Position numbers and translations under genes: made by a program. The notes under the pieces are model-generated. The model was given only the letters and a program-made list of their open reading frames with translations, was not told where the DNA came from and made no database searches. Below, in pieces: positions 1 through 64,000 of a DNA stretch of 64,000 nucleotides. Origin of the DNA: Bispira polyomma. Lineage: Eukaryota. Each line of letters begins with the position of its first letter. Positions within the stretch are counted from its first letter, which is position 1. The stretch is from positions 107,384,001 to 107,448,000 of the forward strand of contig OZ287748.1 in NCBI GenBank assembly GCA_965649765.1, in the 5' to 3' direction.

Positions 1-1092
1 AAAACAGACAATTATTGAATTGGAGTTTGTTTGCAAGAATACAATTAGAGAATGTCAGGAGAAAGGATAAAGTTTGTGCTGATGCTCTATCCAGAAGTTG
101 TAGTTAGGGTTGTTTTGTATGTTAGTAACTGAAGAGTAAACTTGTAGAACTTAGATGTTTACTTGGATATTACTTGTGTGACTTAGGGTACAATGATCCA
201 TAGAATGTTATTACATATGTACACTGTATATTCACTTATGTTTTGTGTAATATGAAATTTTGTAACCCCTTGGCTTCCAAATTTTTTCTTTAAGGGGGGA
301 GGTGTTACATATAAGGACATTGTGGTATGTTAAAGCACTCTGCTAGAGTGATCTATTTATAGAATTGGGGAAACCCCTAAGCTTCTAGAAGCTGGTTCTA
401 TTTTGTTTCTGTTGTTATTGAAGCTGTCCTTATTTCTTTACATCTCAATCTGGAACGTTCTAGCAATCGTTTACATATTCTAGCAACCTTCTCTAGCAGT
501 GGTATATATAAGGGTTGACAGCCTGGCCACAGAGCAGAGTTTATTGAGTTGGTGTGCTATATGAACTGCTATACTGTGAAACATTTTATTTCTTTTCCTG
601 TGGATATAAACTGATTATTATATACATTTTGTGGTGAACTCTTTCGAGCGAACTAAATATAATGTTGTGGATTTACTAGAGATTGGATTTGCTGCATATC
701 AGATATTGTTTGCATCCTGGACCGGATAGCTGAGTTGTGCAGATTCTCTGGATAAATACATTTTGTGTTCGTGGACACCTAACGGATAACAGGATACAGG
801 CATTGTGTGGACACCGAGCGGATCTAAAGACAGATTGCTGGATACAGTGGACAAACTTGTTTATTGTTATTTATGTGGACAGGACTGTGGTCAGGTCAGA
901 TCGGTTTCATTATTGTATTATTGTATGAGCTATTAAGAGTATCTCAGTTGACTGTAATTCTGTAAATCTGTAATTGTGTAATTGTTATTTTAAGTGTTAA
1001 ATAAATTTGTTAAGTGAAACTTTTTGTCTTTTCCTGTTATGACTTCAAAGCAACCGGTAATTGCTACCGCGCTTGCTCCTGTCACCATAACA
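1..1092 (+). mobile_element. 3' end of a Ty3/Gypsy LTR retrotransposon: degenerate RNase H C-terminus, polypurine tract and 3' LTR (303-1092)
   Basis: Positions 1-107 read NRQLLNWSL / LQEYN / KDKVCADALSR-stop across frameshifts. PPT aagggggga gg ends at 302. LTR termini are TGTTA...TAACA, with internal TATATATAA at about 503 and AATAAA at 1000-1005. Confidence 0.85.
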
Positions 1093-1364
1093 ATGTCTCT
1101 GAAGGAAAATATTCTAGGCAGCTTCATAATTTATGAATCTTATACGCGTTTGACTAGGCTAGTTTAATGACCATGCATATACTAATTTCCTGTCCACTCG
1201 CCAGGGGGTAGCATCAGTAGTTAATGCCATTAGGAGCCTGTGGGAAATTCATGTAGTACATAAACTCTTTAATTTGCTATATTAACACACAAATTGGAAA
1301 ACATCCAGTGTCACAGTAAACAAGAGTTGTTTTAAAAAGGACATAGGTGCAAAGTGTGAGACTC

Positions 1365-1650
1365 AAGCTGACACCCCTCACTTTTGACGATACGATTGCT
1401 TCCTACCAATCCATGCAGGCTTTTCATACTATTTCCAACATGGTGGTAATATTAGGTAGTGCCTGAGAATATTAAGCTGACACCTCTCAGTTTAGCCAGG
1501 TCCATTGCTTTTAACCAATCCTTGAAAGCCTTACTTATTATTAAGACATTGCGGTAATATCAGGTATTGCCTGAGAATATTAAGCTGACACCCCTTAGTT
1601 TGGACGAGACAATTGCTTTTAACCAATCCATGAAGGCCTTAAATATAGCG
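1365..1650. repeat. Diverged 108-bp tandem repeat, about 2.6 copies
   Basis: aagctgacacc recurs at about 1366, 1474 and 1582 with shared downstream aaccaatcc and ggtaatattaggt blocks. Confidence 0.75.
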
Positions 1651-3194
1651 ACACCCTTTTTAGAATGAAAACAACACCAGGTGCGCCTGATAAAACAACA
1701 CCAAAGACTTTAGTGGTTGTAGTTTGTGGCTGGTTGGAGATATTGACAACTGCTGATACATTAGTACAGCAAGGACACTATACCGAGATTTAGTGTTCAC
1801 ACTTAAATCGACAGGGTTCCAAACCTCTGTTGTAGACACACACATCTCTTAGGTACTACATTAAGTGTCTTTACTAATTCCTCCGTAAACTCAGTGAACG
1901 TCAAACCACATTCAAATGAGATGATCTTGTTTGTTTGATGTTCAAGGTAATTCTTACTAAGCCTAGGGGTAAGTAGCTGGGAATTCTCAGAGAAGTGTAA
2001 AGGTCACACCTGAAGCTGTGAGCATATTAAAGTTTATTGTGCTCCCTGAGGGTAAATGAAATTAAGAGAGCTTTTCTGTGTTTTTACCCTAAAAGGTCAG
2101 AGAGTGACTCCAGCAATTGACTGTTACTTGTAAGTTATTTGTCAGGGAAGTCATTAATTGTGTAATGTGTAACTTGCTTGATCCATGGTTTAAATGGTTC
2201 TTACACCTTCTCACTGCATGTCATTGTTTTGAAGTGACACGTGACCTTTGTCATTAAGGGGGTTCTTAACTTAGAATTGCCTTCAGAAGACATACAGATT
2301 AAACCATTTAATATAACTGACACTGACATACTCTCTGATTTCAGATGGCTTATCTCGTAGTAATTAAAACTCAGATTAATGTGATAGTCTTGGACGTATT
2401 GTTCTTCGAGAAACCTTGACTCACAAAAGTTATCTAGTTCTAACTTAGTTTTAAACTAAGACTACACATTGTTGTTCTTATTGTTAAGGGTTTACAGTAA
2501 CGTAAACACACAAAGCGTAGACGATCAATCATATTATGATATTTAATTTTAAGGCTACATAAACACTACTGCAGCCTTAACATGGTCCTTTGGTATATTT
2601 TAAAATCCAGTTTTTTTATCACTAGAAAGCTCTTATTATGTACCTTATGATAAGTTTCACTGATTTTAATTCAAATGAAATGGTAATGAAGATATTTGCA
2701 GTTAACTATTTGAATGGACTGTTTTTGAATAGACTGTATATCCCACATTGTAAAAATACTACTTTTAGAGTGGAAATTATTGACTAAATGCTCATATCTC
2801 AGTATATATAGGTAATACAGATGTGCAGGTTTTATATTCGACACGCCAGATGAATAAGTTTTCTGGTATAATTTCAGAATAGATATACAATAGCTGGGAA
2901 AGTTAAAGTTGAAAGGAGTTACTATTTGGGAAATTCACAATATTGTGAAGAAGGCATTTGATCTAAAGCAGCTGTCACGTCTCTTGGACCTGCAATTGTG
3001 CAAGGCTCTTCTTGTATTCAATATGTTTACTTATTTTGTAAAAACGAAGGGTGCAAGGACCCTTCTTTCTGATAGGAGAAATGAACTTGAAGGCTTTTTT
3101 GAAAGTATCTTACTTTTAATGTTTAAATGAAAAAGTAAATCATCCTAAATCACACGGAGATCTTCTTCTTTTTAATAGTAATGTACCATACTTT

Positions 3195-5600
3195 TAATTA
3201 TTATTATTATTAGCTTTATTGATGCTAGGCAGAATCAGTGATACAATTGTAAAGTCTATGGGCAAAGCAAGGTCGTCAGGAAAGATGTGTGGGGTGTACA
3301 GGAGGGAAACAATGGTGGGTAGGCAAGGTTAAACAGATAGGTTTTGAGCCTTTTCTAAACCAATAAGTGTTTCTACTGATCTGAGGTCAATTGGGAGACA
3401 GTTCCATAATAAGGGAGCTGCAATGGATCCCGTGGATCTAATCAAAGAAACAGAGAGTGTATTTCTTCTTTTCAGGCTAGAGGCTAAAATAAATGTGGTA
3501 ACGTGAATCTTGAATGGGAAGCCAATGTAGTTTTTTGAGGTAAGGATTGACCGCTTAAGCGAAAAATTACCCTGCATTGGTAGTTTTGAATGGACTGGAG
3601 CTTTTTGATCTGTGACTTGTTTACTCCAAACAGTTACAGCAGTCAAGGCGGCTACTCACAAGGGCATTAGCCATAGTTATAGCAGTATCCAGTGACAGAT
3701 GGTTTTGGATTCTTTTTATGTCACAAATGTGGTAATAGCAGGATGTTGGCAACATTAGTGTCAACTAAAAAGACAGAGTCGAAAGTGACACCAAGGTTTT
3801 CGGCAATTTCAGAAGGTAGTATATCTTTTCCCAGAAGGGAAATGGGGAATAATGATTTTAAGAAATCGCCGTCTTTCTACTTTTCAGTAAAAATGAATTC
3901 AGTTTTGTCAGGATTTAATTTCAATTTGCAGTACTTCATCCACACCTGAACAGAGGACAGACAGTCCACAAGTAAATCAATGTTCTATTTGCATTTTGGT
4001 GGTTCAGAAAGAGACAGACTTGAGTGTCATCAGCATACATGTCGTGTTTTATATTATGATTATTGATGACAGTGCTGAGAGGATGTGTATAGAGGGTGAA
4101 AAATAGAAGTCCAAGAACAGATCGCTAGAGTACTCTCTATGGCGGGTTATGGAAGATAATAAGTGATCATCTAGTTTAATTTTTGTGCTCTAAGAGTAAG
4201 GTAGGATCTGATTCAATCAAAGATAGTGCCATTTTGCCAAAACCATTTCTTGAGGGTGGCGCTAAGTAGGCCATGGTGTCGAAGGCTGTTGAGAGATCTG
4301 AAAGGGTGAGGGCCACTGTTTCATTGCGGTCCAATGCAAGATTAATATCATTTGCTGATAGAAAAATGGTACTTTTTGTAGAGTGAAACTTTCTGCAAGC
4401 AAAACACCATTCCGAAGAGAAAAAAATTAAATATATTGGTTATTGGTGTAACTAGAATGTCCAGGCATTCATTAAGAATAACTGCTGGAACAGAAGTTTT
4501 AAAACATCCTTCCTTGTTGAAATAGAATAAGTTAGAAACCTTGTACCCTGGGGTTGGAGGGCAGAAATGAGACATTGTTAAAAAAACTATCACTAATGTT
4601 GCTAATTTTATCAATGAAAATTTGCCAAATTTATTCGCTTAAAATGTAAGACAGTGATTTATGGGGAGAACTTTTTCGGAGAATTTTATTTATAAATGCC
4701 AAAAACCTTTTGGGATTGTGTTGATTATCATTGATAATGGAGTCATAGTGCTCCTTTTTGGCATTAGATATAAACCTGTTAAAGTTATTCCTGGCGATAC
4801 AATAATGGCTTCTGTCAAATGAGGATGTAGTATGACACCATTGACGTTTAAGTTGGTGTTTGAATCTTGGCCTCTGTAATGGCATCATTGGTCCATGCAC
4901 AGGGGTTTGTATGGGGAAGGGGTTTTGGAGACTCAAAGAGCTGTCGGCATTCTTGCATGGATCTTTAATGAGGTTTGATGCACGGATGTCATATCTGAAT
5001 TTGTCAATATTGATTTTTCTGATATTTCAGTATTTTATCACACAAGGTTTTTGTGAGGCAGGCAAATTTAAATAGGCAAAGGTTTCCAGGTGATCCGAAA
5101 CCCCATCAGTGACCCAGACTTCACTGATTAGATTAGAATTTGGTTGGGCAATTACCAGGTCAAGTATGGGATTGTGGAGGTGGGTAGGACCGAAGATGGA
5201 CTGTGAGAAATTTAAAGTATTCATGAGACTGTTGAAGTCTTTTGTTGCGGTGTTTTGTATGTCGATCTTGATGTTGAAATCAACAAGGATAATAGCTTTG
5301 AATGGGAGAAGGTTGGGAGTCTCAAGGAATTGGGAAAACTCTTGAGAAAAGGTGGCTAAAGAGGGATGGGTGGTCTGTAAAAAGAGAAAATCAGGAATGA
5401 CTGATAACCATTTGAAATTTTGAAAGGAGAGGAAATTTTTTACAAATATGCTTACTCCCCCTCCACGTTTTTGTAGCCTAGGAAACTGAAAAAATTTGTA
5501 ACCCGCAGGAGTTATACCAGACAAGAAAGATGCGGTATCCCTACTACTGAGCCACATCTCGGATACGGCAGCAACAACCAGGTTCTATGCGCCTTGTCTC
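3195..5600 (-). mobile_element. Degenerate L2/CR1-group LINE (AP endonuclease plus reverse transcriptase, (AAT)n tail)
   Basis: APE motifs RGGGV, DFN, PTH..LDLV and SDH in ORF 5027..5557; MYADDTQ at about 4020-4040; LKLNPDKTEFI; AAPLLWNCLP; many stops and frameshifts. Confidence 0.9.
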
Positions 5601-8101
5601 ACAAGGAACGTGAGTCAAATACCCCAAACTTTAATGTGGATGCTGGAGGGCACTGAGAGCAGTCAAAAAAGGGATCCAGAGGCTATCAAAACAGGGTTTG
5701 GTCGCCGATTTGTGTGTATCTTGAAGCACTAAAATACGGTGTTGGCCTTGTCAAGAAAGGCAAGGAAGGATGAGGCTAGTTCAAATTCCACGAATGTATT
5801 CGGATAATGGCTAGAACAAGGCAGGGTAACACTACCCAGAGCATGACTTAATGACTTGGAAAGGAAAAGAAGGTAAACAACATCAGTATTAATTTTTTCA
5901 TTTTATGTGAATTGTGTTACATTTGTGAATCTAATCGAATCAAACTTTTATGTCACTTAATCTTGAGGAATTTTCCATTAAGGTGGATTCTAAGGCACAT
6001 ATATCACGATCATATTTAACTATTGTAATGCCTTTTTCTGAAAGGTGGTCGTATCCCGAAAGACGCTGGAATGAATATGTGAAAAGGGAGGATAAGGCTT
6101 CTAAAGGATGATAACTATTCCATTGCTTTTTGCACTGGGGTCAAAATATGGTGCTGCTGACATTTAAAAGGTGAAGAAATCTGATACTAGTTTGTTTACA
6201 CTCCTTTGCTTGTATTTACAACTTTATACAGTATTTTAAATTTTAAAATGACAAAACCAAATCAAAAAGAAGAAATGGGAGAAGCAAAGGGAGGAGTGAA
6301 TGATAGAAGTAGACAAACTGCATCAGACTTCGAACAGCCATGTTTGTGAATATCTTGGAACTTGTATTGTATGTTAGATTTCAAGAAAAAATATATTATA
6401 TATTCATTTTTGTAGCTGTACCATATTTGGTTAGTTTTAAACCATTTTAGAATTACGCGAGAACTAGGACGAGCAAAAATAATGTCAGATCTGTTGATAT
6501 TCCTTGTGGGCCAAAGGTTTGAAATTCTTAGAAAACCTAAAACGACAAACAGAAAAGCAGTTATGTAAATTTTAGATTTGACTAAAAGTTCGTAAATATT
6601 CTGTAGTTGGTGGGATCAAAAAATTATGTGAGTTTCGGCTTGAATTTTGAATAGGTCTGAGGGACATTGAGATCCTGGGCCGTACAGACCTGTCTGTTTG
6701 ATATTAAGAACCTTGTAGTTACGTCTAACTGTAAAAGGTAATTATTGATTAGCTTGTCTGATTTGTTTTGTACTGAAAAAAATTCTATGAAAAATATGAG
6801 TGTAAAGTCTCAATTAATTATGATGTCTTGGTTCTAGGTTGGTATTAGGTTGGTGATTATTGTGTGTGGTTATTTAACTGCTTGTTGTAGTGGTCTGACG
6901 AACTCCCTAAAGTTAGAAGAAATTGTCTAATGAGGTTTTAAAAAATGAAGTCTTTGCTTTGTTCACTACAATGTCCCACTTCATACTATCCTGGTAGTTT
7001 GTGTCAGATAGTCTGTTTTCTTTTTCACTGGCTATGATCTACTGTCACGTCTTTGTTGAATGTCCCCTTTTTACATGTTTTAGAAGTATTTATAAATTTA
7101 GAACTTGGCTTAAATTAACATCTACTAGAATTTACAGAATTATCATTCGAGGAGATGAACAACTACACAATACTGATACAATTTGCTGACCAATTTATAT
7201 GCAACACAATCTCTTATGCCTGCCCTTTGAAGGACCTTTTGGTTGATATCAATATGCGTGAAACGAGGTATGTGAGCGATAATAAAAAAAGCTTAAATGA
7301 ATTAGTAGTAAATAGTGAATGAAGTGATAGTTTGTAAAAGCAGTGATTTTTCGACAATAACTCAAAGTAGTAGTTGAAATTTTAATTTTTGTGAGACGAT
7401 AAATTAAAACAGTACTTTCCTCAACACATGCTAAACCCCACTATTAGATGGATGATTGACGCTGCCAGTGAAGCTGCTGCAAGTGGATCATTCCCCAACT
7501 TCAGGAAGAAAGTTTATCATTGTGCTGAGTTTGTGAAAGTTGCTTACACCAGACAAGGTCATGCTAGGGATTTATTAGATGTCCATGTTTGGGAAGAGGG
7601 TGACATGTGTCTATGCTTTTAAGTGGATAAAAGGAATGAGAAAGGTCAAGCAAAGATCAAATGTTTTCCTGATGTTTTAAAAGGGCATTTATGAAATGAT
7701 TACATAGTATATGAGGGGAAGTGTTGGGGGATATGGTTTCTCCCTTTTGCACAGTAACAAGCCAATTTGGGACCTTTGTCTTCTTTAAAATGTCTTGTGT
7801 TAGTACTGAAGTTGTCCCACACTAATGTTATCAGGAAGTATTTTTGGCTACCATAGTCTACCACAAGAATACAGTAATTTGTAATTGTACTGGTTTACTA
7901 CTAATCTGTGATCTAGATAGACGACATCTGCTCTAAGTGGAAAAGTTAATAGTTACTTGCCGATGGTTGCTGGTAAACAATGACATGTTTATTGTACCTT
8001 ATTTGTACAAAAAATAAATAAATAAATAAAAAGAAAATGGTCTTAAGGTACCTACAAGACTAATAAAATGTAGAATATGTAGTTATGGTTTGGGTTTAAA
8101 A

Positions 8102-8780
8102 ATTATATTATTATTATTATGAATTTTTAATGCGCTTTTTTGATGCAAGGCATATTCTAAAGCGCAACAGCAGAATCATTGATCATATCGTAGAGTCCAT
8201 GGGCATATCGAAGTCGTAAGGAAAGATGTGTGAGCATGGACGAGGGAAGCTGAGGTGGGTGGGCAAGGTCAAAAAATAGGTTTTAACCTTTTCCTAAAAC
8301 CGATGAGTCTATCAACTGATCTGAGGTCAACTGGGAGACTGTTCCATAACAAGGGAGCTGCAATGGAGTAAGCTCTGGATCCTGCCTTTCTAATGGGTCT
8401 GACCAAAGAAACAGGGAGTCTGTTTCCTCTCTTACGGTTACTGAAACAGAGGAGGGAAGCCAGGTAGGAGGGCTGTTTAGTGACTACAGCCTTAAAAGTG
8501 GTAACATGCATTTTAAACAGAATTCGAGAGTGAATGGCCAGCCAGTGTCATTTTTAAAAGTAATGAGTGACGTCTGTGTGACCACCCAGGCGAAAAATTA
8601 CCCTGCATAGGTAGTTTTGTATGTACTGGGGCTTTTGATGTGTGACTTGTTTACTCTAAACAGAAGAGAGTTGCAGTAGTCGAGGCAGCTGCTCACAAGG
8701 GCGTTGGTGACAGTTAACTCAGTGTCCATTGACAGGTGGTTTCGGATTCTTTTGATATCATGGCAGTTGATAAGTCACAC
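8102..8780 (-). mobile_element. 5'-truncated L2/CR1-group LINE 3' end
   Basis: GSRAYSIAAPLLWNSLP, CLDYCNSLL and HWLAIHSRILFK; (AAT)n tail; similar to 3195-3720. Confidence 0.88.
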
Positions 8781-9368
8781 CAGGCAGTATCACAATCTTA
8801 AGTGAGGATTTTCAGATTATGATATATGTACACAGGGTATGGGATTCTGCTGGGAGCTAGCGATTGGCCCTCTGGCATGAAATTCATGAGGAATATTCGA
8901 AAAATTTAACAACTATCCAAATTCAACCCCCTAACAAATGTAAACACCATACAAATGTAAAAAATATATTATTACAGTTTTCCTTAATTTAATGCCAGGC
9001 GGCCAAATTGCCTGCCCCCCACCTGATTCGAGTGTCCCCGTGAATCGCAGGAGTCAAACAATAAATCATCATCAATTATGTTAGAGCCACATCCTTCATT
9101 GCCTTTAAGACGGTTCAACAGTCATGAGCACGCCACTGGGAACCCCAACAGTCCTGGCCACGCCATAGAGAACCAATACTTAAGGTTGATTGCCATGATT
9201 AATTCCAAAAAATCTCTATCTGTCTGGCTTTTATGTATTTTAAAATACCTGGAATTGGAGGTATTGTTTGTTCAAAATATAAAAGCCAAAAACTTTACAC
9301 ATTTAGCATAGCCAAAGAGATATAACAAAAACAAAAATGGAAAACCGTTTTTTGGGGGACATATTATT

Positions 9369-9374
9369 TTTATT
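9369..9374 (-). promoter_or_regulatory. Candidate polyadenylation signal for the long-tail isoform
   Basis: AATAAA on the minus strand about 700 nt after the stop at 10073; the AT-rich context makes chance matches likely. Confidence 0.35.
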
Positions 9375-10072
9375 GATATTCACTTTACAATTAAAGAAGT
9401 AAATAATTTAATAAATATTTTATACAAACATGCACTATATATCCATTGCTTGCAGTACTGATCACAAAATTCACTTTTGTACAGAAAACTAAAACAACCC
9501 TTATGGTGACAATAGATTTGAGATACTTTTGCCAAAAATTGTACATATTTATGGATTATAATTAAGAAAGTTTTCAGTTCGGGGAGTTTAGAAGATTTGA
9601 AAAAGGTAAAAAAATCTGCAAGTGATGTTCTTTTTCCAGCCCATATGTAAATAACTTTAGAATATTGGAACTAAGTGTATTATATATGGGACTAATGTAG
9701 TAGAAAAATGGGATTATATAAAATAGCTTACAAGGATAACACATTTCTGGAACTATTAACTATAGAATACAAAATATACAAATCTAAAAGTTTCACTTAG
9801 CATGCTTAAGATACATTATTTGGTGCTAAAATTGATGACGTGATCTTATTTTAACAGGTTTACTACATAATACACTTTGTAGACCAGAAGCATGCTTGCA
9901 TACTTGTTTGTTACTATTCCTGGTAGCGTGTATTGCACTTAACAATGTCTTATACCTAAAAGTTATCTAAAATCATTTAATAAAGTCCTGTTGCTTCCAT
10001 TGATGACAGAGTAGGTTCTAATTGATGAGGTGACTGTATTCCCCCTCTCTGCCACTCTACACCATGCACCCT

Positions 10073-10751
10073 TTATCTGTACCCTTCTTCCACAGCAATC
10101 TTCAGCTCCTCGTCTTCATTATCTCCTACAGGCATCACTGTGATCTCTCCAAAGGCGCTTACATTCCTTCTCAGGGTAGATGGGGTTGCTGGTGCAGTGC
10201 CCACCTCGGAACTACTCACAACAGAGATCCTGCGGTCACCTGACCTCAGTGACTGGCTGTCTGAAGTGTATCCACGGTTCTGGTTGGCCATACGCCTGGT
10301 GGCTGTGACTGCAGAGATACGCCTGGCCATGGAGACGCGCCTAGCACCATAGGGGTCCTCATGGGCCAGCAAGTGGCCATGTTTGAGGTACTTCCTGTCA
10401 GCGGAGAGCCTGTCATCATCCATGGAAGAGTCGATCAGATCTTGCTCCTCGGCAGAGAGTAGAGCACTGTCAATAGACTGAACTTCCTGCTCATTGAGTC
10501 GTGTGACACGTGGTAAGTCCTCCAGACTGTAGGCATCCCGCAGGTGTTGTTGACTGGCGGCTTCACTACTCACATACTGGCGACTGGCACTTCTCTCCAT
10601 CTCACCACCCACATACTGGCGACTGCCCGAACGCTTCTCAATGTTGTACACATTGTGGATATTGGTGGTTTTGTTGATGTCAGAGCTTGACGACTCATGC
10701 TCCATCAAATTTTTTTCATAAAATTCTTTGTCCTCTTGACGCTTCCGACAC
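10073..10751 (-). CDS. Exon 38: terminal exon, long Ser/Arg-rich cytoplasmic tail
   Basis: tggcag|G TGT CGG AAG, phase 2, in frame with ORF 10073..10708; CRKRQEDKEFYEKNLMEHE...KIAVEEGYR-stop. Confidence 0.88.
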
Positions 10752-13700
10752 CTGCCAGAAAAGACAAAGAATTGTCAGATACTGAGATCATGCTGGTTAG
10801 TCCACTGGAGAAATGTCAGAATTATCATATTGGTTAGGATACTAGAAAGTGGGGGCAGTCAGAATCAGCATACTGGTAAAGATACTGGGGGCAGGGCGGG
10901 GGGTGGTCAGTATTATCATGTTGGTTAGGATGCTGGAAAGGTATCAGGATTATCGTTTTAGTAAGGATACTATGAAGGTATCAGAATTATCATGTTGGTT
11001 TGGATACTGGGAAGGTGTCAGAATTATCATGTTGGTTTGAACAATGAGGTATAAGGTTTTGTGTCGATTAGGATAATTGGATAGTCTCAGATTTACGATG
11101 CTGCTTAGAAGGTTAGGTGGGTTTCTAAATGTATATTTCAAGCACAATAATAATAGTTGTTAGTGAGTGTAAACAAGATGCGTGTGGATTTTTATCAAAA
11201 TATAGGTGCAAGCAAGACAATATAGGTTGATTAGAATACACCATGCTGGAAGAGAGTTATTATGACAGAACAAGCTATGTAGTATTCTCAGTGTGAAGAC
11301 TGAGAGCCATGACAACCATGTGGGATCTAATACTTATTGCTTTGGTCAGTTTATGCCTTAGATTCCCCTCACGCCTTAGAGTCCTCTTCGTTAAGGGGAG
11401 ATTTAGTGCTATAAAAAAGTCTAATTACAAGTCTAATTACAATCATGACGGCCAGATTAAACCGCAGAAGAAACCAGTGCTGAAGCCACTGTAAACCACT
11501 GGTCTGTGGCAAGTACCTCACACACTTTCCCACTTAAAGGAACAAACAGGATTTTAACGCTCATTGGTGAGGCTAGTGATTGTGAAGCATCTCAATAATA
11601 TGGTATTTTTTCAACGTAGAAGTATTTTGATATAACTTCACATCAACTGATGATCTATGGAGTCTAATGGGGATAAGTTATGATATTATTCACGTTGAAA
11701 TGATCATTTTACAGATTTTGCATCAATAAAGAAGAACCATGAATTATAAATGAGTAACCTGAATAAAGACCTGTTAGTTGACATCTTAAAAAATTAGGTG
11801 AATAGATATTTCTTAACATCGTGACACTTGTACTTCAAGTTAACTCTGTAACCTTGTACAGATATGTATAACTACTTACAGTTAAACACAAGTTAACTCT
11901 GTAACCTTGTACAGATATATATCTAACTACTTACAGTTAAAAACAATTACAATGCTTTCAGTTGTTTAATGCATGTAAAAGAAATTCCTGAGACAGGATG
12001 TCATATATTTATAGCTTTTCTGCCTTGTAAAACAGTATATCCATTGCACATTCTTCAAACATCACTAAATTTTGAAATCTTTTCACCAGGACTACCATTA
12101 TAGAAGATATTATAAAGGTTCTAGAGATATTGTAAGCTCTTGTAAAGCTTATGTAAACTTTGTGTCGGAAAGCTTAACATAATCAATCACTGTTCAATAT
12201 TCGTACAGATAGGTGTATATGCAGGTCTTTATATATGTGTAAACCTAGTGCAAGCAACATATTGGACAATCATGGGTTTTCTTTTTTTCCCGACAATTTT
12301 CATGGTTTTACCCATATTTGTCTTAATATATATGTGACTGGCCGATTAAAATAGACTAATATAGGTTCGATCTGTTAATTTTATTTTTTCTATTTTTACT
12401 TGTAGTGCGAACGCTTGAAGGAAACAGTTGATCTCGACAACAAACATTGTCATTTGTAAATCAAGTAAGAAAGTAAGATAAAAACATAAATATTTTGTAG
12501 TTTTATATAAAATATATTGTACTTTTGAACATGTGCTAAAATAGAAGAAATTAAAAGCAATTAACGGACTTCTCTTGTATTAATGACCAATTAATTGCTG
12601 CAATATCATCAGGTTGTCAGGCAGATTAGAAGTTTTAGGTTTGATAAAAATATACCTGGTTCTTGATCATTTGACAGCCTTCTAAGTTTACCGTTTTTCC
12701 TTCATTACCCAAATGTGTTTGTATCATTTTACTTGTCAGTATAATAGTTTAACATGGCTAGATTAAAATACAACTTCAATGTTAATGCGCATTAAGCCTA
12801 TAAATATATGATAAAAACTATCGAATATACGAGACACAAGGCTAGTTTTATATCAAATAGATTTTAGTGTTGGATATGTGCATTTGTTGGATTTGTTTAC
12901 CTTGCACCATCTTCTTTCATATTTCCGTTGTGTGCCGACATCTAGCGAGTATTGTGTATACTAGAAACTGAACCCACATTGTTAATTGTAAAGTAAATGG
13001 TCAACGATTTTGAAATGTAAAAAGAGCTCCATCTTGGACATAACAATATCTACAACCAGAAGACCAGTCAAAAAGTCCCAAAACAAGTTGGTAAAGTGCA
13101 CATAATTCAGATACAAAGCTGGAGGCCTATCTCATTGTTATCTGTTAACTACAAGATAAGGTCTGCAGTTATAGCTAACAGAACAGGATAAGGTCTACAA
13201 CTATAGCGAACAGAACAGGATAAGGTCTACAGTCATAGCTAACAGAACAGGATAAGGTCTACAGTTATAGCTAACAGAACAGGATAAGGTCTACAGTTAT
13301 AGCTAGCAGAACAGGATAAGGTCTACAGTTATAGCTAACAGAACAGGATAAGGTCTACAGTTATAGCTAACAAAACAGGATAAGGTCTACAACTATAGTC
13401 AACAGAACAGGATAAGGTCTACAGTTATAGCTAAGAGAACAGGATAAGGTCTACAGTTGTAGCTAACAGAACAGGATAAGGTCTACAACTATAGCTAACA
13501 GAACAGGATAAGGTCTACAGTTATAGCTAACAGAACAGGATAAGGTCTACAGTTATAGCTAACAGAACAGAATAAGGTCTACAGTTATAGCTAACAGAAC
13601 AGGATAAGGTCTACAGTTATAGCTAACAGAGCAGGATAATGTCTACAACTATAGCTAACAGAACAGGATAAGGTCTACAACTATAGCAAACAGAACAGGA

Positions 13701-16700
13701 TAAGGTCTGCAACTATAGCTATCAGAACAGGATAAGGTCTACAGTTATAGCTAACAGAACAGAATAAGGTCTACAGTTATAGCTAACAGAACAGAATAAG
13801 GTCTACAGTTATAGCTAACAGAACAGGATAAGGTCTACAGTTATAGCTAACAGAGCAGGATAATGTCTACAACTATAGCTAACAGAACAGGATAAGGTCT
13901 ACAACTATAGCAAACAGAACAGGATAAGGTCTGCAACTATAGCTATCAGAACAGGATAAGGTCTACAGTTATAGCTAACAGAAGAGGATAAGGTCTACAG
14001 TTATAGCTAACAAAACAGGATAATGTCTACAACTATAGCTAACAGAACAGGATAAGGTCTACAGTTATAGCTAACAAAACAGGATAAGATCTACAACTAT
14101 AGCTAACAGAACAGGATAAGGTCTACAACTATAGCTAACAGAACAAGATAAGGTCTACAACTATAGCTAACAGAACAGGATAAGGTCTACAGTTATAGCT
14201 AAGAGAACAGGATAATGTCTACAACTATAGCTAATAGAACAGGATAAGGTCTACAGTTATAGCTAACAGAACTGTATAAGGTCTACAGTTATAGCTAACA
14301 GAACAGGATAAGGTCTGCAACTATAGCTAACAGAACAGGATAAGGTCGGCAGCTATAGCTAACAGAACAGGATAAGGTCTACAGTTATAGCTAACAGAAC
14401 AGGATAAGGTCTACAGTTATAGCTAACAGAACAGGATAATGTCTACAACTATAGCTAACAGAACAGGATAAGGTCTACAGTTATAGCTAACAGAACAGGA
14501 TAAGGTCTACAACTATAGCTAACAGAACTGTATAAGATCTACAGTTATAGCTAACAGAACAGGATAAGGTCTGCAACTATAGTTAACGGAAACAGAAATA
14601 CCTGGACAAATTAATATCCAGAAGTCAGTGTGGCTGTCTTAGTGAAAGATACATTAGTGAAAATACTCATTTGGTGTACAATATAATGCCTATTGACTTT
14701 GAGAAGGCTTTTAATTAAGTTTCATGGAACGTCCTATGTTCAAGTTTAGAATTTGTTTGGGTTTTACTACAACTTACTAAAATGGTTTCCAAACTTCAAT
14801 AAACTTATCAAAGCTTCTGTTGCAGTGTGTTGTGTATAATGTCTTGCTCTATATACATTGATTTGGATTTAAAGGTTTGTTTGGGTTTAACACATTGTAC
14901 AGGTTATGTTACGATGGGCAGTTTTAGTGCAGGTTAAGATTCTACACTGTAAACCAGTGACCATCAGCAAGTTACTGCCAACTTCCCACTTAAAGCCCCT
15001 GTCAAGATTCGAATCAGGACCTCGGAGGTGGGATCTATAAACATTAAAAAGGTATGTCAACAAAGTGATCCCATTACACCTTATATGTTTATGCTTGGTT
15101 CACAAATACTTCTTCTACTCTTGGTTAAATAGGTAAGAGGAGACATTCAAAAGACACAAATCTAGAGTAAAGTAAATCCCTAGTCCAAATTTAACATTCC
15201 TGAAGCAGGTAAACTATTTCATGTACAGATTTATTTTGAAATAGTTTCATAAAAACACTCAAAATAACATGGATTCGTAGATTGTACCAAATTCAATAGC
15301 GCCTTGGTCACATTTGACAACCCTCAGTTTTAGGTCTTTGGAAAAAAGCTGCCACAAAAGCTATTAATAAATGTTGGCATGATGCCATCATAGCTTGGAG
15401 TGACATGTTAAAAAACATATCATAAGCTGTTTGGTATAATTTAATCATTTTAAAACTACCATTTTTAAGCCCCAACTACACAAAAATATTTAATATGTCC
15501 TCTGCAACGCAATAGTTATAATGGTGACATTCTACCCAAAGAAGATGTACAACCACAATTTTAATTTTATACCCATTTCTAAAACATTATTACAGACTTG
15601 ACTTGGGTCTCCAAGACTATTGTAAATATCTTGATTTTGCTCAGAGCTTTCTGAAAATAGCAATATTTTTATTCCTTTAAAGGGTACCAAAAAAATCCTC
15701 CGAAAATGGCTACCTCACTTTAAATAAAGTCAATCCAAACTTTGCAAAGAAACAATAAACTGCATTTATTAAAAGTAGCTGTTTGTGAAGCTACAACTTG
15801 TTCAATAAGGTTTGAATTGCAAGAAGACAGTAATTTTAACGATGTAAATAAAATAATTTCCTTCAAGGAAAGATTGACGGTCATAAGTTATTTTGATGAG
15901 TATGTACTAGGTAGGGTTGACATTCAGGTGGGACATACTGGCTGAGTTTAAGAATTCCCTCCTCCATGGAAACCAGGAAGACTCTATTGGAGGCTGTGGC
16001 ACTCTCTTATTTTAAAAGATTTTTGCTAAACACAAAAATCTAGCACAATATTACAAAAAAGAGCAGAATAGTTTAGGACGATCTTCACAGAAACCAAAGC
16101 TGTGTGTACTTGTTATGCAACTGTGTAGCAATTGTAGCAATTTTCTCCCAAACCTGTACCAGTATCAACACGTCGTCAACATTTTGCAGTGTCAGATGCT
16201 TTTGTAGTTTCGTCATTTGACATGCCATGTTGGCCGGGTACATTCGTCCTTATGGAAGCATGCTTATCAGGTATTTCGCTGAGTACTGATTTATATTGAC
16301 ACTTCTTTATGTTTTGGTATCTAGTATCAAGTGCATGTTAAGTACATCTAATAATTTACACAGATGATTGGTTATAATTAGTTATCCATTTCTACCCCTA
16401 GGAAGTCAGCTAACACCCGAAGGCATTAGTTTTATTAGTTATTCATTTCTACCCCTAGGAAGTCGGCTAACACCCGAAGGCATTAGTTATAATTAGTTTA
16501 TAAAGTCGGCTAACACCCGAAGGCATTAGTTACCCTCGACTAGTATATTCTTTTGTTTCCTTTAGTTCTTTACACAAGGAAGTTATTTGTACAGCAGAAT
16601 CCCCCATTCTGTTATCTCACGTGAGGTTATTGACTTTTTATTAGACAGATTTAAATTGATAGACGTTGCAGTCTGATATCCATATAGTACTTGGTGTAAG

Positions 16701-19700
16701 TATTTTCAGATGCAAAAAAAGCATCTTTTATACATAGTGCAAGCCTGATCGTGTTCTTTGCTATATATCTATATATTAGTACACATAGACAATGTATAAG
16801 TACATGGTAACATATCACAGTGTTATGTATGAGTACAATGTAAATAGTGGAGACAATTAGTTCACAGAAATAAAACACATGCAATATTACACGTAAAAAT
16901 AAAACATCAAGCAATCAAGAGGACTTTGGTTCAAATAATACTGATAAATCAAATTTCCAGTTCCAACTAAAAACACCAAGCCAGAAGATGGATAGTGACA
17001 AAAGGTCAGACAAGGTCGGAGACATTGTCGTATTTGATGTAACTGAGTTCCCGCTGATGTGCTCGCTCTAAGGCATGCTTGTACGCCATCTGTCTGTACA
17101 CACAAACAGAACATTACAAACTGGGCATGTGTGAGGACATCACTCAGTAGGTGTGTTTCAACCAGAGAGGCTAATACAGCATATGAGCCCAAACACAATA
17201 TATATATACATCAATTTGGTATGTATTACACTTCAATAGTAGATCAAATAAGCTGATGGTATTTGCCATATCCTACTTATGCATCACAAAAGTCCTGGAA
17301 TTGATGTTAGACACAGATAAAATAATTATGCATCTATCCTCAAAATAACACTTTGACAGAATTAGGATTTGACATGCACCCCTTCTTCTTTATACATGCT
17401 ATGCAACCCGTGTGCAAGATATAGACATTCATGCACTGTGCACTCACCTTAATATATTGCAGTAATACGATGAAATATATATCTCTTTTAAATATTCTAT
17501 ATTAAAGGTCTTATTGTCAGAGGCAACGCAATCTTTTACAAGACCCTTTGTCTACAATTTTACTAATCATAATATGTCGCTGGAAAGAAAAAATTGCAAT
17601 GTGTGTGTAAATATTTAGATATATATATAGATTTATAGTCTGATATCACACCTAGTGGGATCTCATTTGACTTTACAATGTACCCCAGCCTGGGTTCTTC
17701 CACTTCTCAACCAATTGTTCACTCTAAAACTCTCTCAGGGAGCATACTGGTCATGCAAATACGACGCAAACACTAACACCCATTAGCGGCCAGGTACAGG
17801 TGTCTAAATATTGGACAGAAAAAATCATTGTATTAACATTACATTAGAGATAAAACTAAAATGACCTGAATTTAAACCGAGTTAGGGTGAAATAGTAAAC
17901 CAGTGTAAAGTATTTACCTTCTGAGGCAGTAGAGCAAACAGCAGAGTAGCAGGCAGAGCAGAAGTAACAATGCCAGGATAGCAACAATCAGAAGGATGAT
18001 CCCTGGAATATACATGATATAGGAACAGTGATAAGGATGATCTTTGGAATATACAGGATATGGAAACAGTAATAAGGATGATTCCTGGCATATATAGGGT
18101 ATAGGAACAGTGATAAGGATGATCCTGGAATATATAGGATATGGGAACAGTAATGAGGATGATCCTTGGAATATACAGGATATAGAGACAGTGATAAAGA
18201 TGATCCTGGAATATATAGGGTATGGGAACAGTAATAAGGATGATCCTGGCATATATAATGTATAGGAACAGTGATAAAGATGATCCTGGAATATATAGGA
18301 TATGGGTTTGAATTTGGATATTTAACGTCCACTCTAGTACCTTTTAGTAGGTTATATTGGGACGGGTAGTTGGAAACGCTGGAGGAAACACTGCATACAG
18401 TCAGTCAAGGTTCTGCAGAGAAACCAGCGGCCCACAGTAAGGAACTACCACCTTTCCCACATAGGCATTGACGGGATTCGAACTCACGCCACCCAGAGGT
18501 GAGAGACCAGTGATTGTGAAGCGCAATGCTTGCTAACCACTAGGCCACCGCGGCCCCCATATAGGATATGGGAACAGTAATATGGATGATCCTTGGAATA
18601 TACAGGATATAGAAACAGTAATAAGGATAATTCCTGGCATATATAGGGTATAGGAACAGTGATAAGGATGATCCTGGAATATATAGAGTATAGGAACAGT
18701 GATAAGGATGATCCTAGAATATATAGGATATGGGAACAGTGATAATGATGATTCCTTGAATATATAGGGTATAGGAAAAGTGATAAGGATGATCCTGGAA
18801 TATACAGGATAAGGAAACAGTGATAAGGATGATTCCTGGAATAGATAGGATATAGGAACAGTGATAACAATAATCCTGGAATATATAGGATATAGGAATA
18901 ATAATAAGGATGATTCCTGAAACATACAGGATATAGACTAAATAAAGTGAGTTCTTTCTGACAAATACAGGACATAAAACTAGTGATAAGATGGATAACC
19001 CAGTAATATTTAGTTTGTATACTGTCTACAAACAGATGTTCACCCAAAGTCAACATTACCACAAGTGGCAGTTTTGGTGGTTTTTTCAGTTTTTATTATA
19101 ATATTACAATTATAAACATGCATTTACATCACAACATTTCCTTTCTAACATAAAAATTCCAAAACAACACAAAATAAAATATATATATATTTAAAAATAG
19201 GTTACAGACCTGTAGATATTTGAATACTTTTGTACACACCCACATATAATACACATAAAATATATGCTCTTGATTATATCAATTACAATAACAAATTAAG
19301 AAAACATTACTTACATAGAGGGAATCCTTCAGCGGCAACAACTGGACCACCAATTCCACCAGCAAGTACTGTAAGCATAAAGTCACACATGATATCCTAA
19401 TTGTGGTCTGAATAAAACATAAACAAGTGCGGTTATAGACCCCAAAAAAGCGGGTTGCGCAATTGGTATCAGGGATAGAGTCCAGCAACAAATTTCAAGT
19501 TTATTATTTTGTAGCGGCCATTTTGTTTTTTGGAATGGGCCCAAATACAATTCCAACCAAGCTATTGACATGATACACCTCAACAACAAATTTTGGTGAT
19601 GATAGCAATACTTTTTCTTTAAATGTCTGCAAACCATTTTCAAGAAGGCATTTTTCATAATAGGCCCAAATACAATCCCAACCAAGCTATTGACATCATA

Positions 19701-22700
19701 CTTCTCCACAACAAATTTGGTAATGATAGCTGCAATACTTTTTCCATTAAATGTCCGGAAACCGTTTTCAAAAAGGCGGCCGTGGCAGCCATTTTGTTTT
19801 TCGGAATAGGCCTAAATATAATCTGAACCAAGCTTTTGAAATGATACACCTTCACAACAAATTTGATAATGATAGCTGCAATACTTTTTCTTTAAATGTC
19901 CGGAAAACGTTTTCAAGAAAGCGGCCGTGGCTGCCATCTTGTTTTTCGGAATGGGCCTAAATATAATCCCAACCAAGCGTTTGACATGATATACCTCCAC
20001 AACAAATTTGGTAATGATAGCTGCAATACTTTTCCTTTAAATGTCCGGAAACAGTTTTCAAGAAGGCGGCCGTGGCGACCATCTTATTTTTCGGAATAGG
20101 CCCATATACAATTCCAACAAAGCGATTGATATGATGCACCTTCACAACAAATTTGGTGATGATACCTCAAATAGTTTTCCTTTAAATGTCCGGAAACCTA
20201 AATGTTGATGGATGGATAGACGTTGGACATATTAATCTCAGGCGCATTGGTTACAACGCAACCCGCCCAAAAACTGAATGGTCTGTTAAAAGACACCCAT
20301 TCAATGAATGAAGTAATGGTAGTTATATAAAGAGATGTCAGTGTATTGCAGCATTATTAAACAAGGAAAATGTATGTGACTTAAGAATGGGTTTTAACAA
20401 TTACCACAGGTAGAGTTGACTGCAGTGAAATCTTCATTACAAACACAGTAACCATCGACACAGGAAGAATCCTCAGAAACACATCTGTCTGAACCACTGC
20501 AAGCACCGTCTAGTGGTACAAGTTGATCTACAGTCAGACAAATACAATGTCTCACATTAATGAAACTTATATATTATACTACTGAACAAGGATTGTTGCC
20601 CCTTAGAATCCGCTAGTATGGAGTGTAAGCGCCAATACAGAATTATGACAGAGTACAAGTGTATAAAGTGACACATGTCCCACAGATTATCAAAGAGAAC
20701 ACAGTTATACACATTAAAGCTTCAGTACCTATAGATGCCCTTGAAGAGAGTGACAAGCAGAAGGAGATTATATATATTATGTTATATTTCTACGTTCTAC
20801 ATATCAAAACAAACGCCAGTTTACCATTGATAAAGTTTTGAATAAACATTACTTTAAGTATACCATAAATTAAGTTACTTTACAGGTAAGGTTACCTAAA
20901 AACACTAGGGTCACCTTAACTTGAGTTTAATTTAACCAGATATGACCAGTTTTTAAAATTATGCCCCTGAAGGTGTCCCTAACCGTTATTTTTCAAGTTT
21001 GCTACAATGATAGTGGTTGTTAGAGGGTTCAGAGGAGCCTAATGAAAGGCTAGTAGGTAACCAGATTGTTTGGGTAAAGCTGTCAACACCTTGGAAGATT
21101 AATAGATAATAACATGTGTTTGGGGTCAAAGGGTCCTGAGACCTAGTTACAAAATATGTAGGGAAAGCTTCCAGTTCTAAAGAAGTAGTCATTGTTAACA
21201 GTACTACAATATATAATAGAAAATGAAATAAAATAATAAGAACTCTCTTGTGTTATATTAATTAATTCAAAACAACAAACATGAACCTGGTGTCCGAAAA
21301 GGCAACTATATCTAAGACCATGCTTTGGAGTATTAACTATGTTATACTATGACATTACGATATTGGTTCAGATATGTATGTAACCATATAAATCTATGTA
21401 TTGTATATTTTTAACACGCCTTATTGATGCTAGGTATCTCCTAAGGCGCAACATCAGAATCAATCAGCCAATAGAAAAATCGATAAACCATAGCCAGGTT
21501 GTAAGGATGGATGCGTCAGCACCCAGGAAGAAGACTGAGAACGATAGGCGAGGCTAAAGAGATTGGTTTTGAGTTTTTCCTAAATCCCAGGGCGGCGACT
21601 GAGAAGGCTCTAGATCCGACTCTCTTGGTGGGTTTTTTAGAGGAAACAGAGACTCTCTTTTCCCCTTTAAGGTTGCTGAGGGAGTTTTGTAGCAAGGTAG
21701 TGAGGCTGTTGAAAGACAACAGCTTTAAAGGTAGTTACATGCATTTTAAACAGGATTCGATAGTGAATTGAAGGCCAATGGAGTTGCTTGAAGTATGGAG
21801 TTACATCAGTACGGATACCCAAATGAAAGATGACTCTACACAGATAATTTTAAATAGACTGCAAGTTGTTTATATGGGACCTATTACCTCCAAATAGAAG
21901 ATAATTACAATAGTCAAGGCAACTACCCACAAGACCGTTGGCCACAGTGATAGCAGTATCTAGTGACAGAAAATTTCTCATTCTTTTGAGGTCCCGAATG
22001 TGACAGTAGCAGGAGCGACGGATCCTGTTAATGTGAGTATAGTGACACTTAGGTTTTGACCTGTTCTGGAGGCGTAATCTCATTGCCCAATAGTGTGATT
22101 GGGAAAAAGTGATCTTATACACTGTGTTTCTTGTTGCCAATGAGGATGAATTCCGTTTTATCTGGGTTTTAATTTCAGTTTGGAGTAGTTCATTCACTCC
22201 TGAACTGAGGAGAGACAGTTGGCAAGTAAGTTAAGGTTGTTTCCGGCATTATGAGGGTTAAGTGAGAGATTTGAGTGTCATATGGAGTTACTTTAAAGCT
22301 TAAGTTAAACCAGTGGTAGTAACCTAGTTATTTATTTAATAGGATATTAATGGCTTGAAAAATTAATTATAACAGTAACAAAAGAAAATAATTATGTGCA
22401 AATCTATTATCCTATTAAAAGCACAACATCACTACTGTTACTCCCATGTAGTGCTAACTTTCCACAGGGGGGTACAATAAAGCATCCATTAGACTTACGA
22501 CAGTAGCCCTGGTCATATAGAAAGCCATCCTCACAGTCACAATAGCCCATAATACACATTCCATACAAGTAGTTACACTCAAAGTTATTGGTACATGGTT
22601 CTCTACCAATAATATCAGGACCTCCCAACTGTACTGTATAAAGCACAAATATAGAAAGCCTATTAGTGAAATGATGATGTACAGATTCCTGCATGCATAT

Positions 22701-25700
22701 GGGTAAAATATTATGACTGTCATACAGAGATCAAATATTACTCCAACAAGGTAAGCAGCTATTACATGTGACTTTGCAAATAATGTAATTATACGTTATT
22801 TTATTTTAACCATACAAGTTGTGTAATTGGACTGATTACCGAAATCTACATTATGTGTCATTTATGTAACGCTTAGCACTGGTTCTTTCACTGGTTTACC
22901 ATGCTATAATTAAACTAACTTACCACATATCCTGTCCACTTGTTTGAAACCAAGTTTACAAAAACACGTTCCGTTATGACATTCTGAGTTCAGTGTTATA
23001 CAGCCACCATCGCGCAGACATGGTGTACTAACTGTACCACGTAATACTGAAATATGGCACATAATTGTCAACCCTTTACTATATATATACAATGTAATAC
23101 TGATATCAGACACTGTTACTGTACCACATAGAAATATAGCATTGTTAAAGGTCTCTTCAATGTATCATTATAATTTTTGCTAACTTGCTATATTTGTACT
23201 GGAAACCCTGTGAGAACCCATGTAATTACAGAGTTGCTTTATTAACTTTTAATACTTTTGCTATTGCCTTAAATTCAAGATAATGGAGACAGCTAGCTGT
23301 TAACCTGTTGTACCCAATTATTACCATGTCACACAGACATCCGTCAAGTAGACTTTGCAAACAATTGCTTTTCTGTAAAAACAAAGTCTCTTAAACACTA
23401 CGTGCTATGCATTATGTATTTTATTTCAACCTGTCACACATTCATAAGGCAGACTTACCACACTGGTTTCCTGTGACAGTAAAGTCTCCATTACATTGGC
23501 AAATGCCTGGAGAGCCGCGGCACTGGGCATTGACATCAGCACATATATCACCATAGAAACAACGATCTCCAAGGGAAACTTTGGGAACTGTGTTTAATGA
23601 CAATAACAGCATACATGAATCAAATGTATCAACAGTTTACATCTTTTTCATAAACAGCCAGTTAATGCTATATATTTAATTGAACCATGTCACAACATTG
23701 GAAAAAGAGTATTAAACACTTACTTTATTAACTTTGTACACTTACCACATTCAGCTCCTCTAAGAAAATAGCCTGCCAGACACACACAGATTTCGTTATC
23801 ACAACTTGCCCAGGGATCCTCACAGATGGAAGCACTCGAACATGTACCACCCACCCCAATTTTCTCCACTGTATGAAATATGCAAAACGTAAGCATGTAT
23901 TATGTTTATAAGATATTTTGCTTTAATTTCGCACCAAAATTGATTCTGTAGCTAATTCAGCTAATTTTTAAAGGATTAATACTACATAGTTCTGCCCTTC
24001 AAATGTGGCAAAGAACTTGTTACTGAAAGATAAACAAAGTGTGTTAGATTTTTACAAAAGACCCAACAATGAATGCACTGCTCCCAAATGGAGTTATTTA
24101 TATAGTTTTGCTGGGGCTCCCGTGGCCTTGTAGTTACCATAAAGTGTTGGTTTTATAATAACTGGCTTCTTAGCTATGTGAATGTGGGTTCAACTCCATC
24201 AAGTGGGGCAGTTTGTCAGGTATTTGGTGTAGGTCAGTGGGTCAAAGTGCTTCAGCACTGGTTTCTTCCATCACTAATAAATCTGGCCATTGGGATATGA
24301 ACTATTGAAAGCTTTGTAGAACCCAACTTAATTCAAGTTCATGTTCTTTTTTTTTGGTATCAGGACAGATACAACCATTTTTTGCGATCATAAATCATAT
24401 TTGGTTAAGCCTTAGTTGTTGACTTCGGCCCATTTTATCAAGTATGGTTTTGAGATACTGACTACTTTTTAACCTAGCACCTTTGAAATTTGTTATAATA
24501 TAAAATAACCACTAAAAAGTTCAATAATAATAACAATAAAAAAGATTATGTTGTTTACTAACCACACATATAGTCTAGTGGGAAGTGGCTGACGTCACAC
24601 ACACACACTCCTCCAACACATTGGGCATGGCTGTCTGCACAGATATCACTTAACTCACACGACTCTCCCAGACCAACTTTTAACACTGCAACAACAGACA
24701 AAAACACTTTTATATATCAAACCATAATGACCTGCTTACAATCACCTCCCATATCAACACATGAGTGGTTACACAAGATTTCCAAAATAAATTTAATTTA
24801 TTTTTACTTTAAATATGGTGGTAAAGTATATCTTGAGGAACCTCTCTAATTAAGTCATCGATGTAATTATCCTGAGATTAAGCATTTTCATTATGCATAA
24901 ATAACACATCATGCAGCATCAACAAATGGCAGAACACGTCCATCATGAGCGCGTTCTGCCAGGAATTATATCATCGATGTAATAATCCAAAGATTGAAGG
25001 TTTACATTATGCGTAAATATGCTTAAGTGGAAGAATATATCCATAGCTAGAGACTTAATGTTCTGCCAGGAAATAAATCAGCTAATATATAGTTCCTATA
25101 CATGTAAAATCTTGGAATAAAAACAGGTGACCACTGTAATTTAATCAGTGTGTAAATGGCTGTATATCTGGCATTAACTGCAGCACTAGATGTTTTCTTC
25201 AGGTTTCATATAGAGTTGTACACCTACCACATGTGAGATCCTCCTCATAGTATTGTTGTCTACACACACACAGACCACCAGGTCCACACACTAAACTCTC
25301 TAATACACATGAACCATCAGCTAAACATACTCCATAGAGTTGGCCAGGGGACACATCGGGTGGTGAGGAGCGAGGCTCTGCAATTACGAATGATGTATTC
25401 AATTGTATGAATGTAGAAAACTTTGTGATAGCTAGGGTTAAGAAATTTATACAAAATGTAAGACGTTTAATTTTACGATTAACCACATGTGAGGCGACAC
25501 TATGGCGACACTTATCACACAAATATTCTGTTACACCTCACACACTTCCCTGTTACCATGGACACTCCACTATTACTATAGTGACAAGATGCACTGCACT
25601 TTGGTAAGACTTACCACACACACTTCCCTGTTGCTGATAACCCTGTTTACAACGACATTGTCCATTCTGACAGTGGGTGTAGAGTGAGCTACAGTACGAC

Positions 25701-28700
25701 TCTGTATCACAAGGGTCACCCAGGGTCACTTCACCTACTGAAAGTACAGACATACTCAGGTTCAATCTAGTATCTTCCAAATGAGAGTTTTAATGATGTG
25801 AATAGAGAGGAAGGTCTAACTTACAACAACGTCCAAATAGAGGCAGGTATCCCAGCAGACAAGTACAGTGCTGTTTCGTGGGATCACACCATGAGTAGTC
25901 ATCTCTACAGATGTCATCAATGTGGCAGGCTGCACCCAGAGAGAGCATACCCACTGAAAGAAATATTAAAAACAATATAAAGTGTCTCTGAAATACCAAC
26001 TGAAATAAAAAGAATTACATTATAAGGTCTCGATTACAGACTGAAATATATACATAAACATTAAAACGGTGTTCCATGATATACCCATTCAAAGAAATAC
26101 AAATATACAGCCACGCTAAAATATATATATTTAATAGACTATATCAGTGTCCCTTATATACATACTGGCATGTAGACAATATTGAGTACAACTGGGATAT
26201 CTTCTAAAATGTGAACAGGATCAGATGGTGATGTAACAGATATATCTCAAAAATACATGTAACATTCTAAATAAACACTGGTACTGAAAGCACTGAACAA
26301 TATTATACAACGTGCAGTCAAGACTATCATAGTCTCTGAAATGTACTACCAGAGTACAGAGTCACCTAGACTAAGGAGGTATATACCTTTGCACTATAAG
26401 ACAGGTTGCTGGATTGGATGTGGTATATAATTTCAGCTATATGATATCAGTTCCAGATTTTCGAAACTAAAGATTAACATAGAAGTTTATCTCTCAAACT
26501 ACTACTTACCACATATGCCATTCTTGTAAAAGAATCCTTCTTGACACAGACAGAATCCATTGTAACAGTGAGCATTGACTGTCTGACAGTGTGTACCAAA
26601 GAGACATGGGGCATTGTAGAGGCCAAAGCCAACTGGAAGAGACAATAAGGCAATATGAAAATACAGTGTACAGGCCAGAACTGGAATAAACAAGGAATCA
26701 AGTGACATTCAAGTATAGTGAAGCAGGCAAGTACGTGGAATAGACAAAGAATCAAGTGATATTCAAGTATAGTGAAGCGGGCAAGTAGGTGGAATAGACA
26801 AGGAATCAAGTGATATTCAAGTAGAATAAATGGGGAAACCAAGTGGAACAGACTTGGAAAACAAGTGACATTAAAATATAGTGTATAGGCCAAAACTGGA
26901 ATAGACAGGGAAACAAGTGACATTAGCGTAGAGTGAAGGGGGCAAGCAAGTGGAATAGACAAACAGTGATATTAACCTTAATTATAGAGATCAACCCCCA
27001 AATGGAATAGAAAAATAATACAAGTGATATGTACTGTTTAGAACATATTTTGGTGGGGACTATAGGACTTTAGGAACAGCCACAGTTAGGATAGTGGCCT
27101 GGGGGTCACTTGGCCCCAAAGCCAAGGGTGTTTTTTTAATTGAGTTTTACAAATTTTACAAAAACGTTTTTCATTTTTAAATAGAGAAAAATATTTTCAT
27201 TTTTTTTTCAAATCTCTTTTCAATGGCGTTAATTATGGCTAGTTCTTACCTAAGTGATGATCTTTTTTAGGACACTACCTAAAATAACTGCCATTTAAAT
27301 TTTCTATAGTACCCTCTCCTGTTAAAATGATCTCAATTGGAATAGAACAGGTCATGCAACTTTTAAGCCAATACATTCTTGAGATTCAGAGGTATAACAT
27401 TAAACTATAGTGTTAGGAACACAAGTCATGTCTACATATTAGCTAGACAAACTTTTTGCACTGTTTTTGCACCAACCTGCAGTAAAATATGTAAAAAGGT
27501 TTTTCAGCTTTATTAAGTTTGAATTTAGTTGTGTTTTACATCGCCTTTAACAGCTCAGGCCAGTTCACGACAGGCAGATCAAATAATGAAAGAAACCAGC
27601 AAGTACCAGCAAGTACAAACTTTCCCACCTAATGGGGCTAACAGGATTCAAACACACATTGGTGAGAGGCCAGTAATTGTGAAGCTAACACTTATAGCAC
27701 TAGGTCAATGTTAAAAGTATAAAAAGTAGCTCTACTAAAGTATGTCCATACAGTGACACTAACTATAAAGCATTTTCACTGGAATGCCTTTTTACTACAC
27801 AAATATGTCAGATAAGGATGATGTACTCACCACACACGTCCTGCTGACCAAAGTATCCTGACTGACAGACACAGGCCCCGCCCCTACACACAGCATTGTT
27901 GTCCCGACAATGGTCCCCGTTAGTACAGGTATGGTCTAACTTCACCTTCATCACTGGTATACAGGTGTACAGAGAGGGAGCAGAGTGAGCAAAGTGAAAT
28001 ACAACAGGCGATATCATTACAAGAATAGCCTTTTAGAAATGCAGCTGGGTCAAAGTCGCTTTATGTAAGTCTATCTTTTGTGGGTCTATTCCGGTTCTGA
28101 GTGACATTCCGGGCTTTAATAGTAACCATTTCGCTTAGCGATTTGACCTACGTTCTAATAAGGTCAGCTATGACGAGTTACCAGACATGGGAGTCCCAGA
28201 AGTAAAAAAGGAATGTTAGCTTTTGCAACATATGAGGGAAATATAAAAATCATACATTACAGACAAATATAATATTAACCACAATAGAACAAGATATATG
28301 TTTTCATTCATATTATCAATAAATCTACACTACATGGTTCATCTTAGACCTGTCATACAAGATAGCGTCCCCCAGCTAACAATACACTCAAAGGTCAAAA
28401 AGAAGGAAGGACATGTAGGTATTGCAAGTGATTTTTTTTTAAATTGTGATATTGTGGAGAATTACAAATAAACTACACAGGTGTTTGGAATACTGGTCCG
28501 GCCATCAAACCATTCAACAGATATTGAATAGTGTAAAATCTGAATTTCTCCAAAGTGTTCTAGTTTAGGTTTTTGTAACATAATGTACATGGGTCTGCTG
28601 TTCCAACTAGTATTTAAAAAGCCTCCACTAGTGAACACTCACCGGACACAGACACAGAGTATTGACCATAAAGATGTGTTCAATGTTCAGAGGTACAGAA

Positions 28701-31700
28701 CAATTAACAGAACAAAGAAAAAGTGTTCACTATTGGGATGTGTTATTGGGATGTGTTATTGGGATGTGTTCACTATTGGGAGGTGTTCACTGTGGGGATG
28801 TGTTCACTATCGGGAAGTGTTCACTGTGGGGATGTGTTCACTATCGGGAGGTGTTCACTATGGGGATGTGTTCACTGTGGGGATGTGTTCACTATCGGGA
28901 GGTGTTCACTATGGGGAGGTGTTCACTGTGGAGATGTGTTCACTATTGGGAGGTGTTCACTATGGGGATGTGTTCACTATCGGGATGTGTTCACTATGAA
29001 TGTGTTAACTACGGGGAGGTGTTCACTATTGGAATGTGTTTACTATGGGGAGGTGTTCACTATTGGGATGTGTTCATTATGGGGATGTGGTCACTGTGGG
29101 GAGGTGTTCACTATGTGTATGTGTTTACTATGGGGATGGGTTCACTATGGGGAGGTGTTTACCATTGGGATGTGTTCACTATGGGGATGTGTTCACTATG
29201 GAAATGTGTTAACTATGGGGAGGTGTTCAATATTGAGATGTGTTGACTATGGGGATGTGTTCACTATGGAGATGTGTTCACTATGGGGAGGTGCTCACTA
29301 TGGGGATCTGTTCACTATTGGGACGTGTTCACAATGGGGATGTATTCACTATTTGGATATGTTAACTATTGGGAGGTGTTCACTATTGAGATGTGTTCAC
29401 TATTAGAATGTGTTCACTATAGGGATGGGTTCACTATGGGGAAGTGTTCACTATGGGGATGTGTTCACTTTGGAGATGTGTTCACCATGGGGAGGTGTTC
29501 ACTATCAGAGGTTTACTGTAGTTATAGAACATTCCTGGCACACTATTGTTGGTAGTTACATTTATACATATAATACGATCAATAAAGTTGACCAATTTAC
29601 CTGCAGAGAATCTATTGATCAAAACAGTTCAGGTAAGGATAAGACATACATAAGTTTGTTAGTTAATTATACTTAAGGGAGTAATAGTGAAAATTGTTAT
29701 CCAGCCGTGAGGGTTGCATCTTCATTTTATTTTTTGTCATGTGATCTGGTCTTGAACAATCAGAAAATCAGGATATCATTGTAGTATGCAAGGTCTAGGT
29801 GTGTATAAAACACACGTCATCCTATATAAGCATGCTGTTACACATATTCTCACTATCTGACTTCACACGTCATCCATTATAAGCCAGTTATTACACCTAT
29901 GTTTACTATCTGACTTCACACGTCATCCTATATAAGCATGCTGTTACACATATTCTCACTATCTGACTTCACACGTCATCCATTATAAGCCAGTTATTAC
30001 ACCTATGTTTACTATCTGACTTCACACGTCATCCAATATAAGCCAGTTATTACACCTATGTTTACTATCTGACTTCACACGTCATCCTTTATAAGCCAGT
30101 TATTACACTGGTTTAATTACCAACTCACCACAAACCTCATCCTTTACAAAGTAGTTCTGTGGACAAACACAAACACCGGACACACATATGGCGTTGTCAG
30201 CAGAACACACAGCACCGGGCTGGCAGGGAGCATAGATTGAACCCCGACTCTTACTAGAGATACACCTAAAATATTACAGGTATAACATTGTAGTATGTAA
30301 ACAATGTATGAACTTAGGACGGTAAAGTGACCAGTAGTTGTGTGATATTAGAGATAAATACATATTACATGTACAGCATTGCAGTAAGTAAACAATGTAT
30401 GAACTTAGGACGGTGAAGTGACCAGTAGTTGTGTGATATTAGAGATAAATACATATTACATGTACAGCATTGCAGTAAGTAAACAATGTATGAACTTAGA
30501 ATGGTGAAGTGACCAGTAGTTGTGTGATATTAGAGATAAATACATATTACATGTACAGCATTGCAGTAAGTAAACAATGTATGAACTTAGAACGGTGAAG
30601 TGACCAGTAGTTGTGTGATATTAGAGATAAATACATATTACATGTACAGCATTGCAGTAAGGAAACAATGTATGAACTTAGGACGGTGAAGTGACCAGTA
30701 GTTGTGTGATATTAGAGATAAATTTGAATTTGAATTTGGATATTTAACGTCCACTCTAGTACCTTTTAGTAGGTTATATTGGGACGGGTAGTTGGAAACG
30801 CTGGAGGAAACACTGCATACAGTCGGTCAAGGTTCTGCAGAGAAACCAGCGGCCCACAGTAAGGAACTACCACCTTTCCCACATAGGCATCGACGGGATT
30901 CGAACTCACGCCGCCCAGAGGTGAGAGACCAGTGATTGTGAAGCGCAATGCTTGCTAACCACTAGGCCACCGCGGCCCTATTAGAGATAAATACATATTA
31001 CATGTACAGCATTGCACTAAGAAAACAATGTATAAACTTAGAATGGTGAAGTGACCAGTAGTTGTGTGATATTAGAGATAAATACATATTACATGTACAG
31101 CATTGCAGTAAGGAAACAATGTATGAACTTAGAACGGTGAAGTGACCAGTAGTTGTGTGATATTAGAGATAAATACATATTACATGTACAGCATTGCAGT
31201 AAGTAAACAATGTATGAACTTAGGACGGTGAAGTGACCAGTAGTTGTGTGATATTAGAGATAAATACATATTACATGTACAGCATTGCAGTATGTGAACA
31301 ATGTATGAACTTAGAACGGTGAAGTGACCAGTAGTTGTGTGATATTAGAGATAAATACATATTACATGTACAGCATTGCAGTAAGTAAACAATGTATGAA
31401 CTTAGAACGGTGAAGTGACCAGTAGTTGTGTGATATTAGAGATAAATACATATTACATGTACAGCATTGCAGTAAGTAAACAATGTATGAACTTAGAACG
31501 GTGAAGTGACCAGTAGTTGTGTGATATTAGAGATAAATACATATTACATGTATAGCATTGCAGTAAGTAAACAATGTATGAACTTAGGACGGTGAAGTGA
31601 CCAGTAGTTGTGTGATATTAGAGATAAATACATATTACATGTACAGCATTGCAGTAAGGAAACAATGTATGAACTTAGGACGGTGAAGTGACCAGTAGTT

Positions 31701-34700
31701 GTGTGATATTAGAGATAAATACATATTACATGTACAGCATTGCAGTAAGGAAACAATGTATGAACTTAGAACGGTGAAGTGACCAGTAGTTGTGTGATAT
31801 TAGAGATAAATACATATTACATGTACAGCATTGCAGTAAGTAAACAATGTATGAACTTAGAACGGTGAAGTGACCAGTAGTTGTGTGATATTAGAGATAA
31901 ATACATATTACATGTATAGCATTGCAGTAAGTAAACAATGTATGAACTTAGGACGGTGAAGTGACCAGTAGTTGTGTGATATTAGAGATAAATACATATT
32001 ACATGTACAGCATTGCAGTAAGGAAACAATGTATGAACTTAGGACGGTGAAGTGACCAGTAGTTGTGTGATATTAGAGATAAATACATATTACATGTACA
32101 GCATTGCAGTAAGGAAACAATGTATGAACTTAGAACGGTGAAGTGACCAGTAGTTGTGTGATATTAGAGATAAATACATATTACATGTATAGCATTGCAG
32201 TAAGTAAACAATGTATGAACTTAGGACGGTGAAGTGACCAGTAGTTGTGTGATATTAGAGATAAATACATATTACATGTACAGCATTGCAGTAAGGAAAC
32301 AATGTATGAACTTAGGACGGTGAAGTGACCAGTAGTTGTGTGATATTAGAGATAAATACATATTACATGTACAGCATTGCAGTAAGGAAACAATGTATGA
32401 ACTTAGGACGGTGAAGTGACCAGTAGTTGTGTGATATTAGAGATAAATACATATTACATGTACAGCATTGCAGTATGTGAACAATATGATCAAAATTTCT
32501 ACCTGTTGTTAGGTAAGTTGTGTAGATTACTAACCAACTGGTAAGGAGGTTCAAACTCTGTGTGTCCATTACTAACCTGTTACTGTGTACATTACTAATC
32601 TGTTACTGTATACATTAATAACATATTAATGTCTACGTTACTAACATGTTATTGTATACATTACTGATATGTTGCTGTGTACATTATTTACCCGTTACTA
32701 TGTTCATTACTAACGTGTTGCAATGCCCATTACTTACCTGTTACTGTATACATTACTAACATATTATTGTGTACATTACCAACATGTTACTGTATACATT
32801 ACTGATATGTTACTGTATACATTACTAACCTGTTGCAATGTCCATTACTAACCTGTTACTGCATGCATTACTAACCTGTTACAATATTCATTACTAACGT
32901 GTTACTGTATACATTACTAACATGTTACTGTGTACATTACTAACCTGTTACTATGTCCATTACTATCTGCTTACTGTGTACATTACTAACCTGTTACTAT
33001 GTACATCACTAACATGTTACTGTATACATTACTATCATGTTACTGTGTACATTATTTATCTGTTACTATGTCCATCCTGTTACTCTGTCTACTACTGACT
33101 TGTTACTTTTTACATTAATAACCTGTTACTGTGTACATTACTAACCTGTTACCATGTATATTACTGACCTGTTACTGAGTACATTACTAATTTGTTACAC
33201 TGTCTACATTACTAACCTGTTACAGTGTATATTACTAACATGTTACTGTGTACATTACTAACACTGTATACATGACTCACCTGTTACTGAGTAGGTTAAA
33301 GTTCTCCCTACACTCACACATACTGTCACTACACCAGGCGTTGTTGTCCACACACACGTCTCTCTCACTACATGTCTTTCCAACACCTATCATCCCCACA
33401 CACAGACCGCCAACATCAAAGTAACCCTGACGACACTGACACTGTCCCAGCCAGCAGATGGCGTTAGGGTCCGAGCACTGGTCACCTGTAAAACAGGTGG
33501 CCCACAGTCCCAGGTAGGGCACACAGAAGCCTTGTTGGAGGTAGAAGCCTGGTTTACAGGAGCAGATACCAGACTGACAGTGGGTGTGGGGGTTGAGGCA
33601 GATACTGGTCTCTAGACAGGGAGTGCGTAACATGCCACGGGGGTAACACTGACCCTGGTATCTGTAATACTGAGAGCCACACATACACTGACCCCGACTA
33701 CACCCAGAAAACCGGTCCAGACACACGTCACCCACTGTACAGCCAGAGCCCAGGGATAACTTGGGTGTACATAATCCTGACTTAAGGTAGAAGTGGCTGT
33801 GGCAGACACAGATACCATTATGACAGTGAGCATTGGGGTCATCACAGGTGAGGCCATTGACACACAAAGCAAAGACCAGGCCAGCACCGACTGAGAGGGC
33901 ACAGTTACCATGATGTGATATAAACTCTCCTCTACATAGACAGCTACCGTTATGACAGGAAGCATTAGGGTCACTGCACACATCATCCTTCTCACACGGG
34001 TAATGGAGCTCTATGGCCGGTGTACACGCGGCATTCTTGATAAAGTAACCTTGTTTACACAGACACAGTCCTCTTTCACACATCGTGTTTGTATCTGTAC
34101 AACCGTCATTTCCTACAGCCGCCAGTTTACAAGGCGATTCCAGCTTACCACGCGCAGTACATTGGCTTAATCGGGGGTAATAGTCCTGGCGACAGACACA
34201 GTAACCATGGAGACAAGCGGCATACTCATTAGAACACTCGTCATCCATGCTACACACCTGTTCTAGCGTCTTTTTACGTAGACATAAAGCTCGGGATGGA
34301 AAGTAAGATGGTCGACAGTTACACACTGAATTCTGACAGCTCATGCTACTGCTACTACAGACAGATCCAGGGAGACACTGGGAGCCTAGGGATCCAGGTT
34401 TGACTGAAATACAAACATGAAATAATGTGAGATCCCCTGGATGTAAAACATTAAATATTGTAAGATCCCCTCGATGTAAAACATTAAATATTGTGAGATC
34501 CCCTGGATGCAAAACATTAAATAATGTGAGATCCCCTGGATGTAAAACATTAAATATTGTAAGATCCCCTGGATGTTAAACATTAAATATTGTGATCTCT
34601 CTTGGTATAACAATGATATAAGTGAAAATGATTTTTATGTACCCAAATAGCATCAGGTTGGAATACTATTGATAGCTGACATAGTAGATAATGAAGGAGA

Positions 34701-37700
34701 AGTACTTCCATTCAATGAAATTAAAAAAAAAAATCTATAATATCCCATCATCTTCTGTATTTGACTATTATAGAGTCAAAGGGCCGGTAAGCAAATTTAA
34801 TACTCAGAGCAACAGTTACAGAAACTTTCAGCAATTGGGCCCCCAATACTTTCTTTTCACATGAGAATATTAAAAAGGTCAACTAAAGGAGCAAGAGACA
34901 TGTATGTTGCTTTGAATAAAGTTCCTGATCTTTCTTTGTGTCTAAGTGAGGAGAATTGGAAACAAATATTTAAGGCTTGCTTTCCAACTGTCAGTGATAA
35001 TACTCTGAAATGGTTCCAGTATTAAGTAATTCATAGGATCCTCGGAACTAAAAAACTAAGACTAAGAATGTAATTAGAGAACTGTGATAGATGTAGACTG
35101 TATAATACTATATAGAGGAATCTCTAATGCATCTGTTTTACAACTGCGAAATTACCCAGATTTTCTTGAAAAAGGTTACTGATTGGGTAAAAGGTATAAT
35201 AAATTTAATATTGCCAGTAAATTCATTAAATTTATTTTAGGATATCAAAGCAATGATCAAAACTATATTTCTATCAATATCATTTTCTTTCTGACGAAGC
35301 AGTATATTTTTTCATGTGCTTATTCAAATCGTCTTCCAAGTCTAACAGAGTTTAAATTTAGGCCAATTGAAACCTTTAAAGAACAGGAACTGTTGTCAAA
35401 AATAAACTTGTGTGAAGAAAAATTTAATTCTTTCTTTCAAAAACAGAAACTGCTCTATGAAACAAGTGACACTTATATAGTTATCTAATACAATTTTTTT
35501 CTTTTTCATTTATCCATTTTATAAATCACTAACTTTAGCTGGCATTACTGATGTATGAACATTGTATTTTTATATACTGTACAGAAATCTGATTTACATT
35601 CCAGGGATATACAACATAAAATATTGTGACATCCCCTGGATGTAAAACATTACATATTGTGAGATCCCAGGAATCTTAGGTACATATGAGGGATATACAA
35701 CATCACATAATGGAAGATCTCCAGGAATCTGACATTATCAAATAATGTAAGATCTCCAGGAATCTGAGTTACATCCGAAGGATATACATTATCAAATAAT
35801 GTATGATCTCCAGGAATCTGAGTTACACTGAAATGCAACATGAAATAACGCAAGATCCCAAGGAGCCAGATTTTACTGAATTTCAACACAAAACCAGGTG
35901 AAACCCGAGGAATATGCAATAGCCTAGGTAATGTAAGATCCTAGGTAGCTGGGTATGACTGAAATCTCACATAAATTCAGATCTCAGGGTTTTACGAAAA
36001 TACATCAAATAATGATCCTTTGAGATATGCAGCATCACATAATGTGAGATCCCCGTGATATATCACATCAAACAATGTGAGATCTCAGATATCTGGATTT
36101 GCCTGAACTACAAAATTAATTAATTAAATATCCTAGGAAGCCTGGTTTTACTGATTATATAAGAACAAGAGTCTGATCTAAGGGACCCTGGTTTTACTGA
36201 TTATACAAGAACAAAAGTCTGATCTAAGGAACCCTGGTTTTACTGATTATACAAGAACAAAAGTCTGATCTAAGGAACCCTGGTTTTACTGATTATACAA
36301 GAACAAAGGTCTGATCTAAGGAACCCTGGTTTTACTGCAATACAAGAACAAGAGTCTGATCTAAGGAACCCTGGTTTTACTGATTATACAAAAACAAGAG
36401 TCTGATCTGAGGAACCCTGGTTTTACTGATTATACAAAAACAAGAGTCTGATCTAAGGAACCCTGGTTTTACTGATTATACAAAAACAAGAGTCTGATCT
36501 AAGGAACCCTGGTTATACTGCAATACAAGAACAAGAGTCTGATCTAAGGAACCCTGGTTTTACTAAATATACATCAAATAATTTTGACTCATTGGAACAC
36601 ATCAAATAACTGTGACCTTTTGTTCTTTATTATCCACCTGTTGTTGGGAATTTATTATACACTCTATTGGTAACTTACCTCACACGTTGTCTGTTGGTAA
36701 CTTACCTCACACGTTGTCTGTCCGCTGGTAGCTTACCACGCATGTTATCTGTCTGCTGGTAACTTACCACACATGTTATCTGTCTGTTGGTAACTTACCA
36801 CACATGTTATCTGTCTGCTGGTAACTTACCACATATGTTATCTGTCTGTTGGTAACTTACCACACATGTTGTCTGCTGGTAACTTACCACACATGTTATC
36901 TGTCTGTTGGTAACTTACCACACATGTTATCTGTCTGCTGGTAACTTACCACACATGTTATCTGTCTGCTGGTAACTTACCACACATGTTATCTGTCTGT
37001 TGGTAACTTACCACACATGTTATCTGTCTGCTGGTAGCCGGGCTGACAACCACAAGAGCCGCTAGCACACACGGCATGACTGTCTAGACATTCGTCAGAA
37101 TCAGAGCAGGAGGCGCCAAGGAGTTGACGGCGTACACATACAGCAGATCTGAGAAACAAACACACAAAACACCAAATGTGATCAAACAGTAGACATACAC
37201 TGGATCACATACAGCGTAAACAGTAAACACTCAAAACACCATGTTATCAAACAGAAGACATACACTGGACCACATACAACGATTAACGTTTTGGATTTGT
37301 TGCGCCTTAGAATTTGTTGTACAAAGATTAAGCGCTATAAAAGTACGACTAGATTAGATTAGATTAGATTACAGAGTAAACAGTACACACAAGCGCTCAA
37401 ACCACCATGTGATAAAACAGTACACGGTGGTAATTAGTACAGAAAATACTCAGTACCTGGTCAAAAATAGTAAACATAAGTCTATTGAAGACGTTTATCA
37501 GATGTTTTTATACTATTCTATTCATTTACAGGGTTTACAACAAGACTTGTTTTATTATGAGCAACAATATGTGTCATTGGCTCAAACAAAGTCACGAGAT
37601 CAATCATGGTATAGCACCTGGTTAACCTTTTATACCTACTGTTTCTGCAGGATATTTACAACAGTATCCCTTTACCAACACCAGAATGTTATTTTTGTTT

Positions 37701-40700
37701 GCACAATGGAACATTTATACACAGTTTAACCCTACTTGTATAACAGGAGTTCAGGAGGTTTATAAACAGTGTCAACACAATATTCAGTTGGCCTCTGGTC
37801 AGGTGAAATTACTTAGGTGCTGTAAATAGGTGCTGTAAATATGCATACAATAACTGAGATGTATTTACCTCTCAAAGAAGGCGTTCCTGCACTGACACAA
37901 TCCCTGTACACACTTGGCGTTCCTGTCAGTACAGTACAGTCCATACATACAAGGTGCGTGCAGGTCTCCTTTGTTCAGACATGTGGTGAGGTCTGCGCTG
38001 TAGTATGAGGAGTGACATAGACACGTATTGTTAATACACACAGCATTCATATCCTCACACGTCCGTCTGACATCACAGGGAGAGTAAAGAGGCTGTCCCT
38101 GGTCCCCTGGGGCAGGAGTAGTACCAGGAAGTATGTCCCCAGGGACACACGTCTCACCCATGGCATGGAACCCAGTCCTACATACGCAGAGATTTAAGTC
38201 ACAAATCTGTAAGTTATCGATACATACATTGCCCTCTAAACAAGCTGCATGTAATAAGCCCTCAGATTGACAGGCCCCCGCCTTATCGGTGTAATAGCCA
38301 TTCTGACAGTTACAACTGCCTCTCTCACAGACACCATTCCTGTCCCTACACAGTTCACCAGAGGAACATGGCTCTCCTAGGGGAATACGTGGTACACACA
38401 CCAAGTTCTTATCAAAGTGGTGAGGGACACACTTACAGAGTCCATTGTTACAGAAGGTATTCTCTCCTAGACACACCTCATTGGGTAGACACTGACCATC
38501 TAACTGTCCCTGAGAGCCAGTACGTGTACACTGACCATCTAAGTTAGAGAAGTCATCTATACACAGACATAGACCTCGATGGCAGGTAGCGTATGGGTCC
38601 TGACACACATCTCTAGGTGTACACACCTTACCTAACGGAATCTTACTCTCACAAGTCTCACCCTTCACATAGGCCCCCTCATGACACACACAAAACGTAG
38701 CAGCACAGTAAGTAAACTCATCAACACACTGCTCTGACCTCGAGTCCTGGGGTAGACAAGGTGTATCGTAACGGCCCCTCTCTCGACACACTCCATCACG
38801 CTCAAAGAAGTTCTCCCGACACACGCAGATTCCGTACATGCAGATGGCATTAAAATCAGCACAGGACTCGCCCGGTAGACATGGTAAACCTAACTGACCC
38901 TGTCCCTTACAAATAGAGTCTTCTTGGAAGAAACTTGGGCGACACATACAGACGCTATCGCGCCCACATTCAGCGTTGTCATCAAAACAGACTTCTCCTC
39001 CAGAACAGGCGGCAAGCAGAGGGATTTTAGGGAGGCAGACTCCGGACTTTTCAAAATAAGCTGGCTGGCATTTACAGACACCTTGTGTACAGTAAGAATT
39101 GTCTGGTAAACAGGTGCCTTCAGGTAAACAGGCCGCATCTAGAGTACCACGGTCATCACCAGACACTACAATATATATGTAAACAATGTTAGTAAATATG
39201 AAATTATCACAGGAAGTGCAACAGGTATAAAGAAGTATTACATACAGTTAGCTAAACAGGGTCTTATTAGACAATAAAATAGACTTGCCATCCAGTAACA
39301 TGTATTGGAACTGTACAGAGTTGGAACTGGTTTGTTGACAAAAGAAATATTTTTCATTCATGAATGAAAAAATAAGATTACATTAACTCATTTTTAGTCT
39401 CCCAAATTCATACTTTACTTTTGGTTCTACAGTAATACTTATTATTATTTTTTTGTTTGTTATGAAACACTGATACACGCTTACACACAATGAGAAGGCC
39501 CTTATATAGACATATATATTGCTCCTACCACAAACGCCATGTGATGCGCTGTAACCTTGACGACACTGACATCTGGAGGCCACACACTCGGCCCTCTCAT
39601 CTAAACACTGGTCATCTGACCTACAGAGCTCACCAAGGTCACTGCGGGGAACTGTAGACACAGGAGGAGTAAGGTAATGATGAAACATGTAGTAAATAAC
39701 AGTAATAATGGTAAATATAAAATAGAACAAACCCTCAGAACTTCCAAATCAGAGGGTAGGCGAAGATAGGGTGTATATTTGAAAAGAGCACTGGAGTCAT
39801 TGATTGTTATCTCAAGGAATTTTAGGTTATACAGCACTGACAAAAGATAACAAGTCTGTATGTATCAAGCTGAATATGGAGGTTTCTTTATTACATAGCA
39901 GTATGGTATAACAGGGTGTTATGTCACTCTCTATATGGTAGTATGGTATAACAGGGTGTTATGTCATATTATATATGGTAGTGTGGTATAACAGGGTGTT
40001 ATGTCACTCTATATATGGTAGTAAATGTGTCATAATAACAGTGACACTCTGGTGACACAAATAATGCTACTTGTAAAATATATCAGTAAGCTGTCCACTT
40101 CCCCTGCTCGTGATGATATCAATGTACCACTCTATATGTATAGAAAGTAACCCTTCTGTTACCTGTGTATATCAATGTGATACTGTATGTGTATAGAAAG
40201 TAACTCATCTGTTACCAGTGTATATCAATGTGATACTGTATGTGTATAGAAAGTAACCCCTGTGTTACCAGTGTATATCAATGTGATACTGTATATGTAT
40301 AGAAAGTAACCTCTTTGTTACCAGTGTATATCAATGTGACACTGTATGTCTATAGAAAGTAACCCCTGTGTTACCAGTGTATATCAATGTGACACTGTAT
40401 GTGTATAGAAAGTAACCTCTCTGTCACCAGTGTATATCAATGTGACACTGTATATGTATAGAAAGTAACCCCTCTGTTACCCGTGTATATCAATGTGATA
40501 CTGTATGTGTCACCAGTGTATGTATGATTCTATGTACTAACCACATAGTCCTTCCTTGTCCACTGCCTGCTGAGAACACACACAAATCTCTTGGCTACAC
40601 ACTGTGTTAGGGTCTGTACAGAGTCTACCAGCAAGACACGGGGTGTTAACACGACCCTTGCGTACTGAAACATAAAATAACGGGTTTTTACATGACCCGT

Positions 40701-43700
40701 ACATACTGTTATACAAAACATGTGGTGTTAACACGACCCTTGAGTACTGAAACATAAAATATGGGGTGTTAACACAAACCTTACATATTGAAACACAAAA
40801 CATGGGATATTAACAAGACCCGATGCCTTATGATCGAAACAAATTGCACATAATGCTTGGGGTGTTCTGGCAGAGATAAGGGCAGTGGTGGCATAGTGGT
40901 TGGAAGTGTCTACTTTACAGTATGCACTGCTTCCTAGTATGCACTTCTTTCCCCCTATCAGTAAAACTGCCCTTCATGATATGACCTGAACAATATGTTG
41001 ACATTAAAGCCCACTCAACCAATCAATCGATTATTTCTCTGGCTGACAAAATAAGACCTGTGCTGATGACACTGATGTAAAACCCAACTAAATTCTGAAT
41101 GAAATGGAACAAGGATTTGGAAGAAATTCACAAAACATTGTATGGCAATAATAGCGGTGTCAAAGTTACAAATACAATCAAACAAAAAGTTGCACATACA
41201 TTTTATCAAATGTTTATGAAATTCAAAAACACTTTTGCACTTTACGTTTCCAAGACAAAAAAATATTGTAAACAGTTAAAAAAAATGATTGCAACAATAA
41301 AAGTAGGGGAACACCCAGTACATCATGTTAAATATAATCAAAGAAACTTTGACCAGGAATAGTATGAACTTTTGGCTTTCTGACTGCCTGGAAGGAAGAA
41401 AACAGAACTGTAAAGGCAATTTGTGGTTGTTGTGGTATAAAAGGTTCTGTTAATTTGAGTGAAAAATCAGATGGCAAGTCACACAAAAGATGTTACACAA
41501 ACAACAAAACAATTGTTGTGTTTTAAAAGTCGGAGCAACAGAGAAAAATGCCTTCAACACATTTAAAACATGAATCAAGTAAAACACTGGAACAACAATG
41601 ATGTGTCAACAAACAGTGTGGGTATCTCCACTTGTATTGTTGTCCCAAACAATAGACTACATATCAAGTTAGATTCAATAAATATTGGATAACAACAGCA
41701 CACGAAGACCAAAACCATGTGGTGAATGTAGGGTGATAGTTAACCTTTCATGGTCACATGATTTCAATTCAGTGAATAGCATAGTTAATACACGGGTGGT
41801 AAGAATTCTGGCTGGTACGAATTCTGGACAATAAATAAAGTTATATGGAAATACCAGAAAATACACAGAAACTACCATGTCAAACTGAATATTTTGTAAC
41901 TTACTTTGACACTACTGAATGTCTTCTTACTAAAACAAGTGACAAAATATATAATAAATCATAATTTAAATGTATAGACACAGATACAAGTTCGTCCTAT
42001 ATATAGCATTTGCATATTGGTGTTTTGAGTACATCTACTTATTTGTTGTGGTGGCAAAGCAGTGACCTGATAAAATATTGTTTATTTTAGATTGAATTAA
42101 GAAAGTTATAGAAAAAAAATAATAATAACAGGAAATAAGATGAAGAAGCATACAGAAAAGCTATTTCTGCACATTGAATCACCAGGTGGCACTCAGCCTT
42201 GCACTTCCTACTAGGCACCAAACTGTCTAGAATTCATACCACTTGACTTGACATATAAACAAATTTAAAACCTTATTTTAAAGAATCTGTCAAAAGATGT
42301 TTCATTGATATTGATCTATGACAAGTGTTTCATGTATACCTATTTTAATACATTTTACTTTTAATTTTATCTTATGCAACATACTTAAATTTAAGTAAAA
42401 ACATCAAATTCTGTCCAGAATTCGTACCACCCGTGTAATGGTTTTAATGGCAGCCTCCCAGTGACCTGACTTTACCAACCGTTGACATCATTGTGGATGA
42501 AATAAACAACTCTTGTCCTAGAAAGTTGATCTCAAACATGCCTTCAGGAATATATTCACCAACCATCATGGCTACAACATTGTGGCCTTAAAATGATAAG
42601 AACACCTTTAGTTACCTGTCCTTGATGATGAGACATGAACACGGAATGCCAGTTTGTGGCAGCATGTGACAGACACAATTGTATGCATCATAATACAAAT
42701 ACGTTGGAAGGTGTACATAGCAAATTTTTTTCATTTCAATTCTGGTAAACACCTGTGCTATCTACCCTGAACACAAGTATAAATAGGTGTAAACATTTCC
42801 TCCAATATCCTCTGGTGTATCATCCCAACTAGTGGTTTTTCTATCAAATGTTGCCCCTATTTCTGTTTTTGTCTAACTAGATTCTGGCGTACAATCCACA
42901 ATTACATTAGTATTGTTCAACTCCTAGTTCTGAAAAAGTCAATATATGTCTAGTAACAGTGACAAAATGTATGTTTGCAAGTAAGGAAAAATATCCACAA
43001 CCAACAGTTCTCATAAAAGTGGCTTCAAAATTACTTCCTAAATATATATATATATCTCAAAGTAACACACTCTAGATCTGTCAAAGTACATAATCCATAA
43101 CTCTCACAGTACTTACAACATACTCCGTATCTCTCAAAGTACTGTTCAGTACATAAACAGGTTTGACCTTGACATTGTGCACTGTTGTCTGCACAGACAT
43201 CCCCGTCCTCACATCGAGCATTAAGTGGAAGTGTTGGTGCTGAAATATCGAGTGTCTTGTGAAATACCAGTATTTAACATGCACAAAACAACAAAATATC
43301 AAGTCAAGTCAGGTGTAACAGGGTATATGCTGAAGTTAACATTTCCTCAACACAAGTGCTATGACTAATCTGACAACAATCACTTTATTCATGAAACACC
43401 AGAAATAACTTTGTGATTTGAGTTATAACCTGACATACATTTAAGCGATGAAACTCCAATTTTGGTTTTTGTAGAAGTAGCTTTATGTCATGTGCTTATT
43501 TGAAACATGTAGTCTTACTACAATTGTGGCCTTTTCTCTGTGAGTTGACTTACACCTGACAGGAGAGTTTATTTGAGTTTATACACTTACTGCAGTGTTG
43601 GGTTTTATAGAAGTACCCGTATGTACACACACACTCCCTTCCTACACACTGGGCATTGGGGTCAGTACAGTGACCATCTGGTGAGCAGGGGTTGACCAGG

Positions 43701-46700
43701 TTATCAGACGGCTCCCCTGTGAGGAAAATACACAGAGAAAAATACAGGATGAAGAAACACTGTTTATATTGGCAATGTCAACACAGAAGATGCATTAGTT
43801 CTACTGTGTAAATAGTTTTTATTATTATAGAATAATTTATATAGTGCCAACTTGATATAATATCCTCTAAGACACTGGTTGTCCAAATGGTTAGTCAGCG
43901 GGCAGAAATAGGTCATGATCATCCGTAGGGGAGATTGGCTTATTGGGGGCTTATATTGGGGGTATAGCATTAGCAATCAAGATAGCAGTCTACTGATTCA
44001 GAAACCTACAGATTCTTTGCAAATCTTTTATATGATATTATTAAGCATGACAAATTTTAGAAATGTTGCTACTAAATGAATGATCAGAATCAAAGTATAC
44101 TCCCAGGTTTCTAACTGTATTAGCAGATACAACATCGGTGCCAAGAAGTGATGTCGGAAGAGTTGAGTTGTTTCTTTATATGTTTGTTACCAATGAGAAT
44201 AAATTTAGTTTTGTCGGGATTGAGTTTAAGCATATTCCCAGCCATCCAGGTATGAGTTGTCTCAATGCAGTGCCTCATGTCGGCAAGACTTGAAGCACAA
44301 CTATCAAGGGAAATATATATCTGTGTGTCTTCTGTAAATAAGGAATTATTATGCATAAAAATATTTGCCTTATTTTAGGGTATATACTAGTGGACAACTG
44401 GGTCACAGATCTTAATTCTTCAAAACTTTTCGGTTAGACCCAAGTTCAGTAGGTTGCATCCAATGAGAATAATGGTTAGAATGATGTAAATATATTTTTG
44501 TGCAGTACAAAAGAGTGTCCGTCTGTTTGTAGAGATAGTGAGATAATCCCTAAAAGTAGAAAATGTCACTTGTAATTTCTGTGTTTGTACCAAAGTCCTC
44601 TCCAAGTAGATGGCTGTCTGTATGAAGTACTCACCACACCTTCCCCCACTCTCCAAGCTGTCTTGTCTACACTGACACTCTCCTTGTTTACATTCTGCAT
44701 ACACATCACTGCACACATCAGAGGGCTGACATGGGTCGCCTAGTCCTACTTTGGGCTGACAGACTCCAGCCAGTGTGTGATGTTCTTTACTGCACAGACA
44801 AATCCCCTGACGACATTCAGTGCCGAGGTCAGTACAGGCGCCATCTGGCAGTAAACAGGGGGAGTTATAGCGGCCTCTAGGAACTGAAACACAGAGAAAT
44901 AACATGGAATAGATACACTTATACAGCAGTAATGATTTAGTTACCAGTAAACAGGGGAGTTATAGCGGCCTTTAGGAACTGAAACACAGGGAAATAACAT
45001 GGAATAGATACAGTTACATAGATACCCATAATAGTAAGGACTTAGTCAGCACTGGCACCCTATATTCTTGTTCACTGTACTAACACTGTACTGACCCAAT
45101 ATATCCTTACACATTGTACTAACACTGTACAGACACACTAAGTCCTTACACACTGTCCTAACACTGTACTTACACTGTACTGGCACTCTATATTCTTACA
45201 CACTGTACTAACACTGTACTCACACTGTACTAACACTGTACTGGCACTCTAAATTCTTACACACTGTCCTAACACTGTACTCACACTGTACTGGCACTCT
45301 ATATTCTTACACACTGTACTAACACTGTACTCACACTGTACTAACACTGTACTGGCACTCTAAATTCTTACACACTGTCCTAACACTATACTCACACTTT
45401 ACTCACACACTATATCCTTACACACTGTACTCACACACTATCCTTACACATTGTACTAACACTGTACTCACACTGTACTCACACTGTACTCACATACTAT
45501 ATTCTTACACATTTTACTAACACTGTACTGACACACTAAGTTCTTACACACTGTACTAACACTGTACTAACAATGTACTAACACTGTACTCACACTCTAC
45601 TGACACACTATAGCCTTACACACTGTACTAACAGTGTACTCACACTGTACTGGCACACTATTTCGTTATTCACTGTACTGACACACTATATCCTCACACA
45701 TTGTACTAACACTGTACTGACACACTATATCCTTACACATTGTACTCACACTGTACTGACACACTATATCCTTACACACTGTACTAACACTGTACTAACA
45801 CTGTACTTCTCACTTACCACACTGTCCAGTCTTGTCGTAAAACGCCGCCCCACATTGACACGTTTCTTCCACACAAACTGCATTATCGTCTTTACATTCT
45901 TCATGGGCATTACAGCGTGAACCCAGGTTCCTTCGAGGGACTGTGTCAAAAACAAAACCAGGATTTTGTCAAAAAAAGGTATTGTGTTAAAAACAAAACA
46001 GGTATTATATCAAAGCAGGGATAGTGTCAAAAACAGATATTACGTTAAAACACAACAGATATTTTATCAATAACAAGTATTATATCAAAATAAAACAGAG
46101 ATTGTGTCGAAAAGAGGGATTGTCTCAAAACAAAACATGGATCGTGTCACAAACAGCTATTATATCAAAACAAAACAAGGATTGAGTCAAAAATTAAACA
46201 AGGTTTGAGTCAAAAACAGGGATTGTGTCAAAAACAAAGCAGGGATTATGTCAAAACAAAACAGAGATTGTGTCAAAAACAAAACAAGGATTGTGTAAAA
46301 AAGATAGCATGGATTGTGTCAAAACAAAGCAGAGTTTGTGTCAAAACAAAACAGGGATTGTGTCAAAAACAGAGATTGTGTCAAAACAAAACAGGGATTG
46401 TGTCAAAAACAAAACAGGAATTGTGTCAAAAACAAAACAGGGATTGTGTCAAAAACAAAACAGGGATTGTGTCAAAAACTGGTAGCATATCAAAACAAAA
46501 CAGGGATTGTGTCAAAAATAAAACAGGGATTATGTCAAAACAAAACAGGCATTGTGTCAAAACAAAACAGGGATTGTGTCAAAAACAAAACAGGGATTGT
46601 GTTAAAAACAAGTATTATATCAAAACAAAACAGGAATCTTGTCAAAAACAAAGCAGGGATTATTTCAAAAACAAGGATTATGTCAAAACAAAACAAAAAG

Positions 46701-49700
46701 GATTGTTTAAAAACAATATACAGACATACTTTTAAAGTACAATATCAGTCGGAATATAGAATGAAGATTTGCTCATAGACACAAGGATCTTCTGAACCAA
46801 GACTCACCAAATGTATAATCAATCTAAGTAAGTGATATACTTACAGCATTGACCTTGGCGGGCATAAAATCCAAGGTCGCACCTACAGATTCCCTGAGCA
46901 CAGACTGAATTACTGTCATAACACATGGCACCGGGTAGACAGGGAGCATCAGCAGAGCCCTCTTCAGAGGTAGACACTAAAACACAAAATATACACACCA
47001 GTCAACCTCTTTAAAGGTGGACACTAAAAACAAAATATACACACCAGTCAAACCATCCTCAGGGTGCACATTAAAACACACAGAATATACACACCAGCCA
47101 AACCCATCCCCAGGGTGGACACTAAAACACAAAATATATACCACCAAACTTCATATGTTGAAAAGACAGTCATATCTTGTTCACAGGGTACACCATTTAC
47201 AGTTAGACAGACTGTAACACATAGAACCAGAAATTTAACACCAAGCAAGGTCACACTTTAACAGAAGAACACCCAGGTATTTCAATCACTCCATATATAA
47301 CAGTACACACAATATATAGAACTCTACTGACCACAACTGCCTTCCTTAACAATGTAGCCCTGTTTACATGCACACCGTCCATCCACACAAATGGCGTCCG
47401 TATCTTCACACACATCCAAGTCTCTCTGACAGGCCTCATCCAGAGTGAGCTTAGGTCCTGTAAAAGTAAAGGGATTATGTACACAGTGTCTAGTATATCA
47501 GAACTCCCATATATTACACAGAGATAACCTAACCCTCTCTGACAGGCCTCATCCAGAGTGAGCTTAGGTCCTGTAAAAGTAAAGGTATTATGTACACAGT
47601 GTCTGGTATATCAGAACTCCCATACATTACACAGAGGTAACCTAACCCTAACCCTCTCTGACCTGCCTCATCCAGAGTAAGCTTAGGTCCTGTAAAAGTA
47701 AAGGGATTATGTACACAGTGTCTGGTACATCAGAACTTCCATACATGAAATATACTTTAGTTTCTGGCTGTCAAAGTGTTATTCTGAGAATCTAAAAAAA
47801 GTGAAGGTCAAAAGTTGGAGAAACAGACACCGAGGTAGAATACACACAATTAAGTCCAGTATAACGTCAGGGAAAGCATGGGCAACAATGATGACACATC
47901 AAGAGTAGTTTAGAAACACTTCATTCAAACATTTCAAGTAATAGAAAATATGCATCTCAGCCAACATAACGTCAATATGGGTTCAGAAACACTTCATTCA
48001 AACATTTAAAATACCAGACAATATACATCTCAGCCAACATAACCTCAGTTTACACGTTTTTAACCTCAGGTAATCCACAGTATTTCGGCTCATACCTCTC
48101 CTTATATACAGTTACACAATGCTAGGCGAAGTAGGCCTGAAAGAGAATTTTTAAATGTTACAATTTTCAAACCCATCAATTCAGAAAGCATTCGAACCAA
48201 AGTTTTGCTTATGATGCTCCAGTTAATTTGGTTTCAGTGCAGACATACACATCGTATATTAGGAACAAATAAATTTAAGCTCAGAAATATGTAGACTCTG
48301 TAATGCCCACACGAAATCTATCATCTATTTGTTTATCTCGTATGGACATGTGGTTAGGTTAAGAAATGATCTCAATTACTGGATACAGTCTACTTCCGAA
48401 CGGTATTATAAATCCTGTGTACTTTTGTATTCTACTATATACAGATGTGTGATGAGTTGACACACAACTAGATTGCTTACACATCTCCCACGTTAGTTCT
48501 ACTTTAGACTATACCTTGAATATGAGAATCAACAATTTTACCCACAATACAATGTTTGCACCCAGCAAACCTCTGTCCACGCAGGCGTCCTCACAAAAAT
48601 TGAGTATTATACCACTGAGACACATATCACTGGGTACTTATGACACAGGTTTCCCTGAAAGACACATACCACTGGGTACTTACGACACAGGCTTTCCTTC
48701 TCGTAAAATGCCGGGCCTTACATACAGATGCCACAAGGTTCTTATGACACAGGTTTCCTTTTCAGACAAATACCACTAGGTTCTAATGACACAGATTTCC
48801 CTTCTCGTAATGCGCCGGCCCACACAGACAGATACCACTAGATACTTACGACACAGTTTTTCCTTCTCGTAATGAGCCGGCCCAGACAGAAAGATGCCAC
48901 TAGATACTTATGACACAGGTTTCCTTTACAGACAGATACCACTGGGTACTTACGGCACAGGTTTCCCTTCTCGTAATACGCCGGCCCACACAGACAGATA
49001 CCACTCCGACACACACTGTTAGTGTCCAGACAGTCACCATTAAGACATGGGGAGTTCAGCCGACCTTTGGCCTCTGTGTCAACACCAAAAATAGGTCATA
49101 GTGCACACAATAAAACAACAAAAGTAGGTCATAGTGCAAACAATACAACAACAAAAGTAGGGCATAGTGCAAACAATACAACAACAAAAGTAGGTCATAG
49201 TGCAAACAGTAGAAGCATTGTTGACCTGAACTAGTTGGGAGAGAAAGATTTAATTAGGATAACAACAGGTTGGTGAAGTACAAGGTTTGACTTTGGTATC
49301 AAACTGCATGAAAAAGGTTTTACTGTAGTTCTAGTGTAAGTTTGAAGCAATACACATCATGGTTAGACTTTTACCTACCATAAATAACGATTTATGTATT
49401 ATCCACTTCAATGTTTAGGTTGAGTTAAGGTTTTAATGTCGCTTTCACAATACTCTATTACAAAGGACAATTTACTGGTGAAGGGAGCGAGGTTTCTGAA
49501 CAGTAAACCAAGGGCCTTCTGCTGCCAACTCTCATACATTGTCAGGGCCATGACTTGAACCCAGCACGTGGGAAACAAGGGTGTCAAGTCGACACCACCG
49601 AGGCAAGATCAATTGTAATACTATAGCCTTCTTACACCATTCTATACCCATTCTACTCACGACATTTGCCAATCCTCTCAAAGAATCCGTCCAGACAAGC

Positions 49701-52700
49701 ACACATCCCTGATTGACATCGAGAGCTGGGGTCAATGCACTGGTCATCAGGGAAACAGGCCGCATTAAGTGGGAGCTTAGCAACTGTAACCAAGGACAAC
49801 ATTAACACAGTAACCTGGTAACAGTAAGATACACAGTTAGAGCTCAGGTCAATGCACTGGTCACCAGAGTAACAGGCCGCATTAAGTGGGAGCTTAGCAA
49901 CTGTAACCAAGGACAACATTAACACAGTAACCTGGTAACAGTAAGATACACAGTTAGAGCTGAGGTCAATGCACTGGTTACCAGAGGATCAGGCCGTATT
50001 AAGTGGGAGCTTAGCAACTGTAACCAAGGACAACATTAACACAATAACCTGGTAACAGTAAGATACACAGTTAGGGCTGAGGTTAATGCACTGGTCACCA
50101 GAGTAACAGGCCGCATTAAGTGGGAGCTTAGCAACTGTAACCAAGGACAAAATGAAGAAGGTGTGGTTTATACAGGAATATGCATACATTAGCATACACT
50201 ATTATACTAATAGGTAATAATGAGCCAATAAATAGAAGTAGTTTAAACAGGTGTTAACAGATTATTGCTACTTTAACTGTGGTGTATTGTAAATATATGT
50301 AACATAACAAACCAATTTACATGGTAGTGTAAACAGATGTAAACATGTTACAATAACATTAATTATCAGGTGTAAATAGGTGTAAATACACCACTAACTA
50401 GGGGAGCCAATAATTCCACTGTCCACCAATTGCATCAATAGTGACCAACTTGTCAGTAGTAGTGTAAACATAATGTATTCACTCACCACACACAGAGGTT
50501 TTACTGAAGTGACTGCCTTTACAACGACACTGTACACCATTACACTGAGCATGGACATCTAGACACTTGCCATCGGGTAAACAGGGCCGCTCTAAGTCAC
50601 CTAAACGGACTGGATGATATAACACAATTAATATTACATGTACAGTGTAAACACTCACCCCCAGGTAAACAGGGCCGCTCTAAGTCACCTAAATGGATTG
50701 GATGATATAACACAATTAATATTACATGTACAGTCTAAACACTCACCCCCAGGTAAACAGGGCCACTCTAAGTCACCTTAACGGACTGGATGGTATAACA
50801 CAATTAATACTATATGTACAGTGTAAAGACTCATCACCAGGTAGACAGGGAAGCTCTAAATCACCTAGAGGGACTGGATAATATAACACAATTAATACCA
50901 CCACACCCACCCCACCACGTCCTATTTCTAACTCACCACACACTGTCTTATCTCTAACTCCCCACACACTGTCTTATCTCTAACTCACCACACAGTGTCT
51001 TATCTCTAACTCACCACACATTGTCTTATCTCTAACTCACCACACACTGTCTTATTTCTAACTCACCACACACTAGCACTGTCTTATTTCTAACTCACCA
51101 CACACTGTCTTATCTCAAACTTACCACACACTAGCACTGCCTTATCTCTAACTCACCACACACTCTCTTATTTCTAACTCACCCTACACTAGCACTGTCT
51201 TATTTCTAACTCACCACACACTGTCTTATCTCTAACTCACCACACAGTGTCTTATCTCTAACTCAACACTCACTGTCTTATCTCTAACTCACCACACACT
51301 AGCAATGTCTTATCTCTAACTCACCACACACTGTCTTATCTCTAACTCACCACCCACTGTCTTATCTCTAACTGACCACACAGTGTCTTATCTCTAACTG
51401 ACCACACACTCTCTTATCTCTAACTCATCACACACTAGCACTGTCTTATCTCTAACTTACCACACACTGTCTTATCTCTAACTCACCACACACTTTCTTA
51501 TCTCCAACTGACCCCACACTGTTATATCTCTAACTCACCACACACACTCTCTTATTTCTAACTCACCCTACACTAGCACTGTCTTATTTCTAACTCACCA
51601 CACACTGTCTTATCTCTAGCTCACCACACACTAGCACTGTCTTATTTTTAACTCACCACACAGTGTCTTATCTCTAATTCACCACACACTGTCTTATCTC
51701 TAACTCACCACTCACTGTCTTATCTTTAACTCACCACACAGTGTCTTATCTCTAACTCACTACACAGTGTCTTATCTCTAACTCAACACTCACTGTCTCA
51801 TCTCTAACTCACCACACACTAGCACCGTCTTATCTCTAACTCACCACACACTGTCTTATCTCTAACTCACCACTTACTGTCTTATCTCTAACTGACAACA
51901 CACTGTCTTATCTTTAACTTACCACCCACTGTCTTATCTCTAACTCACCACACACTAGCATTGTCTTATCTCTAACTGACCACACAGTGTCTTATCTCTA
52001 ACTCACCACACACTCTCTTATCTCTAACTCATCACACACTAGCACTGCCTTATCTCTAACTTACCACACACTGTCTTATCTCTAACTCACCACACACTGT
52101 CTTATCTCTAACTCCAACTGACCCCACACTGTTATATCTCTAACTCACCACACACTCTCTTATTTCTAACTCACCCTACACTAGCACTGTCTTATTTCTA
52201 ACTCCCCACACACTGTCTTATCTCTAATTCACCACACAGTGTCTTATCTCTAGCTCACTACACAGTGTCTTATCTCTAACTCAACACTCACTGTCTTATC
52301 TCTAACTCACCACACACTAGCACTGACTTATCTCTAACTCACCATACACTGTCTTATCTCTAACTCACCACCCACTGTCTTATCTCTAACTGACCACACA
52401 GTGTCTTATCTCTAACTGACCACACACTCTCTTATCTCTAACTCATCACACACTAGCACTGTCTTATCTCTAACTTACCACACACTGTCTTATCTCTAAC
52501 TCACCACACACTGTCTTATCTCTAACTGACCACACACTCTCTTATCTGTAACTCACCACACACTCTCTTATCTCTAACTCATCACACACCAACACTGTCT
52601 TATCTCTAACTCACCACACACTGTCTTATCTCTAACTCCCCACACACTGTCTTATCTCTAACTCACCACACACTGTGCTGACCAGGTCCAGACCAAATCC

Positions 52701-55700
52701 CTCCCTACAACTACACCGTCCTGATGTACATTCCGCCTGGTCATCCAGGCACACCGAACCAGTAATACAGCTTGCTCCATAGTCAACCTTGGGTCCTGGA
52801 AACATAGACAGATACTGTGTACCTATAACATACACCCTAATCTACCTAGGTCCCGGGATTGTAAACTATCTAAGTACCCAAAATGGACACTATAATCCAC
52901 ATTATGTCGACATCTAATGATACGGTTTTTACTGATATAGTGCCACAGTTGATGACTAGGCATTATCTGTGGCGAACATAGCCCAATTAGAGAAAAGGTT
53001 TGTGATCGAGTTCAATCGTTCTTGTCTCAGTGTGAAGACTAGTAGGGAGTATATTCCACTCAGCAGGTGCTGCAACTTCTTATGATTTTGAAACAGCCAG
53101 TTTTTTGGGGTGGAAGCCAGAGAGGGAGAGAAGATTTCCTCTGGCGAGAGCTGAGAGAAACCATACTGAATAAGTAGGAGAGTCTTAAAAATGATGACAT
53201 TTACTTTTAATTTAATACAGAACTCAAGTCGAGGTGTCGTATGTCAGCAGGGACAAGCATGGCACTTATTGCCCTTCTGAAAGGTAGTTTGAATCTTGTG
53301 CTCGTTATTTTCCCTCTGATGTCTGGAGCCAATAAGTAGAAATTCTGTTTTGTCATGGTTGAATTTCAATTTAAAATAATTTATCCAAGATTAAATTGAT
53401 GTGAGGCAGCTAGAAAGCTGTTCCAGGACCTGGGAACCATTTTTTTGGGTGACAAGTCATGCAGGGTTAGGGCAACTTCACCATTTTTATCCAAGACCAA
53501 ATTGATGTCTAATTTTCAGTAGTGCCGTCATATCAGTTAAATGGAATTTTCTGTATGCTGATTGGTGTGCATTTCCCTTTTGATTATTGGACAAGTGTTA
53601 ATTTATTTGAAGTGCAACAACTTTTTTACGATAAAATTTGATACTGGTCTGTAATTAATTGTTAAGGATATTTGTATTTAGGTTTGACAATTTTAGTAGC
53701 AGAGTAACATTAGCATTTCTGAAAGACTTTGTGAAGCAGCCCTTTTGAAGTGAGTAGTATATTATGATAGTAATTGGCTTTAGTAGAATATCTATACAAT
53801 CCTTTAGCAAGAAGATAGGGCTTGGTCCAGGTGGTATTGTTTAGATGGGATAAAGTTATGATTTTGAGGACTTCATCTCGGCTGAGTATTTGTGTCTGAG
53901 GGTTTGTGTGTTGGAGTTGGAATGTTGAGAGAGGTGGATGGTTTGAAAGGCCTACAGATTTTATCAATCTTATGAGAAAAATATTTTCCAAACAGATTAG
54001 CCGCCACAGTAAGGCTGTTACAGTTTGATAAATCAGGATCTGTAACGTTATAAAGAATCTTATTTACATATTGCAATAATTTCCTGGAGTCAGTGCTGTT
54101 TTTGGAGATAAGAGAGTCATAATGATAATTTTTAACTTTGACACCAACCTATTATAGTGGTTGACAACTGCCTATTTTAATAATTGACAATGGCCTATTA
54201 TAGTGGTTGACCATGGCCCATTATAGTGGTTGACAATGGCCTATTATAGTGATTGACAATGGTCTATTATAGTGGTTGACAATGGCCTATTATAGTGGTT
54301 GACAATGGTCTATTATACTGGTTGACAATGGCCTATTATAGTGGTTGACAATGGTCTATTATACTGGATGACAATGGCCTATTATAATGGTTGACAATGG
54401 CCTATTATAATGGTTGGTAGTGGCCTAGTATAATGGTTGATAGTGGCGTATTATTATGGTTGATAATGGCTCTGTAATGTGATTTGTACTTTGAAAACTA
54501 GAAACTGAGTTGGCTGATTAAAATACATATGGCTTTGACATCCATTACTTGCTTTTAGTTTCAGTGCATACGTGCGAAGGACATACCTGATCTCAACACT
54601 AAAGCATTGCCATTAGCAAAGCAAAATGATTTACTACAGATCATACGGTAAGTACTGTATCTTGTTTCCAACTTACTACAAATGCCGTCTCCATTATAGA
54701 AGCCCTCCTCACACAAACACAGACCTCTCTGACAGACTGCGTTGTTGTCACGACAACCAGATGTGGGGAGACATGGACTGTTGATGTAACCCTTAGGTTC
54801 TGAAAGAACAAGGTGTGAAATGCATCATATTGTGGTAACAAACCCCACGTTACAAATATACATTGTGATAACAAACCCTCCCCACATTACAAATACATAT
54901 TGTGATAACACACCCCCTCCCCACATTACAAATACATATTGTGATAACACACTCCCTCCCCACATTACAAATACACATTGTGATAACACACCCTCTCCCC
55001 ACATTACAAATACACATTGTGATAACACACCCTCTCCCCACATTACAAATATACATTGTGATAACACACCTCTCCCCACATTACAAATACACATTGTGAT
55101 AACACACCCTCTCCCCACATTACAAATATACATTGTGATAACACACCCTCTCCCCACATTACAAATATACATTGTGATAACACACCCCTCCCCACATTAG
55201 AAATACACATCGTGATAACACACCCTCTCCCCACATTACAAATACACATTGTAGTGCCATAGTCTGGTATATTGCATTATATTCAAATTTATAGAACGTA
55301 TTTGTCTACTGTTCGTGACAGCAGCCGACCAACACCAGTAACTGTTACTACCCTATCTAAAAACAGAGGCTTGAGAACATTTATTAATGTACTCAAGGAT
55401 CATTAGTCTTGTAACTGGGGGATAGAACCCCATGGCAGACCACTCTGCCATTGAGAGTTGTCACCAGAACCTCTGAGTATCTGCATAAGAACATCTCCAG
55501 ACTGGGATTAAACCAAGGTCTTTGGTGGTTCTAAGCAAGTGTTTGCCCCACAGTGCTCTCAGCACTTGATTATGTATCTATCTTTCACGCCATGTATGTT
55601 TCACACTAGAATGACTTCCATATTTAATTGTATCAGTTTTCCCCAGTCCGGAGATGTCTGAACTCACTACAAGTCCTGGATATAACATCCTCGTAGAAGA

Positions 55701-58700
55701 GATCCTTGCAGCCACACACACTCTGGATACAGTCAGCATTGTCCCCAACACACACATCACCATGGATACAGCTGGTGCCCAGGGGTTTCTTGGGGACTGG
55801 TGAATGCATAAGTATAAGTGTAATATAGTTAGTACATAACAACTTTACTATTTGGATGTGCGTGGTACCTGTTGTCGGAATTTGTACACAACTACTGACA
55901 TAGGAAGGTGTATGGTTAAGTCATCACCAAAGTAAACTTGTATTCAATAAACTTGGTACTGATTTGACAAGACCAGTATTATACTCACTGCTGTTATAGT
56001 ACTAACACTCAGCACAGGTAGCACTGTTATGGTACTTATACTGACCGCAGGTGGCACTGTTGTAGTACTTACACTCACCACAGGTGGCATGGTTGTAGTA
56101 CTAATACTCACCACAGGTGGCACTGTTATAGTACTAATACTCACCACAGGTGGCACTGTTATAGTACTAACACTCACCACAGGTGGCACTGTTATAGTAC
56201 TAATACTCACCACAGGTGGCACTGTTATAGTACTAATACTCACAACAGGTGGCCCTGTTGTAGTACTTATACTCACCACAGGTGGCATGGTTGTAGTACT
56301 AATACCCACCACAGGTGGCACTGTTTAAGGACTAACACTCACCACAGGTGGCACTGTTATAGTACTAATACTCACCACAGGTGGCACTGTTATAGTACTT
56401 ATATTCACCGCAGATGGCACTGTTGTAGTACTTATACTCACCACAGGTGGCACTGTTATAGTACTAATACTCACCACAGGTGGCCCTGTTGTAGTACTTA
56501 TATTCACCACAGGTGGCATGGTTGTAGTACTAATACCCACCACAGGTGGCACTGTTTAAGGACTAACACTCACCACAGGTGGCACTGTTATAGTACTAAT
56601 ACTCACCACAGGTGGCACTGTTATAGTACTTATATTCACTGCAGGTGGCACTGTTGTAGTACTTATACTCACCACAGGTGGCATGGTTGTAGTACTAATA
56701 CCCACCACAGGTGGCACTGTTTAAGGACTAACACTCACCACAGGTGGCACTGTTTAAGGACTAACACTCACCACAGGTGGCACTGTTATAGTACTTATAC
56801 TCACCACAGGTGGCACTGTTGTGGTACTTATACTCACCACAGGTGGCACTGTTGTAGTACTTATACTCACCACAGGTGGCACTTTTGTACTATTTATACT
56901 CACCACAGGTGGCACTGTTATAGTACTAATACTCACTACAGGTGGCACTGTTGTAGTACTTATACTCACCACAGGTGGCACTGTTGTAGTACTTATACTC
57001 ACCACAGGTGGCCCTGTTGTGGTACTTATACTCACCACAGGTGGCACTGTTGTAGTACTTATACTCACCACAGGTGGCAATTTTGTACTATTTATACTCA
57101 CCACAGGTGGCACTGTTGTAGTACTTATACTTACCACAGGTGGCACTGTTGTACTATTTATACTCACCACAGGTGGCACTGTTGTAGTAGTAGTCTGGTT
57201 TACAATGACACTTATTCTGCACACATTCTGTCAGGGGTAGAGAACATCTTCCTCCCTCTAGACAAGGTGTGTTATACAGACCTCTCTTAGCTACACAAAG
57301 TACAGAATTCTGGATCTTATTATATGGACAAGGTTTTAAACTATTTACAACAGTAATATACTTGTGAGTATGTACACATTGCATACCACATTGATCTCCC
57401 TGGATATATACAACCACCTCCACCGTGAACCCACCTCTGGATGAAGGCCACATTTCCATTTCCCAAAGACTAATGTCTAACAATAGCTAACCTGTTACTA
57501 AGGATCACCTGTCCAAAACCACTTTTCGGGTTTCCCTTGGGTGGAATATGCAAGTTTCACAGTACATATGTATATATTACATACCACAGTGACCTCCCTG
57601 TACATGTATATATTACATACCACAGTGACCTCCCTGTATACATGTATGTATTACATACCACAGTGACCTCCCAATATACATTTATATATATTACATACCA
57701 CAGTGACCTCCCTGTATACATGTATATTACATACCACAGTGACCTCCCTGTACATGTATATATTACATACCACAGTGACCTCCCTGTACATGTATATATT
57801 ACATATCACAGTGACCTCCCTTTATACATGTATGTATTACATACCACAGTGACCTCCCAATATACATTTATATATATTACATACCACAGTGACCTCCCTG
57901 TATACAGGTATATATTACATACCACAGTGACCTCCCTGTATACATGTATATTACATACCACAGTGACCTCCCTGTACATGTATATATTACATACCACAGT
58001 GACCTCCCTGTACATGTATATATTACATATCACAGTGACCTCCCTTTATGCATGTATGTATTACATACCACAGTGACCTCCCAATATACATTTATATATA
58101 TTACATACCACAGTGACCTCCCTGTATACAGGTATATATTACATACCACAGTGACCTCCCTGTATACATGTATATTACATACCACAGTGTCCTCCCTGCA
58201 CAAAGTACTGCTCCTGGCACTGACACCGTCCACTCCGACACTGGGCATAGACATCACTACACACATCTTCTCCCTGACACAAACCATCTAGTGGGATTTT
58301 GTCAACTGGAAATGCAAGGAAATAGGACAGAGAAATACAGAAACCTAGTAGTAGAATATACGCAACATAGGGGCTCAGTTATCTTATATATAGTGACCTG
58401 TTGTGGTTTTTATTTTACTGGTAATTTTTTCAATTATCATATCTTCTTGCCTGTGATTATTTAAGTTATTTTACTGGTTAACTTTTTGACTAGTCTATTG
58501 CATTAGTTATAAACTAACACGTCCAGGTGACATTTCACTTTAGTTATAATTATTGTCATGGCTTCACCATATGAAATCAGGTATCTATTTAATTAATTAA
58601 GATTGTAAATATGATAGTAATTATTGTTTAAAGCTATTACTAAAGTAGTAAATAGTGATTAAATAAAGTTGACCTGTTTTGTTTCATCTTCTCAAGACAG

Positions 58701-61700
58701 TGATATATGACTATTGAATCAAGTAAAATATAACAAATGTCAAACCAGTATTTACCACAGCTTATGTCCTTAACAAAGTAGTCTTGTTGACACCTACATC
58801 TGCCCCCCTCACACACCGCTCTTACATCCAAACAACGCTGGCCAGACAGACATGGGGAATTGAGTCGTCCTGCTGATGTACATGCCCCGTTGTCAGCATT
58901 AAAACCATCTCTACACTGACAGTATCCTAAATGGCACTCTGCATTAGGATCCTGGCAGACATCATTGGGGCCACATTGTAAGTCTAAGGACAGCATCAGT
59001 TCTGTAATATAACCACATAAGTTCTGTAATATAACCACATGGGTTCTGTAATATAACCACATGAGTTCTGTAATATAACAACATGAGTTCTGTAATATAC
59101 AACATCAGTTCTGTAATATAACCACATAAGTTCTGTAATATACAACATCAGTTCTGTACTATACAACATCAGCTCTGTAATATAACCACATGAGTTCTGT
59201 AATATAACCACACGAGTTCTGTAATATACAACATCAGTTCTGTACTATACAGCATCAGTTCCGTAATATAGCCACATGAGTTCTGTAATATAACAACATG
59301 AGTTCAGTAATATACAACATGAGTCCTGTAATTTCTGTAATATACAACATCAGTTGAGTAATATAACCACATGAGCTCTGAAATTACAACATGAGTTCTG
59401 TAATATACAACATCAGTTCTGTAATATACAACATCAGTTCTGTAATACAACGTCTGGTTTGTAGTAATGCAATCGTATTTTGTCAAAAGCAGATTGCAAA
59501 GCTTAAGATAGTTACACACATCCCAGAATACTCACAAAGCTTAATATTGCACATACTTTTCAATGACAACAATGACAAAACCGTAGTATTAACCCAACAA
59601 CAACACAGACACAAAAATCACTCACCACATCGGCCATCTTTGCTGAAGAAGTTCACGTCACAGATACATATCTTGGATTGGTCGCACACAGAGTTACTGT
59701 CCACACATATATCATTGTGTAGACAAGGGGCGTCTAGGTGACCTCTAGGTTCACATACATCCTGGTCAGCATAGAACTGGTCATCACATATACACTGGCC
59801 GCCTTGGCAGTCTGCATTGAAGTCTGCACACAACTCATCGGGGAGACAAGGGTAAAACAGTTGAATACGAGGCTTACAGATGGCGCCGTCCTTAAGGAAG
59901 TAACCCTTCTGACAGAGACAGAAGCCCTGGTCACACACTGTATTCTCCTCCAGACAAGTGTTGCCTGCTAGACAGGGGGCATTAAGTGTACCCCGGGGAC
60001 GACAGCTACCAGACAACTCATAGTAATCATCCTGACAGCTACAGATATTAGAGCTACAGACAGCTGCGATGTCCAGACATTGGTCATGTGACTGACAGGA
60101 GCCTCGTAGTGGCCTCTGGGGCTGGCACTGACCAGTAAGTGTATAAAAGCCCTGTACACAGACACACACCGAGTCGACACACACTGTATTCCTCTGAGCA
60201 CAGACCTCATTAGGTAGACAAGGTGCTGACAGGTCACCCCTTGGACTACACACTCCCTGGTCACTGTAATGAGTAGGTACACACTGACACCGGCCACTCA
60301 CACAACCAGCACTACTGTCAGCACACACATCTGTCTGAAAACAAGGGGCTCCCAGAGACACCATCAGCACGCAGTCAGCATCTCGCAGGAAGTAGTCACC
60401 AGGACACTGACAGAAACCTGACTGACACATGGCGTTAGCGTTACCACACTTGTCTCCAGACCCACAGGCCTCGCCAATAGAAAGGAGGCGTACACACACC
60501 TGGTCCTAGGGAAGACATAATTCATCTAGTACAGTTAAAGAGGTATAGTGTATTATCTAGTGTAATCATCATGTATATAGTGTATAATAGAGTGTAATGA
60601 TCAGGACTAAAAACCCTCTACAAACATACCTTACTATAATAGCCCTCTCTACACACACATCTGGTTGTCAGTGAATCACACATAGCCTCCTTATCCCGGC
60701 ATTCGTCTTCTCCTGATACACAAGTGGCTCCCAGCACCAGGCGGGCGACACACACGTTATCTTTGTTATAGTAGCTAGGTAAACAGCGACATAAACCATC
60801 CTGACAGGATGCACTGGGGTCTAAACATCTGTAATATAATACACAGTCTATTGGGCAGAGTGGACACTGGGTCGGTATATATACCAGATTAGTACACTGA
60901 AATCTTACTACTATAACATAGAGGATAAATTGAACAGACCACTCCTGTAACGGCTGAATTAAGCTCGGAGAAAGTGATGCTTGTGTGGTTAGTCAACAAA
61001 TTATTTAGGTCTGGTATAGCTATTAATCACAAATATAATAAAATTTTGAAATATTTCATGTGATATATCTAGTTCTAGTCAAAATCATGCTTTTCATTAA
61101 AACTGGTGTTTTTGTAGGTGTTTTTACTCTGAGGTAGCAATTAATTTGTGCTGACATTAGTAGAAGGGATGTATCAGTAATTGTGCTTATGTTTCCAGAT
61201 ATTAAGCATCAAAAGAAAGTACAAATACTGTTGGAAACACTATTTGTGGATCACTGAAATCATAAAATGATTCGGAATGGGAAACTTTCTAAACAGATCC
61301 CTGCGAAAGACATCTGTACTAGGATGACAGTATGCATAGACAGTTCTGCAAGAATCAGCCTGCCCAAGAGTGTTGTAGTGTCTCCAAGTGTGAATCCTGT
61401 TCCCAGTTAACACCATCTGGGGCAGAACAGATGAGTTTCGGCTTTGGATGCTAACAATGTTAAAGATACACCGTCTTTTACTCAAGTTGCGGCAAGTTAT
61501 CACCATCTCAAGCAGAACAGGTGAGTTATTGCTTTGGATGCTAACAATGGTGGAGATACACTGTGTATAACTTAAGGTGCAGCTGATCTGAAATGTCATG
61601 CTTTTTGCTAATTTGAACATATGAGGTATTGGTAATTTTGCAATAAAGTACAGCTAATTTTTATAGGTTTTATAGTGCTTAATCTGTGTACTAACTGTTT

Positions 61701-63793
61701 CTAAGGTGCACGAGACAGGAAAATCATTGTCATAATTTGACATTACCATTGGACGTACAGGGGTCATTGGCTTAGATACGCCGGAAGTGGTAAGAAGGTT
61801 AAGGTAGAAAAGCCTTGCTAAATAGGTAGGTTTTGAGCTTCTTTCTAAAACAGGATAAGTGAAGAGGCAGTGCGAATATCATGAGGCAGATCATTCGACA
61901 GTCATATTTAGGAACTTTTGCTGAAAAAGACAGGCTAGAGAAATACTGTAGTAGTATAATTATGGTTGTAAAAAAAAATTGATGTTCTAAATTTTAAAAA
62001 AGCAATTTTACTGAAATTCGTTGTGCTTACCATGTCCTTAATGATTAGTACAGGCCTATTTATTGGCTGGATTGTTTGGAACTTTTGAAGCTTATTTGAG
62101 AAGATGAATAAAATTGCTCAGTGGGCGAAAATATCAATTTACAGTAATCCAAAGTACATTTGTGAAATTCTATTCCTCCACTGCGTTTGCTTTTGACAGT
62201 CTCTTTAAGTACAACATTACAAAAACCAAAGGACTCTTATAAATTTTAATTGGAATATTAACATCCACTCTAGTACCTGTTTAGGTTATATTGGGATGGG
62301 TAGTTGGAAATGCTGGAGGAAACACTGCATACAGTTGATCAAGGTTCTGCACTGAAATCAGCGTTCCACAGAAAGGAACTACCACCTTTCCCACATAGGC
62401 ATTGACGGGAGTCGAACTCACGCTGCCTAGAGGTGAGAGACCAGTGATTGTGAAGCGCAATGCTTGCTAACCACTAGGCCACCGCAGCCCCAGGACTCTT
62501 ATAAATATGGGGTTTAAAATCTGTACTAATATTTAGCAATGTGAAAATCATTCAAACAAAACTTCATAAATGATTTCAAATCAAAAACAACAAGTTTAAA
62601 AATAAAACGAAACAAAACATACATTTGTAGTTAAAATCTGTCTGTCACTTATTAAGAGAAATGAAAATATAAATATCATATATGTATATATTTGTTAACC
62701 AACATTGTAGTTAAATTATATGTGAGTACTCTTTTATGACAGATGACATTGATTAAAGTGTAAATCAGTATTTTAGGGTATTTTATAAAGTGTACATTCG
62801 AAATCATAAAACTAAAAAAAATGACACAGACACAGACATAGACATTAGCCAACTTTTTTCAGTTTGTTTGTAAAATGTTTGTAAAATTTGATATGCTATT
62901 GATTTGTACCATGTGTGTGTTTTTTGTTCATATTAGTACCAAGCTCTTGATTTTTATTTTAAAACCTTTTGTACATTATTTTAGATGTGCTTGTCGTAAT
63001 GTTAAAGATGCTAAAGGTGATAAAAAAGTGCGGAATGTATTCACACTTTCCCTATATGTTCACACTTTCCCTATATGTTGACACTTTCCCCATCTGTAAC
63101 ACTTCCCCTATCAATAACACTTTCAGTTCACACGTTCCCTATCAGCTAACACATTCCCTATCTATAACACTTTAGTTATATTTAACACTTTACCCATATG
63201 TTAACACTTTCCCCATCTGTTAACACTTTCCCTATCTGTTTACACTTACCTTATCAGTTCACACTTTCCTCATCTGTTAACACTTACCTTATCAGTTCAC
63301 ACTTTTCTCATCTGTTAACACTTACCTTATCAGTTCACACTTTTCCCGTCTGTTAACACTTACCCTATCAGTTCACACTTTTCCTGTCTGTTAACACTTA
63401 CCCTATCAGTTCATACTTTTCCCGTCTGTTAACACTTACCCTATCAGTTCGAACGTTCCCTATCAGTTCACACTTTCTCCGTCTGTTAACACTTACCCTA
63501 TCAGTTCACACATTCCCTATCTATAACACTTTAGTAATATTTAACACTTTCCCTATCTGCTAACACTTACCCTATCAATTCACACGTTTCCTATCAGTTC
63601 ACACGTTCCCTATCAGCTAACACTTACCTATCATTAGACTGACACATCTTCCCAAGTTGTATTCTCTGTACACAGCCGTCCTCACGTGGGTAATAGCCTG
63701 ACACACAGCGACAGCTGCCAGTCTGACACGTACTGAAGTCAGCACCACAGACATCAGTCTGGATACAGGGGAAATTCAGGGGGATCTTAGGGA
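10073..63793 (-). CDS. Multi-exon gene (5'-incomplete) for a very large single-pass type I membrane protein with at least 61 tandem six-Cys EB/EGF-like modules
   Basis: 38 exons with GT-AG boundaries and compatible phases. They sum to 8525 nt (2 nt carry-over plus 2841 codons including the stop). Module consensus is approx. x9-C-x5-C-x6-C-x4-C-x-C-x10-C, resembling the EB module (Pfam PF01683) / EGF-like class. Modules are followed by a hydrophobic helix and a basic stop-transfer segment. No signal peptide is visible because the 5' end lies beyond 64000. Confidence 0.93.
10775..11120. repeat. Diverged tandem repeat of about 38 bp abutting the terminal exon acceptor
   Basis: Recurring gtcagaattatcatgttggttaggatactg. 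Confidence 0.7.
11440..11590 (-). mobile_element. Old SINE fragment
   Basis: gaagaaaccagtgctgaagc is the reverse complement of the core at about 24250; shares agtgattgtgaagc with the young SINEs. Confidence 0.55.
13140..14585. repeat. 32-bp minisatellite, about 45 copies
   Basis: Unit acaggataaggtctacagttatagctaacaga, highly homogeneous. Confidence 0.97.
14640..16100 (+). mobile_element. Degenerate Tx1/L1-like LINE fragments interrupted by an old SINE (about 14870-15035)
   Basis: IDFEKAF-x-x-VSW at about 14690; CQQSDPITPYMF (GCRQGDPLSPYLF-like) at about 15055; WIRRL; heavily decayed. Confidence 0.6.
16637..16642 (-). promoter_or_regulatory. Candidate polyadenylation signal for the short-tail isoform
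   Basis: AATAAA on the minus strand about 360 nt after the TGA at 17006. Confidence 0.35.
17006..17093 (-). CDS. Candidate alternative terminal exon 38b: short cytoplasmic tail
   Basis: tgttctgtttgtgtgtacag|A CAG ATG, phase 2 matching the TM exon donor; (R)QMAYKHALERAHQRELSYIKYDNVSDLV-TGA; AATAAA downstream at 16637-16642. Confidence 0.6.
17918..18002 (-). CDS. Exon 37: transmembrane helix
   Basis: ttccag|GG ATC ... AGA AG|gtaaat; 85 nt, phase 1->2; WIILLIVAILALLLLLCLLLCCLLYCLRR (hydrophobic run, Cys cluster, basic stop-transfer). Confidence 0.92.
17995..18940. repeat. 40-41-bp array derived from the TM-exon acceptor junction, about 17 copies, interrupted by a SINE
   Basis: Minus-strand unit contains tatattccaggatcatcctt; the real junction is tatattccag|ggatcatcctt. 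Confidence 0.92.
18307..18558 (-). mobile_element. tRNA-derived SINE, young copy 1
   Basis: A box TGGCCTAGTGG, B box GTTCGAATCC, tail CAAATTCAAA; 14-bp TSD atataggatatggg at 18293-18306 and 18559-18572. Confidence 0.95.
19315..19368 (-). CDS. Exon 36: juxtamembrane Gly-rich linker
   Basis: ttacag|TA CTT ... CTA T|gtaagt; 54 nt, phase 1->1; VLAGGIGGPVVAAEGFPL, joining the next exon to give FPLWIILL. Confidence 0.85.
19421..20274 (+). mobile_element. HINE/pearl-like non-autonomous element with internal 145-bp tandem repeats
   Basis: Begins aaacaag; subterminal inverted repeat gcgggttgcg (19450-19459) / cgcaacccgc (20257-20266); 4-5 core units (ggccgtgg at 19778, 19923, 20068); short GATG microsatellite near the 3' end. 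Confidence 0.7.
20405..20527 (-). CDS. Exon 35: module 61 (membrane-proximal)
   Basis: ctgtag|AT CAA ... TGT G|gtaatt; 123 nt; HQLVPLDGACSGSDRCVSEDSSCVDGYCVCNEDFTAVNSTC. Confidence 0.9.
21405..22282 (-). mobile_element. 5'-truncated L2/CR1-group LINE
   Basis: VANGLVGSCLDYCNYLL, LHWPSIHYRILFK, VGSRAFSVAA; 3' end similar to 8130-8170. Confidence 0.88.
22499..22633 (-). CDS. Exon 34: module 60
   Basis: atacag|TA CAG ... TGT C|gtaagt; 135 nt; VQLGGPDIIGREPCTNNFECNYLYGMCIMGYCDCEDGFLYDQGYC. Confidence 0.88.
22924..23046 (-). CDS. Exon 33: module 59
   Basis: tttcag|TA TTA ... TGT G|gtaagt; 123 nt; VLRGTVSTPCLRDGGCITLNSECHNGTCFCKLGFKQVDRIC. Confidence 0.9.
23459..23587 (-). CDS. Exon 32: module 58
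   Basis: acacag|TT CCC ... TGT G|gtaagt; 129 nt; VPKVSLGDRCFYGDICADVNAQCRGSPGICQCNGDFTVTGNQC. Confidence 0.9.
23746..23868 (-). CDS. Exon 31: module 57
   Basis: atacag|TG GAG ... TGT G|gtaagt; 123 nt; VEKIGVGGTCSSASICEDPWASCDNEICVCLAGYFLRGAEC. Confidence 0.9.
24112..24330 (+). mobile_element. Old tRNA-derived SINE
   Basis: Head gggctcccgtggccttgtagtt, B-box-like ggttcaactcc, core gtcagg..ggtcagtgg..ggtttcttcc. Confidence 0.6.
24563..24685 (-). CDS. Exon 30: module 56
   Basis: ttgcag|TG TTA ... TGT G|gttagt; 123 nt; VLKVGLGESCELSDICADSHAQCVGGVCVCDVSHFPLDYMC. Confidence 0.9.
25228..25377 (-). CDS. Exon 29: module 55 with Pro/Ser linker
   Basis: ttgcag|AG CCT ... TGT G|gtaggt; 150 nt; EPRSSPPDVSPGQLYGVCLADGSCVLESLVCGPGGLCVCRQQYYEEDLTC. 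Confidence 0.88.
25615..25737 (-). CDS. Exon 28: module 54
   Basis: tttcag|TA GGT ... TGT G|gtaagt; 123 nt; LGEVTLGDPCDTESYCSSLYTHCQNGQCRCKQGYQQQGSVC. Confidence 0.9.
25825..25953 (-). CDS. Exon 27: module 53
   Basis: tttcag|TG GGT ... TGT T|gtaagt; 129 nt; VGMLSLGAACHIDDICRDDYSWCDPTKQHCTCLLGYLPLFGRC. Confidence 0.9.
26510..26632 (-). CDS. Exon 26: module 52
   Basis: ttccag|TT GGC ... TGT G|gtaagt; 123 nt; VGFGLYNAPCLFGTHCQTVNAHCYNGFCLCQEGFFYKNGIC. Confidence 0.9.
26620..26970. repeat. Diverged 48-55-bp array beginning at the exon 26 acceptor
   Basis: Motif aactggaa(t/g)agacaa at the real junction (26631) and at about 26679 and 26894. Confidence 0.7.
27520..27715 (-). mobile_element. Old SINE
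   Basis: ctttcccac, ggattcaaac and ggtgagaggccagtaattgtgaagc parallel the young SINE. Confidence 0.55.
27831..27953 (-). CDS. Exon 25: module 51
   Basis: taccag|TG ATG ... TGT G|gtgagt; 123 nt; VMKVKLDHTCTNGDHCRDNNAVCRGGACVCQSGYFGQQDVC. Confidence 0.9.
28720..29515. repeat. 17-18-bp minisatellite
   Basis: Alternating gtgttcactatggggat(gt) and gtgttcactattgggag units. Confidence 0.95.
29811..30150. repeat. 53-bp array in register with the exon 24 3' end
   Basis: cacacgtcatcc at 29811, 29864, 29917, 29970, 30023 and 30076; exon edge cacaaacctcatcc at 30129. Confidence 0.88.
30129..30265 (-). CDS. Exon 24: last Cys of module 49 plus module 50
   Basis: ttttag|G TGT ... TGT G|gtgagt; 137 nt, phase 2->1; CISSKSRGSIYAPCQPGAVCSADNAICVSGVCVCPQNYFVKDEVC. 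Confidence 0.9.
30295..32485. repeat. 91-bp tandem repeat, about 21 near-identical copies, interrupted by a SINE
   Basis: Unit aaacaatgtatgaacttag(g/a)acggtgaagtgaccagtagttgtgtgatattagagataaatacatattacatgtacagcattgcagtaag(t/g). Confidence 0.97.
30724..30978 (-). mobile_element. tRNA-derived SINE, young copy 2
   Basis: Nearly identical to copy 1; 14-bp TSD tattagagataaat at 30710-30723 and 30979-30992. Confidence 0.95.
32570..33295. repeat. 23-bp array derived from the exon 23 donor junction, about 30 copies
   Basis: Minus-strand unit cagtaacaggttagtaatgtaca; real junction cagtaacag|gtgagtcatgtata. Confidence 0.9.
33281..34403 (-). CDS. Exon 23: large exon, modules 41-49
   Basis: tttcag|TC AAA ... 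AAC AG|gtgagt; 1123 nt, phase 1->2; within ORF 33277..34512. Confidence 0.95.
34404..36570. repeat. Compound array at the exon 23 acceptor (33-bp units, then 46-bp units), split by a LINE fragment
   Basis: The 46-bp unit taaggaaccctggttttactgattatacaa resembles the junction tagggatccaggtttgactgaaatacaa; the 33-bp unit gagatcccctggatgtaaaacattaaatattgt occurs on both sides of the insert. Confidence 0.8.
34610..35490 (+). mobile_element. Tx1/L1-like LINE 3' fragment (zf-RVT-like region)
   Basis: LKWFQYKVIHRILGT...CDRC...EESLMHLFYNC, followed by NIIFFLTKQYIF; stops present. Confidence 0.8.
36665..37036. repeat. 31-bp array of exact exon 22 donor junction copies, about 12 copies
   Basis: Minus-strand unit cagacagataacatgtgtg|gtaagttacca(g/a). 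Confidence 0.95.
37012..37148 (-). CDS. Exon 22: end of module 39 plus module 40
   Basis: tctcag|A TCT ... TGT G|gtaagt; 137 nt, phase 2->1; SAVCVRRQLLGASCSDSDECLDSHAVCASGSCGCQPGYQQTDNMC. Confidence 0.9.
37869..39165 (-). CDS. Exon 21: large exon, modules 30-39
   Basis: ttgtag|TG TCT ... GAG AG|gtaaat; 1297 nt, phase 1->2; matches ORF 37865..39166. Confidence 0.95.
39529..39651 (-). CDS. Exon 20: module 29
   Basis: ctacag|TT CCC ... TGT G|gtagga; 123 nt; VPRSDLGELCRSDDQCLDERAECVASRCQCRQGYSASHGVC. Confidence 0.9.
39895..40520. repeat. 41-bp (x3) and 54-bp (x7) arrays
   Basis: gtatggtataacagggtgttatgtcactctatatatggta; gtatagaaagtaacccctgtgttaccagtgtatatcaatgtgacactgtatgt. Confidence 0.9.
40542..40664 (-). 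CDS. Exon 19: module 28
   Basis: tttcag|TA CGC ... TGT G|gttagt; 123 nt; LRKGRVNTPCLAGRLCTDPNTVCSQEICVCSQQAVDKEGLC. Confidence 0.9.
40640..40825. repeat. 41-bp array derived from the exon 19 acceptor junction
   Basis: gtgttaacacgacccttg(c/a)gtactgaaacataaaata repeated about 4 times. Confidence 0.88.
41791..42435. mobile_element. MITE with TA target-site duplication (Tc1/mariner-type)
   Basis: TA|cacgggtggta(a)gaattctgg ... ccagaattcgtaccacccgtg|TA terminal inverted repeats; no coding capacity. Confidence 0.8.
43117..43239 (-). CDS. Exon 18: module 27
   Basis: tttcag|CA CCA ... TGT T|gtaagt; 123 nt; TPTLPLNARCEDGDVCADNSAQCQGQTCLCTEQYFERYGVC. Confidence 0.9.
43591..43716 (-). CDS. Exon 17: module 26
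   Basis: tcacag|GG GAG ... TGC A|gtaagt; 126 nt; GEPSDNLVNPCSPDGHCTDPNAQCVGRECVCTYGYFYKTQHC. Confidence 0.88.
43960..44350 (-). mobile_element. L2/CR1-group LINE RT fragment
   Basis: EDTQIYIS...WMAGNMLKLNPDKTKFILIG in ORF 44120..44356. Confidence 0.8.
44635..44883 (-). CDS. Exon 16: modules 24-25
   Basis: tttcag|TT CCT ... TGT G|gtgagt; 249 nt; within ORF 44420..44905. Confidence 0.92.
44850..45012. repeat. Single duplication (period about 95 bp) of the exon 16 acceptor junction
   Basis: cagtaaacagggg(g)agttatagcggcct(c/t)taggaactgaaacacag..aaataacatggaatagataca occurs twice. Confidence 0.92.
45050..45828. repeat. 11-bp-based array adjoining the exon 15 donor
   Basis: Unit cactgtact(aa/ca) resembles the exon edge ttac|cacactgtcc. 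Confidence 0.85.
45818..45940 (-). CDS. Exon 15: module 23
   Basis: acacag|TC CCT ... TGT G|gtaagt; 123 nt; FPRRNLGSRCNAHEECKDDNAVCVEETCQCGAAFYDKTGQC. Confidence 0.9.
45936..46710. repeat. 22-23-bp array derived from the exon 15 acceptor junction, AG lost in the copies
   Basis: Real junction agggaCTgtgtcaaaaacaaaac; copies agggaTTgtgtcaaaaacaaaac. Confidence 0.92.
46845..46976 (-). CDS. Exon 14: module 22
   Basis: ttttag|TG TCT ... TGC T|gtaagt; 132 nt; VSTSEEGSADAPCLPGAMCYDSNSVCAQGICRCDLGFYARQGQC. Confidence 0.88.
46965..47145. repeat. 47-50-bp array derived from the exon 14 acceptor junction (x4)
   Basis: ggt(a/g)gacactaaaacacaaaatatacacaccag repeated. Confidence 0.88.
47332..47457 (-). 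CDS. Exon 13: module 21
   Basis: ttacag|GA CCT ... TGT G|gtcagt; 126 nt; RPKLTLDEACQRDLDVCEDTDAICVDGRCACKQGYIVKEGSC. Confidence 0.88.
47422..47745. repeat. 113-119-bp triplication of the exon 13 acceptor junction
   Basis: Acceptor copies at 47457, 47570 and 47689, each with about 36 nt of exon sequence. Confidence 0.93.
48605..49005. repeat. 42/62-bp array derived from the exon 12 3' half and donor
   Basis: cagacagataccact..gtactta(c/t)gacacaggtttcccttctcgtaat repeated. Confidence 0.9.
48954..49073 (-). CDS. Exon 12: module 20
   Basis: acacag|AG GCC ... TGC C|gtaagt; 120 nt; QAKGRLNSPCLNGDCLDTNSVCRSGICLCGPAYYEKGNLC. Confidence 0.9.
49090..49205. repeat. 33-bp array (x4) next to the exon 12 acceptor
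   Basis: aaaagtaggtcatagtgcaaacaatacaacaac. Confidence 0.88.
49661..49783 (-). CDS. Exon 11: module 19
   Basis: ttacag|TT GCT ... TGT C|gtgagt; 123 nt; VAKLPLNAACFPDDQCIDPSSRCQSGMCACLDGFFERIGKC. Confidence 0.88.
49730..50150. repeat. 117-bp array of the exon 11 acceptor plus 5' half of the module (4 acceptor copies)
   Basis: Acceptors at 49783, 49900, 50017 and 50134. Confidence 0.95.
50487..50609 (-). CDS. Exon 10: module 18
   Basis: atccag|TC CGT ... TGT G|gtgagt; 123 nt; VRLGDLERPCLPDGKCLDVHAQCNGVQCRCKGSHFSKTSVC. Confidence 0.9.
50575..50900. repeat. 88-bp array of the exon 10 acceptor junction (4 copies)
   Basis: Equivalent positions 50609, 50697, 50785 and 50873. Confidence 0.93.
50925..52675. 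repeat. 26-bp (variant 31-bp) array of exon 9 donor copies, roughly 60 copies
   Basis: Minus-strand unit acagtgtgtg|gtgagttagagataag. Confidence 0.96.
52667..52795 (-). CDS. Exon 9: module 17
   Basis: ttccag|GA CCC ... TGT G|gtgagt; 129 nt; RPKVDYGASCITGSVCLDDQAECTSGRCSCREGFGLDLVSTVC. Confidence 0.9.
52930..54140 (-). mobile_element. Decayed L2/CR1-group LINE
   Basis: ANLFGKYFSHKIDKI; LKFNHDKTEFLLIG at about 53330-53375. Confidence 0.7.
54145..54470. repeat. 23-bp minisatellite, about 14 copies
   Basis: ttgacaatggcctattatagtgg. Confidence 0.93.
54677..54799 (-). CDS. Exon 8: module 16
   Basis: tttcag|AA CCT ... TGT A|gtaagt; 123 nt; KPKGYINSPCLPTSGCRDNNAVCQRGLCLCEEGFYNGDGIC. Confidence 0.9.
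54825..55252. repeat. 39-bp minisatellite, about 11 copies
   Basis: cattgtgataacacaccctctccccacattacaaata(t/c)a. Confidence 0.95.
55668..55796 (-). CDS. Exon 7: module 15
   Basis: caccag|TC CCC ... TGT A|gtgagt; 129 nt; VPKKPLGTSCIHGDVCVGDNADCIQSVCGCKDLFYEDVISRTC. Confidence 0.9.
55975..57190. repeat. 33-bp array of exon 6 donor copies, about 37 copies
   Basis: Minus-strand unit tactacaacagtgccacctgtg|gtgagtataag. Confidence 0.96.
57168..57290 (-). CDS. Exon 6: module 14
   Basis: gtgtag|CT AAG ... TGT G|gtgagt; 123 nt; AKRGLYNTPCLEGGRCSLPLTECVQNKCHCKPDYYYNSATC. Confidence 0.9.
57565..58200. repeat. 36-40-bp array of exon 5 donor copies, about 17 copies
   Basis: Minus-strand unit cagggaggtcactgtg|gtatgtaatata; real junction cagggaggacactgtg|gtatgtaatata. 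Confidence 0.95.
58183..58305 (-). CDS. Exon 5: module 13
   Basis: ttccag|TT GAC ... TGT G|gtatgt; 123 nt; VDKIPLDGLCQGEDVCSDVYAQCRSGRCQCQEQYFVQGGHC. Confidence 0.9.
58756..59001 (-). CDS. Exon 4: modules 11-12
   Basis: ttacag|AA CTG ... TGT G|gtaaat; 246 nt (2x123), phase 1->1; within ORF 58640..59062. Confidence 0.9.
58994..59450. repeat. 21-22-bp array of exon 4 acceptor copies, about 20 copies
   Basis: Minus-strand unit tatattacag|aact(c/g)atg. Confidence 0.94.
59626..60505 (-). CDS. Exon 3: large exon, end of module 3 plus modules 4-10
   Basis: ccctag|GAC CAG ... TGT G|gtgagt; 880 nt, phase 0->1; matches ORF 59618..60499. Confidence 0.95.
60630..60828 (-). CDS. Exon 2: rest of module 2 and most of module 3
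   Basis: ttacag|A TGT ... AGT AAG|gtatgt; 199 nt, phase 2->0; CLDPSASCQDGLCRCLPSYYNKDNVCVARLVLGATC...CVCREGYYSK. Confidence 0.9.
61680..61900 (-). mobile_element. Short LINE 3' end fragment
   Basis: NDLPHDIRTASSLILFX-KKLKTYLFSKAF-like terminal peptide typical of the L2/CR1 copies in this window. Confidence 0.6.
62245..62491 (-). mobile_element. tRNA-derived SINE, copy 3 (more diverged)
   Basis: Same family as 18307 and 30724; 15-bp TSD aggactcttataaat at 62230-62244 and 62492-62506. Confidence 0.95.
63040..63632. repeat. 19-20-bp array derived from the exon 1 donor junction
   Basis: Minus-strand unit gatagggtaagtgtt / gatagggaaagtgt; real junction gatag|gtaagtgtt. Confidence 0.9.
63628..63793 (-). 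CDS. Exon 1 in window: module 1 and start of module 2
   Basis: ttttag|TC CCT AAG ... GAT AG|gtaagt; 166 nt, phase 1->2; PKIPLNFPCIQTDVCGADFSTCQTGSCRCVSGYYPREDGCVQRIQLGKMCQSND. Confidence 0.9.
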
Positions 63794-64000
63794 CTAAAAC
63801 ATAAAACAGGGACTGACGTCATAGATATCTGGATACAGGTAAAGTTTAGGTGAATCTAAAACATAAAACAGGGAATGACGTCATAGATATATGGATACAG
63901 GGAAAGTTTAGGTGTATCTAAAACATAAAACAGGGACTGACGTCATAAACATCTGGATACAGGGAAAGTTTAGGTGAATCTAAAACATAAAACAGGGACT
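63760..64000. repeat. 62-bp array derived from the exon 1 acceptor junction (runs off the window)
   Basis: ctaaaacataaaac at 63794, 63856, 63918 and 63980, each unit carrying exon-like ctggatacaggg. Confidence 0.9.

Follow-up and report, generated by a model that had tools for sequence, protein, structure and literature searches.

Genes that switch cytoplasmic tails through alternative last exons are well known, Neuroglian and Draper being examples as the published accounts describe them. In Drosophila, the Neuroglian isoforms Nrg167 and Nrg180 share one ectodomain, and isoform-specific exons provide them with different cytoplasmic ends (PMC3627646). The Draper-II/Corkscrew pair, also from Drosophila, is an invertebrate precedent for an ITIM (reviewed in PMC9008705), and in nephrin YDxV motifs recruit Nck (PMC12159891).

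The window described here, a stretch of 64,000 nucleotides, is occupied on its minus strand by one large gene for a giant membrane protein built of EB modules (PF01683). Positions 17093-17006 are probably an unannotated alternative last exon of this gene, which would belong to an unstudied family of EB receptors. To judge by analogy, the gene may work like the Neuroglian switch and recalls Draper-I and Draper-II, and it belongs to neither family.

As described for Neuroglian, one ectodomain could be joined to two cytoplasmic ends; in Neuroglian each end has a tyrosine motif and one has a PDZ-binding end. However, Neuroglian consists of Ig and FnIII domains with ankyrin-binding FIGQY motifs, whereas the host protein consists of about 70 EB modules, and the PDZ end is on the long form in Neuroglian, whereas the PDZ-like end is on the short form here. 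The two tails of the host gene have no significant similarity to each other, and the idea that one was duplicated from the other was rejected (alignment score 23, reached by 59% of shuffles). With Draper, the host gene shares a cysteine-rich repeat ectodomain and predicted isoforms that differ in the inner domain, one of which carries an ITIM in Draper. The repeats are EGF/Nimrod in Draper but EB here. Draper-I, as reviewed, carries an ITAM and an NPxY motif, both of which are absent from the long tail, and phosphatase binding has been shown for Draper-II but would be a prediction for the short tail. Nephrin resembles the short form in being a single-pass protein with YDxV in its tail, but it is described as having three such sites and the short tail has one.

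The best homologue is GFS20515.1 of Elysia marginata, a protein of 3,748 aa automatically named 'multiple EGF-like domains protein 6'. Like the host protein it has dozens of EB modules (65 EB matches), one C-terminal transmembrane helix and a cytoplasmic tail, but the tail is of 99 aa and by eye unlike either host tail, and identity over the queried exon is 32%. The searches made found no function for the molluscan giant EB-repeat proteins, and no paper on such a gene was found in the literature open to non-subscribers, supplementary gene tables excluded. If real, the short exon is a correction to the gene model and offers a first way into EB-repeat membrane proteins, a large class that is unstudied. 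It would also place two unrelated tails on one ectodomain, where they are directly comparable for localisation and binding partners. Because tail switching is known from Neuroglian and Draper as described, specialists would see such an exon as useful but not as a surprise.

Architecture of the host gene

The gene model comprises 44 exons that run from 72782, beyond the end of the window, to 17918, the exit phase of each exon being the entry phase of the next. It contains at least 2,864 whole codons and 68 CxC cores, and at least two further EB exons, near 73096 and near 58990, lie outside it. The main parts are as follows.

20405..63793 in the window and on to at least 72782, minus strand: EB-module (PF01683) ectodomain exons, from the phase-consistent exon chain
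19315..19368, minus strand: stalk exon of 54 nt, phase 1-1, from the exon chain
17918..18002, minus strand: transmembrane exon, phase 1 in and phase 2 out, donor AG/GTAAAT

The two largest exons give hits to the Pfam EB family (PF01683) with E-values of 1e-46 and 3.5e-49, above the Pfam cut-off. The genome searched amounts to 1.04 Gb, with the window on a 108-Mb contig, and 30 of its 33 EB matches are inside the host gene. The transmembrane helix and the basic residues behind it suggest a type I topology; no 5' exon or N-terminal signal peptide was located upstream of 73096.

The gene is the genome's main EB array, with about 70 modules. Most of these occupy a 123-nt phase 1-1 exon each, and single modules could therefore be skipped in frame. 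Tandem partial copies of acceptor plus exon start precede two of the true exons on the minus strand, at 50134, 50017 and 49900 before 49783 and at 47689 and 47570 before 47457, and their acceptor scores are as high as those of true sites. Comparable acceptor-bearing repeats also stand in front of 63793 and 18002.

The best of 307 representative protein matches is 32% identical to the queried EB exon. Ten homologues were looked up, of which the eight named ones come from molluscs (Elysia, Mya, Sinanodonta, Octopus) and braconid wasps. No close homologue of the host protein was present in the protein libraries searched. Orthologues of the large EB exon, the long tail and the exon at 22633 were not found among proteins of up to 2,000 aa (weak negatives), the ESM Atlas gave no usable match for either tail, and metagenome contigs gave none to the long tail.

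Acceptors behind the transmembrane exon

The donor of the transmembrane exon scores 4.5, within the donor range of this gene, and behind it lie two phase-2 acceptors, one at 17093 that opens 28 codons plus a junction Arg and one at 10751 that opens 226 aa. A sequence-only reading had proposed the first of these as a hidden alternative last exon. Its acceptor, TGTTCTGTTTGTGTGTACAG/A, is indeed found at 17094/17093 in phase 2, behind an intron of 824 nt as read directly, and the translation it had given, R-QMAYKHALERAHQRELSYIKYDNVSDLV-TGA, is correct, with the stop at 17008-17006.

17094..17116, minus strand: 3' splice site of the short exon, pyrimidine/GT tract plus CAG, acceptor score 5.0
17006..17093, minus strand: candidate proximal last exon, coding part (junction Arg, 28 codons, TGA), from codon scores
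16637..17005, minus strand: putative AT-rich 3' UTR to the first AATAAA (16642-16637), weak, 17% by chance
10073..10751, minus strand: distal last exon, 226-aa acidic Ser/Arg-rich tail, from codon scores and phase 2

Using a matrix trained on the gene's own 44 acceptors, the score of 5.0 at 17093 equals or exceeds that of 75% of the 44 true acceptors (leave-one-out). Among the 399 AGs between the transmembrane donor and 10751, the two strongest acceptors are 10751 and 17093, the latter ranking second of 399. The same two head the list when these AGs are ranked by codon score over frames of at least 15 codons, with 17093 in first place. The coincidence of acceptor strength and codon signal at 17093 is more than chance.

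A different explanation is that the site is a pseudo-exon, rarely or never used, in which a chance phase-2 acceptor precedes either unique intronic DNA or the decayed remains of coding sequence of other origin. Acceptors as strong as 17093 are not rare, since 43 of 2,937 intronic AGs reach its score (0.8 per kb), and a phase match with the transmembrane donor occurs 1 in 3 times by chance. The tail's motifs are common as well. The AATAAA that had been pointed out after the short exon is there, 364 nt past the stop, but its value as evidence is at chance level, for 17% of 760 intron windows of 370 nt contain one. Against a pseudo-exon, the short exon stands at the top of two independent scores and is single-copy by depth and by two genome searches. 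Contigs of all three public runs, which behave as genomic DNA, cover it at single-copy depth. In each run they span 14944-17688 or beyond and are identical to the assembly, with no variant in the unique part, so the assembly at the short exon is not in doubt. No paralogue of either tail was found in genome searches, each matching itself only (the short exon both by DNA and by peptide). We regard the pseudo-exon as unlikely, and the codon statistics below bear on it further.

Short high-copy interspersed repeats occur in both tail introns (17650-17780 and 14930-15000), the summed contig depth at 17586-17807 being thousands of times the unique level, and a tandem array of about 40-nt units fills about 13160-14600.

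No donor above -7 bits exists in the coding part of the short exon, so that the exon, if used, is terminal; in-frame use as a cassette was rejected for want of a usable internal donor. A tandem AG at 17089 scores 0.3, and its use would give a 7-residue tail. Predicted hairpins cover both acceptors (10716-10786 and 17058-17128, minus strand) and are more stable than those at all 44 constitutive acceptors in 70-nt windows. When the intron and exon halves were shuffled separately, the hairpin at 17093 gave p-values of 0.05-0.27 and that at 10751 was significant in one of three window sizes, and the hairpins were not relied on. Rfam had no matches in 9000-20000.

If the exon is real, its use would replace the 226-residue tail from 10751 by an inner tail of 29 residues. 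The proximal acceptor would be recognised together with a polyadenylation site near 16620, where the transcript would end; otherwise the transmembrane donor would skip 7.2 kb to the distal exon. Downstream of the latter are an ATTAAA at 9981 and an AATAAA at 9374. Read-through past its TAA (10072-9977, minus strand) was rejected, as the 31 further open codons score an intron-like -8.6. The description of the long tail as Ser/Arg-rich is fair, since its 225 residues include 30 Ser and 24 Arg. Three RRxS sites are present in it along with one EEQDLI dileucine-type pattern, and a pattern scan found no ITIM, ITAM, YxxPhi or NPxY despite nine tyrosines. The long tail may be a disordered region phosphorylated on Ser and Thr and controlled by Ser/Thr kinases.

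Coding signal of the short exon

The 84 nt of the short exon have a GC content of 0.50, compared with 0.36 in introns and 0.49 in exons, which is distributed over the codon positions as 0.61 (GC1), 0.25 (GC2) and 0.64 (GC3), and they contain five CpGs, compared with 8 per kb in introns. The synonymous-codon score, which for this exon rests on 28 codons, is +8.3 bits in the predicted frame, whereas the other two frames score 0.6 and -3.2. With this first codon model, the score is matched by 0.2% of 1,470 stop-free intron blocks and by none of the 43 equally strong decoy acceptors, 20 of which have at least 20 open codons. Shuffling with base content fixed leaves p-values of 0.02-0.03 for the codon score and 0.001-0.005 for the excess of GC1 and GC3 over GC2. 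A second model was built from 2,885 codons of 30 SH2-domain loci elsewhere in the genome, three of which are mis-oriented and were kept in. It gives the short exon 9.6 bits, a value reached by none of the 1,470 intron blocks and enclosed by the range of the long tail (6.4-14.1 bits).

The signal is also rare on a larger scale. When 204 kb were scanned on both strands and in three phases with the first model, four of 215 strong-acceptor frames reached the score of the short exon, namely the short exon itself, one EB exon and two exons of a neighbouring anoctamin gene that had no part in the training set of this model. One of these two is confirmed by Pfam; the other we take to be part of the anoctamin gene from its appearance and position. 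With the second model, the short exon ranks second of the 215.

The anoctamin gene, which lies upstream of the host gene, itself ends in two terminal exons of phase 0 arranged in tandem. They are homologous but differ in the C-termini they encode (59 and 74 codons), and they have the look of alternative last exons that arose by duplication.

G000:C1:107487530 and C1:107485899 (L006:9530 and L006:7899), minus strand: anoctamin terminal exons, outside the window

Two observations speak for a pseudo-exon. The GC content of the 84 nt before the 17093 acceptor is already raised, at 0.44, compared with 0.34 before true exons. In a control on SH2 flanks, three of 41 strong-acceptor frames also pass the codon filter; one resembles a further SH2 exon and the other two are a single repeat-like site, which indicates that decayed coding repeats can mimic a coding signal. 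On the other side, the frame of the short exon is closed seven codons 5' of the acceptor and GC falls past the stop. The frame-specific codon signal survives the control for GC, and the CpGs have been retained. Codon statistics, acceptor rank, phase, single copy and the lack of an internal donor all support the alternative last exon that had been proposed, and we put the probability that 17093-17006 is a real, used exon of this kind at about 0.75.

Motifs and possible roles of the short tail

The IKYDNV, YDN and C-terminal DLV motifs attributed to the short tail are all present.

17021..17038, minus strand: IKYDNV, a single tyrosine site that fits four patterns (the ITIM consensus, YxN, YDxV, YxxPhi)
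17009..17020, minus strand: SDLV, C-terminal class III PDZ-ligand pattern (D-x-hydrophobic), from the sequence

A class III PDZ ligand is (D/E)-x-hydrophobic at a free C-terminus, YxN is the Grb2 SH2 motif and YxxPhi is a sorting signal. Such patterns arise easily by chance. The ITIM pattern turns up in 129 of the 2,937 translations from decoy acceptors, in 3.6% of random 28-mers and, when the short-tail peptide is shuffled, in 12% of cases. A PDZ-type end of any class occurs in 11-13% of 28-mers and one of class III in about 3%, so the class III end stands as a pattern but is at chance level as evidence. An ITIM together with any PDZ end has a chance frequency of 0.5-1.3%, for patterns that were picked after seeing the sequence.

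The sequence-only reading had noted that IKYDNV fits the ITIM consensus and had proposed a tyrosine-signalling short tail. The ITIM part of the proposed two-tail switch is poorly supported, while the part that concerns the terminal exons gains support. The ITIM consensus is given as S/I/V/LxYxxI/V/L, and PD-1 and BTLA are described as binding SHP1/2 best with both an ITIM and an ITSM (Xu et al., PMC8631942). According to the same source, SHP1 is recruited best when pY+1 is a medium non-polar residue and less efficiently when it is polar or charged. The short tail contains a single ITIM match, with no second ITIM and no ITSM, and the residue at pY+1 is Asp rather than a medium non-polar one, which by this account disfavours SHP1 binding. 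On its predicted sequence, the short tail thus departs from SHP-recruiting ITIM receptors, as they are described there, in the two features tested; the consensus is, moreover, common among decoys.

One reading nevertheless keeps the exon and takes IKYDNV as a true ITIM, by which the short isoform would recruit SHP2 and damp signalling, like Draper-II. The match to the published consensus, the SHP2 orthologue encoded in the genome and the Draper-II/Corkscrew precedent in an invertebrate (PMC9008705) all speak for it. The lone motif, where PD-1 and BTLA are described as using ITIM and ITSM bivalently, speaks against it, as do the Asp at pY+1 (the comparison data being for SHP1 and vertebrate receptors), the lack of an ITAM in the long tail for it to oppose, and a chance rate of 3.6%, or 12% for the composition of the short tail. 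We consider a true ITIM quite improbable.

YDNV suits Nck/Grb2 or YxxPhi sorting sites better than an SHP-type ITIM. No SH2 domain of Nck or Grb2 was recognised in the 37 translated of 38 SH2 matches, a lower-bound search. Of nine homologue tails, none has YDxV, one has the ITIM pattern and three have YxN.

Alternatively, the exon may be real and serve only to delete the long tail, so as to produce a decoy or adhesion form with almost no tail, or to change the 3' UTR, with the motifs incidental. That the motifs are at chance level is consistent with this, as is an Octopus EB-repeat membrane protein whose tail is of similar length and lacks ITIM and YxN. It is less readily reconciled with a single site that fits four tyrosine patterns and is followed by a hydrophobic C-terminus, or with the low joint frequency of an ITIM and any PDZ end, although that figure is qualified by the post hoc choice of patterns. 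We hold this to be rather unlikely. The readings considered here overlap in part, and the probabilities we attach to them are not meant to sum to 1.

We somewhat favour a real exon whose short tail has an adaptor, sorting or anchoring role. In this reading, the short tail would act through its single tyrosine site and its free C-terminus. YDNV would most likely be an adaptor or sorting site, docking Nck/Grb2-type SH2 domains if phosphorylated and serving as a YxxPhi endocytosis signal if not, with an inhibitory, SHP-recruiting ITIM role less likely. SDLV possibly anchors the short tail to a PDZ scaffold. The choice of tail would then set where the same ectodomain is located and how it is coupled to the cortex. 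A bolder version, which we think improbable, goes further. Here the choice of terminal exon would give the receptor, about 3,000 residues long, either a long tail under kinase control or a minimal one whose single tyrosine, as a phospho-switch, alternates between endocytosis and signalling through SH2 domains (SHP2/Nck/Grb2). One gene would then yield a paired receptor resembling Draper.

Some EB homologues (P0003, P0037 and P0088) have what we take by eye to be a tyrosine-phosphatase-like domain behind the transmembrane helix, which in other animals would couple EB ectodomains with tyrosine signalling.
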